Made by a program: the position numbers and the translations under genes
Shown here: positions 1-28,488 of the stretch, in pieces
How positions within the stretch are numbered: the first letter of the stretch is position 1
Layout of the letters: the number at the start of each line of letters is the position of its first letter
DNA from: Acutalibacteraceae bacterium
Lineage (GTDB): Bacteria; Bacillota; Clostridia; Oscillospirales; Acutalibacteraceae
Length of the DNA: 28,488 nucleotides
Assembly: GCA_045604545.1 (NCBI GenBank)
Contig: JAZUOG010000083.1
Span: 1-28,488, forward strand
Reading direction: 5' to 3'
Notes under the pieces: generated by a model
Database searches by the model: none
Seen by the model: only the letters and a program-made list of their open reading frames with translations
Told to the model about the DNA's origin: nothing

Positions 1-272
1 TGAGAGGGCTTATACAGAACAGCCTCATTTAGTGGCGGCGTATACAGTAGAAGTGATCGGTCTGCTTAAATTCCCCACTCAATATGTTGATGGTTATCAC
101 AAGCCCTCTCCGTCATGGCTTACGCCATGCCACCTCTCCCAGAGGGAGAGGCAAGAAATACCTAAATACGCGGCTGGCAGACCGTATTACGCGTTCTACG
201 CGGAGGCTACGGAACAGAGGGCTATGCCCGCAAAAGAAAAAGCACCCGTTTTACGGGTGGATTCTTGTTGTT
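1..272 (+). repeat. Module A copy 1 (window-truncated at its 5' side): ~270-nt noncoding element ending in an intrinsic terminator; near-identical to 17520-17788
   Basis: ~97% identity to 17520-17788. Contains a long-range stem gagggctt(5-12)/aagccctc(107-114), an 8-bp hairpin cctctccc-aga-gggagagg (133-151), and a terminal hairpin cacccg-tttta-cgggtg (243-259) followed by a T-rich tail. The embedded 91-aa ORF has no RBS, and all 5 substitutions between the two copies are nonsynonymous. Confidence 0.6.
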
Positions 273-411
273 CCCGCAAATGCCGTGGCATCGCCCCGAC
301 CCCGTAGGGGACGGCCTCAACGGTCCGCCAATGTACCTGTCCCGATACGGACCACCGGGGACGGTGGTCCCTACGAATTGTATGGCACAATCCTGCGTCA
401 TCGCACCCAGC

Positions 412-487
412 CTGTCATTGCGAGGGCGCACAAGCGCCCGTGGCAATCTTCGCAGAAAGATTCTTGCGCTTCGCTCAGCATGACAAG
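412..487 (+). repeat. Module B copy 1: 76-nt imperfect palindrome (REPIN-like), second copy at 17225-17300
   Basis: Outer arms tgtcat.../...atgaca, an inner hairpin gggcgc-acaa-gcgccc, and a central aatctt-cgcaga-aagatt hairpin. ~90% identical to 17225-17300. Confidence 0.55.
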
Positions 488-514
488 GGACAACGACTCC
501 TCGGATTGCCCCTA

Positions 515-542
515 TTTACAAATTCCGACTGTGTGATATAAT
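515..542 (+). promoter_or_regulatory. sigma-A type promoter for the CotH/dockerin gene (TTTACA-16-TATAAT with a TGn extended -10)
   Basis: tttaca at 515-520 and tataat at 537-542, with tgtga immediately upstream of the -10. AT-rich patch ~80 nt upstream of the ATG at 621. Confidence 0.5.
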
Positions 543-620
543 AATAATATATACCCCGAAATGTTCGCACACGTTGCGAAGGATATACAGGATATGTTTA
601 CAAAGCAGGAGGAACCGTGT

Positions 621-3047
621 ATGAAAAAAGTGATAGCGTTGTTGCTTGCCGTCGTCATGCTGATGACGGTGCTGCCGATGAGTGTGGCGGCGTTTGATCC
701 CTACAAGGTGCACGCACCGCAAAGCGGCTGTCAGCTGAGAACCTTCAGCTTCGAGAAAGCGGTCAACAGCTGGCTGATGTGGGATCTCGATTTTGATGCC
801 AAATGCGCCGGTCGTGCGCTTGTGAGCCAAAAGGCGCATCCGAATATCCTCGGACAAGCCGCCGTTCCCACCTTCACCTTTGAGGGTGACCGCGTCACCT
901 TCAACGGCACGGACATCACCTCCGATGTGACGGCGGTCACGCTTAAAGCGGAGAACGAAGTCGTTGTGTACGCGGGAAGCACCAAGGCGGAATATCAGGT
1001 GAACATCGATGAAGAAACCAACGGCATTCCCGTTGTGCTCATCGACACGAACGGTGTCGGTATCCCCGACAAGGTGAATTATGTCGACACCGCCATCACC
1101 ATTCTGGGCGCGGAGGTTTACGGCGGCGAGGATCTGTACGCCGTGACGGGCGGTATCAAGCTGCGCGGCAACTCCACCTCCGCGTATGACAAAAAGCCCT
1201 ACCGCATCAAGTTTGATAAAAAGCAGAATGTGTTCGGGCTCGGCAAGGCCAAAAGCTGGGTGCTTCTTGCCAACTACCTCGACCCCGCGGGTATGCGCAA
1301 CGACATTGCCTATGGCTTTGCCTCGCGCATGAGCGAGATGGTCGCGGAAACGAGCGGCTTTGAGGTGTATGTGCCGCGCGTGCGTCCCGTGGAAGTGTAT
1401 CTCAACGGCGAATATCGCGGACTGTACGACATGGGTGACCATGTGCAGGTCGATTCCACCCGTATCGCCATTGACGAAAGCGGCGACGAGTTTGACGACA
1501 ACGATGTGCAGCTCTTCCCCGAAGGCAATGTCGGCTATTACCTCGAGATCGAGCATCCGACCCGCGTCATCCCCGAGTGGTACAGCGAAAACGCCTATTA
1601 TGTGACCATCAAAAATTCGGGCGGCACGGGAACGGATACCATCTATACGGGCGGCATGAACGATGACGGTACACTGGAAACGGCGGGAACGGGCAAGGCG
1701 AATACGCTGTATGTTCAGATCAAAACCCCCGAGATCCCCTCAAACGAGCAGATCACCTACATCAAAAATTATCTGCAGAAGGTCAACGATCTGATCCTTG
1801 CCAAGGATTCCCGCGTGTTTGACTATATCGACATGGACGGCTTTATCGACTGGTATCTCACCAATGAGCTGTTCAAGAATACCGACTCGGCATTTTTGTC
1901 CAGCATCAAGATGTTCAAGGACAAGGACGGCAAGCTGTTCATGGGTCCCGTGTGGGACTTCGATATCGGTTCGGGCGCGGTCGCTTACAACGGCGTTGAC
2001 GACCCCAAAGGCTGGTTGACGCGTGCAGACACCTACTGCGGTTGGTATAAGGCGCTGTTCTCGATGCCGCAGTTTGTCGAAGCGGTGGAAGCCCGCTGGG
2101 CGGAGCTTCACGAAAACGGCATCCTTGAGCAGATCACGGCGGACATCGATGGTCTGAGCCGCTATCTCGACAAGGCGCTTCGCGATAATTTTGCGATGTG
2201 GCATTCGAACTATGTCAACGATGTCTACAACACCGGCTGGCTGACCGTTCCCGATCTGTGTCTGACGGGTGAATATGACGCGCAGTGGCGCTATCTGCGC
2301 AACTATATGCAGGGCCGTATCGCGTGGATGGACGAGCAGTTCGGCTATTCCACCGTGTCGACGACGAAAATCGGCGGCAACGTGTCCATCATCGGTACCC
2401 CCGAAGTGGAGAAGACCTTGCTTGCGGGCACCTACAACGTACAACCGCAGGGGGCATCGCTGTCCTACCAGTGGTACCGTGACGGCGCGGCGATCTCGGG
2501 CGCGAGAAGCAGCAGCTATACCCTCACCGAAAGTGACATCGGTCACGCGGTGTCGGTCAGTGTCACCGCGCGTAGCTACAGCGGCACGCTGACCTCCGAG
2601 TCGCTTGCGGTCACCAAGACCTACAACGACTATGTCACCTCCCAGATTCCGCCGATCGAGTCCTATACTGCCGATACCATCGTCGTGACCGAACGCACGG
2701 GTTACGAGATCACGGTGGACGGTGTCAACTGGCAGATGTCGGGCACCTTCACGGGACTCGAACCCAACACGCTGTATGCCGTGCGCTACCGTCACACCTC
2801 GCTCGGCAACCAGCAGGTCGGACAACCGGGCAAAGCGACCTATGTCATCACCGATCCCGCGGCGTATCCCGTCGGCGACATCAATCTGGACGGGGAGATC
2901 AGCATGAAGGATGCGATGCTGTTGTACAGCCATGTCAGCGGCTCCCGCACGCTCGACGATCCTTCCATCGGCGACTACAACGCCGACACCATCGTCAACA
3001 TGCGCGATGTCATGCTGCTCTATCAGTTTGTATCGGGCGCGGCGTAA
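621..3047 (+). CDS. Secreted CotH-family protein-kinase-like protein with Ig-like middle region and C-terminal type-I dockerin
   Basis: RBS aggagg 606-611 with ATG at 621, followed by the signal peptide MKKVIALLLAVVMLMTVLPMSVAA. CotH-like core: KKPYRIKFDKK...LANYLDPAGMRNDIAYGF...VEVYLNGEYRGLYD. C-terminal duplicated calcium-binding dockerin segments: GDINLDGEISMKDAMLL and GDYNADTIVNMRDVMLL. Confidence 0.8.
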   Translation: MKKVIALLLAVVMLMTVLPMSVAAFDPYKVHAPQSGCQLRTFSFEKAVNSWLMWDLDFDAKCAGRALVSQKAHPNILGQAAVPTFTFEGDRVTFNGTDITSDVTAVTLKAENEVVVYAGSTKAEYQVNIDEETNGIPVVLIDTNGVGIPDKVNYVDTAITILGAEVYGGEDLYAVTGGIKLRGNSTSAYDKKPYRIKFDKKQNVFGLGKAKSWVLLANYLDPAGMRNDIAYGFASRMSEMVAETSGFEVYVPRVRPVEVYLNGEYRGLYDMGDHVQVDSTRIAIDESGDEFDDNDVQLFPEGNVGYYLEIEHPTRVIPEWYSENAYYVTIKNSGGTGTDTIYTGGMNDDGTLETAGTGKANTLYVQIKTPEIPSNEQITYIKNYLQKVNDLILAKDSRVFDYIDMDGFIDWYLTNELFKNTDSAFLSSIKMFKDKDGKLFMGPVWDFDIGSGAVAYNGVDDPKGWLTRADTYCGWYKALFSMPQFVEAVEARWAELHENGILEQITADIDGLSRYLDKALRDNFAMWHSNYVNDVYNTGWLTVPDLCLTGEYDAQWRYLRNYMQGRIAWMDEQFGYSTVSTTKIGGNVSIIGTPEVEKTLLAGTYNVQPQGASLSYQWYRDGAAISGARSSSYTLTESDIGHAVSVSVTARSYSGTLTSESLAVTKTYNDYVTSQIPPIESYTADTIVVTERTGYEITVDGVNWQMSGTFTGLEPNTLYAVRYRHTSLGNQQVGQPGKATYVITDPAAYPVGDINLDGEISMKDAMLLYSHVSGSRTLDDPSIGDYNADTIVNMRDVMLLYQFVSGAA

Positions 3048-3062
3048 TAGTACCAAAAAAAG

Positions 3063-3097
3063 ATCTGTCACAGCTTGCTGTGACAGACCTTTTTTGC
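3063..3097. terminator. Bidirectional rho-independent terminator between the convergent genes
   Basis: A-run, then a 10-bp stem tctgtcacag/ctgtgacaga with loop cttg, then tttttt. Confidence 0.8.
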
Positions 3098-3098
3098 G

Positions 3099-3677
3099 TT
3101 ATGACAATGTGAACGGGTTCTCGGCTTCGGCGCGGTAGTCGAAGAATTTGGCGGGGTAGACCGTCAGGATCGTACGATGATCGGCGGTGACGATGTAGAA
3201 TTCGTCGCCGTTCACGGCGGTGTTGCAAATTCCTTCGGGGGTCATGCAGAATTCCTTCGACCACGTGTAGTGGTGAATGTGGGGAATACGGTACTCCCCG
3301 AAGGATGAAAAGCGCAGGAATTTCATGTTGACATGCCGATAATCCACGCCGATACGGTCAGCCTCTTCGGTGGTGCTGATAAGGCGATCCCGAAGCACGG
3401 TGAAGCGGCGTTCTTTGGCGATGCGCCGCATGGACATGATCCTGTGTGCGATCAGACCGATCATCACGGCCATGGCCGCCGCGATCACCCCGCGGATGAT
3501 CCATTTCCACATCATGTCTTCTGTGAGCTTCCCGAAACCGTTGATGCAGTCATTCAGCAACAGACACAAACCGCCGGACACGAGCGCAAAGGCGATTCCG
3601 ATGGCAAGATCCTTCAGACTGTACCGTTTGAGCAGGTCGTATTGAATATGATTGTTTTGCAGGACGGCTTTTTTCAT
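3099..3677 (-). CDS. Hypothetical two-TM membrane protein (last gene of the flotillin operon)
   Basis: Start chosen at MKKAVLQNN with RBS aggtg. Hydrophobic segments LAIGIAFALVSGGLCLLL and WIIRGVIAAAMAVMIGLIA. No family recognised. Confidence 0.55.
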   Translation of the reverse strand: MKKAVLQNNHIQYDLLKRYSLKDLAIGIAFALVSGGLCLLLNDCINGFGKLTEDMMWKWIIRGVIAAAMAVMIGLIAHRIMSMRRIAKERRFTVLRDRLISTTEEADRIGVDYRHVNMKFLRFSSFGEYRIPHIHHYTWSKEFCMTPEGICNTAVNGDEFYIVTADHRTILTVYPAKFFDYRAEAENPFTLS

Positions 3678-3699
3678 GACAGTCACCTGTTTCTGCGAA

Positions 3700-5115
3700 T
3701 CATTCCGCGGGGGCGCACGGTACCTCGGCGGGAGGCTCCGACACCACGGTATCCGTTGTCGGCTCAGATTTCTTGCCGAGGATCTCGGGCAACTGCATGC
3801 CTGCCAACGCAAACACATCAGCAAGAGGCGGCACGGATTGCATCATACCCGACAGAAATCCTGCCGTGGCATTCTTGCCGTCGCCGTTCTGACCGTTGTC
3901 CCAGACGGTAACCTTGTCGATCTTGATATTCTTGATCGCGTCCACCTGCACACGCATGAGATCTTCGAGCTTATCGGCGATGAGGAGCTTGAGCGCGGCA
4001 TCGGTATCGCCGCCCGCCGACTTGACGATCTCGGCAAAACCGGCGGCTTGTTTTCTGAGGATCTCTTCCATGCCGCGGGCTTCTGCCGCCATCTTGGCAT
4101 AGATCGCGTCTGCCTCGCCCTGTGCCTTGCGGCGGATCTGCTCGGCTTCTGCTTCTGCTTCGATTTCCAACTGACGCTTTTTGGCTTCTGTCTGCACGAT
4201 CACATCGGCTTCGAGGGTTGCCTGTTCACGGGAGCGACGAGCCTCTTCGGCGGCCTGCTCGGCGGCATAGGATTCCTCGAGGGCTTTTGCTGCCTGAATC
4301 TTCTCGGCGGCAGTGGCGATGCGCAGTGCCTCGGCTTCTTTTTCCTTGAGTGCCGCATCGGACATGGCGATCTTCATTTTAGCTTCGTTTTCGCCTTCGA
4401 TGGCAACGGACGAGGCATTTGCCACTTGAATGCGTTGGTCCATGTGGGCGTTGGCCTCACCGATGGAGCCGTCTCTTTCGCGTTCGGCAACGCTCTTTTT
4501 CGCATCGTTGATCGCTTTGGCGGCGGCTTCCTTACCCAACGCGGCGATGTAGCCCGATTCATCGCTGATATCGGTGACGTTCACGTTGATCAGACGCAGA
4601 CCGATCTTTTTCAGCTCGGTCTCCACGTTACTGCTGACCGCCGCGAGAAATTTATCACGATCGGTGTTGATCTCTTCGATGTCCATCGTGGCGATGATCA
4701 GGCGCAGCTGACCGAAGATGATATCCTTGGACAGCTCCTGAATTTCGGAAAGCTGCAGACCGAGGAGGCGCTCCGCCGCATTCTGCATCACGCCGGGTTC
4801 GGTGGAGATACCGACCGTGAAGCGGGACGGTACATCGATGCGGATGTTCTGACGGGACAGGGCATTTTTCAGATCGACCTGGATGGAGATGGGGGTCAGG
4901 TCCAAAAAGGCATACGATTGAAACACAGGGACAACAAATTCTGCACCGCCGTGAATACATTTGGCACTGCGGTTGGTGCCGTCCTTGTTTTTGCCAATCG
5001 AGCCGTAGACGACCATGATCTTGTCGGAGGGACACTTTTTATAGCGTGAGCACGCCCACACAATAAAAGAGACCAGAATCAAGACAAGAGCCAGTACCAA
5101 TGCGATCGTTTCCAT
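3700..5115 (-). CDS. floT: Flotillin-like SPFH/band-7 protein (FloT/YuaG-like)
   Basis: N-terminal TM followed by an SPFH domain, then a long Ala/Glu-rich coiled coil (EAEAEQIRRKAQGEADAIYAKMAAEARGMEE). RBS aaggagg upstream. Lies directly downstream of an NfeD gene. Confidence 0.85.
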   Translation of the reverse strand: METIALVLALVLILVSFIVWACSRYKKCPSDKIMVVYGSIGKNKDGTNRSAKCIHGGAEFVVPVFQSYAFLDLTPISIQVDLKNALSRQNIRIDVPSRFTVGISTEPGVMQNAAERLLGLQLSEIQELSKDIIFGQLRLIIATMDIEEINTDRDKFLAAVSSNVETELKKIGLRLINVNVTDISDESGYIAALGKEAAAKAINDAKKSVAERERDGSIGEANAHMDQRIQVANASSVAIEGENEAKMKIAMSDAALKEKEAEALRIATAAEKIQAAKALEESYAAEQAAEEARRSREQATLEADVIVQTEAKKRQLEIEAEAEAEQIRRKAQGEADAIYAKMAAEARGMEEILRKQAAGFAEIVKSAGGDTDAALKLLIADKLEDLMRVQVDAIKNIKIDKVTVWDNGQNGDGKNATAGFLSGMMQSVPPLADVFALAGMQLPEILGKKSEPTTDTVVSEPPAEVPCAPAE

Positions 5116-5166
5116 AAATCATTCCTCCTTGAATTGGTGAATATATGTCAAAAAAGGACATACGGA

Positions 5167-5769
5167 TCATTTGCGTCTGACCACCAGTGTGGTCTGACCG
5201 CTCAGCCCTGTGACAACGATCTCCGTTCCCGTAGGAATGGCATCGGCGCTGTCGGTTACCGCGTCGCGTTCGACAAAGCTTCCCTGAAGCAGAATGTTCA
5301 CCTTGCCGATACCGTTTCGCTCGGCGGGGATGGTCAGATAGACTGTGCCGGATGTGCCTAAAGCATTCCGATTGTCGATGTTACCGCCGCTTTGCAAACG
5401 CATGATGGCGCGAAGCAGATAGGCAAGAGCGACCATGATGGCCGCGCCGCACAGCACGGCTACAGGGACGGTGATCCACAAACTGACGGCGTGGGAATTC
5501 ATCACCAGTCCCACCCAGCCGAACACGACAAAGAAAGCGATGATGCCGCGAAGGGTGAAAATGTGAAGAGAATCCATTGCATCGATGTCATAATCCTCCG
5601 CGCCGATATCGGAGACGGCATCGCCGATGGAAGGGTCATCCATTTCTCCGTGATCGCCGATTCCCAGAAAGATCATCACCGTCTGTATGATCAGCACGAC
5701 CGTTGCGGGAATTGCCACAAGGGCGAAAAAGTGCGAGGATGTGCTTAAAGAAGTCCACCATTCAGTCAT
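5167..5769 (-). CDS. NfeD-family membrane protein (YuaF-like flotillin partner)
   Basis: Multi-TM N-terminus plus a C-terminal beta-rich soluble domain. The conserved nfeD-flotillin gene pair. RBS aggagg. Confidence 0.7.
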   Translation of the reverse strand: MTEWWTSLSTSSHFFALVAIPATVVLIIQTVMIFLGIGDHGEMDDPSIGDAVSDIGAEDYDIDAMDSLHIFTLRGIIAFFVVFGWVGLVMNSHAVSLWITVPVAVLCGAAIMVALAYLLRAIMRLQSGGNIDNRNALGTSGTVYLTIPAERNGIGKVNILLQGSFVERDAVTDSADAIPTGTEIVVTGLSGQTTLVVRRK

Positions 5770-5792
5770 TGACTATTCCTCCTTCTGCTGAC

Positions 5793-6347
5793 TTACATCA
5801 AATCACAAAACATATCTTCTGCCGTTCGGCGGCACACGGAAGCATAGTGTGCATAGGCCATTATCTGCAAAACCGTTACAAGCCGTTTTTTGGCACCGTC
5901 ACACGGTTCTGTATAGGTTTGCACGGCGGCTTCGGCGGCCGCTTTCACCGTCTCGCGGTCGAGCGCGCCTTCGCCGCTGACAGCGATCATATCGACATAG
6001 CGGTGATACAGCTCGCTGTCGCTGATGAGATCATCGCTGTCGTCATCGAGGACGCCGTTGATAAAGGATAATATGCCGCAGATGCGGTCGAGCTGCAGTG
6101 ATTCGCGCAGCATGTTGATCGTGACGATGCGGGCAAACTGCTCCTTGGAGTATTGCCGCTTGACAGGGGGAGAAACAAAGCCGCGCTTGACCCAGTTCTG
6201 AATGCAATACGGCTCAAGTCCTGTCATGACCGACACCTGCGAAAGGGTGATGCCGCCCGCGGCAAATAAACCGCTAAACAGCAGTCGCGATGCGTTTTCC
6301 GTCAATCGGGATACTTCAATGGTCGTTCCCGGAAACACCGTTGCCAT
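5793..6347 (-). CDS. MerR-like HTH domain protein (possible DUF1836-type regulator), first gene of the operon
   Basis: N-terminal ITLSQVSVMTGLEPYCIQNWVKRGF resembles the MerR recognition helix. RBS gggaggg. The stop lies 24 nt before the nfeD start. Confidence 0.45.
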   Translation of the reverse strand: MATVFPGTTIEVSRLTENASRLLFSGLFAAGGITLSQVSVMTGLEPYCIQNWVKRGFVSPPVKRQYSKEQFARIVTINMLRESLQLDRICGILSFINGVLDDDSDDLISDSELYHRYVDMIAVSGEGALDRETVKAAAEAAVQTYTEPCDGAKKRLVTVLQIMAYAHYASVCRRTAEDMFCDLM

Positions 6348-6381
6348 GCGCCACCCTCCCTTCGTTCTTTACTTTGATTGT

Positions 6382-6438
6382 ATCACATGGTCACGTGATT
6401 GTAAAGTGTAATTTTATGATTTTTAAAAATTTTGTCAG
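6382..6438 (-). promoter_or_regulatory. Promoter (CTGACA-16-TAAAAT) plus palindromic operator TCACGTGA for the MerR-like/NfeD/flotillin operon
   Basis: On the minus strand, -35 is at 6433-6438 and -10 at 6411-6416. The 8-bp perfect palindrome tcacgtga (6391-6398) sits inside atcac...gtgat, between the -10 and the RBS. Confidence 0.45.
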
Positions 6439-6572
6439 CTTGTTATCATCAGTATATCATTTTTCGACAGATCCGCAATTTGCGAAAAAACGGCGGCAAA
6501 AATATCATAACGGAGAAAGGACGGTGTTTTTCACAAAGCGGAAGGGATATTATGTTTTTTTGAAAATCCCCC

Positions 6573-6600
6573 TTGACAAATCATAAAAACGGAGTATAAT
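6573..6600 (+). promoter_or_regulatory. Consensus promoter TTGACA-16-TATAAT driving tRNA-Gln
   Basis: Perfect hexamers at 6573-6578 and 6595-6600, with the tRNA starting 19 nt downstream. Confidence 0.75.
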
Positions 6601-6618
6601 ATAAGCGTTCTCAAATAT

Positions 6619-6692
6619 TGCGGAATCGTGTAAGGGTAGCACTACGGCCTCTGACTCCGTCTGTCTAGGTTCGAATCCTAGTTCCGCAGCCA
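6619..6692 (+). tRNA. tRNA-Gln (anticodon CTG) with encoded CCA
   Basis: Manual cloverleaf. Acceptor tgcggaa/ttccgca (7 bp). D-arm gtgt-aagggta-gcac. Anticodon stem acggc/tccgt with loop cTCTGac. T-arm ctagg-ttcgaat-cctag. Discriminator G, then CCA. Architecture matches Firmicutes tRNA-Gln. Confidence 0.85.
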
Positions 6693-6879
6693 AAAAACGG
6701 TCATCGCTTTTGCGATGGCCGTTTTTACTGTCTGCTTCTAGGATTCGAAAGGGGCGTTAAGAAAACGTCACGGTGTGACGTTTTTAGCCCCGTTGGAGAT
6801 GAAGAGACTGCCGATTTTACATGTACCAAAAGACGAGATCAAAACTACCTCCTTGATAAAACACCTAGTTCCGCAGCCA
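6693..6879 (+). repeat. Tandem unit U1 (187 bp): terminator, T-arm-like fragment, internal hairpin, then a 16-nt copy of the tRNA-Gln 3' end
   Basis: Ends in cctagttccgcagcca (6864-6879), identical to tRNA positions 6677-6692. The internal A-run/hairpin/T-run lies at 6762-6785. Confidence 0.7.
6698..6726. terminator. Bidirectional intrinsic terminator T1 after tRNA-Gln
   Basis: A-run, then stem cggtcatcgc/gcgatggccg with loop tttt, then ttttt. Confidence 0.8.
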
Positions 6880-7180
6880 AAAAACGGTCATCGCTTTTGC
6901 GATGGCCGTTTTTTCTGTCTGCTTCTAGGATTCGAAAGAACCGAGCAGCGAGCGCGTCCGGGGGACGAAACAGCGAGCGCGGAGGGCTGTGCAGCAACGC
7001 GATTTTGCAAGCCGCAACCCTTTGCGGCGCAGAAAAATCGAATGTTGCAAACGTTAGTTAAGAAAACGTGCCAGGGGCACGTTTTCAGCCCCGTTGGAGT
7101 TGAAGAGACTGCTGTTTTTGCTTGCACCAAAAGACGAGATCAAAACTACCTCCTTGATAAAACACCTAGTTCCGCAGCAA
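6880..7180 (+). repeat. Tandem unit U2 (301 bp): same architecture as U1 plus a 103-bp GC-rich insertion; ends in the tRNA 3' copy cctagttccgcagcAa
   Basis: Begins with a T1-like terminator at 6885-6914. The internal hairpin at 7063-7085 differs from U1 by two compensatory base-pair changes. The 3' tRNA fragment is at 7165-7180. Confidence 0.7.
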
Positions 7181-7216
7181 AAAAACGGTCATCGTTGTTG
7201 CGATGACCGTTTTCTT
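7179..7216. terminator. Bidirectional terminator T3 (third copy), also terminating htpX on the minus strand
   Basis: aaaaaaa, then stem cggtcatcg/cgatgaccg with loop ttgtt, then tttt. The htpX stop lies 13 nt away. Confidence 0.75.
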
Positions 7217-7228
7217 GCTGTATTCGGA

Positions 7229-8179
7229 TTATTGCATGGGGTTGTCGAAGGCGGGAGCGGGCTCGCTCCGGGTGGCCTCGACGGCGGCAACGGCACTCAT
7301 TTCCTGCAGACGGCGCACACGCTCGCCGTTGTCGGGGTGGCTGGATTCCAGCGCGGCGAACAGGCCGTCCTTGCCGTGACCGGTGCCGAAGCTGGCGAGC
7401 ACCTCGCTCAGCGAGGGACCGTAGCCGCATTGATGCGCATAGGCGTCCGCTTCGTATTCGTTCCGGCGGCTGGTGGCCATGACGAGCCACACGCCGAGCT
7501 GTGTCCATGCACGCATCATCAGCACCAGCAGGAAGTCAGCGACCACGCGGGAGATGCTGATGAAAATGGACGCAACGACACCGCCCCAGCCTCTGCTGAA
7601 TGCCGCGGTGCAGAACTCGCCGATCCACATCATGACATTCGCGACCACGCGAACAATGACGAAGATGGTTGTCACGATCAGGTTGCCCACCGCAACGACC
7701 AGCACGTTGTCGGTGTCCTTGTGAGCAAGGTGACCGAATTCGTGTGCCATGACGCCTTTGATCTGCTCGTCGGAATAGTTGAGCAGGCCGCGGGTCACGC
7801 AAAGCGTTTTGCGACCGGTTGCGAAGGCGTTGGGCTCTTCATCGTCGGACAGGAACATCTGAATCTTGTCGTTGAGCTCGGGGTTGAGCGTTTTGGCGTT
7901 GGCATACACCTCGTCAAACAGCGGTTGCAAACGGTTGAGCACCTCTTGATCGGTGATCTTTTTGCAGTGGCTCTGCAGACGCAGGATCCATTCGCCGATG
8001 GGCGACAGGGCGATGGCGAAGGACGCCGCATAGATCAGAAAGCCCCAAAGAGCACCCATCCAGTCGGTGTAGAAACCGCTGAACAGCGCGGTGATCAGCA
8101 GGATGTTGAGCACCATCCAGATGATCAGACCGGTGTTGCTCTTCTTGAACAGGTTTTTGAAGAAGTCGACAACGTACAT
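7229..8179 (-). CDS. htpX: Zinc metalloprotease HtpX (peptidase M48)
   Basis: HEFGH zinc motif, NAFATG motif and two N-terminal TM segments. Start at MYVVDFFKN with RBS agaggag (the ORF-track start 8224 lacks an RBS). Confidence 0.85.
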   Translation of the reverse strand: MYVVDFFKNLFKKSNTGLIIWMVLNILLITALFSGFYTDWMGALWGFLIYAASFAIALSPIGEWILRLQSHCKKITDQEVLNRLQPLFDEVYANAKTLNPELNDKIQMFLSDDEEPNAFATGRKTLCVTRGLLNYSDEQIKGVMAHEFGHLAHKDTDNVLVVAVGNLIVTTIFVIVRVVANVMMWIGEFCTAAFSRGWGGVVASIFISISRVVADFLLVLMMRAWTQLGVWLVMATSRRNEYEADAYAHQCGYGPSLSEVLASFGTGHGKDGLFAALESSHPDNGERVRRLQEMSAVAAVEATRSEPAPAFDNPMQ

Positions 8180-8295
8180 GGTTTTTTCTCCTCTTTTCTG
8201 TGGATATCGGTATGCACACAGCATACAAGCATGATGTCACATTATGGCACAATCTGTCGCATAATGCAAGCGAAAAAGGATATTTTCCGAAAAAA

Positions 8296-11200
8296 TCACA
8301 GGCTTGCGATGCCGCAGTCGAAGGCGGCTTCGAGCACCTCGCGCAAGGTGTCGAGTGCGGAGAGTCCTTTGCGGATCTTCACGGTGTAATACGGTTTGGA
8401 GCCTGCACTGATCATCATTCTGCCTTGCAGGGCGGCGGACAGCGCCATCGCTTTGGGCATATCCAGCGCGAGCGGATACAAAAGCACCGCGTCGTTTTGC
8501 TGTTTAACTTCGACGATGCCTGCGGCGACCGCCATGTTTCTGAGCAATGCGACTTCGACGAGTCCCTGCACGGCGGCGGGCGGCTCTCCGAAGCGGTCGA
8601 TCAGCTCGTCGTACACATCGAGGCTGTCTTCCTGTGTGCGGATATCCGCAATACGGCGATAGGCTTCCAGACGCTGGGCGTGGTCGGGAATGTAGCGATC
8701 GGGAATGTGGGCGCTGACCTGCAGGTCGATGAGGCAATCCTGTTCGGAGGCGGCGGGGATCTCGCCCTTTTCCGCTTTGACCGCTTCTGTCAGCAGGCGC
8801 AGATACATATCGTAGCCGACCGCCTCCATGTGACCGTGCTGTTGCGCACCGAGCAGGTTACCCGCGCCGCGGATCTCCATGTCGCGAAGCGCGATTTTGA
8901 AGCCCGCGCCGAATTCGGTGAATTCCCGCATCGCGTCGAGGCGTTTGGAGGCGACCTCGTCAAGCACCTTGCCCGCCTTGAAGGTGAGATAGGCAAATGC
9001 ACGGCGGGAGCTTCGTCCCACGCGTCCGCGCAACTGGTGAAGCTGAGACAGACCGTAGCGATCGGCGTTTTCAATGATCAGGGTGTTGACGTTGGGAATG
9101 TCAACACCCGTTTCGATGATGGTGGTGCACACGAGAATATCCACCTCGCGGTCGAGCACCTGCCGCCAGATATCCGACAGCTGATCCTCGCTCATGCGAC
9201 CGTGGGCAACCGCGATGCGGGCATCGGGCAGACGCATCTGCCAGCCTGCCGCGACACGCTCGATGTCGTCGATGCGGTTATGCAGATAATACACCTGACC
9301 GCCGCGGCGAAGCTCGCGCGAGATCGCGTCTTTGAGCAGGCGGGTGTCATGCTCGAGCACGAAGGTCTGCACGGGGTGGCGATCCTGCGGGGCTTCTTCG
9401 ATGATGGACATATCGCGGATACCGCTCATCGCCATGTTGAGGGTGCGGGGAATGGGGGTGGCGGACAGGGTGAGTACGTCCACCGTCGGGAAGCGTTCCT
9501 TGATCTTTTCCTTTTGGGCGACGCCGAAGCGTTGTTCCTCATCGATGATGAACAGGCCGAGGTCGCGCAGCTGTACGTCCTGCGACAGCAGACGGTGGGT
9601 GCCGATGAGCAGGTCGATCTCGCCGTTTTTGGCGCGGCGAAGAATGTCGGTTTGCTGTTTTGCCGTGCGGAAGCGGGAAATCATTTCCACCGTGACGGGG
9701 AAGCCCGAAAACCGCTCGAGAGCGGACTGATAATGCTGATATGCCAGAATGGTGGTGGGAACGAGCAGTAAGCACTGCTTGCCTTCGGCGACACAACGGA
9801 AGGCGGCGCGGAAAGCGACCTCCGTCTTGCCGAAGCCGACATCGCCGCACAGCAGACGCTCCATCGGGACGGCGCGTTGCATATCGAGGCGGATCTCCTC
9901 CGCACAGCGAAGCTGATCGTCGGTCTCTTCATAGGGAAAATGCCGTTCGAAATCGTACTGCCACTCGCCGTCCTCCGAGAAGGCATAGCCCTTTGTCGCC
10001 ATACGTTTGGAATAGAGGGCGATGAGTTCCTTGGCGATGTCCTTGACAGCGCCGCGCACGCGGGTCTTGGCTTTTTGCCATTCCTGCCCGCCGAGGCGGT
10101 GGAGCTTGACGGTCACCTCGTCCTTGGTGCCGATGTATTTGGACACCAGATCGAGCTGTGTCACGGGGACATACAGCATATCGCCTTTGGCAAATTCCAG
10201 CTTGATGTAATCCTTGATGACGCCTTGCATGGACAGTTGTTGGATACCGAGATAAATACCGATACCGTGAGCGGCGTGGACGACATAGTCGCCTTTTTTG
10301 AGCTCTTCGAGACTGCCGATGGGGGTGCCGCGGTCTTTTTTCGCCATGAGACGGCGTTTTTTGGTGCGGGCGGCACGACCGTGGGTGAGAACGGCGATGT
10401 CGCCTTTGGGGAAATCAAAGCCCGAAGACAGACCGCCCGTCGTCACGATGATGCGGTTTTTGAGAGGCTTGTCGGGGTTCGGCGCATACATCGCAGGGAG
10501 TCCCGCCGCCGCGAGGTCTTCGGCGAGCACCTTCGCTGTTTTTTCCTCGGGACCGGCTAGTACGACCGCCGCCGCCTTGCGCTCCATCAGGTCTTTAAGG
10601 TCTTCCTCCAGCAGTTCGGTCGCGCCCGAAAACGGCGGAAGCTGGCGCGCTTCCACGTGCACCTGTGTGCGAAGCGGCAGGTTTTTGACGGTGCGGGTGA
10701 AGTTTTCGGTGATGATAAGCTGACGGGAGGCAAGAAGCGACGTCAGCTCGTCTTCCTCGAGCATAAAACGGTCGAGCGTTTTGCACAGCTTCGCTTCCTC
10801 GAGAAGAGCGGTCAGCTCCTCCGACAGTCGCCACGAAGCGGCGTGGAACTGGTCGACAAGACGGCTCCACTCGCACGCGAAAATGACGCTGTTCGGAAGA
10901 TAGTCAAACAGAGTGGAGGGCTTATCAAAAAGAAGCGGGAGATATTTATCGAGCGGGACGTGACCGCCGCCTTTGAGCACGGCGGCGTCGGCCGAAAGCC
11001 ATTCCTTGGCGGGTGCTTGCTTGCCGCGAAGGGTGGCAGAGAGGGCGGTCAGTTTATCGGCGAGGGCGGTTGTGTCCTCGCACAGCAGTTCCACGGCAGG
11101 CGGAATGCTCACCGAGGTGACCGTTTCGGTACGGCGCTGGGTGTCGATGTCGAAACGGGTCAGCGTGTCGACGGTATCGCCCCACAGCTCCAGACGAATG

Positions 11201-11766
11201 GGGGTGTCCTCCGAGGCGGGGAAGATGTCGGTGATACCGCCGCGCACGGCGAATTGTCCCGCGCTTTCCACCTTGTCACAACGTTCATAGCCTGCCGCTG
11301 TGAGGGCGGCGGGCAGGTCGGTGACGGGAAGGGGGCGGTCGGCGATGATGTCGATGGTGTTCATCAACAGGGTGTCGGGCGGCAACGTCAGCTGAGCGGC
11401 GGCTTCCGCCGATGCAACGACACAGTCCGCCGCGCCGTTCACCAGCCGACCGAGAACGGATAGGCGCTGTTGCTCGTATTCACGCGAGGAGGAACGCATC
11501 GCGCCGAGTGTGATCTCGCGAGCAGGAAACAGCACCGCGTCGAGCTCCATCGCCTTGAGGTCGTCTGTCAGCTTGGCGGCATCCGCTTCATCACCCGTCA
11601 GAATGATGGGTATGACGGTGGTGCGGCTGAGCACACCCGCTGTGACGGCGCGGTGAATGTGACCGAGTCCCGTCATAAAGACAGGAGTCTCTTTTTTGGC
11701 GAGTGCGTCGAGCACCGTGCTGACGGCAGGGTCGGCACACACGGCTTTGAACAGAACGGTTTTCAT
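8296..11766 (-). CDS. mfd: Transcription-repair coupling factor Mfd
   Basis: 1156 aa. Contains a UvrB-homology N-terminal region, an RNAP-interaction domain and an SF2 helicase core (GDVGFGKTEVA, DEEQRFGV, TATPIPRT motifs). Adjacent to pth as in Firmicutes. Confidence 0.95.
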   Translation of the reverse strand: MKTVLFKAVCADPAVSTVLDALAKKETPVFMTGLGHIHRAVTAGVLSRTTVIPIILTGDEADAAKLTDDLKAMELDAVLFPAREITLGAMRSSSREYEQQRLSVLGRLVNGAADCVVASAEAAAQLTLPPDTLLMNTIDIIADRPLPVTDLPAALTAAGYERCDKVESAGQFAVRGGITDIFPASEDTPIRLELWGDTVDTLTRFDIDTQRRTETVTSVSIPPAVELLCEDTTALADKLTALSATLRGKQAPAKEWLSADAAVLKGGGHVPLDKYLPLLFDKPSTLFDYLPNSVIFACEWSRLVDQFHAASWRLSEELTALLEEAKLCKTLDRFMLEEDELTSLLASRQLIITENFTRTVKNLPLRTQVHVEARQLPPFSGATELLEEDLKDLMERKAAAVVLAGPEEKTAKVLAEDLAAAGLPAMYAPNPDKPLKNRIIVTTGGLSSGFDFPKGDIAVLTHGRAARTKKRRLMAKKDRGTPIGSLEELKKGDYVVHAAHGIGIYLGIQQLSMQGVIKDYIKLEFAKGDMLYVPVTQLDLVSKYIGTKDEVTVKLHRLGGQEWQKAKTRVRGAVKDIAKELIALYSKRMATKGYAFSEDGEWQYDFERHFPYEETDDQLRCAEEIRLDMQRAVPMERLLCGDVGFGKTEVAFRAAFRCVAEGKQCLLLVPTTILAYQHYQSALERFSGFPVTVEMISRFRTAKQQTDILRRAKNGEIDLLIGTHRLLSQDVQLRDLGLFIIDEEQRFGVAQKEKIKERFPTVDVLTLSATPIPRTLNMAMSGIRDMSIIEEAPQDRHPVQTFVLEHDTRLLKDAISRELRRGGQVYYLHNRIDDIERVAAGWQMRLPDARIAVAHGRMSEDQLSDIWRQVLDREVDILVCTTIIETGVDIPNVNTLIIENADRYGLSQLHQLRGRVGRSSRRAFAYLTFKAGKVLDEVASKRLDAMREFTEFGAGFKIALRDMEIRGAGNLLGAQQHGHMEAVGYDMYLRLLTEAVKAEKGEIPAASEQDCLIDLQVSAHIPDRYIPDHAQRLEAYRRIADIRTQEDSLDVYDELIDRFGEPPAAVQGLVEVALLRNMAVAAGIVEVKQQNDAVLLYPLALDMPKAMALSAALQGRMMISAGSKPYYTVKIRKGLSALDTLREVLEAAFDCGIASL

Positions 11767-11859
11767 CGGTTACCTCTCTTTCGGTGAAACGGGAAGCGGG
11801 GCGGGTGCATCACGCACCCACCCTGTGTGGTTATAAACAGATTCACATACGGTATACGC

Positions 11860-12459
11860 TTATTTCTTGGAATACAGGTTCATGGCGCGGGTGATGTCGC
11901 CCTGCGCGATGAGCGCGGCGGCTTTGCCGGCACTTTCAAACGCGTCGTCCATGGTTTTTTTGTCTTCTGCAGGGAAGCAGGACAACACCCACTTCGCCAG
12001 ATCGTAGTCGGGGTGCGGTTTCATGCCGACACCCACGCGCACGCGTGCGAAGGCGTCCGAGCCGAGACAGGCGATGATATCCTTGAGACCGTTTTGTCCG
12101 CCCGCAGAGCCGTTCGGACGAATGCGGATCTTGCCCATGTCGAGGTTGATGTCGTCGGAGATGACGACGATCTGTGACGGATCGAGCTTGTAAAACATGG
12201 CCGCTTCCTGTACGGCAAGCCCGCTCGCATTCATCATGGTCTGCGGCTTCATCAGCAATACGGTCGTGTCGCCGATGTCGGCGCGGGCGGTGAGAGCGTG
12301 GAACTTGTCGCGGTCGATGGTCACGCCCAGCGATTTCGCCAGACTGTCGATGCTTAAGAAGCCTGCGTTGTGACGGGTATTTTCATATTTTCTGCCGGGA
12401 TTGCCCAGTCCGACGATGAGAAAATCGATGGGTCCCGAGGCTTTTTTCTTAAAAAACAT
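11860..12459 (-). CDS. pth: Peptidyl-tRNA hydrolase
   Basis: Start at MFFKKKASGPIDFLIVGLGNPG. Motifs HNAGF and VGVG are present. The ORF-track N-terminal extension lacks an RBS and runs into the AT-rich promoter. Confidence 0.9.
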   Translation of the reverse strand: MFFKKKASGPIDFLIVGLGNPGRKYENTRHNAGFLSIDSLAKSLGVTIDRDKFHALTARADIGDTTVLLMKPQTMMNASGLAVQEAAMFYKLDPSQIVVISDDINLDMGKIRIRPNGSAGGQNGLKDIIACLGSDAFARVRVGVGMKPHPDYDLAKWVLSCFPAEDKKTMDDAFESAGKAAALIAQGDITRAMNLYSKK

Positions 12460-12594
12460 GGCAATATTTCCTTTAATAATAGAATGAACGCCTCTATTAT
12501 GGTACAAAATGAAAGGAAAGGCAAGCAAAATTTGAAGAAAAACAGACAAAATGTGAAAAAATCCCGACTTTTTTCCAAAAGTTTCAAAAATGTC

Positions 12595-12623
12595 TTGGAA
12601 AATGAAAAAACGTATGCTATAAT
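12595..12623 (+). promoter_or_regulatory. Promoter for ppdK (TTGGAA-17-TATAAT with extended TGc)
   Basis: ttggaa at 12595-12600 and tataat at 12618-12623, preceded by tgc. A ~75-nt structured leader follows before the RBS agaggagg. Confidence 0.6.
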
Positions 12624-12700
12624 AGCGGGTGACGGATAAAAAGGCGAATTGCGCCTGCCCGTCATTCAACTGTGTTAATTTTTTTAGAGGAGGCTATTCA

Positions 12701-15331
12701 ATGTCTACTAAGTATGTTTACCTGTTCTCCGAAGGCAACGCGACCATGCGTGAGCTGCTCGGCGGTAAAGGCGCGAACCTCGCCGAGATGACCGCAATCG
12801 GTCTTCCCGTGCCGCAGGGCTTCACCGTCACCACCGAAGCCTGCACCCGTTACTATGACGACGGCCGCAAGATCGACGATGCGATCAAGGCGGAGATCCT
12901 CGAGAACATCAAAAAGATGGAAGAGATCACCGGCAAAAAGTTCGGCGACAAAGAAAACCCGTTGCTCGTTTCCGTCCGTTCGGGCGCTCGTGCTTCGATG
13001 CCCGGCATGATGGACACCATTCTGAACCTCGGTCTGAACGAGGAAGTTGTTGAGACGATGGCTGCTCAGTCCGGCAATGCTCGTTGGGCGTATGACTGCT
13101 ATCGCCGTTTCATTCAGATGTACTCCGACGTCGTTATGGAAGTCGGCAAGAAGTACTTCGAAGAGCTCATCGACGAGATGAAGGAAAAGAAAGGCGTCAC
13201 GCAGGACGTCGAGCTGACTGCTGAGGACCTCAAGGAACTCGCCGGCCAGTTCAAGGCGGAATACAAGAACAAGATCGGCAAGGACTTCCCCACCGATCCC
13301 ATCGAGCAGCTCATGGGCGCTGTCGAAGCGGTCTTCCGTTCCTGGGACAACCCCCGTGCTAACGTCTATCGCCGCGACAACGACATTCCCTACTCCTGGG
13401 GTACCGCTGTCAACGTGCAGATGATGGCGTTCGGTAACATGGGCGACGACTGCGGCACCGGCGTTGCGTTCACCCGCGACCCCGCTACCGGCGATAAGGG
13501 CCTCATGGGCGAGTTCCTCACCAACGCACAGGGCGAAGACGTCGTTGCCGGCGTTCGTACTCCGATGCCCATCGCTGAGATGGCTGACAAGTTCCCCGAA
13601 GCGTTCGCGGAATTCAACAAGGTTTGCGCGATCCTCGAGGATCACTATCGTGATATGCAGGACATGGAGTTCACCGTTGAGCACGGCAAACTCTTCATGC
13701 TCCAGACCCGTAACGGCAAGCGTACCGCTAAGGCGGCTCTGAAGATCGCTTGCGACCTCGTTGAGGAAGGCATGATCGATAAGAAGCAGGCTGTTGCGAT
13801 GATCGATCCCCGTAACCTCGACACCCTGCTCCACCCGCAGTTTGACGCGAAGGCTCTGAAAGCGGCTACCCCCGCCGGCAAGGGTCTGGGTGCTTCCCCC
13901 GGTGCTGCTTGCGGTAAAGTCGTGTTCACCGCTGAGGACGCCGAGGCTTGGAACAACCGCGGCGAGAAAGTCATTCTTGTCCGTCTTGAGACCTCTCCCG
14001 AGGACATCACCGGCATGAAGGCTTCCCAGGGTATCCTCACCGTCCGTGGCGGCATGACCTCTCACGCGGCTGTTGTTGCCCGTGGTATGGGTACCTGCTG
14101 TGTCTCCGGCTGCGGCGACATCATCATGGACGAAGACAACAAGAAGTTCACCCTCGCGGGCAAGACCTACAATGAGGGCGACTATATCTCCATCGACGGC
14201 TCCACCGGCGCCATCTATGACGGCATTATCCCGACCGTTGTCGCACAGGTCGTCGGCGAGTTCGAGACCATCATGAACTGGGCTGACGAGTTCCGTACGC
14301 TGAAGGTCCGCACCAATGCCGACACCCCCGCCGACGCGAAGAAGGCTGTTGAGCTGGGCGCGGAAGGCATCGGCCTGTGCCGTACCGAGCACATGTTCTT
14401 CGAGGCTGATCGTATCGCCGCGTTCCGCGAGATGATCTGCTCCGACACCGTCGAAGAGCGCGAAGCCGCTCTGGCGAAGATCCTGCCCTATCAGCAGGGC
14501 GACTTTGAGGCGCTGTACACCGCCCTCGAAGGCAACCCCGTTACCATTCGTTTCCTCGATCCGCCTCTCCACGAGTTTGTTCCCACCGAGGATGCCGACA
14601 TCGCGGCTCTCGCGGCGGCTCAGGGCAAGACCGTCGAGGACATCAAGAACATCATCACCTCTCTGCATGAGTTCAACCCGATGATGGGTCACCGTGGCTG
14701 CCGTCTGGCTGTCACCTATCCCGAAATCGCCAAGATGCAGACCGCGGCGGTTATCCGTGCGGCCATCAACGTCAAGAAGGCTCATCCCGAATGGAACATC
14801 GTTCCCGAGATCATGATCCCGCTGACCGGCGAAGTGAAGGAAATGAAGTACGTCAAAGACATTGTTGTGGCTACCGCTGATGCGGAGATCGCTGCTGCGG
14901 GCGCTGACCTCAAGTACGAAGTCGGTACCATGATGGAAATCCCGCGTGCGTGCCTCACCGCCGACGAGATTGCCAAGGAAGCGGAGTTCTTCTGCTTCGG
15001 CACCAACGACCTGACTCAGATGACCTTCGGCTTCTCCCGTGATGACGCCGGCAAGTTCCTCAACGCTTACTACGACACCAAGATCTACGAGAACGATCCG
15101 TTCGCGAAGCTGGATCAGAACGGCGTCGGCAAGCTGATGGAAATGGCCGTCACCCTCGGCAAGAAGGTTCGTCCCGAGATGCACTGCGGCATCTGCGGCG
15201 AGCACGGCGGCGACCCTGTCTCCGTTGAGTTCTGCCACAAGATCGGCCTTGACTATGTGTCCTGCTCGCCCTTCCGCGTGCCGGTCGCTCGTCTCGCCGC
15301 CGCTCAGGCAGCAATCAAAGAAAGCAAGTAA
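12701..15331 (+). CDS. ppdK: Pyruvate, phosphate dikinase
   Basis: 876 aa from MSTKYVYLF. PEP-utilising-enzyme phosphohistidine motif GGMTSHAAVVARGMG, an ATP-grasp N-terminal domain and a TIM-barrel C-terminal domain. Confidence 0.95.
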   Translation: MSTKYVYLFSEGNATMRELLGGKGANLAEMTAIGLPVPQGFTVTTEACTRYYDDGRKIDDAIKAEILENIKKMEEITGKKFGDKENPLLVSVRSGARASMPGMMDTILNLGLNEEVVETMAAQSGNARWAYDCYRRFIQMYSDVVMEVGKKYFEELIDEMKEKKGVTQDVELTAEDLKELAGQFKAEYKNKIGKDFPTDPIEQLMGAVEAVFRSWDNPRANVYRRDNDIPYSWGTAVNVQMMAFGNMGDDCGTGVAFTRDPATGDKGLMGEFLTNAQGEDVVAGVRTPMPIAEMADKFPEAFAEFNKVCAILEDHYRDMQDMEFTVEHGKLFMLQTRNGKRTAKAALKIACDLVEEGMIDKKQAVAMIDPRNLDTLLHPQFDAKALKAATPAGKGLGASPGAACGKVVFTAEDAEAWNNRGEKVILVRLETSPEDITGMKASQGILTVRGGMTSHAAVVARGMGTCCVSGCGDIIMDEDNKKFTLAGKTYNEGDYISIDGSTGAIYDGIIPTVVAQVVGEFETIMNWADEFRTLKVRTNADTPADAKKAVELGAEGIGLCRTEHMFFEADRIAAFREMICSDTVEEREAALAKILPYQQGDFEALYTALEGNPVTIRFLDPPLHEFVPTEDADIAALAAAQGKTVEDIKNIITSLHEFNPMMGHRGCRLAVTYPEIAKMQTAAVIRAAINVKKAHPEWNIVPEIMIPLTGEVKEMKYVKDIVVATADAEIAAAGADLKYEVGTMMEIPRACLTADEIAKEAEFFCFGTNDLTQMTFGFSRDDAGKFLNAYYDTKIYENDPFAKLDQNGVGKLMEMAVTLGKKVRPEMHCGICGEHGGDPVSVEFCHKIGLDYVSCSPFRVPVARLAAAQAAIKESK

Positions 15332-15353
15332 TTGCTGATTTTATAAAGTAAAA

Positions 15354-15388
15354 CTATCTCCCCGTCGGTCTCGGCGGGGAGATTTTTA
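15354..15388 (+). terminator. Intrinsic terminator of ppdK
   Basis: 12-bp stem tctccccgtcgg/tcggcggggaga, then ttttt. Confidence 0.85.
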
Positions 15389-15396
15389 TGTATCTA

Positions 15397-15425
15397 TTGC
15401 AAATGTTTCTTGGTATGACTATAAT
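15397..15425 (+). promoter_or_regulatory. Consensus promoter TTGCAA-17-TATAAT for the AT-rich cassette gene
   Basis: Hexamers at 15397-15402 and 15420-15425. RBS agaggtggg precedes the ATG at 15444. Confidence 0.65.
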
Positions 15426-15443
15426 AAAATAAGAGGTGGGAAA

Positions 15444-15755
15444 ATGTATACATATAAGATTACTGGTGTTTCAGAAACTGATAAATGGATATATATTAAA
15501 TGCAACGAAGAAGATAGTGTTAATGAAAGTGAGCCGTTCGTTGAAGTGGTAAAACGTATTGCAAAAATGCGGAACGATAACAAATGGCAAGGCAACATAT
15601 CTTCTGTTGGAAATATGCGCTATAAGGTCAAGAGCGACCCTTTTGATTTAATCTATCAGTGGGACGATTTATTTGGAATTGTTTTTGAGTACAAAAACAG
15701 CACAAACCTTGATGATTTAAAATCTTTTCTTGCAGATAACTATAATATATCTTAA
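15444..15755 (+). CDS. Small hypothetical protein on an AT-rich (~30% GC) islet; possible orphan immunity-type protein
   Basis: 103 aa with good RBS, own promoter and own terminator. Composition is sharply different from the flanking ~58% GC DNA. Confidence 0.6.
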   Translation: MYTYKITGVSETDKWIYIKCNEEDSVNESEPFVEVVKRIAKMRNDNKWQGNISSVGNMRYKVKSDPFDLIYQWDDLFGIVFEYKNSTNLDDLKSFLADNYNIS

Positions 15756-15833
15756 TTTCCCCCTTTTGTGCATAGCAGGACAGGCTACCATTAAGGATAT
15801 GAAATAATTCATAACCGTATAAACAACAAGATG

Positions 15834-15861
15834 CGCCCGAGGAAACTCGGGCGGATTTTTG
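15834..15861 (+). terminator. Intrinsic terminator of the AT-rich cassette
   Basis: Stem cgcccgag/ctcgggcg with loop gaaa, then gattttt. Confidence 0.75.
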
Positions 15862-16051
15862 TCGTGTCTTTAGGTCAAATCCCCCGGTTATGCTGCGGGA
15901 GGAAGAAAGCCCCGGCGAGAAAAGCCTTCCCCTCAAGGGGATGCCCTGTTGCCTGTTTACAGGTTGCAGTGCACCACATGCGGTTGGCAAACCGTTCGGC
16001 GCGCATCTGCCGCAACAAAGCGGAACGGCAGGTGATTTTTGTCAAACCGTC

Positions 16052-16080
16052 TTGAAAGATGGGGGATGGTGTGATAAAAT
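16052..16080 (+). promoter_or_regulatory. Promoter TTGAAA-17-TAAAAT (TGn extended) for the two-gene unit 16136-17006
   Basis: Hexamers at 16052-16057 and 16075-16080. Confidence 0.5.
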
Positions 16081-16135
16081 AACCATATATGGAAATGACG
16101 CATTACCGCAATGTGAGAAAACAGGGGGTAAGAGC

Positions 16136-16570
16136 ATGAAAACAACCCATATCGAGGCGAACTATGGCGCGTATCCGATCACAACGGCGGCGTTTGACGG
16201 CGAAAATGAGCTGTGTGTGGTGATTGAGCCGCATGAATATGAGATGCGTTTTAACAAAGAGTATGTGTCCCGTTTTTCATTCCCGGGGTGTACGGTGAAG
16301 GCGACACCGTCGGGTGCTGTGTATTTCTTTGACAGCAACGGCGAACTGTCGGCGGCGTGTGACGGTACGGCGGCAATGACATGTCCCATGGTGCAGGTAA
16401 AGGTGACGGCGAAGGACGTGACGGTGACGTTCGGGCAGGAGTGCGAGGTCGACACCTATCCTCACTGTGACGGCGAGCATGATCGCTATGTGATACGCTT
16501 TTGCGCCGACCGCGGTGTGGTGTGGCATCTTGAAGATAATGCCGTCGAGATTGAAGAAGAGTTTGAATAA
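16136..16570 (+). CDS. Hypothetical protein (144 aa, Cys-rich, no recognisable family)
   Basis: RBS agggggtaag with ATG at 16136. The ORF-track N-terminal extension has no RBS. Confidence 0.6.
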   Translation: MKTTHIEANYGAYPITTAAFDGENELCVVIEPHEYEMRFNKEYVSRFSFPGCTVKATPSGAVYFFDSNGELSAACDGTAAMTCPMVQVKVTAKDVTVTFGQECEVDTYPHCDGEHDRYVIRFCADRGVVWHLEDNAVEIEEEFE

Positions 16571-16592
16571 ACGATAATAAAGGAGAATGAAC

Positions 16593-17006
16593 ATGGAACT
16601 GTCAAATGAAAAGGCACTTGCCGTGGAATGGCGTAAACTGAGAACCCTGCTCACCACCAACAACAAGCTGGAATACGAGTTGTTTAAAAAGGTGTTCGAG
16701 GAGACCAGAGACCTGTTGTCGTCCTGCGCGACGGCAACCGCCATCGACAAAAGCTACATGAACGTGATCGTGGAAGCCTACAAGTTCAGCGGCACTGACG
16801 GTGCTTACAAGGACGCAAAGCCGCAGGCGGCGCTCATCATGACCGAGCGTATGCTGCAGCATTATGTCCTTGACAGCCATGTCGGCGACGTGCGCAGCGG
16901 TGTGTATGTGTATGTGCTGGAAGCGAAGGAAGAGATCTACATTGACTTTGAAAATGTGGACACTTCCATCGCCGTTCTCGGCCGCGCTCTGGAGAGACGG
17001 TATTAA
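16593..17006 (+). CDS. Hypothetical protein (137 aa)
   Basis: RBS aggag 16581-16585, with the ATG at 16593 preferred by spacing. 22 nt after the upstream gene, so likely co-transcribed. Confidence 0.6.
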   Translation: MELSNEKALAVEWRKLRTLLTTNNKLEYELFKKVFEETRDLLSSCATATAIDKSYMNVIVEAYKFSGTDGAYKDAKPQAALIMTERMLQHYVLDSHVGDVRSGVYVYVLEAKEEIYIDFENVDTSIAVLGRALERRY

Positions 17007-17224
17007 GGGCAGGGATAAGGGCAGGGATATCCGCGACATCTGTCGCGGGTGATATTCGCACTACGTGCGAGTGATATTTGCCCCGCGGGCAAGTGAAATG
17101 TTGCTGTCGCAACGTGAAGGAGTCCGCTTCGCGGACGGATCGCCCTCTCAGTCTCGCTGACGCTCGACAGCTCTCCCATGGGGAGAGCCAAGGCGACCGC
17201 CTGTCGCGAGACCACCACCCAACT
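17007..17224 (+). repeat. Hairpin array: direct repeat gggcagggata x2, then four ~22-nt units (GTGAWAT + variable GC hairpin), then a nested multi-stem domain
   Basis: GTGA at 17049, 17071, 17093 and 17114. The hairpins are cgcac-tac-gtgcg, gcccc-g-cgggc, gttgc-tgtc-gcaac and gtccgc-ttc-gcggac. An outer stem gtctcgc...gcgagac encloses gctctccc-atg-gggagagc (17170-17188). Confidence 0.6.
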
Positions 17225-17300
17225 CTGTCATTGCGAGGGCGCGTAAGCGCCCGTGGCAATCTTCGCAGAAAGATTCTTCGCTTACGCTCAGAATGACAAG
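17225..17300 (+). repeat. Module B copy 2 (the GNRA loop gtaa replaces acaa)
   Basis: Aligns to 412-487. The differences are confined to the loop and a short segment of the 3' arm. Confidence 0.55.
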
Positions 17301-17519
17301 GGGGAGGCGATCAGCCTCTCACAAATTCTGCACCAATATGGGGGCAACCGTTGCCTCCCTTGCCTAAAGGGAGGTGGCACGAGCGTATGCGAGTGACGGA
17401 GGGATTCTTTTTGTGTACCGAAAACCACGCGTTAAACGCGTGGTTCAGTGAAGGCTATGCCGATGAGTAAAAAACACGGCTCTCCCTTTGGGAGAGCTGT
17501 CAAAACCGTAGGTTTTGAC

Positions 17520-17788
17520 TGAGAGGGCTTATACAGAACAGCCTCATTTAGTGGCGGCGTATACAGTAGAAGTGATCGGTCTGCTTAAATTCCCCACTCA
17601 ATGTGTTGATGGTTATCACAAGCCCTCTCCGTCATGGCCTACGCCATGCCACCTCTCCCAGAGGGAGAGGCAAGAAATAACTAAATACGCGGCTGGCAGA
17701 CTGTATTACGCGTTCTACGCGGAGGCTACGGAACAGAGGGCTATGCCCGCAAAAGAAAAACCACCCGTTTTACGGGTGGTTTCTTTTT
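17520..17788 (+). repeat. Module A copy 2, ending in a bidirectional intrinsic terminator
   Basis: ~97% identical to 1-272. Terminator ccacccg-ttttac-cgggtgg followed by tttcttttt (17761-17788). Preceded by the 9-bp hairpin gtcaaaacc-gta-ggttttgac. No convincing sigma-A promoter lies immediately upstream. Confidence 0.6.
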
Positions 17789-17802
17789 GCGTATAGGGGA
17801 GA

Positions 17803-18207
17803 TTAATAGCCGTGGTCGGCGTGACGCCAGGTTTCGCCGGGGTTTCTGACAAGGATCCATTTCCAACCCGTATAGGTGAAATTCGGGTTGAGCGAGCCGT
17901 CGCCGCCCGATTCACCGACAGCAAAGGTGGAGACAAGCACCATGACCTCCTGTGCCTGATGACGCTCGGCAAATTCCGTGTAACCGGAAAGTGCATCATC
18001 GCCGATATAGGCGAGATCAATGAGTGTGCAACCGTCGAATTCCTTGCTGAAATAGTCCATGGTCACCCGAACAGCAGAGGAGATATCCTCTTTGCTGTAT
18101 ACGGCAGAGGGACGCTCAATGACTGTGACATCGCTGACATCTCCGCCGCAGGCGGACAGGCACAGCAGGACGGCTGTTATTAATACATATGCAAGAAAAC
18201 GCTTCAT
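17803..18207 (-). CDS. Small lipoprotein
   Basis: MKRFLAYVLITAVLLCLSACGG with lipobox LSAC. RBS aggagag. Confidence 0.65.
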   Translation of the reverse strand: MKRFLAYVLITAVLLCLSACGGDVSDVTVIERPSAVYSKEDISSAVRVTMDYFSKEFDGCTLIDLAYIGDDALSGYTEFAERHQAQEVMVLVSTFAVGESGGDGSLNPNFTYTGWKWILVRNPGETWRHADHGY

Positions 18208-18229
18208 AACTTCACTCTCCTGAAAATCA

Positions 18230-18622
18230 TTATTCAATGCGCACCGTCACATCGGTTGCCTTGACATACACCACCTTGTCGGTGTCTGTGGGGTTTGTCA
18301 TCAGCAATCCGATTTTGTACCACGCACCGTTTTCGACGGTCAATTCTGTCGGAAGACCGGAGCCGAAATAGACGGGGCCGTGTGTGATGTCTTGGTTACC
18401 CTCAGCCGATCGCAACACCAGCGCGGTTTCCACAGCGCCCTCTCCCTCGGAAAGGGTGATCGTGCGTCTGAGCGGCGATATCTCCTCATCGGAGTAGCAA
18501 TAGGTGGCTTCGGTCGTACCCGCCGGCACAACAATGGCGATCGTGTAGGCGGTGTTTCGACCGCAACCGCATAACGACACACCGCACAGCAGAACGGCGA
18601 ACAGGAATACCATTCGTTTCAT
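18230..18622 (-). CDS. Small lipoprotein
   Basis: MKRMVFLFAVLLCGVSLCGCG lipobox. RBS gaggtga. Confidence 0.65.
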   Translation of the reverse strand: MKRMVFLFAVLLCGVSLCGCGRNTAYTIAIVVPAGTTEATYCYSDEEISPLRRTITLSEGEGAVETALVLRSAEGNQDITHGPVYFGSGLPTELTVENGAWYKIGLLMTNPTDTDKVVYVKATDVTVRIE

Positions 18623-18637
18623 CGATCGATCACCTCG

Positions 18638-19516
18638 TTATCGGATATAGTAGCTGATGGAGGACAGCATGTCTGTGCGAACGTTTTCGGTGTCGAGGAC
18701 GCTGTCAACGGTGAACCAGACATCGCTGTCGGTGTAGGCACCGTGCGGGAAATCATAGCAAAACTGAATGGTGGAGATGGTGGTTTGTCCGTTGTAAACA
18801 CACATGCTGTGGGTGATCTTTTCGGGAGCGCCCAGTGTCTGTATGATCTCATCAAGGGTGGACAATCCGTTCAGTCCGCCGAACAGCGACACATCCGTGC
18901 GCGGTGAGCGATCATCGTCCATGACGGCGTTGTCGCTTCTGTAGTACAGCGTCAGCTGCTGGATCAGGCAGTCTCCCAATGCCGCGGAATGTTCGCCGTC
19001 GGACGGCAGAACATAGGTCATCAGCTCCGCTCCGTTTGCGTGGCGGAAGGTCACGCCGTCACCGCGGCAGGTGCGGCTCATCGGGACGTTGCTGACGGCG
19101 GATCCCGAAATGTTGACGATCGACCAGTCGTCCGCCATCATAAACTCCTCCACCGTGACGGGGAGTGTATAGGCCTTTTCCAGAATGACGGCTTCGTGAT
19201 TCGTCTTGTTGTCGGCGAGCGCTTGCGGTGTTTTCAAGGTATAGACATAGTCTGTCTGGGTGTCGCTCCACACCTTCTCTTCCATCGAATAAAGCGTCAG
19301 ATCGAGGCGTGCGGACATCTCCCGTTCAAAGGATTTATGGTCGGTGATGCGTCCGATGGGGCGGGTGAGAACCGGCTCTTCGGAATTGGTGGTAACGGCC
19401 GTTTGGGTGTCGGTTGCGGGAGACTGTTCATCGCTCGACTGACCGCAGGCGCACAGCCCGAACAGCAACGCGATCACCGTAAGGATCGCGATCAAGGTGT
19501 GTTTCGAAGATGTCAT
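18638..19516 (-). CDS. Lipoprotein (292 aa)
   Basis: Start at MTSSKHTLIAILTVIALLFGLCACGQ with RBS aaggagg. The longer ORF-track N-terminus has no RBS. Confidence 0.65.
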   Translation of the reverse strand: MTSSKHTLIAILTVIALLFGLCACGQSSDEQSPATDTQTAVTTNSEEPVLTRPIGRITDHKSFEREMSARLDLTLYSMEEKVWSDTQTDYVYTLKTPQALADNKTNHEAVILEKAYTLPVTVEEFMMADDWSIVNISGSAVSNVPMSRTCRGDGVTFRHANGAELMTYVLPSDGEHSAALGDCLIQQLTLYYRSDNAVMDDDRSPRTDVSLFGGLNGLSTLDEIIQTLGAPEKITHSMCVYNGQTTISTIQFCYDFPHGAYTDSDVWFTVDSVLDTENVRTDMLSSISYYIR

Positions 19517-19533
19517 GGTAAGAAAACGCCTCC

Positions 19534-19905
19534 TTATGAGTCTTTCCGAAAGCATCGTGTCAGCAGGGAAGATAGCAGTGACAGCACCGTTGTGACGGTT
19601 GCGAAGGACAGCCCGGGTACAGAAAACGGGTGTTCCCCGAAAACGCAGGCGGTCCACAGCCATATTGCCGAAAACCAGATGATGTGCGGCAACAGGGCGT
19701 TTTTGAGCATGACGCGGGTGAGAATGCCGTGAAGGATCGCGCAAAGCGGTAAGCCGAACATCAGGATAAAATCGGTGACGGTAAAGCGCACCATGCTGTC
19801 ATCATCGGAAACAACAACGGTATCGAACTCGGTGGTTGTGACCGACAGCACCAGAAGCATCAGTCCGATGATGCCGATGAGCAACAGATACGGTTTCAGT
19901 TTCAT
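19534..19905 (-). CDS. Small integral membrane protein
   Basis: Start at MKLKPYLLL with RBS aggagg. 3-4 hydrophobic helices. Confidence 0.55.
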   Translation of the reverse strand: MKLKPYLLLIGIIGLMLLVLSVTTTEFDTVVVSDDDSMVRFTVTDFILMFGLPLCAILHGILTRVMLKNALLPHIIWFSAIWLWTACVFGEHPFSVPGLSFATVTTVLSLLSSLLTRCFRKDS

Positions 19906-19918
19906 GGCGGCCTCCTGT

Positions 19919-20473
19919 TTACGGCTCTTCATACAACCGTGACGGGCGGTAGTGAACGCCGGGGTTTCGCAAAGTCAGAGCGGTGATGAACTGTGTTTGT
20001 TCATCGGCTTCTTCGATGATATACAGAGAACAGAGTCCTTCATCGCTTGGCGCTTTGTCAACACCGAGATAATAGATGTCGGAAAAGTGCACACTGAAGC
20101 GAGCTTCACCGCAGTATACATCAACAGAGACCTCATTACGACAGCGTGTGACAAAGTTTTCGGATGAGGAAGTTTCGCTGGAATGGTCATTATCCCAGCG
20201 AAGTTCACCATCGGGAAAATCCGCCAGCAACACGGCAATGTCGTCTTGTAAGGTGGGTACTTCTTGTACGGCAGAGGCGGAAAACAGAGAAAGAAGTGTT
20301 TCGCTGTCGTTGTTTTCGAGAGCCGTGACGATGGTGTTGATGCAGTCGTTTTGTCTGTTATAGCTCTGTGTCATGTAGTCGCCGCGTGTGAAGATTTCTT
20401 CTTCGGCAACCCCGCAAGCGGAAAGGCACAGTAGCGCGCTACACAGCAGTAAGACGGCAAGAAAACGTTTCAT
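19919..20473 (-). CDS. Lipoprotein
   Basis: MKRFLAVLLLCSALLCLSACG. RBS aggagg. Confidence 0.65.
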   Translation of the reverse strand: MKRFLAVLLLCSALLCLSACGVAEEEIFTRGDYMTQSYNRQNDCINTIVTALENNDSETLLSLFSASAVQEVPTLQDDIAVLLADFPDGELRWDNDHSSETSSSENFVTRCRNEVSVDVYCGEARFSVHFSDIYYLGVDKAPSDEGLCSLYIIEEADEQTQFITALTLRNPGVHYRPSRLYEEP

Positions 20474-21033
20474 GATGACCTCCTGTCTGCATGACGTATG
20501 CGGTGTATGAGTGTGTCGGCTTCTTGTTCGGAAGCGACAGCGGCAATGATGATCGAGCGGGGCTTTCGGTAGGTGTTGTGCGCGCCGTCAACGGTATCTG
20601 CCGCGTATCTGACGGCGATAAACAGCGTGCCGTCAATGCGACGCCAAAGAGCGGTTTGGGATAAACGGTCGATCGAGATCTTTTCGATATCCTCATAGCG
20701 AACGGCGATTTCTCTGCGAAATCCATAGCCGTTTTCGGTGATGATCATACGGTCGTCATTCAATTCCGTGCGGATCGACCGTCCGCCTGCGAGCGGTATG
20801 GTGACGAGCCCGAGAAGCAGTGCAAATGCGGTGATGATCAGCGCTGTTGCGCAAAGTCCATGTCCTATCAGTGCCGACCGATCGCCGTCCGTTGTTGAAA
20901 CAAAGGACAGCAACAGCATCCCCGTCAAAGCAATCGCCAATATGATCAGATAGCCGATGACCAGGGTGAATGCGCTGTATTTCCGAAGGTGCTTTCGTTG
21001 TGCGCGATCGCTCGCATCGTACAGGTAGATCAT
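20470..21033 (-). CDS. Membrane protein with two TM helices and a C-terminal soluble domain (bPH-like?)
   Basis: RBS aggaagg. Overlaps the upstream gene's stop by 4 nt. Confidence 0.5.
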   Translation of the reverse strand: MIYLYDASDRAQRKHLRKYSAFTLVIGYLIILAIALTGMLLLSFVSTTDGDRSALIGHGLCATALIITAFALLLGLVTIPLAGGRSIRTELNDDRMIITENGYGFRREIAVRYEDIEKISIDRLSQTALWRRIDGTLFIAVRYAADTVDGAHNTYRKPRSIIIAAVASEQEADTLIHRIRHADRRSS

Positions 21034-21048
21034 GGAATCACCTTCCTA

Positions 21049-21558
21049 TCATTTTTCCCAGTTTTCGACAATGTCGATGCGGCGGCGAACTTCATCAAGC
21101 ATGGCGGGAAACGGCTCCGTTTGCGGCGGTTTCCCCATCACAAGGCACGCGATACAGTCGATGAGATCGATGCCCCACAGAACCAGCGCGCCGTAAAACA
21201 GCCACGAACCGGCATTGACACTCAATTCGACGAAGATGTCCAGCAAGAGCAGGACAACACCGAGCAACAGCACGAGGAGATTGGGGATCCATCGGGTACG
21301 GTCTTTGACCTCGCAGATGCGGATGTAGGTTTGTCCGTCCTGCTCGGTTACCTCTCCGCGAAGAATGAGGGAGACGGAGTCGGTCGATTCCACACGCAGT
21401 CGCCCTTTCGCCGAGCAGGTCACGGTGACCGCGGCGGCGGAAGCATTCTGGGGGTCATACACCGCGTCCAGCTGTCGCAGACGGAGAATGGTATCATTTT
21501 TGGACGCGTTTTTCACGGGAATGCTGTGTTCCTTTAACACGTTTCTGAAAAGCGCCAT
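21049..21558 (-). CDS. Hypothetical membrane protein
   Basis: RBS aaaggag. N-terminal soluble region followed by two TM helices. Confidence 0.5.
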   Translation of the reverse strand: MALFRNVLKEHSIPVKNASKNDTILRLRQLDAVYDPQNASAAAVTVTCSAKGRLRVESTDSVSLILRGEVTEQDGQTYIRICEVKDRTRWIPNLLVLLLGVVLLLLDIFVELSVNAGSWLFYGALVLWGIDLIDCIACLVMGKPPQTEPFPAMLDEVRRRIDIVENWEK

Positions 21559-21575
21559 ACATACCGCTCCTTTGC

Positions 21576-22211
21576 TTATGCTGTGATTGGTGTGGCTTCG
21601 GCACCGAAAAGGGAGAGGGATTCCTCAATAGCTTCGGCGGATTCGGCACGGAACTCGTCGTACAGAAGGAAGTGACAGTTTGCCGTGACGCTGTTGTCAT
21701 CGCCGCGGGTAAACACCACCATGACGGGTGTGGCATTGTCGAAGGTGTAGATGTAGACGGTGTTGTCTGTCATGTCATCGCTGACGAAGGTTTTGCGTGT
21801 CGCACACACGGAGGAGATCGCCATGGCGTTCAGACCGGCTTTGGCGTTGATCCATGACGGAACGGATTCATACGCCCGCGCGATCATATAGGCTTCGTAT
21901 TGCTCGGGAACATCGTTCGGAAGCGTAATGCTCAGTTGTGTGAACAGCATCTCTTTTTGCAATGTCACCTCGTACACCGCTTTAGGGGTGGTGTGATCCT
22001 CGCCGGCGAGTGCGGCGAGCGGCTCTTTATACTCCTCTGTTGCGGAGGAGAAGAATGCTTCGGGATAAAGCGCCGTCTGCTTCATGTAGGGGATGAGATT
22101 CAGACCGCGCTGGTAAAGCGACACGGAGGGCGCAGCACTTTCGCAGGCGGAGAACAGCATGACGCTTGCAAAAACAGCAATGGCTGTGAGTATGGCAATG
22201 AGACGTTTCAT
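21576..22211 (-). CDS. Lipoprotein (212 aa)
   Basis: MKRLIAILTAIAVFASVMLFSAC. RBS aaggag. The start region and upstream junction are duplicated at 22541-22605. Confidence 0.65.
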   Translation of the reverse strand: MKRLIAILTAIAVFASVMLFSACESAAPSVSLYQRGLNLIPYMKQTALYPEAFFSSATEEYKEPLAALAGEDHTTPKAVYEVTLQKEMLFTQLSITLPNDVPEQYEAYMIARAYESVPSWINAKAGLNAMAISSVCATRKTFVSDDMTDNTVYIYTFDNATPVMVVFTRGDDNSVTANCHFLLYDEFRAESAEAIEESLSLFGAEATPITA

Positions 22212-22237
22212 AATCAAGAACTCCTTTTGTGGTGGGT

Positions 22238-22573
22238 TCAGCCGCCGCGGCCGGGGCCGAAGGCGGCGCTGACGGCAACACCGTCTTGGTCGAAATGGAC
22301 GCTCAGTCCGTAAGGATAACCCGAGAAATCGAATTCTTCGTACGACCAGAGGCGACAGCTTGATGCCATGTAGCTGTCCTCGTGGTCAAAATAGGCACAG
22401 TTGGGCTTGCCGAGCCTTCCGAAAATATCGTTTTTGGTGAGTGTGTCGCCATCGTTAATATCCTCGGCGATATCCTCCATTGCGCGGTAGTCGGCGGATT
22501 GCAACAGCGATTCGACACTGCAACCGCTGAGTAACAGCAAGGCGGCCGTGAGTATGGCGATGAGACGTTTCAT
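22238..22573 (-). CDS. Small lipoprotein, tandem paralog 1
   Basis: MKRLIAILTAALLLLSGCS. C-terminal FDFSGYPYGLSVHFDQDG...GPGRGG is shared with 22600-22944. Confidence 0.65.
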   Translation of the reverse strand: MKRLIAILTAALLLLSGCSVESLLQSADYRAMEDIAEDINDGDTLTKNDIFGRLGKPNCAYFDHEDSYMASSCRLWSYEEFDFSGYPYGLSVHFDQDGVAVSAAFGPGRGG

Positions 22574-22599
22574 AATCCAAAACTCCTTTTGTGGTGGGT

Positions 22600-22944
22600 T
22601 CAGCCGCCGGGGGCGGGTTCAAATTCGGCGGCAACGGTCAGCCCGTGTTCATTGAAATGAACAAGCAGGCGGTAGGGAGAGCCCGAAAAATCAAACACTT
22701 CATAGCGCCAGTTCCATGAGGTTGCTTCCATATGGTCACCGCTGCCGTCGGCATAATCGGGTGCACCGATTTTCTGTGTGACCTCAAATTTGGTCAATGA
22801 TGCACCGTTTTCAATCGTTTGAGCAAAAGCCTTCAGTTCGCGGTAACGCGAAGATTGAAGCAGGGAATCACCGTCACAGCCGCCGAGGAACACCGAAAGA
22901 ACGAGTGCTGTCATGCACAAAACGGAAAGGATACGGATCGTCAT
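22600..22944 (-). CDS. Small lipoprotein, tandem paralog 2
   Basis: Start MTIRILSVLCMTALVLSVFLGGC with RBS aggagag. C-terminal FDFSGSPYRLLVHFNEHG...PAPGG. Confidence 0.6.
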   Translation of the reverse strand: MTIRILSVLCMTALVLSVFLGGCDGDSLLQSSRYRELKAFAQTIENGASLTKFEVTQKIGAPDYADGSGDHMEATSWNWRYEVFDFSGSPYRLLVHFNEHGLTVAAEFEPAPGG

Positions 22945-22948
22945 ACTG

Positions 22949-23248
22949 TCACTCTCCTGAGGTTTCTTGTTGGGAATGGCATACGGCAAAGCCGACAATG
23001 CCGAGCACCAGCGCGCCGCCACCGATGAGGGTGAGCGGCAGATAGTGCGCAAGGTACAGCTCCTTCGTCAGAGTGGAGGTGAGGTACTCAGCGGTCGGGC
23101 CGTCCGCACCGCCGATGATGGCAACGGGGGTTTCGGGAATGTTGCTGACCGCGGAGCGGGAGGAGACAAACGGAATAAGAATGCTGGCGGCGATCATCAG
23201 AACACCGACAACCAGAATGATGACAAATAGCGATTTTTTGGAAATCAT
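22949..23248 (-). CDS. Small membrane protein (2 TM)
   Basis: Start MISKKSLFVIILVVGVLMIA with RBS aaaggag. Confidence 0.5.
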   Translation of the reverse strand: MISKKSLFVIILVVGVLMIAASILIPFVSSRSAVSNIPETPVAIIGGADGPTAEYLTSTLTKELYLAHYLPLTLIGGGALVLGIVGFAVCHSQQETSGE

Positions 23249-23264
23249 AGCATTCAGGCTCCTT

Positions 23265-24737
23265 TTAATCGACAAAATTGTTTCGCAGATACGACGAGTA
23301 GAACGGCAGCTCTTTATAAAGCTCGTTGATCATCGTCTCCATCTGTGACTGAGAAAGCTCGACCGAGCGGATGTGCTCACTGCCGTCGGCGGTGATCGCG
23401 ATATCGACAACATAGATGCCGTCGGCGTAACTGTCGTGGAGCATATCGTCAAGCGCACGACAGGCAACGGCTTTCGCCTCACTGCTTGTCAGCTCCGTGT
23501 CATCGCCACCCTGATGGAACAGGACGCGGTTGAGCTCCTCGGCAACGTGCTCGGTGCTGAAGCCAAAGGATTCGTAATAATAATAGGCGTCCTTTACTTC
23601 CAGAATGCGCACACTGTCGACCTCATCGGGCTCGGGATGAAAGTCGCGGATGTGATAGGTGGTGAAGAACATACCACCGATGATTGCGGCGTTGAGAAGT
23701 GCCACAACGATCAGCCACGGGAAGGATCTCACCATCTTTTTGACGCTTCTGGTGGTGATCAGCTCGAACAGCGAATGGGCAACCGCCACGAACGCATACA
23801 GCAGAATGATCGCGCCGATATCGAGCGAGAAGAACAGGTAAGGAGTCTGATAGCAGTAATTCGACACCAGATCATCGTGAATGATGGCGATGGCGGGAAT
23901 CGAGCACAGAAGCGCAAACACAAGGCGCATCAGCACCTGCACGGCGCGCGACACAGACGCACTTCCCGCCACCTCGCTTCTGCGGCGGCGACACAGCCAC
24001 AGTCCGAGTGTCAGCACCAGTACCGTGATGGTGATCGTGCCGATCCACGCAACGACCGATTCATACTGACCGTACAGCAGTCCTTCGGGGTAGTAGTCGA
24101 ATATGTACAGACGATCCATCGGATACACGCGGGCACTGCTGATGGCGGTGTTGAGAAACACCTCGACCATCAGGCGCGGGCCGAACAGGAACATTGCGGT
24201 CAGAGCAAGAGCGGTAATGCTGTTGCCGGTCAGCGTGAGAGCGAGGAAGGTGAGTGCGATCGTCAGCATCGCGCCGCCGAAGGCGCCGCAAACGGGAAGG
24301 ATAAAGTCGAGAACGGTGAAGAAGTCGGGAATGTGGTTGACGACCGAGAGCAGCACCAGAACCGATGAGCCGACAATGATGATCGCCGACCATGCGACAG
24401 AGGCAAGAAGGCAGGAGGTGCTGATGGCGAGCTTGGTCGCAGGCAGACTGTGATAAAAATCGCTGTCGCGGCGGGAGTTCTGGAAAGCGAACACCCACAG
24501 CATGAGCAGGATCGGAATAAACGGGGCGATAAACAGCATGGGGTGAATCTCAACAAACGAGTGGAACAGATAGTGTGGGAAATAGTCATCGTAGTAATAA
24601 CTATTGAAGGTGAAGGTACCCAGCATGGTACGCAGATCGAACAGTGTGATGATCACAAGGCAGATGATGCCCACCGTGCGCAGGCGTCGGAACGCTTCGC
24701 GGAACAACCCGCCGTGGAATGCAAATCCGTTTGTCAT
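23265..24737 (-). CDS. ABC-2 type transporter permease (multi-TM)
   Basis: 490 aa with >=8 hydrophobic helices. ATGA overlap with the upstream ATPase gene (translational coupling). Confidence 0.7.
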   Translation of the reverse strand: MTNGFAFHGGLFREAFRRLRTVGIICLVIITLFDLRTMLGTFTFNSYYYDDYFPHYLFHSFVEIHPMLFIAPFIPILLMLWVFAFQNSRRDSDFYHSLPATKLAISTSCLLASVAWSAIIIVGSSVLVLLSVVNHIPDFFTVLDFILPVCGAFGGAMLTIALTFLALTLTGNSITALALTAMFLFGPRLMVEVFLNTAISSARVYPMDRLYIFDYYPEGLLYGQYESVVAWIGTITITVLVLTLGLWLCRRRRSEVAGSASVSRAVQVLMRLVFALLCSIPAIAIIHDDLVSNYCYQTPYLFFSLDIGAIILLYAFVAVAHSLFELITTRSVKKMVRSFPWLIVVALLNAAIIGGMFFTTYHIRDFHPEPDEVDSVRILEVKDAYYYYESFGFSTEHVAEELNRVLFHQGGDDTELTSSEAKAVACRALDDMLHDSYADGIYVVDIAITADGSEHIRSVELSQSQMETMINELYKELPFYSSYLRNNFVD

Positions 24738-25645
24738 GATGCGTCACCTCCTGCAAGAGAAGCAAAGTCATAGTTGCGCGCCTGCAGCTCATAGGTAAAG
24801 ACCTCTTCAAGCGTCAGCGGCAGAATTTCCAAAAGAAGCGGCGACAGCTCGCGTAGGTGCGCTTCCGTTTCCTCACGGTTGCCGTTCATGATGAGCTGTG
24901 CGACTGCGCCTTGCTGATGATAGTGCATGATGGGCAGTCGGTCGAAGCGGGAACGGTCAAAGCTGTCGGCAAACGCGATCTGCACCTTGAACACGTTGGT
25001 CTTCAGATCGGTGACATCCTGCTCCAGTACGATGCCGCCCTGATGAAGAAGGGCAAGCTGATCGCACATATCCTCAAGCTCACGAAGCGAGTGGGACACA
25101 ACGATCGCCGAGGTGCCGCGGGCGGTGATATCATCGATGATCATGTTTTTCACGATGTGGCGCATGATGGGGTCGAGTCCGTCCATCGTCTCGTCAAACA
25201 GGATCAGCTTCGGTTTGACCGACAGCGCCAGTGCTGTTGAGGTCAGGCGGCGCATACCCTTCGAAAAGGTGGAAATAGAACGTTTGCGGGGGAGACGAAA
25301 CTGTTCAAGCAGGACATTATAGCGTTCCTCGTCAAAGAAACGGTAGCTCGCTTTATACAGCTTTGCCATTCTCTCCACGGTGGCGTTATGTAAAAAATAC
25401 AGATCATCGGGCACAAACACCAGGTTGCTTTTGGCGTGGGGATTTTCATAAAGCGGCTGTCCGTCAAAGGTCAGCTCGCCCTCATCGGGGCGATAAATGC
25501 CGCAGATGGTGCGCAGAAACGTGGATTTACCGGCACCGTTGGAGCCGACAAGACCGTAAATACAGCCGTCGGGCACGGTGCAGGAGACGTCGTTCAATGC
25601 AGTGACATCACCGAAGCGTTTGGTGATATGCTGTGCTTTCAGCAT
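24734..25645 (-). CDS. ABC transporter ATP-binding protein
   Basis: Walker A GSNGAGKST, signature FSKGMRR, Walker B LILFDE. Confidence 0.9.
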   Translation of the reverse strand: MLKAQHITKRFGDVTALNDVSCTVPDGCIYGLVGSNGAGKSTFLRTICGIYRPDEGELTFDGQPLYENPHAKSNLVFVPDDLYFLHNATVERMAKLYKASYRFFDEERYNVLLEQFRLPRKRSISTFSKGMRRLTSTALALSVKPKLILFDETMDGLDPIMRHIVKNMIIDDITARGTSAIVVSHSLRELEDMCDQLALLHQGGIVLEQDVTDLKTNVFKVQIAFADSFDRSRFDRLPIMHYHQQGAVAQLIMNGNREETEAHLRELSPLLLEILPLTLEEVFTYELQARNYDFASLAGGDAS

Positions 25646-26022
25646 GAGGAGTCGCTCCTTTCGGAATAGATTTCGTCAATAAGGCAGAGAAGGTCTTCCT
25701 TCGGGATCCCTGCCAGCTTCATATCCTTCACCATGTCGGCAAAGGCGGTCAGACGGTCGCGGCTTTGGGCTTTGAGCGCCTTTGCGGCTTCTGCCGCAAC
25801 AAAGCACCCCTTGCCGGGGACGGCGCAGAGAACGCCCTTGGAACACAGGTCGTTATACGCCTTCTGGACGGTGTTGGGGTTGATGGCAAGCTGACACGAT
25901 AAGGCGCGCACCGAGGGGAGCTGAGCCCCTGCTGTCAGCACGCCGATCAGGATCAGCTTTTCCACCTGTGTGGTCAGCTGCTCATAAATCGGTACACGCG
26001 ACATCGGGTCAATCGAGAACAT
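25639..26022 (-). CDS. GntR-family transcriptional regulator, YtrA subfamily (short C-terminus)
   Basis: Winged-helix VPIYEQLTTQVEKLILIGVL...LPSVRALSCQLAINPNTVQKAY. RBS aaggaggg. First gene of the ABC operon, as in ytrABC. Confidence 0.85.
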   Translation of the reverse strand: MFSIDPMSRVPIYEQLTTQVEKLILIGVLTAGAQLPSVRALSCQLAINPNTVQKAYNDLCSKGVLCAVPGKGCFVAAEAAKALKAQSRDRLTAFADMVKDMKLAGIPKEDLLCLIDEIYSERSDSSC

Positions 26023-26044
26023 CCGTCATCCCTCCTTCGAAATT

Positions 26045-26103
26045 CAACTGTACTATGTGAACTAGTACAGTTAGACTATAACACGGTGAATGATGTTTGT
26101 CAA
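26045..26103 (-). promoter_or_regulatory. Autoregulatory region: promoter TTGACA-17-TATAGT (minus strand) followed by a perfect 10-bp inverted repeat AACTGTACTA-n7-TAGTACAGTT
   Basis: -35 at 26098-26103 and -10 at 26075-26080. The palindrome at 26045-26071 lies between the -10 and the RBS of the GntR gene. Confidence 0.6.
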
Positions 26104-26112
26104 GACAAGGAT

Positions 26113-26141
26113 TTGTATTTTTTCGGGAGATGTGGTATACT
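26113..26141 (+). promoter_or_regulatory. Promoter TTGTAT-17-TATACT (TGg extended -10) for the RAYT-uvrC transcript
   Basis: Hexamers at 26113-26118 and 26136-26141. The TSS is ~15 nt before RBS agaggtg. Confidence 0.5.
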
Positions 26142-26163
26142 GGATAAAACAGAGGTGATGGGC

Positions 26164-26628
26164 ATGAACACATTGCCGAATCGAAAGCATAATCGCCTGC
26201 AAGGGTACGATTATCGAACAAACGGTGTCTATCATGTGACGATATGCACAAAAAGAAACGCACCTGTGCTGTGCCGCGTCGTAGGGCGGGCAGACCTCTG
26301 CCCGCCGCAGGTGATGTTGACAAAGCTTGGGACGATTATTAAACGATATATTATGTCTATCGAAGGCGCCTATGATGATATCACTGTTGTGAAGTATGTC
26401 ATCATGCCGGATCATATTCACCTGTTGTTGGTGTTGAACGGAGCGCAGGGGTCTGCGCTCCCTACGGTCAGTAAAGTAGTCAAAGCACTGAAGGTTATGG
26501 TGCGCAAGGAGACCGGATATTCGTTTTTTCAAAGTTCTTTTTACGACCACATTATCCGCTGTCAACAGGACTATGACGCAACATGGGAATATATCGACAA
26601 CAATCCGCTCAAATATAAGGGGAGGTGA
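26164..26628 (+). CDS. IS200-like Y1 HUH transposase of the REP-associated tyrosine transposase (RAYT) type
   Basis: 154 aa. GYDYRTNGVYHVTICTKRN (beta1), HUH motif MPDHIHLLL, and C-terminal SFYDHIIR...DYDATWEYIDNNPLKYK, matching the RAYT catalytic-Tyr helix. Its stop overlaps the uvrC RBS. Confidence 0.8.
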   Translation: MNTLPNRKHNRLQGYDYRTNGVYHVTICTKRNAPVLCRVVGRADLCPPQVMLTKLGTIIKRYIMSIEGAYDDITVVKYVIMPDHIHLLLVLNGAQGSALPTVSKVVKALKVMVRKETGYSFFQSSFYDHIIRCQQDYDATWEYIDNNPLKYKGR

Positions 26629-26633
26629 ATGGA

Positions 26634-28466
26634 ATGATTGACGCACAGCTTGAGCATCTGCGCCGTGCGGCGATGGCGTTGCCGTTGTCGCCGGGTGTGT
26701 ACATCATGCGCGATAAAAACGGCACGGTGATCTATGTCGGCAAGGCGAAGGCGCTTAAAAACCGCGTCAGCCAGTATTTCGGCTCGCAGACCAATCATTC
26801 CATGAAGGTGCGGCGCATGGTGTCGCACGTTGACCGCTTTGAATATATCGTGGTGGGGAGCGAGTTTGAGGCACTCGTTTTGGAATGCTCGCTCATCAAG
26901 CAGTATCACCCGAAGTATAATATCTTATTAAAAGATGATAAGGGCTATCACTATATCCGCGTGTCGCCGCCGCCCTTTTCCCGCATCGCGGTCGTCAAAC
27001 AAAAAGAAGACGACGGCGCGCGGTATATCGGTCCTTACATGAGCTCGTTCGGCATCAAGCAGGCGGTTGATGAAGCAAACAAGGTGTTCGGACTGTCCAC
27101 CTGCTCCAGACAGCTTGTTTACGGCAAGCGCCCGCCGAGAACCGAGCGCCCGTGTCTCAATCACCATCTCGGGCAATGCTGTGCGCCCTGCACGGGACGC
27201 GTCAGCGAGGAGGACTATGCCGAGCGGGTGGCGGGAGCACTTGACTTGCTGACAAAGGGCAGTGCCACCATGATCGACAGTCTCGAGCGACAGATGGAGG
27301 AGGCCGCCGAACAGCTGGAATTCGAAAAAGCGGCGCGGCTTCGCGACCGCATTGCCGCCATTCGCCGCATTGACAGCCGTCAGAAGGTCGTCATGTCGCG
27401 TGTGCCCGAACAAGATGTGATCGCGATGGTGCGGTCAAACGGCAAGGCGTGCTTTGAGGTGTTTCGCGTGCGCGGCGGTGCGCTGACCGACCGCGAGGAA
27501 TTTGTCATCGATGAGGAAGGAAGCGAAAGCGCCGACCGCGGCGAATTTTTGTCGCAGTATTATGCGCTTCGCACCGCTGTCCCGCCGCAGGTGACGGTGG
27601 ACGATCTTCCCGATGACCACGAGCTTCTTGAACAATACCTCAGCGATAAAGCGGGACGGCGGGTGCACATCGTCCGTCCGCAAAAGGGGGAGCAGGCACA
27701 GCTTGTCACCATGTGCCGCGACAACGCGTCCCAGCATCTTGCCGATCTGCTCGGCATGAGCGGCAGGGAGACAGCGGCACTCGATGAACTCGGCACCCTG
27801 CTCGGACTGTCCGCACCGCCCGTGTGGATCGAGTGCTATGACATTTCCCATACTGCGGGCGAGGACGCGGTGGCGGGCATGGTCGTTTACGAAAACGGCA
27901 AGCCGAACAAATCCGCTTACCGCCGCTTTGCCATCAAACTCGCCAAGGGCGGCGATGACCCCGCTTCTCTGCAAGAGGTGCTTGCCCGCCGCATGACGGA
28001 ATATCAAAACGGGGCGGAGGGCTTTGACCGTCTGCCCGATGTGATACTGCTTGACGGCGGTGAGCTGCAGGTGAAGGCGGTCGGCGAGGTGCTCGCGCAG
28101 ATGAATATATCGGTGCCGCTCTTCGGACTTGTCAAGGATTCTCACCACCGCACCCGTGCGGTCACGGCGGGCGGGGAGGAGATCGCTGTGAGGTCCCACC
28201 GCGCGGTGTTCACGCTCCTTTCCGCCATTCAGGAGGAGGTGCACCGCTATGCGATCGGCTACCACCGCAAGACCCGCTCGCGCAAGATCGGCACCACGCT
28301 GACGAAGATCCCCGGCATCGGTGAGACCCGCGCCAAAGCGCTTCTGCGTCATTTCGGCTCGGTGAGTGCCGTTGCCGCCGCGACAGAGGAACAGCTGCTC
28401 CTCTGCAAAGGCATCACCGCTCCTGCGGCAAAAGCCATCGTGACATTTTTCAAAGAAGAGACATGA
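26634..28466 (+). CDS. uvrC: Excinuclease ABC subunit C
   Basis: GIY-YIG N-terminus (GVYIMRDKNGTVIYVGKAKALKNRVSQYF), UvrBC domain, RNase-H-like endonuclease domain and C-terminal HhH. Start at MIDAQLEHL with RBS ggagg. Confidence 0.95.
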   Translation: MIDAQLEHLRRAAMALPLSPGVYIMRDKNGTVIYVGKAKALKNRVSQYFGSQTNHSMKVRRMVSHVDRFEYIVVGSEFEALVLECSLIKQYHPKYNILLKDDKGYHYIRVSPPPFSRIAVVKQKEDDGARYIGPYMSSFGIKQAVDEANKVFGLSTCSRQLVYGKRPPRTERPCLNHHLGQCCAPCTGRVSEEDYAERVAGALDLLTKGSATMIDSLERQMEEAAEQLEFEKAARLRDRIAAIRRIDSRQKVVMSRVPEQDVIAMVRSNGKACFEVFRVRGGALTDREEFVIDEEGSESADRGEFLSQYYALRTAVPPQVTVDDLPDDHELLEQYLSDKAGRRVHIVRPQKGEQAQLVTMCRDNASQHLADLLGMSGRETAALDELGTLLGLSAPPVWIECYDISHTAGEDAVAGMVVYENGKPNKSAYRRFAIKLAKGGDDPASLQEVLARRMTEYQNGAEGFDRLPDVILLDGGELQVKAVGEVLAQMNISVPLFGLVKDSHHRTRAVTAGGEEIAVRSHRAVFTLLSAIQEEVHRYAIGYHRKTRSRKIGTTLTKIPGIGETRAKALLRHFGSVSAVAAATEEQLLLCKGITAPAAKAIVTFFKEET

Positions 28467-28488
28467 CAAAACGGCTGTCCGCCAATGC

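Follow-up and report, generated by a model that had tools for sequence, protein, structure and literature searches.

What is the sequence that opens this contig and recurs, nearly unchanged, in its second half: a gene, an RNA or a mobile piece of DNA, and where does it begin and end? The window analysed here is the whole of a 28,488-nt NCBI contig, and its position 1 is an assembly break and no element boundary; the contig thus starts inside the repeat, and the left edge of the segment that the first-pass annotation called module A is non-biological. That annotation had described two ~270-nt copies, 97% identical, and had favoured a noncoding RNA or DNA element over a peptide. The copies themselves were recovered both by a repeat finder (1-270 vs 17520-17789, 97% identity, ungapped) and by direct count, in which 9/272 columns differ between 1-272 and 17520-17791 (96.7% identical), five of these nine (positions 84, 120, 161, 183 and 242) preceding the terminator loop. 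Agreement of 97% over 270 nt is far more than chance would produce. The evidence assembled below indicates that module A is the larger part of a ~376-nt unit that is probably a non-coding, non-autonomous, dispersed palindromic repeat of the MITE/REPIN kind. The unit is new and lineage-specific, and its general kind is already known, so the find is a fairly ordinary one.

The extent of the unit was fixed by comparison of its copies. A third copy was found at positions 3989-4344 of L002, a Clostridia metagenome-assembled genome (MAG) from goat caecum, where it is 97.8% identical and flanked by unrelated genes; it matches copy 2 over 17416-17771 with 8 differences in 356 nt, and no similarity between L002 and the window was detected outside the unit, even by tblastx. 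The suggestion that the element continues further 5' proved right, as copy 2 and the L002 copy have 104 further bases in common upstream of module A (17416-17519). The left boundary of the complete unit, set against L002, is TACCG, and its right end was taken as the point at which copies 1 and 2 diverge. The L002 similarity ends within the terminator loop, and the 3' arm of the terminator is missing there. The two copies in the window are as follows.

1-272, + strand: copy 1, left-truncated by the contig start, 96.7% identical to 17520-17791
17416-17791, + strand: copy 2, the complete unit of ~376 nt, with its left edge from the L002 comparison and its right edge from copy 1

Copy 1 starts with the last 9 nt of the left W end (W being the motif described below), followed by core, right W end, spacer hairpins and terminator. 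When a 20-mer from module A was searched in 185,579 species-representative genomes, one true match was returned, that in L002; a hit in a Salinivirgaceae MAG (L001) was rejected as a further copy, being a chance 20-mer match. Patterns specific to module A had no match in viral contigs or in JGI/ENA metagenome contigs, and a plasmid search yielded no match. In these searches the exact unit was seen at three loci in two assemblies, and only at these.

From left to right, the unit consists of an imperfect palindrome of ~335 nt, a mini-hairpin and a bidirectional rho-independent terminator. Since module A is only the right ~70% of the unit, this long-palindrome architecture had been missed earlier. 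Folded as RNA, the unit forms one long imperfect hairpin of −171.7 kcal/mol, vs −113 ± 6 in shuffles (z = −9.6); folded as DNA it gives z = −8.3. Alignment of the left arm against the reverse-complemented right arm scores 74.5, vs 27 ± 5 in shuffles. The centre of the palindrome (17478-17672, 195 nt) is built of two inverted ~50-nt W ends that flank a 93-nt core. Each W is a pair of adjacent hairpins followed by a tail, its motif reading hairpin CTCTCCC/GGGAGAG, TGKC, second hairpin, and GAC-K-GAGAGGGC tail. The parts of the complete unit are listed here in order.

17422-17445, + strand: T1, a subterminal hairpin, AAACCACGCGTTAAACGCGTGGTT
17478-17528, + strand: left W end, type I (−26.7 kcal/mol, z = −4.5)
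17529-17621, + strand: core, 93 nt between the W tails, its sequence lineage-specific
17622-17672, − strand: right W end, type II, inverted (equivalent in copy 1: 103-153, − strand)
17673-17757, + strand: outer right arm, with an A-rich spacer, hairpin CGCGT-TCT-ACGCG and mini-hairpin GGGCTATGCCC
17758-17791, both strands: T2, a bidirectional intrinsic terminator (equivalent in copy 1: 243-272)

The left W is composed of the hairpin GGCTCTCCC/GGGAGAGC, TGTC, the hairpin AAAACC/GGTTTT and the tail GAC-T-GAGAGGGC, and the right W of GCCTCTCCC/GGGAGAGG, TGGC, ATGGC/GCCAT and GAC-G-GAGAGGGC; the two tails, GAGAGGGCTT and AAGCCCTCTC, pair across the core, for which no other match was found anywhere searched. 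The outer right arm pairs imperfectly with the outer left arm (17416-17477). Near the left end, T1 resembles T2 (17758-17782) at 21/24 aligned positions (87.5%) and reads as a weak terminator on the − strand. T2 is laid out as an A-tract, AAACCACCCG-TTTTA-CGGGTGGTTT and a T-tract, and the earlier description of each copy as ending in a rho-independent terminator holds with a difference of degree: copy 2 has an 11-bp stem (−17.1 kcal/mol on the + strand, −19.0 on the − strand) with T-tracts on both strands, and copy 1 has a weaker one, with a 7-bp stem, −11 kcal/mol and an interrupted T-tract.

Sequence differences among the three copies amount to 2-3%, and the divergence between the unit's own two arms is much larger, which implies that the palindrome is old. 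Identity of 97-98% among at least three loci, despite arms that have diverged, suggests that the whole unit was copied recently as a single block. The first-pass annotation had proposed folding the copies and looking for compensatory substitutions; the fold gave the stable long hairpin, and none of the 11 variable sites among the three copies is compensatory in that hairpin, these sites being too few to inform.

The W ends reach well beyond this lineage. The W pattern was found in 50 IMG/VR contigs and in 18 GenBank faecal "Bacteriophage sp." contigs, and only the W parts of module A match viral or phage contigs. Tail-to-tail W doublets with a 78-108-nt gap were present in at least 120 metagenome stretches, the doublet measuring 120-121 nt for nearly all matches listed, vs 119 nt in module A. 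On human-gut metagenome contigs, W-core-W elements occupy at least 72 unique insertion contexts; they are 179-191 nt long (mostly 185-191), have sharp ends, often lie directly after stop codons, and are flanked by AAA on the left and TTT on the right, an arrangement that is palindromic and not direct. The module A core has no significant similarity to the core of this gut family (nhmmer 8.2 bits, mostly from the tails). One gut W contig, L064, carries a PreQ1-III riboswitch, which suggests that the gut W contigs are Faecalibacterium-like. Across these data W occurs singly, as head-to-head or tail-to-tail pairs, and in mosaic extragenic clusters; on viral contigs, the orientation of W relative to crude ORF calls was too noisy for use.

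Conservation of structure was evident in parts of W that the search pattern left unconstrained. Among the second hairpins, 33 different sequences occurred, which formed 5.2 stacked pairs on average, vs 1.6 in shuffles, and the 5' arm of the first hairpin was present in 54/59. In a joint alignment, 13/47 consensus pairs had compensatory changes, all of them within local hairpins, and the left and right second hairpins showed no mutual complementarity; the conserved structure is thus the local hairpins and not the long duplex.

The surroundings of copy 2 were compared with those of related genomes. T2 is placed such that, from its anatomy, it is the predicted terminator of a lipoprotein gene (17803-18207, − strand), and it occupies the site at which related genomes have another terminator hairpin. 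In a sister strain (L005, 95.8% nucleotide identity) the lipoprotein gene is followed by another terminator hairpin (CACCATCGA...TCGATGGTG) and then by HPr-trmD-rimM, and similarity to the window ends at 17777, within the T-tract of T2. A more distant relative (L006/L007, ~75-82% nucleotide identity) has the same lipoprotein-HPr-trmD-rimM order and the same terminator hairpin as L005. In three JGI contigs (L061-L063, ~93-96% nucleotide identity at the locus) similarity ends at the same point as in L005, and past the break these carry the first arm of the ancestral terminator followed by a third, unrelated sequence. In L004 only 86 nt lie upstream of CotH, and in L059 and L060 (~91% identity) the region upstream of CotH holds a T-like terminator, a Gut-1 array, and W-like and B-like modules, with no module A. 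None of L004, L005, L006, L059 and L061 has the unit at the orthologous site, from which it follows that copy 2 sits at a strain-specific synteny break. At its junction, ~15 nt (17777-17791, mostly T-tract) are common to the unit and the ancestral flank. No direct repeat indicative of target-site duplication was found at the ends of copy 2 or of the L002 copy, no transposase lies beside any copy, and no autonomous insertion sequence with matching ends was found. In both visible left flanks, which are two cases only, CTTTTT stands 3-4 nt before the unit.

The unit shares its intergenic array with other modules. Module B (412-489 and 17225-17302, 90% identical by repeat finder) precedes copy 2 and follows copy 1, and this permuted order had led to two suggestions, a larger B-A-B repeat unit or independent mobility of the two modules. 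L002 has module A without B, and L059 has at least two B copies, at other sites and in other orientations, together with three Gut-1 matches at several sites and no A; the B-A-B unit is accordingly rejected, and independent mobility is the suggestion that survived. A true match to Gut-1 (RF01706) lies 290 nt upstream of the unit in the same array, outside the repeat, and Gut-1 is absent near copy 1 and near the L002 copy. The order and orientation of Gut-1, W, B and T vary between loci and between related genomes, and the terminator of copy 1 resembles the one that follows the upstream dockerin gene in L059. These observations support independent modules in mosaic, BIME-like arrays.

Several other explanations of the unit have to be set against a dispersed repeat. 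A small protein-coding gene would account for the 91-93-aa open frame that spans both copies and also runs through the L002 copy up to the terminator loop, but this explanation is effectively refuted. The frame passes through the hairpin repeats; both start codons (GTG at 32, TTG at 17515) lack a Shine-Dalgarno-like sequence ahead of them, in agreement with the first-pass annotation; and the 93-aa ORF had no Pfam match and no protein at E ≤ 0.01 among 5.8 billion proteins. Our recount returned the same five non-synonymous changes before the terminator that had been listed earlier (Y/C, L/P, P/T, P/L and A/P), vs 2 synonymous and 3 non-synonymous, or 1 and 4, when those substitutions are read in the other two frames, and L002 adds three substitutions in the region common with copy 1, all residue-changing (T/K, Q/E and the P/T codon again). 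The earlier judgement that the element is noncoding therefore stands on the missing homologues and ribosome-binding site and on the purely non-synonymous differences. It is also quite unlikely that the unit is a multi-copy structured sRNA gene, with the + strand transcribed up to the intrinsic terminator into a trans-acting RNA of ~270-375 nt, for example a protein-binding RNA or an RNase III substrate. Such a gene would fit the strong terminator at the end, the very stable fold, the covariation of W hairpins in relatives, the likeness of W to the candidate RNA Whalefall-1, the true Gut-1 candidate RNA upstream, and the co-orientation of the unit with the upstream gene in both contexts showing that gene. 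However, no sigma-70-like promoter was found on either strand across 16900-17900, and a terminator-like hairpin with a T-run stands directly upstream of the unit in both contexts with a visible left end, so that the RNA half of the earlier "RNA or DNA element", a free-standing RNA gene, gains nothing while its noncoding nature is upheld. The terminator is moreover bidirectional, with two further terminator-like sites on the − strand inside the unit, and it lacks its 3' arm in L002; near-complete palindromy and strain-level presence or absence are typical of DNA repeats, and hairpin covariation is equally expected under recognition as single-stranded DNA. No Rfam family reached threshold for module A, for W, whether in the window or across 22 scanned loci that carry it, or for the gut doublets. 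The best sub-threshold match was Whalefall-1 on W (16.8 bits at 103-154 and 16.9 bits at 17622-17673, both on the − strand), and at these scores, against a gathering threshold of 37, W is no Whalefall-1 member. The remaining sub-threshold matches (ctRNA_p42d, STnc490, RNAI, guanidine-II and others) were rejected as generic terminator or hairpin matches. Likewise set aside were attC, a rolling-circle plasmid sso, a retron ncRNA and a TnpB/IscB omega-RNA, which lacked an associated gene, an Rfam match or conserved motifs, the context being chromosomal and the copies several.

The position of the copies raises two further explanations. An assembly artefact, whether the repeat was collapsed or duplicated or two sequences were joined there into a chimeric contig, might be suspected from a contig that starts inside the unit, a gene order that departs from that of three related assemblies exactly where copy 2 ends, and contigs of related assemblies that also end near these loci. 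Yet nine positions distinguish the two copies, whose flanks also differ, the unit is present in an independent MAG as well, and the ~15 nt in common at the junction are too short to mislead a k-mer assembler, which makes a chimeric assembly unlikely and an artefact of either sort very improbable. The other explanation dispenses with transposition: homologous recombination or gene conversion among mosaic hairpin arrays would have moved the unit as the largest recently exchanged block. This is consistent with the variable order and orientation of Gut-1, W, B and T in the intergenic arrays, with the missing target-site duplications, with the coincidence of the right end of copy 2 with the ancestral terminator position and the synteny break, and with the likeness between the copy 1 and L059 terminators. 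Against it, the L002 copy has a terminator on one side and a promoter on the other, and no further module is shared there that could supply homology; moreover, related W-core-W elements with sharp ends in at least 72 unrelated contexts would be hard to produce by conversion alone. We consider exchange of this kind unlikely as the full account, and a dispersed palindromic repeat remains the preferred reading.

Among described element types, the unit has several properties of MITEs, being short (376 nt, below ~500 bp) and non-coding, with inverted ~50-nt W ends, dispersed copies, and presence in some and absence from other relatives; neither a target-site duplication beside the copies nor a parent autonomous insertion sequence with the same ends was seen. 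It also resembles the gut W-core-W elements, which have the same type II W, tail, core, tail and inverted type I W, lie between genes, have near-identical W ends and a core of ~94-95 nt (93 nt here), and form local hairpins with compensatory changes. The two differ in that their core sequences are unrelated, that the gut elements measure ~186-191 nt and mostly stop at the W hairpins, whereas the unit here adds a palindromic arm of ~60-85 nt per side and a terminator, and that the gut contigs appear to be Faecalibacterium-like, whereas this unit comes from a ruminant-gut Clostridia lineage. PATEs are IS200/IS605 derivatives whose subterminal hairpins at the two ends are alike, with a target sequence 5' of the left end that is conserved and a TnpA element to which they are related; the unit is like them in the similarity of T1 and T2 near its two ends (21/24), the absence of target duplication and the absence of coding capacity, but no TnpA/TnpB element with these ends was found. 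MITEs common to phages and hosts, including Faecalibacterium, have been documented (PMC11602168), and the gut W-core-W elements probably belong among the host-phage MITEs surveyed there.

Likenesses to the REP family of repeats are similarly mixed. REPINs and BIMEs are REP doublets mobilised by RAYT (PMC3116915, PMC3337134), and the unit shares with them two inverted palindromic repeats around a spacer, a fold into a long hairpin, occurrence in extragenic mosaic clusters and a RAYT-like gene in the genome; its ends, however, are ~50-nt double hairpins vs REPs of ~20-25 nt, the unit is 3-4 times the length of a REPIN, and the RAYT-like gene scores below the family cut-off and has no flanking repeats, unlike the single-copy cognate RAYT gene of a REP-RAYT system, which lies between the same REPs. 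Copies in a REP-RAYT system number tens to hundreds per genome. CGTC-tagged REPs have an unpaired CGTC or TGTC tag, a stem of 8-9 bp that opens with AT, a loop of 4-5 nt and a CCA tail (PMC3733652); they are mostly head-to-head dimers without a dedicated transposase, and none has been reported from Firmicutes (PMC3733652, Di Nocera et al. 2013). On its complementary strand, W's second hairpin reads CGTC or AGTC, a stem starting with AT, a 3-5-nt loop and a (G)CCA tail, as in the type II W at 17630-17651 (CGTC-ATGGC-CTAC-GCCAT-GCCA), and W too forms head-to-head dimers without a dedicated transposase. The stems of W are nevertheless 5-8 bp vs 8-9 bp, many W copies, including the type I W, have AGTC...GACA in place of tag and tail, and in W this hairpin never occurs without its partner hairpin and tail. 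With regard to candidate RNAs, both Whalefall-1 (RF01762) and Gut-1 were described by Weinberg et al. 2010 (PMC2864571). W and Whalefall-1 are laid out alike, with a CUCUCC/GGAGAG hairpin, another hairpin and a tail rich in purines, although W scores below the gathering threshold, and Gut-1, although a true match in the same array, does not travel with the repeat.

Copying would depend on a trans-acting enzyme able to recognise hairpin DNA, and only one candidate was seen, a gene on the same contig.

26158-26628: RAYT-like HUH/Y1 transposase ORF, uvrC-linked, with motifs MPDHIHLL (HUH) and FYDH (YDH)

Its product scored 54 bits against NCBIfam NF047646 REP_Tyr_transpos (cut-off 80) and 21 bits against Pfam Y1_Tnp (cut-off 23), and is 47% identical to its counterpart in L006. 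No W or T hairpins were found around the gene, it is missing from L061 and L062, which keep other hairpin modules, and a search of 1.5 Mb of loci for RAYT-like genes close to W elements recovered nothing but the L006 orthologue. Association with REPINs is limited to RAYT groups 2 and 3, and group 1 is found in Clostridia (PMC5581495). Given the sub-cut-off scores, the lack of flanking repeats, the absence from L061 and L062 and the RAYT grouping, the link between gene and repeat is only a lead; nothing ties the one to the other, and the gene is only a candidate for the mobilising enzyme. A broader proposal would be that W is an undescribed REP-like superfamily of gut Clostridia and their phages, kin to the CGTC REPs, whose W-core-W doublets, the 376-nt unit among them, are copied via single-stranded DNA by a domesticated RAYT-like transposase such as that at 26158-26628, making this the first REPIN-RAYT-type system in Firmicutes; we regard that proposal as speculative and improbable.

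Once in place, the unit may, to judge from its anatomy, terminate or insulate transcription in both directions, and copy 2 would supply the terminator of the adjacent lipoprotein gene. Through their homology, its copies would also be points of breakage in gene order and in short-read assemblies. In practice its value is modest: the unit explains the break points of this contig and of the sister-assembly contigs, and it marks a gene-order difference between close strains. For annotators, the 91-93-aa ORFs, and similar "hypothetical proteins" called over these hairpins, are spurious. The W ends, for their part, are widespread in gut Oscillospiraceae-like and phage-like contigs, keep a conserved structure, and could act as a marker linking phages to hosts; if the mobilising enzyme of W were found, REP/REPIN biology would be extended to Firmicutes.

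The site just past the stop codon of the lipoprotein gene, at 17777-17791, is a rearrangement hot spot. Downstream contexts of this gene were compared among related genomes, including the window, and the three contexts found all differ: HPr-trmD-rimM in the sister strain (L005) and a more distant relative (L006), an unrelated 141-aa gene in the related contig L061, and the repeat followed by the ppdK-pth-mfd region in the window. The ends of contigs L061-L063 all lie at most about 520 nt from this downstream site. The features of the window to which this and the following comparisons refer are:

412-489 and 17225-17302: module B
3041-6521: CotH to tRNA-Gln interval, containing an SPFH/Band-7 gene, a 200-aa ORF, and a MerR/DUF1836 gene
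6619-7240: tRNA-Gln (CTG) region
17803-18207, minus strand: lipoprotein gene
26158-26628, plus strand: RAYT-like HUH/Y1 transposase homologue, directly 5' of uvrC and overlapping its start
26625-28466: uvrC

The interval of about 3.5 kb between CotH and tRNA-Gln is replaced by only 132 nt in the related contigs L059 and L060 (~91% identical), and the sister contig L003 carries it at least for the first 1.5 kb. The RAYT-like gene apparently forms one operon with uvrC, and the shared promoter region bears a GntR-type palindrome (AACTGTACTA...TAGTACAGTT, 26048-26072). The gene is cleanly missing from the ~95%-identical relatives L061 and L062, in which the segment corresponding to 26169-26592 is absent; the more distant L006 carries the gene at only 47% amino-acid identity.

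Direct repeats are also present within the window. Downstream of the tRNA-Gln, its terminal ~16 nt recur three times together with a terminator (6677-6751, 6864-6938, and 7165-7239), and a 157-nt direct repeat lies nearby (6756-6912 and 7057-7213, 89% identical). The arrangement resembles what nested insertions at the 3' end of the tRNA, or else a tandem duplication of small size, would leave behind. A 188-nt direct repeat (22182-22369 and 22544-22731, 74% identity) falls inside two adjacent small minus-strand ORFs (22238-22573 and 22600-23052), neither of which has a Pfam match and which are probably tandem paralogues.

Palindromic elements in which two inverted W ends (~50-nt double hairpins) enclose a core, or W-core-W, constitute an abundant family in human-gut metagenome contigs (L064-L183; for example L099:3772-3971), where they are mostly 185-191 nt long; the family also takes in L058:401-539. 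The core of the gut family is conserved (..CAGCGATAAGCAG..TTTGTCAGAGCGATGCTATCGCTG..), and the elements occupy at least 72 unique insertion contexts, typically with AAA as the left flank and TTT as the right, and often lie within a longer palindrome, GCCTGCCAAA^TTTGGCAGGC. W doublets whose tails point outward also occur and lie in the interval from a stop codon to the RBS that follows. Ten loci of the gut family were scanned against Rfam, and none of them scored at or above the gathering threshold of any family. A 20-mer scan with the repeat A also returned positions 6266-6286 of L001, a Bacteroidota contig (38% GC) from a Salinivirgaceae MAG, in which 21 nt are identical to A and the similarity ends there; this is a chance match.

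Module B is itself palindromic, starting with TGTC-ATTGCGAGG and ending with AATGACA, and in the related genome represented by L059 (2060-2146, 13115-13205, and ~9778-9870) it is dispersed in both orientations, independently of A. Upstream of the second copy of A, a run of five hairpins with differing stems separated by GTGAWAT linkers (17021-17135) includes a plus-strand match to the Gut-1 RNA (RF01706; 17047-17125; 53.3 bits, above the Rfam threshold of 50). L059 carries three Gut-1 matches (9381-9462, plus; 2435-2518 and 13311-13379, minus), at differing sites and in differing orientations. To our knowledge, human-gut metagenomes are the sole described source of Gut-1, which here behaves like a dispersed repeat module.

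Follow-up and report, generated by a model that had tools for sequence, protein, structure and literature searches.

TGTC-tagged REP-like hairpin doublets in an Acutalibacteraceae contig that also carries a RAYT gene

Does a short inverted repeat that shares a contig with a RAYT-type transposase gene belong to that transposase? The question is raised by a 28,488-nt stretch of Acutalibacteraceae DNA, hereafter the window, in which a sequence-only reading had recognized an imperfect palindrome of 76 nt, here called B, and had proposed that it is a REPIN-like doublet mobilised by the product of a RAYT gene in the same window. We place the probability at roughly 0.7 that B is a head-to-head heterodimer of TGTC/CGTC-tagged REP-like units that is copied in trans, and that the RAYT serves GTAGG-tagged hairpins instead.

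The doublet and its two arms

The element had been described as occurring twice at about 90% identity, and a repeat search of the window recovers both occurrences with borders slightly wider than first given: B1 (412-489) and B2 (17225-17302), both on the + strand, are 78 nt long and 90% identical without gaps. When gaps are allowed, 73/78 positions agree (93.6%), with two single-base indels; the copies differ at two loop bases (AC vs GT) and by a single C/A change, and the right arm has one deletion plus one insertion. Each copy is a complete head-to-head doublet, with the tags on the outside, a delimitation drawn from the repeat search and the predicted fold, joined by the alignment for B1 and by an orthologous copy in related contigs (L142-L145) for B2. 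The flanks of the two copies are unrelated except for a short CACCCA immediately upstream, and identity stops at AAGGG. A 78-nt pair of at least 90% identity within 28 kb lies far beyond what chance would supply. A filter-free scan of the window with the covariance model described below finds no further B-type copy, leaving a count of 2 in 28.5 kb.

The window contains a second and longer repeat, module A, of 270 nt, with copies at 1-270 and 17520-17789 that are 97% identical; the contig begins exactly at this repeat. Module A lies upstream of B1 by 141 nt but downstream of B2 by 217 nt. The sequence-only reading had named an occurrence of B only together with A, in one longer repeat, as an outcome that would count against it; this arrangement contradicts such a joint repeat, and B is a discrete unit independent of module A.

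The fold first attributed to B needs partial revision. In predicted single-stranded DNA folds of both B1 and B2, the outer TGTCAT/ATGACA stem and the central hairpin are present as described, but they do not form a single long hairpin: the outer stem encloses two hairpins, an inner GGGCGC-NNAA-GCGCCC and the central AATCTT-CGCAGA-AAGATT. The fold z-scores of the two copies are moderate only (-1.9 and -2.8).

B consists of two inverted REP-like hairpin units separated by a 6-nt spacer, the left unit on the + strand and the right unit on the - strand, and to this extent the REPIN-like geometry that had been claimed for it holds. The units follow one plan: an unpaired (T/C)GTC tag comes first, followed by a 5-bp lower stem (ATTNN/NNAAT), a purine-rich internal loop (GA/GNR), an apical hairpin that varies in sequence but keeps its pairing, and a short C-T-Y tail. 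In B the left arm belongs to the ATTGC type, TGTC-ATTGC-GA-[GGGCGC NNAA GCGCCC]-GTG-GCAAT-CTT, and the right arm is of a sister type, ATTCT, on the opposite strand. The left unit of B1 (413-450, + strand; 37.8 bits, E=2.4e-8 against covariance model R1) has its TGTC tag at 413-416, a lower stem formed by ATTGC (417-421) and GCAAT (443-447), an internal loop of GA (422-423) and GTG (440-442), the apical hairpin GGGCGC-ACAA-GCGCCC at 424-439 and the tail CTT at 448-450. The spacer CGCAGA (451-456) is the loop of the central AATCTT/AAGATT hairpin in the predicted fold. Beyond it lies the right unit of B1 (457-485, - strand), TGTC-ATGCT-GAG-CGAAGCGC-A-AGAAT-CTT, which is ATTCT-type with one mismatch in the lower stem. 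The corresponding units of B2 are an ATTGC-type left unit (17226-17263, + strand; 38.3 bits, E=1.8e-8 against R1) with its TGTC tag at 17226-17229 and the apical hairpin GGGCGC-GTAA-GCGCCC, and a right unit (17270-17298, - strand), TGTC-ATTCT-GA-[GC-GTAA-GC]-GA-AGAAT-CTT, in which ATTCT and AGAAT are fully paired.

When the whole window is scanned with R1 with filters off, the two left arms take ranks 1-2 and the two right arms, on the opposite strand, take ranks 3-4, with 15.6 bits (E=0.03) for the right unit of B2 at rank 3 and 9.2 bits (E=1.6) for that of B1 at rank 4. These right-arm scores are underestimates, because R1 was trained on ATTGC-type units only, and the right arms were typed as ATTCT by a dinucleotide-complement analysis and not by R1. 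The sequence-only reading had also remarked on a patch in the right arm of B2 that is complementary to the loop of the left hairpin. The patch, CGCTTACGC, is complementary at every base to GCGTAAGCG in that hairpin, and the complementarity arises because the right arm is an inverted unit from the same family, the patch being its mini-hairpin.

Neither copy matches an Rfam family at gathering thresholds or at E values up to 5-10, no ribozyme was found in B by Rfam, and B, although 76 nt in size, is not recognized as tRNA-like by ARAGORN. Inspection of the conserved GAG...CGAA/CGTG segment for a sigma-54 promoter, a kink-turn or a hammerhead-like core led to the rejection of all three, as the spacing or core bases misfit. 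Literature searches with DNA words returned primer matches only, and those with peptides of the spurious ORFs across the motif returned nothing.

The unit family and its relatives

Further units were collected from IMG/VR with the pattern GTCATTGCGAG-N(8-30)-GCAATCT, which matches at least 120 loci, many of them multi-copy. Among the matches listed, 208 instances contain 150 distinct interiors, and 66/208 of these instances have interior stems of at least 4 bp, compared with 5/208 after shuffling. Aligned without gaps, 28 distinct instances show variation on both sides at 6 of the 7 pairs of the apical helix, and the apical covariation score for the same 28 is 0.388, compared with 0.103 in shuffles and at most 0.135 in slid controls. 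The lower stem covaries across sister subfamilies, remaining complementary in each (ATTCC..GGAAT in 38/54, ATTCT..AGAAT in 15/29, ATTAC..GTAAT in 4/10), and the ATT/AAT start of this stem is invariant across them. Both stems of the unit show compensatory changes, and its structure is conserved.

At positions that the search pattern does not force, again among the matches listed, base -1 is T in 153/208 instances and C in 40/208, which makes the tag TGTC in 74% and CGTC in 19%, and C stands at +2 in 142/208. On its 3' side, the internal loop reads GAA in 115, GTG in 62 and GCG in 16 of the 208 listed instances. The tail, CTT in B, is CTC in most of the family among these matches. As to arrangement, the 277 units in the listed viral loci are mostly singletons; the pairs among them comprise 16 in head-to-head, 20 in tandem and 6 in tail-to-tail order. 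A test of unit orientation relative to genes, based on crude ORF calls around 230 instances, was too noisy and gave no clear strand bias.

The sequence-only reading had named uniqueness of B to its two loci as another outcome that would count against it. This is not the case: units of the family occur in other phyla, and an orthologous doublet occurs in L142-L145. The family is widespread, with representatives in Firmicutes, Proteobacteria, Cyanobacteria and Chloroflexota; plasmids of alpha-Proteobacteria and Cyanobacteria carry it too, as do many viral contigs of IMG/VR. GTDB representative genomes contain the exact left arm, whatever its tetraloop, at 14 loci, all of them singlets and none with the B centre, and the hosts are Faecousia/Oscillospiraceae MAGs (1-3 matches each) together with delta-proteobacterial and Chloroflexota MAGs. 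A generic 33-nt unit occurs in unannotated plasmid DNA of Methylosinus, Methylocystis, Calothrix, Aulosira and Halomonas. IMG/VR gave no match to GCAATCTTCGCAGAAAGATT, the sequence at the middle of the B doublet, and the 2 matches in JGI metagenomes fall inside coding sequence and are due to chance. One Oscillospiraceae locus (L128) contains four singlet units in 8 kb, all intergenic, and because all 4 are co-oriented with the genes, a role at the RNA level may remain. About 86 kb of related Oscillospiraceae DNA chosen without regard to the motif contained no unit, and for that reason the family may be sparse in related Oscillospiraceae.

Two superfamilies of REPs, one GTAG-tagged and the other CGTC-tagged, have been distinguished (Di Nocera, De Gregorio & Rocco 2013, PMC3733652). 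There, the CGTC superfamily includes Neisseria dRS3 (= CGTC-1) and Rickettsia RPE-4/RPE-6; its tag is often TGTC (also CCTC), stem positions 1-2 are A-T, and the tail is short with the consensus CCA. Four families are described, with a continuous 8-9-bp stem and a 4-5-nt loop, and their members form mainly head-to-head dimers, with heterodimers frequent, and "apparently lack a dedicated transposase" (PMC3733652). The article reports CGTC REPs from five phyla, mostly alpha-Proteobacteria, and a search of its text found neither Firmicutes nor Clostridia.

B resembles these elements in having an unpaired TGTC tag on both arms, stems that start A-T then T-A (ATTGC/GCAAT, ATTCT/AGAAT) and a tail at the corresponding position, and in being a head-to-head heterodimer that is intergenic, mostly downstream of genes, and free of a linked transposase gene. 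It differs in the 5-bp lower stem, the GA/GNR internal loop, the free apical hairpin and the CTY tail of its units, and in that the units sampled among the listed viral matches are mostly singletons. CGTC-1/dRS3-like units (TGTC-ATTCCCGC-N4-GCGGGAAT-CCA), with CCA tails, are found in the same loci as ATTGCGAG units. In a comparison with the text of the article, B best fits a bipartite-stem variant of the CGTC/TGTC REP superfamily that stands outside the four families; we call it a variant and not a member of any of them because its stem is bipartite and not a continuous 8-9 bp.

History and neighbourhood of the two copies

A 137-aa protein encoded just upstream of B2 has a homologue, P0122, with 86% identity on four JGI/ENA contigs (L142-L145). 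On these contigs a B doublet lies downstream of the P0122 gene, after the same Gut-1 array and the same CCCTCAGTC...GGGAGCC module, and it keeps the tags, lower stems and centre while bearing an apical hairpin of another class (GAGCGCAAGCGAC). Judged by this shared position, B has been kept at the B2 locus since the two species split. The orthologous doublet is 83.1% identical to B2 and 81.8% identical to B1, compared with the 93.6% identity between B1 and B2, and since the two copies in the window are closer to each other than B2 is to its orthologue, the duplication or homogenisation that gave rise to their similarity is later than that split and took place in the lineage of the window. The higher identity of the paralogues could reflect gene conversion instead of transposition. 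As evidence on insertion sites, neither an empty site nor a target duplication was seen: for B1, the contig with a 97% identical CotH orthologue ends 17 nt upstream of the ATG, and the CotH orthologues of 76% and 66% identity have short, unrelated upstream regions.

Around B, the order of modules differs between the two species. Mosaic REP clusters of several short palindromic modules are familiar from the BIMEs of E. coli and the NIMEs of Neisseria, and the surroundings of B are similar in that long intergenic stretches hold several palindromic modules in variable order, in this case Gut-1, 'CCCTCAGTC...GGGAGAG', GTAGG REPs and B. The module families here are different ones, and we know of no binding proteins or functions for the mosaic in the window.

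B1 lies between a terminator (243-259) and a sigma-70-like promoter match of the CotH/dockerin gene (515-542, + strand; TTTACA-16-TATAAT with TG, a consensus match only). The end of B1 is 25 nt from this match, in agreement with the close upstream position to which the sequence-only reading had drawn attention. B2 lies in a hairpin-rich stretch of about 750 nt that extends from a stop codon at 17006 to a bidirectional terminator at 17758-17782, and because it sits between the two, B2 is probably transcribed as 3'UTR. There is no T-run after either copy.

These settings bring up the possibility that B is a cis-acting element under selection, with B2 acting as 3'UTR RNA that stabilises or processes an operon transcript and B1 modulating the CotH promoter. 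B2 has been kept at an orthologous position before the terminator in the related species, the hairpins are structurally conserved, the end of B1 comes near a strong promoter match, and REPs elsewhere are mostly downstream of genes and often transcribed (PMC3733652). However, the contexts of the two copies are unrelated, one being upstream of a promoter and the other in a 3'UTR-like stretch; the identity of the orthologue (83%) is not visibly above that of neighbouring hairpin modules when judged by eye; and the variable module order around B, the occurrence of the unit family in many unrelated contexts and phyla, the absence of an Rfam match even at relaxed thresholds and that of a T-run all count against such a role. 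We consider selection on B as a cis-acting element unlikely, and any effects of B on its neighbours would be secondary, whether B2 acted through RNA structure at a 3' end or B1 through DNA structure ahead of the CotH promoter.

The RAYT gene, the GTAGG hairpins and the two repeat systems

The RAYT-type HUH transposase gene reported from the sequence alone is indeed present at 26164-26628 (+ strand), where it overlaps the start of uvrC. Its ORF scores 54 bits against the NCBIfam model REP_Tyr_transpos, below the cutoff of 80, and gives a weak match to Pfam Y1_Tnp; a profile built from 25 homologues has the E. coli TnpA-REP structure 4ER8 as its best PDB match (E=6.8e-12), with IS200/IS605 TnpA at about 3e-4. 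The motifs are DHIH for HUH (NHIH in some homologues), FQ (WQ in the family consensus) and YIDNNP. These motifs fit TnpA-Y1 subclass 2.4 (Bertels Group 4), which is characterized by [N/D]H[IFV]H, WQ and YIxNNP and whose cognate REPs are long GT[AG]G hairpins with a G-C-rich stem base (Quentin et al. 2018, PMC6006769). In-frame insertion of REPs within the gene is a feature unique to subclass 2.4 (PMC6006769), and the gene in the window shares it: one GTAGG hairpin, GTAGGGCGGGCAGACCTCTGCCCGCC, lies within the RAYT frame at 26281-26306 (+ strand) and encodes VGRADLCPP, and a second, inverted one, GTAGGGAGCGCAGACCCCTGCGCTCC, lies in frame just past HUH at 26440-26465 (- strand) and encodes GAQGSALPT. 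The in-gene hairpins are not a novel feature in themselves, REP insertions in subclass 2.4 genes having already been reported (PMC6006769).

An inverted GTAGG pair is present within the gene in 5/6 of the RAYT homologues, and the sixth (L129) has one hairpin inside and one just downstream. The GTAGG stems are similar within one RAYT gene and different between genes. Five other places within 20 kb of L152 carry hairpins that match the in-gene ones exactly or nearly so. The homologues differ from the described subclass in that they lack flanking REPs and sit tightly in housekeeping operons (RAYT-uvrC in the window; hflX-RAYT in L135 and L136), and in that the two in-gene hairpins straddle HUH, whereas those of the subclass lie only between HUH and Y. 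In the window, the RAYT gene has a GntR-type palindrome or operator and promoter-like sequence upstream and the overlapping uvrC downstream, with no repeats flanking 26164-26628 on either side. The homologue in L135 and L136 follows tightly after an hflX-like GTPase gene, and that in L137 has an HTH regulator gene on one side and a convergent FTHFS gene on the other.

The window contains a further inverted GTAGG-tagged pair directly upstream of B1, at 304-374, composed of GTAGGGGACGGCCTCAACGGTCCGCC (304-329, + strand) and GTAGGGACCACCGTCCCCGGTGGTCC (349-374, - strand). Both have the canonical form of GTAG-type REPs, and L146 contains a near-identical ACCACCG hairpin at another locus. This pair is likely to be a substrate of the RAYT.

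The proposal that B itself is a REPIN mobilised by the RAYT at 26164-26628 can draw on the inverted-doublet geometry of B and its about right size, on the presence of a RAYT that appears catalytically plausible from its sequence on the same contig, on the close similarity of B1 and B2 relative to the orthologue, which implies some copying or conversion, and on the lack of any other transposase-like gene in the window. REPINs are composed of GT[AG]G-tagged REPs, flank RAYT genes and reach tens to hundreds of copies that are nearly identical (Bertels & Rainey 2011; Bertels et al. 2017, PMC5581495). With such systems B has in common two inverted palindromes around a short spacer, an intergenic position, copying or homogenisation within a lineage and the company of a single-copy RAYT. 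In contrast to them, it carries TGTC on both arms with no 5' GT[AG]G at the foot of the hairpin, does not flank the RAYT gene, is seen twice, and belongs to a family whose apical hairpins are highly diverse.

The RAYT side of the comparison argues in the same direction. The motifs are those of subclass 2.4, for which the cognate REPs are GT[AG]G hairpins; a GTAGG pair stands inside the reading frame here and in 5/6 homologues; and it is GTAGG hairpins, not B-type units, that are dispersed near the gene in L152. The sequence-only reading had suggested looking for B-like sequences beside the RAYT gene in relatives, and none was found: the +/-10 kb around the RAYT homologues in L135-L138 and L152 contain no B-type unit, nor does the shorter L150. 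Conversely, the 134 motif-bearing loci among the matches listed (1.14 Mb) contain one RAYT homologue, about 5 kb from a unit, in L129, a locus that was chosen for analysis because it is motif-bearing. Mobilisation of B by the RAYT of this window is, on this evidence, quite improbable, and the RAYT most likely services GTAGG hairpins and not B.

Filamentous prophages make use of the dRS3 units of Neisseria, and elements of the IS110 family target REPs. B-type units might likewise serve a site-specific recombinase or an insertion sequence as targets or as attachment sites: an invariant tag and stem base would suit recognition, the related CGTC-1 units are equated with the dRS3 of Neisseria (PMC3733652), and copies of ISPpu9 are reported to be inserted in REP sequences (PMC8450116). 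However, no insertion sequence, integrase or prophage border was found beside B1, B2 or the orthologue, and service as a target would explain how the units are used, not how they originated or spread, so that we give this reading very little weight. A chance pair of palindromes, or an artefact of assembly, can be dismissed almost entirely as the source of B, for although a contig start exactly at module A implies an assembly affected by repeats, the two copies extend over 78 nt with an identity of at least 90%, hundreds of family members exist elsewhere, and an independent orthologous copy is present in four JGI/ENA assemblies.

If B is a head-to-head heterodimer of TGTC/CGTC-tagged units copied in trans, the units would act as single-strand hairpins, either of DNA during replication or of RNA where they are transcribed. 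A trans-acting factor that is not encoded beside the units would read the invariant tag and stem base and would, on rare occasions, copy or homogenise them, and the apical hairpin would drift by compensatory change. B would then be one module type in the REP-cluster-like mosaics that fill long intergenic or 3'UTR-like stretches, together with GTAGG REPs, Gut-1 and other hairpins.

Two adjacent repeat systems of gut Clostridia are separated in this way, the GTAG REPs with a plausible enzyme and the TGTC units without one. Hairpin mosaics of this kind also break metagenome assemblies, as at the contig end here, and yield spurious ORFs. Should the TGTC family prove to be a branch of the CGTC REPs with a bipartite stem, this orphan superfamily would extend to Oscillospiraceae and to IMG/VR viral contigs. 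The unit consensus and covariance model can be used for genome-wide censuses and in the search for the missing enzyme. More speculatively, and at rather long odds, the TGTC-ATTNN-GA...GNR-NNAAT unit may be an orphan cross-phylum hairpin of single-stranded DNA or RNA whose invariant tag and stem base are read by a widely conserved enzyme, its apical hairpin being at liberty to vary; the reader could be a Y1/HUH subclass without a known REP partner, or a host factor. Were this so, the recent copying of B within the lineage, in a contig with a subclass 2.4 RAYT as its sole transposase-like gene, would offer a route to the enzyme of the CGTC REPs.

Hairpin units beside the TGTC-tagged doublets

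Two canonical GTAGG-tagged hairpins in inverted orientation (304-374) lie directly upstream of B1 (412-489), one of the two copies of the TGTC-tagged head-to-head hairpin doublet; the first, GTAGGGGACGGCCTCAACGGTCCGCC, is on the plus strand and the second, GTAGGGACCACCGTCCCCGGTGGTCC, on the minus strand. A nearly identical version of the second hairpin is found in a related genome, at another locus (L146, ~1356). On five IMG/VR contigs (L012, L065, L078, L096 and L106), ATTGCGAG units are accompanied by TGTC-tagged sister units of two kinds, one dRS3-like, ATTCCCGC-N4-GCGGGAAT-CCA, and the other of the form ATTCC-GAG...CGAG-GAAT. Several of these contigs carry 4-7 units each, and what looks like a ribosome-binding site with a start codon often follows a unit within about 20 nt.

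A further hairpin module, CCCTC-N-GTC-hairpin-...CTCTCCC-loop-GGGAGAG, is found within both copies of the long repeat module A (103-154 and 17622-17673), directly 5' of the second doublet, B2 (17140-17190), and of the B2 orthologue, and in the flanks of L126 and L128; at L128, an Oscillospiraceae locus, its reverse form comes after lone TGTC-tagged units. The module A copies of this hairpin are weak matches to Whalefall-1 (~17 bits; gathering cutoff 37).

Longer repeats and RNA motifs in the window

Module A itself is a 270-nt repeat (1-270 and 17520-17789, 97% identical), each copy closed by a bidirectional terminator (243-259 and 17758-17782). The first copy begins precisely where the contig does, so the assembly was probably interrupted by this repeat, whose true length may exceed 270 nt; the contig carrying a 97%-identical CotH orthologue (L147) likewise breaks in this region.

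Around B2, the Gut-1 RNA motif (RF01706) is matched at 17047-17125, as it is twice on L142, which carries the B2 orthologue (1505-1586 and 6952-7030), and once on L146 (1114-1196), scoring 53-58 bits where the gathering cutoff is 50. Every occurrence starts no more than about 45 nt 3' of a stop codon, the component hairpins are linked by GTGA(A/T)AT, and the stems show compensatory changes between orthologues; Gut-1 is present in related gut-metagenome contigs, apparently as a 3'UTR element. A sub-threshold match to the Hfq-binding sRNA STnc490 (17423-17496; 30.9 bits, E=4e-4, gathering cutoff 56) spans two hairpins 3' of B2 and probably reflects mere hairpin similarity.

Two other stretches are repetitive. 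Between 6619 and 7239, the last ~16 nt of a tRNA-Gln (6619-6692) and its downstream terminator-like hairpin occur in three copies, as 75-nt units at 6677, 6864 and 7165, together with a 157-nt repeat (6756-6912 and 7057-7213, 89%); these repeats could be att-site remnants or a tandem duplication. A 188-nt direct repeat (22182-22369 and 22544-22731, 74% identical) falls in a run of small minus-strand ORFs at about 21.0-23.3 kb, which have no Pfam match and may be tandem paralogues.

Hairpins and a palindrome at the RAYT gene

Within the RAYT gene (26164-26628), two inverted, in-frame GTAGG hairpins flank the HUH motif, one on each side (26281-26306, plus; 26440-26465, minus). Two GTAGG hairpins likewise accompany the RAYT homologues of L135, L136, L137, L150, L152 and L129, with stems that are similar within one gene and different from gene to gene; at L152 they are also scattered nearby, and at L129 the second lies just 3' of the gene, not inside it. 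REP insertions within subclass 2.4 tnpA-REP genes have been reported before (PMC6006769), and the novelty here would be the two fixed hairpin positions and the absence of flanking REPs.

Between the divergent GntR-family gene (25639-26022, minus) and the promoter-like sequence of RAYT-uvrC lies a perfect palindrome, AACTGTACTA-N7-TAGTACAGTT (26047-26073). This is likely a GntR operator, which would place RAYT-uvrC under the control of that GntR-family regulator.

Follow-up and report, generated by a model that had tools for sequence, protein, structure and literature searches.

The locus treated here raises the question of why the 3′ end of a tRNA-Gln(CUG) gene is repeated behind the gene itself, and what the DNA between the copies represents. 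The first-pass annotation of the window (the whole stretch of 28,488 nt that was analysed) took the arrangement for the attL/attR footprint of serial tRNA-targeted integration, while listing, among other possibilities, processed small RNAs with a tRNA-like 3′ end. The features concerned, with their coordinates in the window, are as follows:

6573–6600, + strand: perfect sigma-70-type promoter TTGACA-16-TATAAT ahead of tRNA-Gln (12/12 matches)
6619–6692, + strand: tRNA-Gln(CUG) with encoded CCA (ARAGORN; Rfam RF00005, 52 bits)
6693–6726, + strand: t1, intrinsic terminator consisting of an A-run, a 10-bp GC-rich stem and a T-run (sequence, terminator scan)
6732–6749, + strand: c1, inverted tRNA copy, CTGCTT-CTAGGATTCGAA, 12 nt of which are 100% complementary to the tRNA
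6750–6863, + strand: y1, conserved non-coding body (comparison across species)
6864–6879, + strand: b1, the tRNA's last 16 nt (T-stem 3′ strand, acceptor 3′ strand, G73, CCA)
6880–6914, + strand: t2, second terminator copy (repeat comparison)
6919–6936, + strand: c2, second inverted tRNA copy, with its core at 6925–6936
6939–7052, + strand: extra GC-rich domain of U2
7053–7164, + strand: y2, second body copy, with the GC-type hairpin stem at 7063–7085
7165–7180, + strand: b2, third tRNA 3′-end copy with one C-to-A change (GCAGCAA), closing U2
7181–7213, no strand assigned: t3, diverged third terminator, its stem perfect on both strands (repeat comparison)

The tRNA proposed in the first-pass annotation is agreed upon by ARAGORN and Rfam; the perfect promoter ahead of it had been overlooked there. 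Two tandem units follow on its 3′ side, U1 (6693–6879, 187 nt) and U2 (6880–7180, 301 nt), each built in the order of a terminator t, an inverted tRNA copy c, a hairpin-rich body y of ~112 nt and a direct copy b of the tRNA 3′ end; after U2, the tRNA 3′ end and the terminator appear for a third time, in decayed form. The 16-nt stretch CCTAGTTCCGCAGCCA occurs exactly at 6677–6692 and 6864–6879 and, with a single C-to-A change, at 7165–7180, all as claimed before; these three matches compare with 0.01 expected from shuffled sequences. That each copy is followed by the same terminator also stands, but the extent of the repeat had been underreported and t3 has diverged: the repeat is a 75-nt block—tRNA 3′ end, terminator and CTGTCTGCTTCTAGGATTCGAAAG—exhibiting 99% identity between 6677–6751 and 6864–6938 and reaching 59 nt beyond the tRNA end, with t1 repeated exactly at 6880–6913. 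The third copy of the block (7165–7239) retains 72% identity and is convincing over its first ~50 nt only. The unit bodies, compared over 6756–6912 and 7057–7213, are 89% identical, the units being paralogues. As for the idea that gene finders might both confirm the tRNA and reveal pseudo-tRNA fragments, only the former was borne out; ARAGORN calls a single tRNA and no second one, remnants of D or anticodon arms were not found, and the repeat seen by self-BLAST consists of the last 16 nt and the trailer only.

Besides the direct copies, each unit carries an inverted one, which the first-pass annotation had missed: CTAGGATTCGAA, present at 6738–6749 and 6925–6936, is the exact reverse complement of TTCGAATCCTAG in the tRNA (6670–6681). 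As the reverse complement of tRNA positions 54–65, these last 12 nt of c1 amount to a T-stem 5′ strand and then a T-loop-like sequence, and the CTGC of c1 is able to pair with the GCAG of b1. Between them, c and b make up both strands of the tRNA acceptor/T-arm helix, so that a unit, as RNA, would adopt the fold of a partial tRNA top half ending in a CCA tail. It should be pointed out that the c:b complementarity arises automatically, both elements being copies of one tRNA segment, and is not an independent proof of selected pairing. The terminator t1 forms the middle of an imperfect palindrome of ~80 nt that extends from the tRNA T-loop (6670) to c1 (6749).

The array is found at tRNA-Gln(CUG) in three related species, L081/L082, L094 and L095, the Mfd proteins of which share 96.5%, 88% and 81% amino acid identity, respectively, with that of the window. 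In a fourth species, L096, a homologous unit (aligned to the Gln units with z = 6.5–8 against shuffles) is located behind tRNA-Pro(CGG), the tRNA-Gln of that species being unoccupied by any array. There, c is GTGACAGGATTCGAA, a tRNA-Pro-specific stretch of 15 nt and the reverse complement of tRNA-Pro positions 54–68, and b is TGTCACCTCGACC, equal to positions 63–75 (13 nt). The inverted copy comprises 17 nt in L094, where the unit period is 194 nt, and the c2 ortholog of L081 reads GACAGGATTCGAA, which is of the tRNA-Pro type. The two-unit arrangement, including the GC-rich domain of U2, is orthologous between the window and L081. The other routes to relatives yielded less: exact-protein matches were not found for either flanking gene, a scan of GTDB genomes with the M48 peptidase gave only one relative (55%, non-syntenic), the M48 homologues P0003, P0005, P0010 and P0014 are non-syntenic, and the Mfd neighbourhood L097 contains neither the tRNA nor a unit.

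Concerning the body y, its identity to the other species is 80–89%, as against 53–70% at four-fold degenerate sites; the window and L094 share 88% (56% at four-fold sites of Mfd), the window and L095 80% (53%), while the 60 nt upstream of the tRNA are 74% identical between the window and L094. With the closest relative, L081, the identity of y (89%) is no better than that of other intergenic DNA (83–97%), so that the case for constraint depends on the species further away, and on no more than five genomes. Within y1, GGGGC (6751–6755) pairs with GCCCC (6787–6791) and encloses an A-run/hairpin/T-run at 6762–6784, 3′ of which lie the conserved blocks AGCCCCGTTGGAG, TTTTACNTGNACCAAAAGACGAG and GATAAAACA. 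The two compensatory swaps noticed earlier in this hairpin are indeed seen—cgtCAc/gTGacg at 6762–6784 and cgtGCc/gGCacg at 7063–7085—all positions of the stem (100%) being paired in the Gln units, where two pairs have changed on both sides, and the stem being fully re-compensated from TCAC/GTGA to CTCC/GGAG in the Pro unit of L096. The extra domain of U2 contains the direct repeat described before, CAGCGAGCGCG at 6946–6956 and 6971–6981, on either side of a hairpin cgtcc-ggg-ggacg (given as 6955–6967), followed by a long composite hairpin at 6994–7048; in the L081 ortholog, the first hairpin shows two compensatory pair changes (ccgcc/ggcgg). It should be noted that the covariation statistics draw on only 4–6 sequences, and that the Pro-type and Gln-type ends proved not to be alignable by MAFFT, which precluded a joint covariance model.

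Repeats behind the tyrT gene of E. coli have been on record from the late 1970s and the RtT RNA from 1991, and they are usually regarded as an enterobacterial oddity. The tyrT transcript is said to terminate Rho-dependently inside them, as Rossi et al. reportedly found in 1981, and we know of no accepted function of RtT RNA. The architecture of these tyrT-tyrV distal repeats (RtT RNA, rttR, RF00391) is, however, close to the one described here, both being tandem trailer units on the tRNA strand. The length or period of a unit is 178 nt in E. coli tyrT versus 187 and 301 nt in the window and 194 nt in L094, and in both systems a unit finishes with the last 16–19 nt of its cognate tRNA, CCA included (~19 nt in RtT, 16 nt in the Gln units), the Pro unit of L096 having 13 nt. 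In the Rfam consensus of RtT, the closing helix is formed by an inverted copy of tRNA-Tyr 59–68 that pairs with the direct 3′-end copy, thereby closing a multi-hairpin domain, and leaves a CACCACCA tail; its counterpart in the window consists of CTAGG:CCTAG plus CTGC:GCAG, and those of L094 and L096 measure 10 bp and 6 bp, respectively. Minimum free energy folds of the units are likewise closed by the c:b helix with the NCCA tail left free, like E. coli RtT. E. coli tyrV and all the Clostridial loci agree in their spacing, the inverted copy being found +45 to +59 and the direct one +159 to +180 from the tRNA end; none of 11 control tRNAs has an inverted or direct copy of at least 12 nt.

This link to RtT is one of architecture only, without sequence similarity. 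The RF00391 model, which scores 133–138 bits with the E. coli units, has no match in the window or L096 at the gathering threshold or at E ≤ 10, nhmmer finds no similarity between E. coli RtT and the Clostridial units in either direction, and motifs apparently common with the E. coli units (CGAGCG, AGCGAGAGCG) were discarded as lacking statistical support. The two systems also differ in their hosts and tRNAs, i.e. tRNA-Tyr of E. coli versus tRNA-Gln(CUG) or tRNA-Pro(CGG) of Oscillospiraceae-like Bacillota; in the canonical intrinsic terminator that separates b from c in every Clostridial unit and is present in none of E. coli; and in the internal domain, which here has no tpr-like conserved ORF and is a terminator-like A-run/hairpin/T-run. 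RtT is moreover a known RNA, whereas the Clostridial units are predicted to give rise to one. RtT RNAs have been reported to be processing products of tRNA operon transcripts, and members of the family adjoin several different tRNAs (PMC4986893; bioRxiv 10.1101/2024.07.17.603846). Based on the above, we regard it as about evenly balanced whether the array is the Clostridial counterpart of the E. coli tyrT-distal repeats, that is, a tandem-duplicated non-coding tRNA-trailer module, and this is the reading we favour. The units probably represent a read-through-transcribed mimic of the tRNA end, which brings to the fore the processed small RNAs that the first-pass annotation had named only as an alternative.

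A part of these observations would also be expected from a functionless by-product. In that case, unequal crossing-over, or template switching during replication at the palindromic terminator, would have duplicated a part of the tRNA gene with its terminator in tandem and left behind pseudo-tRNA 3′ fragments and surplus terminators; the apparent conservation would be due to gene conversion from the functional copy, with selection acting solely on the hairpins of terminators that separate convergent genes. As a long imperfect palindrome with its right arm inverting the left one, the b-t-c block is of the kind produced by template switching (PMC5453318). Copies are homogenised within genomes (99% between X1 and X2 of the window, 98% between the two units of L094), the terminator part has been swapped wholesale between lineages, decay is seen in the last copies (in the window b2, t3 and a remnant of c, in L081 the truncated U2), and the conserved hairpins all resemble bidirectional terminators. 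Gene conversion between paralogues, however, does not slow the divergence between species, and y remains 80–88% identical where synonymous sites are saturated, its blocks outside the hairpin being invariant as well across the Gln-type unit copies of four species. Furthermore, in L096, a homologous y with the same architecture has had both c and b re-matched to a different tRNA, and E. coli shows the same geometry independently. A mere by-product seems to us, for these reasons, rather unlikely.

The integration footprint initially proposed has to be weighed in its most developed form, in which the units are remnants of attL plus attR arms or miniature cis-mobilizable elements, served by a T-loop-specific recombinase, stacked by accretion and perhaps still mobilisable in trans, y being conserved as the carrier of binding sites for the recombinase or accessory proteins. 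Direct repeats of 13–16 nt from the tRNA 3′ end do bound the insert at both tRNA-Gln and tRNA-Pro, and the arrays finish in b and are then followed by unrelated flank. This tRNA-Gln is, in addition, a real prophage attachment site: the identical 3′ segment stands at the edge of four IMG/VR proviruses of other organisms, adjoining a large serine recombinase. It further occurs detached from a tRNA, as a fragment next to a tyrosine integrase (L091), and at the end of a phage contig (L093). There are documented cases of tandem islands bounded by repeats of the ssrA 3′ end, inserted at the T-loop and leaving remnants that are cis-mobilizable (PMC3146451, PMC5704250), and the ssrA islands of Dehalococcoides and the accretion of streptococcal CIMEs resemble the present array in the direct repeats of an RNA-gene 3′ end starting at the T-loop/T-stem boundary, in tandem stacking and in units devoid of an integrase (PMC3146451, PMC5704250). 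Those elements, however, are kilobases long, mutually different and variable among strains, whereas the units described here are of 187–301 bp, paralogous, vertically inherited and non-coding.

The bounding repeats and the attachment site speak for the initial proposal, but much of the remaining evidence is against it. Neither the units nor the scanned ORFs of the 28-kb window encode a recombinase, and 187 bp would be very small for an element that circularises. The units are tandem paralogues rather than independent insertions, and the identity at their junctions, extending 59 nt past the tRNA, exceeds an att core. The inverted copy c, a defining trait of RtT RNA, is unexplained by integration, att sites needing none, while the body is under constraint and the analogue in E. 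coli is a known RNA. With regard to occupancy, the first-pass annotation had looked to related loci for variation in unit number; at the level of species, the arrangement with the extra domain of U2 is shared by vertical inheritance between the window and L081, which partly speaks against that proposal, and the more distant L096 has the empty tRNA-Gln, which is a point in its favour. Copies away from tRNA trailers were not found in the window and the 98 loci compared, unit-specific patterns had no match in three scans of IMG/VR, and distant BLAST searches of phage and plasmid collections gave no match either. Two metagenome DNA scans for the repeat returned zero hits from a collection incomplete for this lineage, as JGI contigs do contain the pattern. 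Serial integration is consequently the weaker reading beside the RtT-like one, and we consider it unlikely. Other mobile origins were also dropped, namely a MITE or IS-derived interspersed repeat (no dispersed copies in the window and the 98 loci), target-duplication or casposon-like transposition (terminal inverted repeats absent) and guide-RNA-like readings such as TnpB omega-RNA or IS110 bridge RNA, in which the direct and inverted copies would be those of a target (no transposase or recombinase nearby, copies at tRNAs only); of the Rfam families, none other than tRNA was detected on the units.

It remains to be considered which strand would be expressed, since the minus strand might give rise to peptides of 24–29 aa (AAGGAGG with a TTG start) or to an antisense RNA complementary to the tRNA 3′ end. 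The two minus-strand ORFs, of 24 and 29 aa, exist as described earlier and, together with the ribosome-binding-like site, are present in the window and in L081, and the minus strand of each unit begins with TGGCTGCGGAACTAGG, complementary to the tRNA 3′ end. In L094 and L095, however, neither AAGGAGG nor the frame has been retained, in line with the lack of conservation between units noted before, and substitutions in the ORFs are not enriched at third codon positions. The arrays scanned contain no conserved minus-strand promoter; a weak match (9/12) at 6842–6814 is absent from U2, L081, L094 and L095. The stem of t1 has one G-U pair on the + strand and a C-A mismatch on the minus strand, and such G-U pairs in t favour the + strand for the units. 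The comparative sequences thus largely refute minus-strand products, which appear highly improbable. On the + strand, the frame 6775–7206, open over 143 codons, was rejected as a gene, having no start signal and substitutions spread over all codon positions, and a conserved ORF was not found in the units across the species compared.

The tRNA promoter is the sole promoter-like site that recurs across the arrays scanned in the window, L094 and L096, a perfect TTGACA-16-TATAAT being located upstream of the tRNA-Gln of L094 and of the tRNA of L096, too. The promoter scan revealed no further + strand site 3′ of tRNA-Gln, and a promoter inside the units was accordingly dropped. With a strong canonical terminator before every unit, transcription of the units would depend on read-through. 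The transcription, processing and function that we infer could then proceed as follows. The very strong tRNA promoter would cause some read-through of t, after which c would supply the 5′ strand and b the authentic 3′ strand with GCCA, the hairpin domain of ~112 nt taking the place of the T-loop. The resulting c:b helix would imitate part of a tRNA “top half”, its NCCA tail being single-stranded and leading into the same trailer as in the real tRNA. Enzymes maturing tRNA ends may treat this mimic like a real tRNA, thereby freeing RtT-like RNAs of ~150 nt (U1) and ~260 nt (U2), which may serve as decoys or competitors for factors reading uncharged tRNA 3′ ends. The charging of tRNA-Gln itself is carried out in Firmicutes by a non-discriminating GluRS. 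At the minimum, a unit could provide a fail-safe for termination and processing downstream of a tRNA gene that stands alone and is highly expressed. Gene conversion and unequal crossing-over, with the 75-nt b-t-c blocks as partners, may let the array grow and shrink.

What is new here is a family from gut Clostridia, unrelated to RtT in sequence, which shares the RtT geometry, has its ends re-matched to the tRNA it follows—Gln or Pro—and possesses a constrained core. The same geometry, the re-matching and the constrained core together argue that the architecture itself, i.e. a partial acceptor/T-arm helix with an NCCA tail around an inserted domain, has been selected. A more far-reaching and, in our opinion, doubtful extension would see RtT-type modules as widespread, repeatedly evolved and cognate-specific “tRNA top-half mimics” in the trailers of free-standing tRNA genes, the Clostridial family being an independent second instance. 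The match of the inverted and direct copies to the neighbouring tRNA would then be maintained since the RNA would titrate, or report to, factors recognising the acceptor end of this tRNA, candidates being the 3′-maturation nucleases, the CCA-adding enzyme, stringent-response or T-box sensing, acceptor-stem-cleaving toxins and T-loop-specific integrases. If this were true, the decades-old question of RtT would become testable by comparison. A search rule for other lineages follows from the geometry, namely to look beyond a tRNA end for an inverted copy at ~50 nt together with a direct one at ~170 nt, and so does a caution for the annotation of genomic islands, as a repeated tRNA 3′ end need not be an integration scar.

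Another RNA from a tRNA trailer, the 3′ETS-leuZ of E. coli, is a functional small RNA that Lalaouna et al. reportedly described in 2015 as being cut from a tRNA 3′ external spacer. It is similar to the present units in ending at the operon terminator, but it is a single short spacer acting as a base-pairing sRNA sponge and, unlike them, it is neither repeated nor re-creates the tRNA end. Finally, the diverged t3 also serves the convergent gene for an M48/HtpX-like peptidase on the minus strand, the stop codon of which is found at 7229–7231.

The tRNA-Gln(CUG) gene is followed by two tandem units, U1 (6693-6879, 187 nt) and U2 (6880-7180, 301 nt), in which the tRNA 3' end recurs together with a terminator; ARAGORN, Rfam and the repeat counts thus bear out what the first-pass annotation had described at this locus. 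The features concerned are as follows.

6573-6600: perfect TTGACA-16-TATAAT promoter, upstream of tRNA-Gln
6619-6692, + strand: tRNA-Gln(CUG) gene (ARAGORN and Rfam)
6738-6749 and 6925-6936: element c, CTAGGATTCGAA, exact reverse complement of tRNA positions 54-65
6762-6784 and 7063-7085: second A/T-flanked hairpin, one per unit body
6864-6879: exact second copy of the 16-nt tRNA 3' end, CCTAGTTCCGCAGCCA
7165-7180: third copy of the last 16 nt, with one C-to-A change

The 16-mer CCTAGTTCCGCAGCCA has three matches in the window versus 0.01 expected. The full repeat spans 75 nt, the tRNA 3' end being followed by an A-run/hairpin/T-run terminator and then by CTGTCTGCTTCTAGGATTCGAAAG; its copies at 6677-6751 and 6864-6938 are 99% identical, the third one being decayed, and the unit bodies between the repeats share 89% identity. 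The second hairpin differs between the units by two compensated base pairs, and U2 carries an extra GC-rich domain of ~110 nt with CAGCGAGCGCG present twice, both features having been noticed already from the sequence. The repeat region folds far better than its shuffled versions on both strands (z = -7.5 and -6.8). The array is parsed as tRNA-[t-c-y-b]-[t-c-extra-y-b]-t', where t is the terminator, c the inverted tRNA copy, y the hairpin-rich body of ~112 nt and b the direct copy of tRNA positions 61-76. Helix strands being complementary, inverting the tRNA 3' strand yields the 5' strand of the acceptor/T-arm helix, and c therefore pairs with b. In the window this c:b helix consists of CTAGG:CCTAG plus CTGC:GCAG, and in the MFE folds it encloses y and leaves over the NCCA tail.

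The loci of relatives were fetched via the neighbouring M48 peptidase and Mfd genes; the window itself, a complete NCBI contig of 28.5 kb, has a Gut-1 RNA as well as a gene for a dockerin/CotH protein, its source organism being Oscillospiraceae-like.

Loci of relatives, with amino acid identity of Mfd to that of the window
L081/L082 (two JGI samples): 96.5%; the same two-unit array including the U2 extra domain
L094 (GCA_054265735.1): 88%; tRNA-Gln and two near-identical 194-nt units
L095 (GCA_054266855.1): 81%; y and b visible, the contig stopping within a unit
L096 (GCA_054284745.1): 79%; gene order Mfd-tRNA-Gln-tRNA-Pro

In L081/L082, unit 2 is truncated past the extra domain, with other hairpin repeats in its place. 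The L094 array has a different gene neighbourhood and a terminator of unrelated sequence, with c, y and b the same; its c:b helix runs without interruption over 10 bp, namely tRNA pairs 3-70 to 7-66 and the entire T-stem. As for L096, a homologous unit is positioned behind tRNA-Pro(CGG) and none behind tRNA-Gln. Relative to shuffles, the alignment of this unit's body with the Gln units reaches z = 6.5-8, and the stem of its hairpin has been wholly re-compensated (TCAC/GTGA to CTCC/GGAG), while its c, GTGACAGGATTCGAA, is the reverse complement of tRNA-Pro positions 54-68 and its b, TGTCACCTCGACC, represents positions 63-75 of that tRNA. The core is thus common and both tRNA-derived ends track the adjoining tRNA.

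Some terminator-like elements occur also outside the units. The sole spacer between tRNA-Gln and tRNA-Pro in L096 is a 38-nt terminator-like hairpin (5626-5663), and ~100 nt past the unit the tRNA-Pro terminator recurs in part, together with the start of c (6040-6085). A stand-alone bidirectional terminator between convergent genes in L095 (12698-12740), 93% identical to t of the window and followed by a similar GCTGTCT, is found 1.5 kb away from the unit array of that species; a b-t-c block that has decayed and a clade-wide terminator type are both conceivable.

With regard to constraint, y of the window exhibits 89%, 88% and 80% identity to L081, L094 and L095, and the four-fold degenerate sites of Mfd 70%, 56% and 53%, so that y is far more conserved than silent sites, although it is not exceptional against the closest relative (L081) alone. 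Versus L094, y (88%) also surpasses the 60 nt that precede the tRNA (74%). Its conservation is similar to that of the putative regulatory region separating the genes of pyruvate-phosphate dikinase and peptidyl-tRNA hydrolase (97%, 85% and 79%). In the Gln units, all cells (100%) of the y hairpin are paired and two of its pairs are doubly changed; for the small hairpin of the extra domain, comparison of the window with L081 (cgtcc/ggacg vs ccgcc/ggcgg) reveals two compensatory pairs. The copies within a genome are homogenised—the first two b-t-c blocks of the window being 99% and the L094 units 98% identical—and the hairpin of unit 1 in L081 is of the type of unit 2, not of its orthologue, which together indicate gene conversion and unequal exchange. 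Gene conversion, along with selection on the terminator, could also have kept the similarity among functionless by-products of duplication or template switching; beside the conservation of y across species, this explanation appears doubtful.

It should be pointed out that the dikinase-hydrolase intergenic region (window 12427-12700, with counterparts in L081, L094, L095 and L096) is itself unusually conserved, at 97% to L081 and 85% to L094 versus 70% and 56% for four-fold sites, pointing to a structured leader or some regulatory element.

The closest known counterpart in architecture is the RtT RNA of E. coli. The tyrT-tyrV locus contains 178-nt units, annotated as rttR/tpr, each with the last 19 nt of tRNA-Tyr at its end, and gives four matches to Rfam RtT (RF00391) of 133-138 bits. 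The RtT consensus is closed by GGGGAAGGAU:AUCCUUCCCC pairing with the tail CACCACCA staying free, the closing helix being formed by an inverted copy of tRNA-Tyr positions 59-68 and the direct 3'-end copy. Every tRNA in the collected sequences was scanned by script for both kinds of copies.

Inverted and direct tRNA copies behind tRNA genes
E. coli tyrV: inverted copy 10 nt at +59; direct copy 19 nt at +159
Window and L081: inverted copy 12 nt at +45; direct copy 16 nt at +171
L094: inverted copy 17 nt at +47; direct copy 16 nt at +178
L096 tRNA-Pro: inverted copy 15 nt at +52; direct copy 13 nt at +180

None of the 11 control tRNAs has an inverted or direct copy of at least 12 nt. The closing helix and the free NCCA tail are, according to the MFE folds, common to the Clostridial units and RtT, and the geometry is identical. 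The two differ in phylum, in the tRNAs concerned, in their unrelated cores and in the built-in terminators of the Clostridial units; since similarity between them is undetectable by sequence or model, the relation is one of working alike, not of membership. The RtT RNAs have been described as processing products of tRNA operon transcripts, and a link of these RNAs to the stringent response has been proposed; in Pasteurellaceae, members of the Rfam family adjoin tRNA genes for Asn and Lys (PMC4986893; bioRxiv 10.1101/2024.07.17.603846). The Clostridial units are not a new principle; what is new here is the occurrence of an RtT-type tRNA-trailer repeat in another phylum and behind other tRNAs, the core being unrelated and the terminators built in. 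This suggests that architecture rather than sequence is the object of selection, a point relevant to the fields of tRNA processing and small RNAs, and with the Clostridial arrays the old RtT question can be approached in an independent system and by a simple search rule.

We give about an even chance to the units being RtT-like trailer modules, read through and processed into RNAs by the tRNA end-maturation machinery. The consensus tRNA promoter would drive some read-through of t, and the c:b helix would then present a partial tRNA top half, its 3' strand and CCA being authentic and the trailer behind it that of the real tRNA; these two likenesses underlie the proposed processing of the mimic, which would release RNAs of ~150 nt (U1) and ~260 nt (U2). 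Such RNAs might titrate, or report to, factors reading uncharged acceptor ends; alternatively, the units may act as a fail-safe for termination and processing, located as they are after a free-standing, very active tRNA gene with a convergent gene opposite it. The array size would shift through unequal exchange between b-t-c blocks. While the anatomy of the units, their inheritance and constraint, the compensatory changes, the match to the cognate tRNA and the RtT geometry are shown, it is inferred that the units are transcribed, processed and functional. A main weakness of this read-through model is the strong terminator preceding every unit.

The first-pass annotation had proposed serial tRNA-targeted integration, a reading with genuine support in principle, and the same tRNA 3' end does lie at provirus edges. 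The exact tRNA-Gln segment TTCGAATCCTAGTTCCGCAGCCA is found in three settings in IMG/VR: four proviruses have it at their very edge, adjoining a large serine recombinase (L087, L088, L089 and L092, positions 1-28, begin exactly at CTAGGTTCGAATCCTAGTTCCGCAGCCA, and the recombinase ORF extends into the tRNA fragment); L091 contains a tRNA-less 26-nt fragment (2224-2246) 120 nt from a tyrosine integrase gene; and L093 a 30-nt fragment (5814-5843) at a phage contig end, just before tRNA-Glu. There is documented precedent for tandem islands bounded by ssrA 3'-end repeats, inserted in the T-loop and including 'cis-mobilizable' members that lack an integrase (PMC3146451, PMC5704250), and the elementary event here resembles a t-c-y insertion flanked by b, at two different tRNAs. 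The units are, however, tiny paralogues, the repeat extends 59 nt beyond the tRNA, the array has been inherited vertically between two species, y is under constraint, an inverted tRNA copy pairing with the direct one is not predicted by integration, and no recombinase was found among the window ORFs scanned. Integration scars or miniature cis-mobilizable elements are thus considered unlikely.

A coding role was rejected. The minus-strand ORFs of 24 and 29 aa with AAGGAGG occur only in the window/L081 lineage, the site and frame being lost in L094 and L095; minus-strand products as the explanation of the units are accordingly very improbable. The frame 6775-7206 (+) has neither a start signal nor third-position bias. 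As a dispersed repeat the units were likewise dismissed, copies being absent elsewhere in the window, in 0.9 Mb of fetched loci (BLAST, nhmmer), in IMG/VR and in phage/plasmid collections; they match no described Rfam family. In the arrays scanned, the perfect promoter of the tRNA is the only one to recur, conserved promoters being absent from inside the units.

Naive ORF finders would wrongly annotate two long open frames as genes, 6775-7206 (+) through the repeats and 7094-8389 (+) antisense to the M48 gene, though neither has a start signal or codon-like conservation. The Gut-1 RNA match (17047-17125, + strand) scores 53.3 bits, barely over the gathering score of 50, and overlaps 22-nt tandem repeats (17049-17104), with a 12-nt repeat adjoining (17004-17029). 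A ~3.3-kb block (3099-6347 vs L081 6709-6925) separates the CotH/dockerin gene of the window from the tRNA promoter and holds an SPFH/Band-7 protein, two proteins without a Pfam family and a DUF1836/MerR-like protein; it is missing from L081/L082, where CotH abuts the tRNA, and this indel is on the opposite side of the tRNA from the repeats. The ~330 nt of other hairpin repeats at the truncated unit 2 of L081 (5925-6250, minus strand) consist of a series of short hairpins, with ATATCAC ahead of each one, and of a long inverted repeat (cctgtcattccgaacgcagtgaggaatc ... cctcgcaatgacagg); they look like a different intergenic repeat family.

Follow-up and report, generated by a model that had tools for sequence, protein, structure and literature searches.

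A hairpin-saturated intergenic tract in an Acutalibacteraceae genome, probably a mosaic of short repeat families headed by a Gut-1-type array

BOX elements of Streptococcus pneumoniae are modular intergenic repeats (boxA-boxB-boxC) with stable folds and variable module combinations. REPs lie near the 3′ ends of ORFs, often supply the stop codon, and form HH dimers, and in Neisseria they build mosaic intergenic regions (PMC3733652). The BIMEs of Escherichia coli and the Neisseria intergenic mosaics (REP/dRS3) combine several palindromic families in alternating orientations, are found near the 3′ ends of ORFs where the neighboring genes are convergent or co-directional, and are strain-variable sites of rearrangement (PMC3733652). 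CGTC REPs have a CGTC tag, an 8–9 bp stem that opens with A-T pairs, a 4–5 nt loop, and a CCA tail (PMC3733652, Di Nocera et al. 2013). This survey (PMC3733652) holds no Firmicutes entries, and our search of the literature on REP or RAYT in Clostridia returned nothing specific. Gut-1 was proposed by its discoverers to be a stand-alone sRNA unaffiliated with mRNAs (Weinberg et al. 2010, PMC2864571).

We analyzed a stretch of 28,488 nt from an Acutalibacteraceae bacterium (contig JAZUOG010000083.1 of assembly GCA_045604545.1; hereafter the window), in which a tract of ~790 bases (17007–17795) lies between the stop codons of two convergent genes. In order, its units are a Gut-1-type array, X(+), B, X(−), X(−), X(+), and a terminator. 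The tract shares with BIMEs and the Neisseria mosaics every property listed above: several palindromic families in alternating orientations, a position between genes close to ORF 3′ ends, and variation between strains with rearrangement. It differs from them in its host, a gut Clostridia lineage without described families, and in its units (X, B, and the Gut-1 array); in contrast to BIMEs, it lacks an IHF-type spacer motif, and its copies were counted only within 28 kb of the source genome (five X, two B, and one array). Like BOX, which is found in a Firmicute, the tract is modular and variable in its combinations; BOX follows a fixed A-B(n)-C grammar, whereas the tract shows none beyond the Gut-1 array. 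We favor, with moderate confidence, the reading that the tract is a BIME/NIME-like mosaic of at least four short hairpin-repeat families, which gathered and underwent recombination where synteny breaks between the convergent genes. On this reading, the tract is ordinary in kind, an accumulation of hairpins behind a gene, although hardly any description of these particular families exists for gut Clostridia.

The upstream border is a hypothetical gene of 137 aa on the + strand (16593–17006; called from the ORF list and RBS spacing), whose TAA stop codon (17004–17006) abuts the array. Its product had no match in a Pfam scan, and only three clusters of homologs were found. Downstream, a convergent lipoprotein gene, with its stop at 17803, borders the tract. 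Exact-protein look-ups of both flanking genes and of P0001 gave no match. A first-pass annotation of this DNA had seen no credible CDS between the two genes, and we agree: the internal ORFs are short and without a Pfam match. One of them, a 93 aa frame with a TTG start (17515–17796), was rejected as coding since it has no family match and runs across repeat units as well as the terminator. Within the window, no copy of X, B, or the array falls inside a gene, and ~85% of the tract matched sequence elsewhere in a small sample of fetched sequences.

The same annotation counted at least 15 consecutive perfect hairpins and a recurring gctctccc/gggagagc stem family, and both observations held. We found ~16 perfect stems (5–11 bp, loops of 1–6 nt), and the tract contains 14 of the 37 perfect hairpins in the window with stems of at least 7 bp; CTCTCCC-NNN-GGGAGAG occurs four times in the window where 0.01 would be expected. 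The + strand folded to an MFE of −365 kcal/mol, compared with −271 ± 10 for shuffled sequences (z −9.6), and the − strand was also far below its shuffles (z −10.3). A near-equal signal on both strands is expected for palindromic DNA and thus points to no single strand. Because the stems are nearly all Watson-Crick paired, wobble-pair asymmetry was also uninformative as a strand test. We considered a CRISPR array, taking as its mark direct repeats of 23–55 nt with unique, non-palindromic spacers between them, and rejected it; the conserved units here are 7 nt linkers at a 22 nt period, and the "spacers" are palindromic.

Size, stem density, z-scores near −10, and one GNRA loop in module B had suggested a large ncRNA gene of a new OLE/GOLLD/ROOL-like class. 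This idea did not survive. A cmscan against all 4227 Rfam families returned none of OLE, GOLLD, ROOL, HEARO, or raiA, and no large ncRNA matched either in the window at gathering thresholds or in 16950–17850 at E ≤ 1; the only Rfam family returned was Gut-1. Moreover, no colinear homolog was found, relatives have subsets of the modules in shuffled order, the tract is missing from this junction in a same-species strain, each module recurs alone in unrelated contexts and on both strands, and the reverse strand folds just as well. We regard a single large ncRNA gene as largely refuted and extremely unlikely. The alternative wording of the first-pass annotation, a novel composite element, fits better, as several repeat families together make up the tract. 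Its remark that no family could be matched is partly contradicted by 17047–17125, which passes the Gut-1 gathering score (see below). X, B, and the heptamer elements are not represented by any Rfam family. Hairpin-saturated, ORF-free tracts of such size in Oscillospirales-type genomes are thus better regarded as repeat mosaics than as giant ncRNAs, and scans for large RNAs in gut Clostridia should first mask repeat families of the X, B, and Gut-1 types.

The tract contains X, a double hairpin of ~55 nt, four times, twice on each strand. X1 (CCCTCTCAGTC...GACAGCTCTCCC-ATG-GGGAGAGCC), of the 'TCGC' subtype, spans 17138–17194 on the + strand (nhmmer E = 5e-10, alignment A2) and has matches of 82–90% in faecal contigs. 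The diverged unit X4 (17351–17410, E = 9e-10, alignment A2) and X2 (17475–17534, E = 4.5e-14) are in reverse orientation; faecal matches to X2 reach 80–88%, and the start of the window's contig cuts into a unit equivalent to X2. X3 (17616–17676, + strand; E = 1.7e-12, alignment A2, and pair counts) is of the CCGTC subtype, with a CGTC tag, an A-T-first stem, and a GCCA tail followed by CCTCTCCC-AGA-GGGAGAGG. Across six human faecal contigs, we found ~25 further X units, at least four of them in head-to-head pairs spaced by 36–42 nt. The hairpins covary: double changes were seen in 9 of 16 pairs, and none of 500 shuffles reached the observed score.

X partly resembles the CGTC REPs. Many copies of its first hairpin have the CGTC tag, the A-T-opening stem, a 3–5 nt loop, and a GCCA tail, and X units likewise form head-to-head dimers, with spacers of ~36–42 nt. 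However, CAGTC replaces CCGTC in about half of the copies, and every X carries a second conserved hairpin, SCTCYCCC-NNN-GGGRGAGS, that is absent from CGTC REPs. The first stem of X is also only 5–6 bp, compared with 8–9 bp in the published CGTC REPs, an observation that weighs against the mosaic reading.

Between and around the X units lie further palindromes. A long-range stem (17151–17212, + strand) pairs GTCTCGC (17151–17157) with GCGAGAC (17206–17212) and CGACAG with CTGTCG, enclosing hairpin 2 of X1. Module B (17225–17302, + strand) is a compound hairpin of two inverted GTCATT-type units, b1 on the + strand (17227–17262) and b2 on the − strand (17272–17297). The b1 half was found at 17 places in the 861-kb replicon of Vescimonas fastidiosa; a 50-kb sample of this replicon included two b1 units, both intergenic. 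The tract also has a few solitary hairpins. One of them, GGGGGCAAC/GTTGCCTCC (17340–17358), adjoins X4, and the same GCAACCGTTGCC hairpin stands beside an X(−) unit in the orthologous locus L001 (1664–1680). A perfect 11 bp palindromic hairpin, AACCACGCGTT-A-AACGCGTGGTT (17423–17445), has a terminator-like score on the − strand.

Module A is a block of 270 nt (17520–17789, + strand) that includes X3 and the terminator. Several structural details of the first-pass annotation were confirmed. Modules A and B are both repeated, at window 1–270 (97% identity) and 412–489 (90%), respectively, and these second copies stand in the opposite order. The B module contains the GTAA loop that had been called a GNRA tetraloop, and the GTCTCGC...GCGAGAC stem is kept in L001 (1820–1875), next to another copy of B (1881–1962). 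The tract ends in a predicted bidirectional intrinsic terminator (17752–17788; pattern scan, inverted repeat of 17 nt), with an 11-pair stem (17758–17782) and an A run and a T run at its flanks. No promoter-like site precedes module A or occurs elsewhere inside the tract by pattern scan, and the same scan found no + strand terminator from the stop codon to 17752. Module A itself is not confined to this window: in L407, the region ahead of the orthologous two-gene cassette contains parts of it. An exact 32-mer of module A was absent from the genome contig collection. Homology to the same-species strain L163 ends at 17777, and the terminator hairpin of L163 differs; the terminator is part of module A and not the ancestral 3′ end of the lipoprotein gene.

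Because copy 1 of module A begins at contig base 1 within a repeat unit, its left edge is an assembly break and not a module edge. The junction could also have arisen from a misjoin during assembly, by way of the X repeats or of block A with its 97% identity, in which case two shorter intergenic regions were merged into the tract. Block A sits at the first base of the contig as well as at 17520–17789, the contig starts inside an X unit, and 17777–17790 is exactly where synteny is lost with L163 and L164, both of which have HPr/TrmD/RimM at the junction. However, the L163 breakpoint falls at the far end of block A by the lipoprotein gene and not within a repeat, the cassette has long repeat tails in L001 and L407 anyway, and the modules are real whichever way the contig was joined. 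We consider a misjoin improbable. More generally, the coincidence of repeats with synteny breaks and contig ends is relevant to MAG assembly quality.

Comparison with relatives supports a mosaic. L163, at 96% nucleotide identity, and L164 have no tract at the junction. L001 and L407 have only the gene-adjoining Gut-1 array in common with the window, followed by different or re-ordered modules: in L001, a [hairpin + X(−)] block precedes [X(+), stem, B], the reverse of the order here, and module A is absent, and in L407, the array is succeeded by GTAG-REPs, with sequence resembling the tract ahead of the cassette. Where loci differ by indels or fusions, the edges fall in repeat hairpins. Specifically, a 183-nt insertion in L001 consists of two inverted X-like units with hairpin copies at its bounds, and a 175-nt difference from L407 ends within hairpin 2 of X2 and of X3. 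Modules also turn up in different order, orientation, and context elsewhere in the window, in the two orthologous loci, in human faecal contigs, and in Vescimonas fastidiosa, where an intergenic tract of ~850 nt combines GTAG-hairpin REPs with a B unit and an X unit. In the plasmid and phage collections, matches were limited to ~50 nt of a module and never covered the whole tract.

If the tract is such a mosaic, we infer that its repeats would spread and homogenise as DNA, in a REP/REPIN-like manner, and that recombination between repeat copies would also contribute. The likely agent would be a hairpin-recognising HUH transposase, for which the window has a candidate, a RAYT-like HUH/Y1 gene (26158–26628, + strand) 8.4 kb outside the tract. 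Its protein contains the motifs MPDHIHLLL (HUH) and FYDHIIR (catalytic Tyr), scored 54.2 bits (E = 1.4e-14) with NCBIfam REP_Tyr_transpos, below the cut-off of 80, and 21.3 with Pfam Y1_Tnp against a cut-off of 23, and matched TnpA and TnpAREP structures weakly. As in REPIN/RAYT systems, inverted hairpin doublets and a single RAYT-like gene occur together in the window. GTAG-hairpins are also present, at 349–374, 26281–26306, and 26440–26465, and in L166, L407, and Vescimonas; in the 50-kb Vescimonas sample, 14 of 15 were intergenic even though 84% of the sequence is coding. Unlike in REPIN/RAYT systems, however, no X, B, or Gut-1 unit flanks the RAYT-like gene, GTAG-hairpins lie inside its ORF, and its scores are below the cut-offs. 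These data suggest undescribed REP/REPIN-like systems, with a RAYT-like gene and GTAG- and CGTC-like hairpins, in a Firmicutes lineage. Several observations speak against the mosaic reading: the protein falls below both curated cut-offs, nothing ties it to X, B, or Gut-1, its expected partners would be GTAG-hairpins, and the GTAG tag is absent from X, B, and Gut-1 units.

At the RNA level, transcription would run from the two-gene cassette to the terminator at 17788, and it is plausible, as first annotated, that the tract extends the upstream transcript at its 3′ end as a long structured tail. The repeats of the mosaic probably act as 3′ mRNA barriers or terminators; the stacked hairpins would impede 3′-exonucleases and terminate the convergent transcripts, and the Gut-1 array may stabilise the 3′ end of its gene or be coupled there to translation.

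This array is the unit that adjoins the gene. A duplicated leader, GGGCAGGGATAA / GGGCAGGGATAT (17007–17030, + strand), is shared with relatives; the form (TAA)GGGCAG-TGAAAT also opens arrays in L001 (twice), L018, and L407 and is degenerate in L011. It is followed by five hairpins (17031–17136, + strand): H1 (17031–17048), H2 (17056–17070), H3 (17078–17092), H4 (17100–17113), and H5 (17122–17136), all on the + strand, with linkers that read, in order, GTGATAT, GTGATAT, GTGAAAT, and GTGAAGGA. The hairpins differ from one another, but the 7-nt linker between them is fixed and returns every 22 nt, so that TGA falls in all three reading frames. The Rfam Gut-1 model (RF01706) matched 17047–17125 over its full length on the + strand, scoring 53.3 bits (gathering score 50; E = 4.7e-8), and this segment likewise has three hairpins and GUGAAAU linkers; the unit here is longer than the 77-nt model, since it begins with a leader, has five hairpins, and closes with GTGAAGGA + H5, which is conserved. 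In alignment A1 of the five hairpins, 17 of 40 pairs showed compensatory changes, and model R1 scored the window array at 123.7 bits.

Gut-1-type arrays begin 0–4 nt past a stop codon, or the TGA of the first linker is itself the stop. We found them anchored after the 137-aa gene (three orthologs), genes for an ABC ATPase, a Mem_trans transporter, FakA, phage portal and phage scaffold proteins, and others, and in the stop-codon-anchored cases, the orientation of the array was always that of the upstream gene. In L011 and L018, a terminator follows ~15 nt downstream. An element that is multicopy, starts at the stop codon, and is then followed by a terminator is not a free-standing sRNA, and every co-oriented array we found begins at the stop of an upstream ORF. 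Gut-1 is present in multiple copies, each tied to a stop codon, and related arrays occur in phages. Gut-1, known earlier only from metagenomic reads, thereby gains a genomic context in MAGs and phage late operons, and its function in mRNA stability, termination, or ribosome rescue becomes testable.

The searches behind this picture had different yields. An array-end scan of the genome contig collection gave 23 loci, of which only L011, L018, and L022 were real arrays and the remainder chance matches. A metagenome scan for the H5 hairpin gave six loci, none of them a Gut-1 array (0/6); all six were rejected as a different palindromic element that shares H5. The first viral scan returned at least 120 loci, mostly chance matches, and a palindrome filter left 10 contigs; two further viral scans (at least 120 loci each) had no arrays among the matches listed.

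Anchoring and orientation also bear on the possibility that the tract is a long 3′ UTR acting as RNA, in which Gut-1, X, and B are reusable domains for protein binding or the control of decay or translation, and they are repeated because one RNA function was selected for behind many different genes. The absence of a + strand terminator before 17752 and of an internal promoter fits this possibility, as do the stop-codon start and constant co-orientation of Gut-1 arrays, including those after phage portal and scaffold genes, hairpins kept intact by covariation, and an array that is 98.5% identical in L407 while the adjacent gene is 74% identical. (With L001, the array is 71% and the gene 81% identical; these figures also fit repeat-mediated change under the mosaic reading.) On the other hand, X units lie on both strands of the tract and in inverted pairs elsewhere, the orthologous loci differ in module order, both strands fold equally stably, and the same-species strain has no tract at the junction. 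We judge a long functional 3′ UTR to be unlikely as an account of the whole tract. For the array by itself, co-orientation, stop anchoring, and the near-identity of the window and L407 copies could be explained equally by selection on RNA function and by selfish spread.

A function at the DNA level, with arrays as attC-like cassette boundaries or recombination/replication sites and the cassette plus array moving as a unit, was also considered. The two-gene cassette with its array occurs in three different contexts (the window, L001, and L407), an ORF-plus-array unit is repeated three times in succession in phage contig L102, and phages have inverted half-arrays near contig ends and tRNA genes. 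However, no integrase or recombinase adjoins the arrays, arrays also follow core housekeeping genes (FakA, ABC ATPase), and neither precise cassette excision nor an empty site was observed, making such a function very unlikely.

Alongside the mosaic reading of the tract, we tentatively propose that Gut-1-type arrays may be an unrecognised class of stop-codon-anchored, head-to-tail hairpin arrays in gut Clostridia and their phages. The arrays would be copied or homogenised between genes. Placed behind a gene or between two genes, they might have a modular stabilising role or a regulatory one coupled to translation termination. In phages, two complementary half-arrays, with GTGAAAT/ATTTCAC or GTGATAT/ATATCAC linkers, could zip into a four-way-junction ladder; within the tract, no half-array partner able to pair with the GTGAWAT linkers was found. 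The tract would then be one site where a Gut-1-type array seeded a larger repeat mosaic. The arrays themselves were found both in human gut samples and in goat-caecum MAGs.

The window is an entire NCBI contig (28,488 bp), and the tract within it is bounded by the TAA of a 137-aa protein gene (17004-17006) and the end of a convergent lipoprotein gene (17803). ORFs between these two genes had no family match. We counted about 16 perfect stems in the tract; of 37 perfect hairpins window-wide with a stem of at least 7, 14 fall here. These counts, and MFE z-scores of -9.6 (+ strand) and -10.3 (- strand), confirm the first-pass annotation of an ORF-free, hairpin-saturated region. Both strands are equally stable, as palindromic DNA gives, and so folding provides no evidence for one transcribed strand. 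The recurrent stem family proposed earlier was also borne out, with four occurrences of CTCTCCC-NNN-GGGAGAG versus 0.01 expected, as were a terminator at the tract end (terminator-like site at 17758-17782) and the lack of a promoter-like site within the tract.

The tract opens with a duplicated leader (GGGCAGGGATAA / GGGCAGGGATAT; 17007-17030, +), followed by an array of five hairpins (17031-17136, +) joined by the linkers GTGATAT, GTGATAT, GTGAAAT, and GTGAAGGA. Next comes X1 (17138-17194, +), the first of four copies of a ∼55-nt double-hairpin repeat, enclosed by a long-range stem GTCTCGC/GCGAGAC (17151-17212). The compound hairpin B (17225-17302, +), a small hairpin (17340-17358), X4 (17351-17410, -), a perfect 11-bp palindrome (17423-17445), and X2 (17475-17534, -) follow. 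The 270-nt block A (17520-17789, +), which includes X3 (17616-17676) and the terminator (17752-17788), completes the tract.

A cmscan of the whole window against Rfam at gathering thresholds returned only tRNA-Gln and Gut-1 (RF01706), the latter at 17047-17125 with 53.3 bits versus a gathering score of 50. A permissive cmscan of the tract (E ≤ 1) added solely sub-threshold, chance-level matches, with none to OLE, GOLLD, ROOL, HEARO, or raiA. The earlier view that the tract matches no known family is partly contradicted by the Gut-1 match at 17047-17125; its proposed likeness to large OLE/GOLLD/ROOL-like RNAs found no match in Rfam and is contradicted by orthologous loci that are not colinear.

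Homologs of the 137-aa protein form only three clusters among 5.8 billion proteins. In L001, the locus with an 86% identical (aa) ortholog, a Gut-1 array with other hairpins comes after the gene, then a hairpin plus X(-), and then X(+) with the long-range stem and B; block A is absent, and the tail closes with its own terminator before an ABC-transporter operon. GTAG-hairpins resembling those at window 278-375 come after the array in L407 (74% aa identity), and the region upstream of the cassette there carries a fusion of sequences equal to window 17451-17487 and 17663-17698. Indel edges between loci fall in repeat hairpins: a 183-nt insertion in L001 consists of two inverted X-like units, and the 175 nt by which L407 and the window differ span from hairpin 2 of X2 to the corresponding hairpin of X3. 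The window and L407 arrays share 98.5% identity, compared with 74% for the neighboring gene, and the L001 comparison gives 71% (array) and 81% (gene), indicating that the array has been replaced or homogenized rather than diverging with the gene. Together with the non-colinear loci, this excludes a single conserved 0.8-kb RNA.

The cassette, comprising genes for 145-aa and 137-aa proteins without a Pfam match, occurs with its array in three different genomic neighborhoods (window 15856-17140, L001 140-1622, and L407 66-1232). It is absent from the equivalent junction in the closest strain and may be mobile or accessory.

On the lipoprotein side, a strain of the same species (L163) is 96% identical in nucleotides up to 17777, where homology ends and a different terminator followed by HPr/TrmD/RimM begins; a relative (L164; 75% aa identity) shares this HPr synteny. 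Second copies of block A (window 1-270, 97%) and of B (412-489, 90%) exist, with A preceding B, opposite to their arrangement in the tract. Since contig base 1 lies inside an X unit, the contig broke within a repeat. The junction at 17777-17790 could alternatively be a misassembly through block A. Overall, the tract is modular, multicopy, orientation-mixed, and rearranging, and by sequence comparison it fits recombining repeats that form a mosaic at a break in synteny.

We defined X from the four tract copies and extended it by nhmmer, giving aCCCTCTC(A/C)GTC-[hairpin 1]-G(A/C)CA(G/C)CTCYCCC-NNN-GGGRGAG(C/G)C. In a blastn search of a phage collection, nothing of the tract beyond its three X pieces of ∼50 nt was matched; the hits lay in 20 human fecal contigs (unverified, unannotated "Bacteriophage sp." records). 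Six of these carry ∼25 X copies on both strands, with at least four head-to-head pairs 36-42 nt apart. An alignment of 25 sequences supported both X hairpins: 80.9% of cells were paired versus 72.5% in shuffles, double changes occurred in 9 of 16 pairs, and 0 of 500 shuffles reached the observed covariation score. The 861-kb replicon of Vescimonas fastidiosa has 17 sites with the b1 half of B, and one of its intergenic tracts, of ∼850 nt, contains more than ten GTAG+hairpin units, then a B unit and an X unit in reverse orientation. An annotated 50-kb stretch of this replicon is 84% coding, yet 14 of its 15 GTAG-hairpins, and its two b1 units, were intergenic. About 85% of the tract sequence was matched elsewhere in a limited sample of fetched sequences. 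Window 278-500, upstream of a CotH-dockerin gene, has inverted GTAG-type hairpins (∼296-335 and 349-374) before the second B copy, an arrangement it shares with the Vescimonas tract (L166 2300-3110).

Gut-1 was described as a probable stand-alone ncRNA known solely from human gut reads (PMC2864571). Five bacterial arrays (the window, two in L001, and two further loci, L011 and L018) share one architecture: (TAA)GGGCAG-TGAAAT, four hairpins with GTGAAAT linkers, GTGAAGGA, and a fifth hairpin, GTCSGC-TTY-GCSGAC. Compensatory changes occur at 17 of 40 predicted pairs, and hairpin "words" are shared between arrays yet placed in different slots. R1, our model of the whole five-hairpin unit, scored 122-154 bits on these arrays and 20-50 bits on viral-contig arrays. 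Among the matches listed, all co-oriented arrays start 0-4 nt past the upstream gene's stop or supply that stop as the first-linker TGA, demonstrating stop-codon anchoring. Read from sequence, the linker TGA reaches all three frames over three units (22-nt period). The upstream genes encode the 137-aa protein, an ABC ATPase, a Mem_trans transporter, and FakA, and in phages portal protein, scaffold protein, and ORFs adjoining the capsid gene; a goat-cecum MAG has an intrinsic terminator ∼15 nt past H5, the fifth hairpin. By score our array belongs to Gut-1, yet the biology presumed for this family needs revision: these data show a multicopy element and place it in intercistronic spacers or 3' UTRs rather than as a stand-alone RNA.

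Phage-like contigs carry arrays at L102 1490-1609, 2611-2741, and 4273-4393 and at L159 1735-1852 and 12146-12258, directly 3' of portal, scaffold, and capsid-adjoining ORFs, with the first linker holding or adjoining the stop; L102 accordingly resembles a series of ORF-plus-array units. A GTGAAAT-hairpin half-array followed by a hairpin-ATTTCAC half-array occurs in the viral contigs L139 (760-960), L150 (634-1034), and L116 (409-591), and also in L110, L115, L119, and L134. These half-arrays adjoin a terminator and tRNA genes, often less than ∼1 kb from contig ends, and their complementary linkers could pair like a zipper, giving a ladder of successive four-way junctions. The L102 pair GTGATAT / ATATCAC in place of GTGAAAT / ATTTCAC resembles covariation. 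The exact H5 hairpin and linker (GTGAAGGAGTCCGCTTCGCGGAC) is also central in a different palindromic intergenic element of metagenome loci L031-L036 (for example, L031 85-407 and L033 1030-1352), built of four tandem heptamers (TTGACAG or GTGTGGA), a second hairpin, and inverted heptamers; this element has no Rfam family.

REP hairpins shield upstream mRNA from 3' exonucleases (malE-malF), and REPs within ∼15 nt of a stop codon reportedly can stall terminating ribosomes. The tract would work like a BIME or NIME. REPs are located no more than 20 nt from ORF 3' ends, supply stop codons, form HH dimers, and in Neisseria build mosaic intergenic regions (PMC3733652). The tag, A-T-first stem, and GCCA tail of X hairpin 1 are reminiscent of CGTC-tagged REPs; the stem is shorter, every unit carries an additional hairpin, and the tract units lack the GTAG of GTAG REPs, so membership in the published REP superfamilies is not established. 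A RAYT-like HUH/Y1 protein is encoded upstream of uvrC (26158-26628, +), with the motifs GYDY...VTICT, MPDHIHLLL, and FYDHIIR; it scored below cut-off against NCBIfam REP_Tyr_transpos (E = 1.4e-14; 54 bits versus 80) and Pfam Y1_Tnp (21.3 versus 23). We propose that the repeats propagate as DNA through hairpin-recognizing HUH chemistry, for which this protein is a candidate, its link to the tract repeats being hypothetical, and also through recombination between copies. Cassette transcripts would run to 17788, bearing a stack of stable hairpins that may act as RNA. The RAYT-like ORF itself holds two in-frame GTAG+hairpin (REP-like) sequences, one per strand (26281-26306 and 26440-26465); in the L164 ortholog (3940-4410), the first site differs in sequence but is still self-complementary.

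Elsewhere in the window, small paralogous lipoprotein-like genes, some with DUF5104, run from 17803 to 23052 (-) in synteny with L163 and L164, with an internal DNA repeat (22182-22369 versus 22544-22731; 74%). Beginning at tRNA-Gln (6619-6692), the region 6619-7239 contains three copies of the tRNA 3' end plus terminator hairpin (6677-6751, 6864-6938, and 7165-7239) inside tandem units of ∼190-300 nt, which may be integration remnants or pseudo-tRNA repeats.

What the first reader, a model, noticed from the sequence alone, without database searches (positions are those of the whole stretch)
17040..17136. Four tandem ~22-nt units, each with a conserved GTGAWAT head plus a different GC hairpin
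GTGA recurs at 17049, 17071, 17093 and 17114, a 21-22-nt phase equal to about two helical turns. Each unit carries a short palindrome whose sequence differs between units while its pairing is preserved (cgcac/gtgcg, gcccc/cgggc, gttgc/gcaac, gtccgc/gcggac). That pattern is what structure-preserving selection looks like. It is not a CRISPR array, because the units are too short and the constant part is only 7 nt. It resembles an iteron-like or protein-binding array of stem-loops, at DNA or RNA level. An 11-nt direct repeat gggcagggata x2 precedes it.
Basis: seen in the sequence. Interest (0 to 1): 0.6.

Follow-up and report, generated by a model that had tools for sequence, protein, structure and literature searches.

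The report
Gut-1 tandem-hairpin motif after a gene
The four "units" are a real copy of a catalogued but functionally unexplained element of gut bacteria, the Gut-1 motif (Rfam RF01706): a row of short stem-loops joined by the conserved linker GTGAAAT, here directly after a small gene, so it is a new example of something known rather than a new kind of thing.

Summary
Window 17047-17125 (+) matches Rfam RF01706 "Gut-1 RNA" above its gathering score (53.3 vs 50 bits). The full element spans 17004-17140: a leader, five stem-loops and GTGAWAT junctions. It starts at the stop codon of a 137-aa ORFan.

Three orthologous or paralogous copies keep the phase and hairpins with compensatory stem changes. 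In about 80 other loci, mostly gut Clostridia MAGs, 255 distinct hairpins keep 97% Watson-Crick pairing.

It is not an iteron array or a CRISPR array. Published function: none (Weinberg 2010).

My survey adds four points.
- Canonical Gut-1 copies lie just downstream of tRNA genes, paired with an inverted second array.
- Window-type "solo" arrays usually follow a co-oriented gene.
- Copies can be multicopy and evolve independently of their flanks.
- Loop sequences favour the opposite (ATTTCAC) strand (C-GNA-G, GNNA), and G-U pairs are not enriched. So the strand, and RNA versus single-stranded DNA, remain open.

Best reading: a folded single-strand element carried in the 3' UTR, with repeated linkers as a protein-recognition platform. 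Main rival: a REP/BIME-like DNA repeat.

The parts
16593..17006 (+). Upstream 137-aa ORFan, second gene of a two-gene unit with the 144-aa ORF at 16136-16570. Its TAA stop overlaps the start of the element.
   Evidence: ORF list and translation. No Pfam, NCBIfam, PADLOC or PDB match. Only 3 relatives among 5.8 billion proteins.
17004..17029 (+). Leader: 12-nt tandem repeat TAAGGGCAGGGA x2.2. The 'AAGGGCAG' leader is shared by the related arrays in L245 and L241 (two copies).
17024..17030 (+). Degenerate first junction GGGATAT. It reads GTGATAT in L245 and GTGAAAT in L241.
   Evidence: Alignment.
17031..17048 (+). Hairpin 0: ccgcgaca-tc-tgtcgcgg.
17049..17055 (+). Junction 1: GTGATAT.
17056..17070 (+). 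Hairpin 1: tcgcac-tac-gtgcga. On the opposite strand the loop reads C-GTA-G.
17071..17077 (+). Junction 2: GTGATAT.
17078..17092 (+). Hairpin 2: ttgccc-cgc-gggcaa.
17093..17099 (+). Junction 3: GTGAAAT, the family consensus.
17100..17113 (+). Hairpin 3: gttgc-tgtc-gcaac. The identical hairpin occurs in the second L241 array.
17114..17121 (+). Terminal junction variant GTGAAGGA. It is purine-rich and resembles a Shine-Dalgarno sequence. The same kind of ending (GTGAAGGA / GTTGAGGAGG / GTTAAGGAAG) closes most solo arrays.
17122..17136 (+). Terminal hairpin 4: gtccgc-ttc-gcggac. The opposite-strand loop is C-GAA-G. L241 carries a compensatory change (gtcggc/gccgac).
17137..17140 (+). Tail GGAT. 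This is the end of the block that is 98.6% identical to L245. Similarity to all relatives stops here.
17047..17125 (+). Extent of the Rfam RF01706 (Gut-1) match: 53.3 bits against a gathering score of 50.
17758..17782 (+). First intrinsic-terminator-like site on the + strand after the ORF (bidirectional). None lies between the stop codon and the array, so the array is inferred to be co-transcribed.
   Evidence: consensus scan only.

Best explanation
**Shown.** The feature is a member of the Gut-1 family (Rfam RF01706). It is a modular array of short stem-loops whose stems vary freely while staying paired, joined by a conserved purine-rich junction, GUGAAAU (here GUGAUAU x2, GUGAAAU, GUGAAGG). 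This copy has a leader, five hairpins and a tail (17004-17140). It starts at the stop codon of a small ORFan gene.

**Inferred.**
1. No terminator lies between the ORF and the array, so the + strand of the array is transcribed as the 3' UTR of the two-gene unit.
2. There it folds into five consecutive hairpins separated by about 3 unpaired nucleotides (GAA/GAU). The AU...GU ends of the junctions extend each stem.
3. This repeated junction-plus-helix unit is most likely a multivalent recognition platform for one sequence-specific factor that reads folded single strands. The likely effect is on processing or protection of the transcript's 3' end.

**Not known.** The factor and the physiological output. 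The acting strand, and whether the acting nucleic acid is RNA or single-stranded DNA, are also unsettled (see rivals).
For: **Family match**
- The covariance model scores above the curated threshold, with full-length alignment of three hairpins and junctions.

**Beyond chance**
- Shuffle controls never reach the observed run.
- The fold gives five hairpins, with 0 of 200 shuffles folding as well.

**Conserved in relatives**
- The orthologous gene in L241 (86% aa identity) and L245 (74%) is followed by the same architecture.
- L241 has different, compensated stems: 13 of 39 pairs changed on both sides among only 3 distinct arrays.
- A paralogous copy follows an ABC-transporter operon on the same contig.

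**Family-wide**
- Hairpins between junctions have 173 distinct 5' arms among 255 distinct hairpins.
- They are 97% Watson-Crick paired, against 43% when arms are re-paired at random.
- 11 of 14 junctions not required by the search pattern read GTGAAAT.

**Co-transcription**
- No + strand terminator lies between 17006 and 17758.
- In L005 the array lies between the stop codon of an 886-aa gene and that gene's terminator.
- L241b and L287 have the same order.
- Solo arrays are co-oriented with the upstream long ORF 48 times against 19. They often begin 0-45 nt after its stop codon.

**Strand stability as RNA**
- The + strand is the more stable RNA (-61.4 vs -54.9 kcal/mol), because the AU/GU junction ends pair.
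Against: - **No expression data exist.** Transcription and strand are inferred only.
- **No wobble signal.** Stem mismatches show no tolerance typical of RNA: 11 G-U, 16 A-C and 18 other among 1338 pairs.
- **Loops favour the other strand.** On the ATTTCAC strand 96 loops are C(GNA)G and 54 are GNNA, against 4 and 1 on the GTGAAAT strand. Three-nucleotide loops dominate (150 of 255). C-GNA-G is the hallmark of very stable DNA mini-hairpins and is much weaker in RNA (PMC13037366, PMC3201870).
- **Many arrays sit after a terminator.** This includes every canonical tRNA-linked copy.
- **Dispersed-repeat behaviour.** Copies can be near-identical and multicopy, and evolve independently of their flanks.
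- **No promoter or partner.** No conserved promoter was found on either strand. No protein partner was identified.
Confidence: 0.5

Rival explanations
1. DNA-level dispersed palindromic repeat, REP/BIME- or BOX-like in lifestyle. The array is a modular mini-hairpin repeat that spreads or is homogenised among intergenic sites at gene 3' ends and tRNA terminators. It is recognised as folded single-stranded DNA on the ATTTCAC strand, with the GTGAAAT/ATTTCAC junction as the site read by an unknown enzyme. Any RNA effect is secondary.
For: - Stems are perfectly Watson-Crick, with G-U no commoner than A-C.
- Triloops dominate. The asymmetry for C(GNA)G is 24:1 and for GNNA 54:1 on one strand. This matches extraordinarily stable DNA mini-hairpins (PMC13037366, PMC3201870).
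- Near-identical copies sit at several contig ends of one MAG (L064, L066, L067, L077; also L105, L106, L110). Some lie right after the stop codons of different genes.
- The window array is 98.6% identical to L245 over 141 nt, while the adjacent protein is 74% identical and the downstream DNA is unrelated.
- Hairpin units are shared and re-ordered between arrays.
- The surrounding 800-nt spacer is a mosaic of at least 4 other dispersed repeats.
- MAGs labelled as three phyla carry it: Clostridia, Akkermansia and Bacteroidaceae.
- Sister arrays with other linkers exist: CAUCAU, ACGAGAUU, AATTCAC.
Against: - No transposase, Y1/HUH enzyme or integrase recurs near 82 loci. Only a PF05635 four-helix-bundle gene does, in 9 of 82.
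- Unlike REPs, the palindrome sequence is not conserved within an array.
- No empty site or target duplication was seen.
- The loop-optimised strand tends to be the template strand of neighbouring genes rather than the lagging-strand template. Orientation against GC skew is random, 39 of 75.
- The grammar is conserved across distant taxa, which suggests function rather than drift.
Confidence: 0.3
2. A small RNA transcribed from the opposite strand. It would consist of hairpins with GNRA/GNA loops joined by AUUUCAC, with a 5' CCUCC/CUUCC-like segment that could pair with ribosome-binding sites. It would be convergent with the upstream gene or tRNA and end at the bidirectional terminators.
For: - Loop statistics favour this strand.
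- A-run/T-run bidirectional terminators lie 2 nt from the first junction in many loci, which places them just downstream in this orientation.
- Some copies have TATAAT-like boxes just beyond the terminal hairpin on this strand: L245, L262, L005, L004 and the second L241 array.
Against: - The window copy has no such box (GGCGATCC) and no terminator on that side before the ORF.
- The -10-like boxes lie so close that transcription would start inside the terminal hairpin.
- No consistent -35 element was found.
- Triloops are unusual for RNA.
- The AU/GU stem extensions are lost on this strand.
Confidence: 0.1
3. Double-stranded DNA protein-binding array: iteron, centromere or operator-like direct repeats phased on the helix.
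For: - The spacing in the window is 21-22 bp.
- Three and four junctions lie in inverted arrays in the composite form.
Against: - Spacing varies from 18 to 26 bp in relatives and always equals the hairpin length.
- The spacers are self-complementary with strand-specific loops. A duplex-binding protein does not require this.
- No initiator or partition gene is in the window.
- The window is chromosomal: Mfd, PPDK and a tRNA gene.
Confidence: 0.04
4. A repeat-RNA antitoxin or processing array, like ToxI of type III toxin-antitoxin systems, serving the two adjacent ORFan proteins.
For: - Tandem RNA units with an A-rich junction lie next to two small unknown proteins.
- The array is better conserved than the genes.
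Against: - The units are not identical.
- The array lies downstream of the genes, not upstream of them.
- The proteins have no significant PADLOC or Pfam match; the best is PDC-M02B at E 0.0014.
- The same arrays occur after tRNAs and unrelated genes.
Confidence: 0.03

Closest known systems
Gut-1 RNA motif (Rfam RF01706; Weinberg et al. 2010, Genome Biol 11:R31, PMC2864571)
   Same: - Three consecutive hairpins joined by GUGAAAU, with covarying stems.
- Carriers are gut bacteria.
- The window scores above the family's gathering threshold.
   Different: - The canonical members score 75-80 bits. They are the 'A' arrays that follow a tRNA gene and its terminator, and they are paired with an inverted 'B' array.
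- The window copy is a lower-scoring 'solo' form. It follows an ORF stop codon, carries extra hairpins and has a GTGAAGGA-plus-hairpin ending.
- The paper gives no function. It says only that the motif is found in human-gut sequences.
REP / BIME elements of enterobacteria, and BOX elements of Streptococcus pneumoniae (from general knowledge)
   Same: - Extragenic palindromic units clustered in mosaics at the 3' ends of transcription units.
- Multicopy and modular, with a variable number of units.
- Transcribed into 3' UTRs.
   Different: - In REPs the palindrome itself is the conserved sequence, and a RAYT (Y1 transposase) is the partner.
- Here only the 7-nt linker is conserved, the stems differ within an array, and no such enzyme was found nearby.
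Multi-hairpin protein-sponge RNAs (CsrB/RsmZ type; from general knowledge)
   Same: A repeated short motif is presented many times on a scaffold of hairpins.
   Different: - In CsrB the motif (GGA) sits in the loops.
- Here it sits between the hairpins.
- No partner is known.
DNA mini-hairpins d(GCGNAGC) / d(GCGNNAGC) at single-strand origins and N4 promoters (PMC13037366)
   Same: C-GNA-G and GNNA loops on short G+C stems, in tandem, on one strand.
   Different: - Those are single sites in phage or plasmid single-stranded DNA with known enzymes (primase, N4 RNA polymerase).
- Here the sites are chromosomal arrays with a conserved linker.
Plasmid iterons and CRISPR arrays
   Same: Regularly spaced direct repeats.
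   Different: - The constant part is 7 nt, against 17-22 bp for iterons and 23-50 nt for CRISPR repeats.
- The spacers are hairpins.
- No rep or cas genes are present.

Membership tests
Gut-1 RNA motif (RF01706) | Covariance-model score at or above the curated gathering score | tested here: met
   53.3 bits against 50; E 4.7e-8 over the window; model positions 1-77 of 77.
Gut-1 RNA motif (RF01706) | Three or more consecutive hairpins separated by GUGAAAU-type junctions | tested here: met
   Five hairpins. The junctions are GGGATAT, GTGATAT, GTGATAT, GTGAAAT and GTGAAGG.
Gut-1 RNA motif (RF01706) | Stem pairing kept through sequence change | tested here: met
   13 of 39 pairs changed on both sides among window, L245, L241a and L241b. 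Family-wide pairing is 97% Watson-Crick, against 43% in a re-pairing control.
Gut-1 RNA motif (RF01706) | Canonical context: directly after a T-run or terminator (often of a tRNA), with the leader CAAC-GAAAU | tested here: not met
   The window copy follows an ORF stop codon with an AAGGGCAG leader. It is a variant context, not a failure of the sequence/structure definition.
Gut-1 RNA motif (RF01706) | Acts as an RNA of the GUGAAAU strand | tested here: inconclusive
   Co-orientation and terminator order favour transcription of this strand. Loop and wobble statistics do not favour it. No expression data are available.
Iterons (plasmid replication origin repeats) | Near-identical 17-22-bp direct repeats at fixed helical phase next to a rep gene | tested here: not met
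   The constant part is 7 nt. Spacing is 18-26 nt in relatives. No Rep domain was found and the context is chromosomal.
CRISPR array | Identical repeats of 23-50 nt with unique non-palindromic spacers; cas genes or a leader | tested here: not met
   7-nt repeats, 14-18-nt palindromic spacers and only 4-5 units. No array or cas family was detected in the window.
REP/BIME with RAYT | Extragenic, at 3' ends of genes, multicopy | tested here: met
   Multicopy status is shown in related MAGs and in L241, not in the window's own genome.
REP/BIME with RAYT | Family-specific conserved palindrome with a GTAG head; associated Y1 transposase | tested here: not met
   Stems differ within and between arrays (173 distinct arms). 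No recurrent transposase was found near 82 loci.
Type III toxin-antitoxin RNA (ToxI-like) | Identical tandem repeats of about 34-45 nt upstream of a ToxN/AbiQ-type toxin gene | tested here: not met
   The units are 21-22 nt and non-identical, and lie downstream of the ORFs. No significant PADLOC or Pfam match; the best is PDC-M02B at E 0.0014.

The most novel reading that the evidence does not exclude
Gut-1 is not a small RNA. It is one family of a wider class of modular mini-hairpin DNA repeats, with sister linkers CAUCAU, ACGAGAUU and AATTCAC. These repeats would act as folded single-stranded DNA on the ATTTCAC strand. They would be placed or homogenised at tRNA terminators and gene 3' ends in MAGs assigned to several gut phyla, by a so far unidentified linker-specific enzyme or housekeeping DNA enzyme.
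Probability: 0.25. Interest if true: 0.6.

Novelty: new member of a known kind. Interest (0 to 1): 0.33.

Why it matters
Gut-1 has been an "orphan" motif since 2010: good covariation, no function, and at that time no cultured host.

This copy places it in an NCBI-deposited chromosomal contig, in a defined position immediately after a gene.

The survey gives testable handles:
- a tRNA-linked composite form;
- a 3' UTR solo form;
- a conserved terminal module;
- multicopy behaviour;
- strand-specific loop chemistry that questions the assumed RNA strand.

If the linker-reading factor were found, it would explain a repeat that is common in uncultured gut Clostridia and that breaks assemblies. As it stands, this is a correct rediscovery of a known motif, not a new system.

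Tried and rejected
- **Literature.** I found nothing on Gut-1 beyond Weinberg 2010.
- **Neighbouring proteins.** Pfam, NCBIfam, PADLOC and PDB searches gave nothing informative.
- **Neighbour clustering around 82 arrays.** No transposase or integrase recurs. Only a PF05635 four-helix-bundle gene does, in 9 loci, so it is not universal.
- **Viral contigs.** Only about 13 of 120 pattern hits are real arrays. Those checked for tRNA genes lie next to them, so this is not a phage feature.
- **Metagenome scan for window-type endings.** 20 of 83 hits are real. It produced no empty site.
- **Wobble-pair strand test.** No signal.
- **Terminator census on both strands.** Inconclusive.
- **Promoter search.** The L005 locus has no promoter-like site on either strand, and -10 boxes on the antisense strand are inconsistent between copies and absent in the window.
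- **GC-skew orientation.** Random.
- **Generic DNA folding energies.** They do not separate the strands: -30.4 vs -29.8 kcal/mol.
- **Pairing between inverted A and B arrays.** It was predicted in one locus, but the hairpin arms in a second locus (L035) are not complementary.
- **Other ideas rejected.**
  - Coding or mini-ORF: the spacing is not a multiple of 3.
  - SECIS element.
  - Arm-type integrase sites or Tn7-like transposon ends: the palindromic spacers stay unexplained.
  - Complementarity to the 16S rRNA 3' tail: it fits only the GUGAU variants in the window.

Full report
**1. Observation**

The sequence at 17040-17136 is as described. GTGA occurs at 17049, 17071, 17093 and 17114, and each spacer is a perfect short hairpin.
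- a fifth hairpin just upstream (17031-17048), preceded by a degenerate junction GGGATAT;
- the fact that the preceding direct repeat is a 12-nt tandem repeat (TAAGGGCAGGGA x2.2, 17004-17029) overlapping the TAA stop of the upstream ORF.

GTGAWAT is not over-represented in the window as a whole: 9 sites against 6.8 expected. Three of these sites are consecutive here. A run of four phased GTGA sites with hairpin spacers was never approached in shuffles. No run of 3 or more appeared in 1000 shuffles of the window, nor in 5000 shuffles of the intergenic region. The + strand folds into exactly five hairpins at -61.4 kcal/mol, and 0 of 200 shuffles fold as well.

**2. What it is**

An Rfam scan of the window gives two hits above threshold: a tRNA-Gln, and RF01706 "Gut-1 RNA" at 17047-17125 (+). 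The Gut-1 hit scores 53.3 bits against a gathering score of 50, with E 4.7e-8.

The model consensus is three hairpins joined by GUGAAAU. The AU and GU ends of the linker extend the stems, which leaves about 3 unpaired nucleotides.

The source paper says only that Gut-1 is a probable non-coding RNA with good covariation, with 43 examples, all from human-gut metagenomes. It proposes no function (Weinberg 2010, PMC2864571). I found no later work in the held library.

**3. Context in the window**

The window is chromosomal: Mfd, pyruvate phosphate dikinase and a tRNA gene. The array lies at the start of an 800-nt spacer between convergent genes.

Upstream is a two-gene unit of ORFans: 144 aa at 16136-16570 and 137 aa at 16593-17006. 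A promoter-like site lies at 16052-16080. Neither protein matches any Pfam, NCBIfam, PADLOC or PDB entry at a significant level.

No terminator-like site lies on the + strand between the stop codon and 17758. I therefore infer, without expression data, that the array is transcribed as a 3' UTR.

The rest of the spacer is a mosaic of other dispersed repeats:
- 17520-17785 is a 97.7% copy of window 1-266;
- 17225-17302 matches window 412-489;
- 17359-17405 recurs in L106.

**4.

The 137-aa protein has only three relatives in 5.8 billion sequences. Both foreign loci keep the array right after the stop codon.
- L241 (86% protein identity) has the same architecture with different, compensated stems. 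One hairpin occupies a different position.
- A second array on the same contig follows an ABC-transporter operon. It has the same AAGGGCAG leader and one hairpin identical to the window's.
- Among these three distinct arrays, 13 of 39 pairs changed on both sides.
- L245 (74% protein identity) has an array 98.6% identical over 141 nt. Similarity ends abruptly at 17140.

So phase and palindromes are conserved, but the array's history is decoupled from that of its flanks.

**5. Wider survey**

Real arrays separate cleanly from chance hits by whether the spacer is self-complementary.
- About 80 genome loci are real.
- Nearly all are gut or rumen Clostridia MAGs: Oscillospiraceae, Acutalibacteraceae, Ruminococcaceae and Christensenellaceae.
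- A few are MAGs labelled Akkermansia or Bacteroidaceae.

Two architectures appear.

(a) *Composite.*
- The order is a tRNA gene, an A-run/T-run terminator, an 'A' array and an inverted 'B' array. The tRNA genes are of at least 14 different identities.
- The A array has 3-4 junctions at a spacing of about 18-20 nt and is co-oriented with the tRNA. The B array usually has 4 junctions at a spacing of about 25 nt.
- An 8-11-nt segment before the A array can pair with a segment after it. This pairing covaries between loci.
- The Rfam model scores highest (75-80 bits) on these A arrays.

(b) *Solo arrays, like the window's.*
- They have 3-5 units and end in GTGAAGGA / GTTGAGGAGG / GTTAAGGAAG plus a final hairpin.
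- They score 52-79 bits. The window lineage scores 53-58.
- They are co-oriented with the upstream long ORF 48 times against 19. They often start 0-45 nt after its stop codon.
- In L005 the array sits between the stop codon of an 886-aa gene and that gene's terminator.
- Others sit just after a terminator.

Near-identical copies occur at several contig ends of single MAGs. The only recurrent neighbouring gene is a PF05635 four-helix-bundle gene, in 9 of 82 loci. No transposase or integrase recurs. Arrays with the same grammar but other linkers (CAUCAU, ACGAGAUU, AATTCAC, ATGAAAT) lie beside Gut-1 arrays in some loci.

**6. Which strand, and RNA or DNA?**

*For the GUGAAAU-sense RNA:*
- the co-orientation and terminator order described above;
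- the AU/GU stem extensions, which make the + strand the more stable RNA;
- the G-to-A junction variant (ATGAAAT), which keeps that pair.

*Against it:*
- Of 1338 internal stem pairs, mismatches are 11 G-U, 16 A-C and 18 other. That is about what random mutation would give, with no wobble tolerance.
- Loops are strongly strand-specific. On the ATTTCAC strand 96 of 255 are C(GNA)G and 54 are GNNA (34 of them GNRA). On the GTGAAAT strand the counts are 4 and 1.
- Three-nucleotide loops dominate.
- C-GNA-G is the signature of extraordinarily stable DNA mini-hairpins and is much less stable in RNA (PMC13037366, PMC3201870).

*What did not settle it:*
- generic DNA folding parameters do not separate the strands;
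- orientation against GC skew is random;
- terminator and promoter censuses are inconclusive.

**7. Mechanism**

I commit to the following, at about 0.5. The element is a Gut-1 family array carried in the 3' UTR of the ORFan unit. It folds into five hairpins. Its repeated junction-plus-helix unit is a multivalent recognition platform for one factor that reads folded single strands. The effect is on 3'-end processing or protection.

Identity, anatomy, conservation and covariation are shown. Transcription, the acting strand, the factor and the output are inferred.

The main rival (0.3) is a REP/BIME-like DNA repeat acting as single-stranded DNA on the other strand. It explains the loop chemistry, the perfect Watson-Crick pairing, the multicopy behaviour and the decoupled evolution. 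It lacks an enzyme, an empty site and a consistent strand logic.

The lesser rivals are:
- an antisense small RNA;
- a duplex-DNA binding array (the iteron idea), which is contradicted by the variable spacing and the self-complementary spacers;
- a ToxI-like antitoxin, which is contradicted by the non-identical units, their position and the unrelated contexts.

**8. Verdict**

This is a correct observation of a known, functionally orphan motif. It is a new member in a variant (solo, post-ORF) context. Its interest is modest as a discovery. The strand and DNA question and the tRNA-linked composite architecture are worth a specialist's follow-up.

Noticed in passing
window 17520-17785 and window 1-266: A 266-nt repeat, 97.7% identical between its two copies, ends in a bidirectional terminator and holds long internal inverted repeats. 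The contig starts inside one copy. It matches no Rfam family.
   Followed up: partly
window 17225-17302 and 412-489; L241 1865-1940: A palindromic element 'tgtcattgcgagg...gaatgaca' recurs within the window (93.7%) and in the related contig (87%).
   Followed up: no
window 17359-17405; L106 5056-5100: A short element 'cctaaagggaggtggcac..gtgacggagggat' recurs next to a Gut-1 array in an unrelated MAG (91% identity).
   Followed up: no
window 296-375; L245 1290-1410; L241 7095-7125; L001, L012, L202, L256: Units of 'GTAGGG' followed by a G+C-rich hairpin lie near Gut-1 arrays in several loci. They look like classical REP units with a GTAG head.
   Followed up: no
window 17004-17029: The 12-nt tandem leader contains GGGCAGGG twice, the same letters as the E. 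coli KOPS consensus GGGNAGGG. The AAGGGCAG leader abuts the stop codon in all four related arrays.
   Followed up: partly
window 16136-17006: Two adjacent ORFan genes (144 and 137 aa) have no family, defence-system or structure match. Three proteins, the window's own among them, matched in 5.8 billion, and each foreign copy is followed by the array.
   Followed up: partly
L006, L008, L027 (two copies), L035, L055, L098, L166, L221 and others: Canonical Gut-1 arrays are half of a composite: tRNA, bidirectional terminator, A array, inverted B array. A covarying long-range pairing brackets the A array. This composite is not described in the 2010 paper's text.
   Followed up: yes
L006 4814-5170, L022, L035 1046-1390, L049, L112, L225: A PF05635 (23S rRNA intervening-sequence protein, four-helix bundle) gene starts 16-55 nt beyond the B array in 6 loci, and the family recurs in 9 of 82 array loci.
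   Followed up: partly
L005 3320-3660 (- strand); L003 2405-2500; L095; L022, L048, L116: Tandem-hairpin arrays with other linkers lie next to Gut-1 arrays: CAUCAU with opposite loop polarity, ACGAGAUU in an Akkermansia MAG (within 440-nt tandem modules), AATTCAC and ATGAAAT. This suggests a wider class.
   Followed up: partly
window 17049-17117: The four GTGA junctions place TGA stop codons in all three + strand reading frames. In some relatives (L005, L202) the upstream gene's stop codon is the TGA of the first junction.
   Followed up: partly
window 12504-12561: A 21-nt tandem repeat (ACAAAATGTGAAGAAAAACAA x2.8) lies upstream of the pyruvate phosphate dikinase gene.
   Followed up: no

Follow-up and report, generated by a model that had tools for sequence, protein, structure and literature searches.

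Why does a gene for a transposase-like nuclease stand directly ahead of uvrC in a small group of gut Clostridia, and does the position tie the enzyme to DNA repair? The question is raised by a 28,488 nt stretch of DNA from an Acutalibacteraceae bacterium (GCA_045604545.1, contig JAZUOG010000083.1, forward strand), which is called the window below. A sequence-only reading of the window had described a single-copy gene for a REP-associated tyrosine transposase (RAYT) placed between a promoter and uvrC, expressed together with the nuclease gene and wired into a repair operon. We asked of this locus what the encoded protein is, where its target hairpins lie, and how the RAYT gene and uvrC came to be neighbors.

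A RAYT gene in the uvrC leader

The features of the locus are collected in Table 1. The promoter of the unit combines a −35 element, TTGTAT (26113-26118), a 17 nt spacer, and an extended −10 element, TGG-TATACT (26133-26141), ahead of the RAYT ribosome binding site as the sequence-only reading had it; a consensus scan left it unlisted because its −35 element matches at 3/6 positions only. The sequence TGTGGTA and most of the −10 element are invariant across seven aligned uvrC loci (alignment A3), and the TTG of the −35 element is invariant across four loci (alignment A2); both alignments take in genomes without a RAYT at uvrC. Read from the sequence, this is the native uvrC promoter. The layout of the RAYT Shine-Dalgarno sequence and start codon is identical in two related uvrC loci, L084 and L085.

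At the downstream end, the RAYT stop codon TGA (26626-26628) falls within GGAGGTGA, the canonical Firmicute Shine-Dalgarno sequence of uvrC, an arrangement that had been recognized correctly; GGAGG occupies 26621-26625, and the stop codon is located 5 nt ahead of the uvrC ATG at 26634. The same GAGGTGA, 5–6 nt from the start codon, is found ahead of uvrC whether or not the RAYT is there. The identity of the downstream gene is secure (TIGR00194 at 537 bits). A sequence scan found no terminator-like site between the promoter and uvrC; together with the position of the RAYT stop codon inside the uvrC Shine-Dalgarno sequence, this makes the earlier expectation of one mRNA plausible on the geometry, as it does termination-reinitiation coupling, and co-transcription of the two genes is likely. 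A LexA-box-like (GAAC-N4-GTTC-like) site is absent near the promoter, and window-wide matches to it occur at chance level; SOS control of the unit was rejected, there being no SOS box by the promoter. The description of the gene as single-copy holds within this 28-kb contig, which contains no second RAYT.

Upstream, a divergent GntR(YtrA-like)-ABC operon, recognized by a GntR domain hit, occupies 25639-26022 and extends leftwards from a minus strand promoter, TTGACA-17-TATAGT, at 26103..26075. The palindrome between the two transcription units had been put forward as a sequence that the RAYT might bind or cleave. It overlaps the start of the GntR-ABC transcript and is invariant in L087, a uvrC locus without a RAYT, and on these grounds a role as substrate was rejected; it is the probable operator of the divergent GntR operon.

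Table 1. Positions of features in the window, with the basis on which each was called
Feature	Position	Strand	Description and basis
Third REP	349..374	-	GTAG, 9-bp stem, 4-nt loop; hairpin scan
Palindrome AACTGTACTA-N7-TAGTACAGTT	26046..26072	.	Context only, outside the element
Promoter of the RAYT-uvrC unit	26113..26141	+	Read from sequence
Shine-Dalgarno GAGGTGA of the RAYT ORF	26152..26158	+	5 nt before ATG; sequence
RAYT/TnpAREP-type HUH-Y1 nuclease gene	26164..26628	+	ATG start, 154 aa; ORF list, homologues, profile, fold
Intragenic REP 1	26281..26306	+	GTAG foot, 9-bp stem GGCGGGCAG/CTGCCCGCC, 4-nt loop; hairpin scan
HUH motif codons H84-I85-H86	26413..26421	+	Between the two REPs; His conserved, aligned to 4ER8
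Intragenic REP 2	26440..26465	-	GTAGGGAGCGCAGACCCCTGCGCTCC on the minus strand, inverted relative to REP 1; hairpin scan
Y143 codon	26590..26592	+	Predicted catalytic Tyr in YIDNNP; aligned with Y115 of E. coli TnpAREP
Junction GGAGG-TGA-ATGGA-ATG	26621..26636	+	uvrC Shine-Dalgarno, RAYT stop and uvrC start; sequence
uvrC	26634..28466	+	Downstream gene, 610 aa; TIGR00194; GIY-YIG, UVR, RNase H-like and HhH domains

Identity of the encoded protein

The ORF encodes a RAYT/TnpAREP-type HUH/Y1 enzyme, one of a known class of domesticated nucleases that act on DNA hairpins. The motifs YHVTICT (aa 23-29), HIHLL (aa 84-88) and FYDHIIR...DYDATWEYIDNNP (aa 126-148) bear out the original assignment of the 154-residue protein. 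The expectation of a Y1_Tnp domain fared less simply: Pfam Y1_Tnp (PF01797) scored 21.2 bits, slightly below the gathering score of 23, and a profile built from 25 family members matches E. coli TnpAREP (PDB 4ER8) with an E value of 1.1e-11. Since many homologues of the window RAYT, of which 513 were found, carry a precomputed PF01797 match, and since the fold match is clear, we read the Pfam result as a near miss by a divergent sequence. The NCBIfam model REP_Tyr_transpos (NF047646) gave an E value of 7.7e-15 and 55.1 bits, under its cut-off of 80, and spanned aa 71-150 only; this model seems to center on other subclasses. NCBIfam IS200 reached 17.6 bits against a cut-off of 55. An AF2 model of the protein has a pLDDT of 86, and its best fold match in the PDB is 4ER8 (TM 0.67, rmsd 2.9 Å), with IS608 and ISDra2 at a TM of about 0.5.

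The catalytic residues are in place. H84 and H86 show no variation among 25 sequences; their counterpart in the alignment with 4ER8 is its HMH motif, and the AF2 model places them on strand 84-91. The predicted catalytic Y143, found in helix 134-153, is shared by 90% or more of the family. The tyrosine of the FYDH motif was rejected as the catalytic residue, as it is Y143 instead that aligns with the known catalytic tyrosine; the FYDH position is occupied by His or Phe in relatives, a 92%-identical orthologue among them, and by His in the L084 orthologue. The residues with which E. coli TnpAREP reads the GTAG sequence, W94, Q95, E100, H101 and R104, align to F122, Q123, D128, H129 and R132. 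The positions of Q123, H129 and R132 are invariant across the family; the Trp of the WQ motif, a Phe in the window RAYT, is a Trp in many relatives.

The tyrosine motif reads YIDNNP in the window protein, YI[ED]NNP across the family, and displays the Y---NP signature defined for TnpAY1 class 2 (Quentin, Siguier, Chandler & Fichant 2018, PMC6006769), not Y---Q. Judged from motifs rather than with the authors' HMMs, the protein belongs to TnpAY1 class 2 and is closest to subclass 2.4, which corresponds to RAYT group 4 (Bertels, Gallie & Rainey 2017, PMC5581495). The motifs of that subclass are NH[IFV]H, WQ and YIxNNP (PMC6006769, Table 1), to be compared with DHIH, FQ and YIDNNP in the window and [DN]HIH, [FW]Q and YIxNNP across the clade. 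Subclass 2.4 and the window RAYT are alike in this motif set ([N/D]H[IFV]H, [W/F]Q, YIxNNP), in ending without a C-terminal extension past the core, and probably in low copy number with divergent paralogues; they differ in length (a median of 194 aa in the subclass, 154 aa here), in the Asp rather than Asn before the HUH motif, and in the Phe that replaces Trp. E. coli TnpAREP, also named RayT or YafM (4ER8; subclass 2.2, group 2), has the same fold, the HUH motif with a single Tyr placed on the C-terminal helix in Y--xNP, conserved GTAG-reading residues, and REPs with a GTAG foot, at 19% identity only. Its gene stands alone as a REPtron with REP pairs on its flanks, and its REPs are long and bulged, whereas the window gene holds short, perfect 9-bp stems in its ORF and is embedded in a host transcription unit.

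These comparisons also bear on a more familiar reading of the locus, an ordinary mobile insertion sequence of the IS200/IS605 type, with an autonomous transposase gene and terminal hairpins, that reached its place ahead of uvrC by a recent hop. The weak Pfam Y1_Tnp and NCBIfam IS200 matches fit such an element, as do the varied genomic contexts across species and the several paralogues per genome in some relatives (see below), and the TnpA enzymes of these elements (IS608, ISDra2; subclass 1.1) have in common with the window RAYT the HUH/Y1 core and hairpin recognition in single-stranded DNA. However, their Y---Q motif, trans active-site dimer, near-identical multicopy state, subterminal hairpins and frequent tnpB are none of them seen in the window; the signature here is Y---NP, TnpAREP, and not IS608 or ISDra2, is the closest match in sequence and in fold, tnpB is missing, and there is no space for subterminal hairpins because the ORF abuts Shine-Dalgarno sequences on both sides. 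With no second copy in the window and with synonymous divergence from L084 equal to that of flanking genes, we regard a recent IS200/IS605-type hop as extremely improbable.

REP hairpins inside and outside the gene

The sequence-only reading had remarked that no REP pair flanks the gene. This is correct to the letter but gives the wrong impression: two canonical REPs are located inside the ORF. A hairpin scan of the window gave five hits of any kind, against about one per shuffled window. Three are canonical GTAG hairpins, two of them within the RAYT ORF. REP 1 is read in frame and encodes V40-G41...P48, ahead of the HUH motif, with a predicted single-stranded DNA folding energy of −12.2 kcal/mol; REP 2 encodes G93...P100-T101, a low-confidence loop in the AF2 model between the HUH strand 84-91 and helix 102-117, and folds at −11.9 kcal/mol. 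Both hairpins are perfect, with 9/9 pairs each. The third REP lies in a repeat-rich intergenic region and folds at −11.2 kcal/mol; its stem differs from those of the intragenic REPs.

The intragenic pair recurs in the majority of relatives. Of 79 related loci, 69 have an in-frame plus/minus REP pair at the position homologous to that in the window. REP density is 3.84 per kb within RAYT genes and 0.22 per kb outside. The paired stems of one gene differ on average at 0.8 of 16 nt, compared with 5.6 between genes. Among the GTAGGG-type REPs outside the RAYT genes, 36/72 match the stem that the RAYT gene of their own locus carries. In metagenomes, the same REP type occurs as REPIN doublets of about 105 nt with many extragenic copies (160/162 matches lie outside RAYT genes), and a REP identical to REP 1 is present outside RAYT genes in five metagenome contigs. 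An inverted pair at fixed positions, with stems near-identical within a gene and matching the dispersed REPs, hints that the intragenic REPs may be more than tolerated insertions.

REPs within tnpAREP genes of subclass 2.4 have been published (PMC6006769), with GTAGGGACAGACTTTATGTCTGTCC as an example of a REP of that subclass. As in the window RAYT, the foot of these REPs is a 5′ GTAG and the base of the stem consists of G-C pairs, and they leave the tnpAREP frame unbroken in the loop that follows the HUH strand. The Clostridial clade departs from subclass 2.4 in that its intragenic REPs come as a regular pair, inverted and fixed in position, one to either side of the HUH motif, and the window gene departs further in its lack of flanking REPs. 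We tentatively suggest, as a possibility that falls well short of a probable one, that the gene of this clade is constructed around its own substrate and that the intragenic REPIN serves either as a protected master copy from which the REPs of the genome are seeded, or as a site of self-recognition through which the enzyme is regulated or limited, with embedding in host operons (uvrC, hflX) replacing the REPtron layout of flanking REPs.

Genomic context and history of the uvrC site

Given the arrangement in the window, we were interested in whether the RAYT family keeps company with uvrC elsewhere. Conservation of the link among relatives was not observed: uvrC was near the RAYT (tblastn, within 6 kb) in 0/80 species-level related loci, and a clustering of all neighboring ORFs across the 80 loci returned no recurrent neighbor. 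The closest homologues, at 57–60% identity in alignment A1 and 60–65% by local BLASTP, lie in a polA-hflX-RAYT-acyltransferase row, with 4-nt overlaps in 2/3 genomes, and these genomes carry their own uvrC without a RAYT. The upstream neighbor is on the same strand as the RAYT in 61/76 loci, at a median gap of about 6 nt, and two to three divergent RAYT copies are present within 12 kb in some relatives. Members of the family are typically devoid of a promoter of their own and placed tightly behind or between host genes. The family is very common in gut and rumen Clostridia, with at least 489 matching stretches in species-representative genomes. In the literature we found nothing relevant on a RAYT-uvrC link or on this Clostridial clade.

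At the uvrC site itself, the RAYT is intact in three genomes (the window, L084 and L085/86), decayed to fragments in L091 and L092, and missing in at least four (L087-L090), with uvrC intact where the RAYT is fragmentary or missing. L087 as an ancestral empty site, and with it a recent insertion, was revised after the RAYT remnants at L091 and L092, uvrC relatives at a greater distance, were found; the insertion at uvrC is probably old and L087 a clean loss. Alternatively, a second insertion at a hot spot may have taken place. The L085 RAYT is 47% identical to that of the window, and no nearer to it than to unrelated family members; the history of the site may include a replacement or a second insertion. 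The deletion in L092 takes both REPs together with about 6 codons before them and about 23 after them; it exceeds the REP bounds, and precise REP-to-REP excision as the source of the remnants is unsupported.

In L085, both RAYT ends carry the uvrC Shine-Dalgarno sequence, ATG and first codons as a perfect direct repeat of 26 nt. A family-wide test found direct repeats of at least 10 nt at RAYT ends in 3/71 loci only, and the repeat of one locus, L025, proved to stem from a partial tandem duplication that covers the RAYT 5′ end and a REP; target-site duplication as a general insertion mechanism was rejected. The 7-nt GAGGTGA shared by the two ends of the window RAYT was likewise discarded as a duplication, as it is the canonical Shine-Dalgarno sequence and also precedes RAYT-free uvrC. 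The dS of the RAYT relative to its L084 orthologue equals that of neighboring genes, and the gene has therefore probably been vertically inherited at the site. Its dN/dS values, 0.33 and 0.25, are four to six times the 0.05–0.08 of uvrC.

Could the RAYT nevertheless be tied to nucleotide excision repair, its co-translation with UvrC selected for joint action or for capacity tracking? The stop codon inside the uvrC Shine-Dalgarno sequence, in a geometry kept in three genomes, fits such a tie, and the RAYT is intact and under purifying selection at uvrC where UvrC is 89% identical; persistence in lineages whose UvrC proteins are 11% apart means that the arrangement may bring some benefit. The comparative data had already weakened the repair reading, however. 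The 80 related loci are without a uvrC within 6 kb, the closest homologues sit in the hflX operon of genomes with RAYT-free uvrC, and at the uvrC site the gene is fragmentary in two genomes and empty in at least four while uvrC persists. The GAGGTGA with its 5–6 nt spacing to the start codon is native to uvrC even without the RAYT, no SOS box is present, and the literature gives no connection between RAYTs and uvrC. We consider a selected repair link very unlikely, and the RAYT probably has no part in repair; the wiring proposed earlier looks, from the sequence comparison, like an insertion accident and not a functional partnership.

A different reading takes the gene as a relic in decay that no longer has a function and is transcribed only as part of the uvrC leader. 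Its elevated dN/dS relative to uvrC, the remnants at the same site in sister lineages, the scores below curated family cut-offs and the truncated public gene call (91 aa) would all suit a relic. On the other hand, the ORF is full-length in three genomes, its dN/dS is well below 1, the HUH motif, Y143, Q123, H129 and R132 are intact, both REPs have all nine pairs, and the AF2 prediction is confident; a relic is accordingly an unlikely, if less remote, explanation than a repair link.

From these observations, the account that we favor, and judge to be quite probably correct, is that of a working TnpAREP-family RAYT with its cognate REPs inside the gene, a passenger in the uvrC leader and a member of a large clade in gut and rumen Clostridia. 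Homology with E. coli TnpAREP suggests that the RAYT monomer would bind a REP hairpin in single-stranded DNA; the 5′ GTAG foot would be read by Q123, D128, H129 and R132, and DNA would be cut and rejoined through a 5′-phosphotyrosine on Y143, with the metal held by H84 and H86. REP/REPIN elements would thereby be maintained or moved. Two inverted GTAG hairpins, bracketing the HUH-coding segment, would be read in frame as two surface loops. The gene would have landed in the uvrC 5′ UTR in the ancestor of a genus-level clade, to be kept in that position in some lineages and decayed or lost in others. As a passenger it would be expressed from the native uvrC promoter, and with its stop codon in the native uvrC Shine-Dalgarno sequence, RAYT and UvrC are probably made from one mRNA.

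The juxtaposition of RAYT and uvrC is a lineage-restricted insertion into the leader, probably not a new repair circuit, and as written it matters little. The family matters more widely in other respects. It is under-annotated, as the public call for the window copy, a 91-aa fragment without a domain, illustrates, and its GTAG hairpins are probably the source of some of the short, GC-rich palindromes between genes that generate spurious ORFs in these genomes. With an enzyme and its matched target hairpins in one gene, it offers a compact system for testing RAYT/REP co-evolution.

A divergent RAYT gene ahead of uvrC

The window takes up the whole of a 28,488-bp MAG contig, on which a gene for a REP-associated tyrosine transposase (RAYT) adjoins uvrC. 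The sequence facts listed by the sequence-only reading were correct, and the arrangement of promoter, Shine-Dalgarno sequence and stop codon is as it described. The uvrC gene is identified by TIGR00194 at a score of 537 bits, and no terminator-like site was detected within 25900-26800.

Coordinates of the RAYT gene, its hairpins and neighboring features in the window
Feature	Position	Strand	Description
Third REP	349-374	-	Intergenic; hairpin scan
tRNA-Gln(CTG)	6619-6692		Followed by a repeat array; region 6619-7240
YtrA-like GntR regulator	25639-26022	divergent	Left of RAYT; followed by ABC ATPase and permease
TTGTAT-17-TGGTATACT	26113-26141	+	Promoter-like; 5' of RAYT; sequence
GAGGTGA	26152-26158	+	5' of RAYT ORF; sequence
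RAYT ORF	26164-26628	+	ATG start, TGA 26626-26628, 154 aa
REP 1	26281-26306	+	Within RAYT ORF; hairpin scan
REP 2	26440-26465	-	Within RAYT ORF; hairpin scan
GGAGG	26621-26625	+	With the RAYT stop forms GGAGGTGA; then 5 nt and uvrC ATG at 26634

Family models came close to recognizing the RAYT protein. Pfam Y1_Tnp scored 21.2 bits against a threshold of 23, and NCBIfam REP_Tyr_transpos scored 55 bits against a cut-off of 80 (E 7.7e-15); both are near misses, while a profile of 25 homologues matched the Escherichia coli TnpAREP transposase (PDB 4ER8) with an E value of 1.1e-11. In the profile alignment, PDHIHLL corresponds to PEHMHCI, FQSSFYDHIIR to WQPRFWEHAIR, and WEYIDNNP to VDYIYINP; Y143 is placed on the catalytic Y115 of TnpAREP, and Q123, D128, H129 and R132 on its GTAG guide-reading residues. 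Across the family, H84, H86, Q123, H129 and R132 do not vary, and conservation of Y143 is 90% or higher. The FYDH tyrosine, proposed from sequence as part of a C-terminal hallmark, is not conserved and is a histidine in a 92%-identical orthologue. The best PDB match of an AlphaFold model built from the alignment (pLDDT 86, pTM 0.81) is again 4ER8 (TM 0.67, rmsd 2.9 Å), ahead of the IS608 and ISDra2 transposases (TM about 0.5). The motifs [DN]HIH, [FW]Q and YIxNNP, together with the lack of a C-terminal extension, are shared with TnpAY1 subclass 2.4 (Quentin et al. 2018, PMC6006769), equivalent to Bertels group 4. The original observation is real and its family assignment is borne out; judged from its motifs, the gene adds a new and divergent member to a RAYT subclass already known.

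The protein has 513 detectable homologues, the nearest named ones in MAGs of Oscillospiraceae, Acutalibacteraceae and Clostridia. The public annotation of the window gene (P0001, 26353-26628) gives only a 91-aa product without a Pfam domain; because it starts at M64, the half of the gene upstream of the HUH motif is missing from the call, as is REP 1. This RAYT family is under-annotated.

Origin and neighborhood of the uvrC-linked copy

Among loci collected through uvrC relatives, L084 (UvrC 98% identical) and L085/L086 (89%) have the GntR-RAYT-uvrC layout of the window, and L087 (87%) has a clean 30-nt leader without a RAYT. L091 and L092 (81-82%) lack the GntR-ABC operon and carry RAYT fragments between the conserved -10 element and uvrC; these pseudogene remnants (L092 888-1038, L091 2700-2950) keep the 5' and 3' ends and have a central deletion that removes both REPs and the HUH motif. 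Relatives at 79-80% UvrC identity have no RAYT and at most a possible REP scar. The simplest history would be one old insertion into the uvrC leader, kept in some lineages and decayed or lost elsewhere. GAGGTGA, 5-6 nt and a start codon precede uvrC in all compared uvrC genomes; this is the native Shine-Dalgarno layout, and therefore the RAYT merely reads into it and stops at the TGA. The RAYT probably rides on the uvrC promoter within a narrow clade.

Further afield, uvrC lay within 6 kb of the RAYT at none of 80 species-representative loci (37-48% identity), and no neighbor family recurred in more than six. P0002-P0004, the closest homologues (identity 57-60% in alignment A1 and 60-65% by local BLASTP), come from three genomes in which the gene is placed between hflX and a gene for an HGSNAT-like acyltransferase; 4-nt overlaps are seen in two of these genomes, and none of the three has a RAYT before uvrC. 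No LexA-box-like site was found near the uvrC promoter. The uvrC site, the 80 loci and the hflX-linked homologues thus support neither a conserved uvrC-linked synteny nor the proposed wiring of the RAYT into DNA repair. By a crude ORF call, a same-strand gene lies tightly upstream of the RAYT at 61 of 76 loci (median gap about 6 nt), which suggests that the family relies on host transcription.

Between the window and L084, the RAYT has a dS of 0.12 (neighbors 0.09-0.16) and a dN/dS of 0.33, and against L085 a dN/dS of 0.25, compared with 0.05-0.08 for uvrC; the RAYT is under purifying selection, with constraint 4-6 times weaker than that on uvrC. The L085 protein is only 47% identical to that of the window, no closer than to unrelated family members, and its REP stem type differs (GGGGAGGGC). 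At L085 4508-4533 and 4979-5004 (also in L086), the body of the RAYT is bordered by a perfect direct repeat of 26 nt, GTCGGGAGGTGAGACGGATGGCGGAA, the sole such case among 71 loci. Rapid divergence, replacement of the allele or re-insertion could each account for these features of L085. The repeat covers the Shine-Dalgarno sequence of uvrC, its ATG and its first two codons, so that the L085 RAYT starts MAES and UvrC MAED. If its two copies recombined, the RAYT would be removed cleanly, which may be what happened in L087.

In some relatives (L010, L008, L038, L041, L048), two or three RAYT paralogues lie a few kb apart or less; L010 has two in tandem, separated by about 790 nt, whose REP stems are the same (5995-7268). 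The copies of one MAG, JAZUNN01, are spread over two contigs (L033, L041). In L081, an hflX-linked genome, another RAYT-like ORF (3670-4086), which appears degraded and contains a GTAG REP, lies between rsmA/ksgA and polA; the two sister genomes carry a DUF559 gene in its place. At L025 5900-6560, a segment of about 40 nt from the start of the RAYT gene (AATATTAAAATGGAT..GATTACATGGATGAATTACCAC) is fused directly to a GTAG REP and recurs on both sides of the intact gene, which suggests a REP-associated partial duplication of the 5' end.

Other elements of the window

The palindrome at 26046-26072, raised earlier as a possible RAYT substrate, overlaps the transcript start of a strong minus-strand promoter (TTGACA-17-TATAGT, 26103..26075) and is unchanged in L087, a genome without the RAYT; the best reading is a putative operator of the GntR-ABC operon. 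Directly downstream of uvrC, L087 carries a gene for a serine recombinase together with an AbiEii/DUF6088 pair (6903-11562), which probably represent an integrated mobile element; in L084 and L085, relatives from the clade of the window, a SASP gene and other genes occupy this position.

Two repeat-rich intergenic regions, 1-540 and 17000-17800, have long repeats in common (1-270 with 17520-17789 at 97%; 412-489 with 17225-17302 at 90%) and are packed with varied GC-rich hairpin modules, none of them GTAG-type; one example is GACAGCTCTCCCATGGGGAGAGCC with its inverted partner, at 17166-17189 / 17478-17501. A match to Gut-1 RNA (Rfam RF01706) lies within the second at 17047-17125 (+); its score is 53.3 bits, and the gathering score is 50. 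Near the tRNA gene, a 75-nt module with a terminator-like hairpin (AAAAACGGTCATCGCTTTTGCGATGGCCGTTTTT) occurs at 6677-6751, 6864-6938 and 7165-7239, its first copy overlapping the tRNA 3' end, along with a 157-nt repeat (6756-6912 / 7057-7213).

REP hairpins within and beyond the gene

A scan for hairpins preceded by GT[AG]G returned five matches in the window, against about one per shuffled window. Three have one architecture, GTAG with a perfect 9-bp stem starting GG and a 4-nt loop, and fold as DNA at about -12 kcal/mol each. The gene had been described as lacking a flanking REP pair; two canonical REPs instead sit within its ORF, mutually inverted, one on each side of the HUH codons. Read in frame, REP 1 encodes V40-G41...P48 and REP 2 G93...P100-T101, both low-confidence loops of the AlphaFold model. 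Of 79 related loci, 69 contain such an inverted intragenic pair, placed near +115 and +285 nt, and GTAG falls in codon frame 0 in 66 genes out of 70. RAYT genes contain 3.84 REPs per kb and their flanks 0.22. Stems differ on average at 0.8 of 16 positions within one gene and at 5.6 between genes, and therefore the hairpin is preserved while its sequence changes. The cognate REPs of the RAYT gene lie within the ORF. GTAGGG-type REPs also occur in the flanks, where 36 of 72 match the intragenic stem of their own locus and many lie <100 nt from the gene.

A metagenome scan for the REP type with core GCAGACCYCTGC returned at least 120 contigs. Among the matches listed, 160 of 162 fell outside RAYT genes, the GTAGGGGCCGCAGACCYCTGCGGCCC stem, very abundant in the scanned contigs, accounted for 146 of these 160, and many matches formed REPINs of about 105 nt. 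These doublets (L104 10857-10961, L105 5577-5681 and about 30 other metagenome loci among those listed) comprise two inverted GTAGGGGCCGCAGACCYCTGCGGCCC hairpins, 79 nt start to start. With either base allowed at the Y of the pattern, the REP 1 sequence was found in non-RAYT contexts on at least five metagenome contigs. Judged from these sequences, the intragenic and dispersed REPs and the RAYT would constitute a genuine REP/REPIN-RAYT system.

In-frame REPs within genes of subclass 2.4 have been published previously, as have GTAG REPs whose stems have G-C pairs at their base (PMC6006769). The regular intragenic REPIN of a very large Clostridial clade, partly anticipated in this literature, is the most interesting by-product of the analysis.
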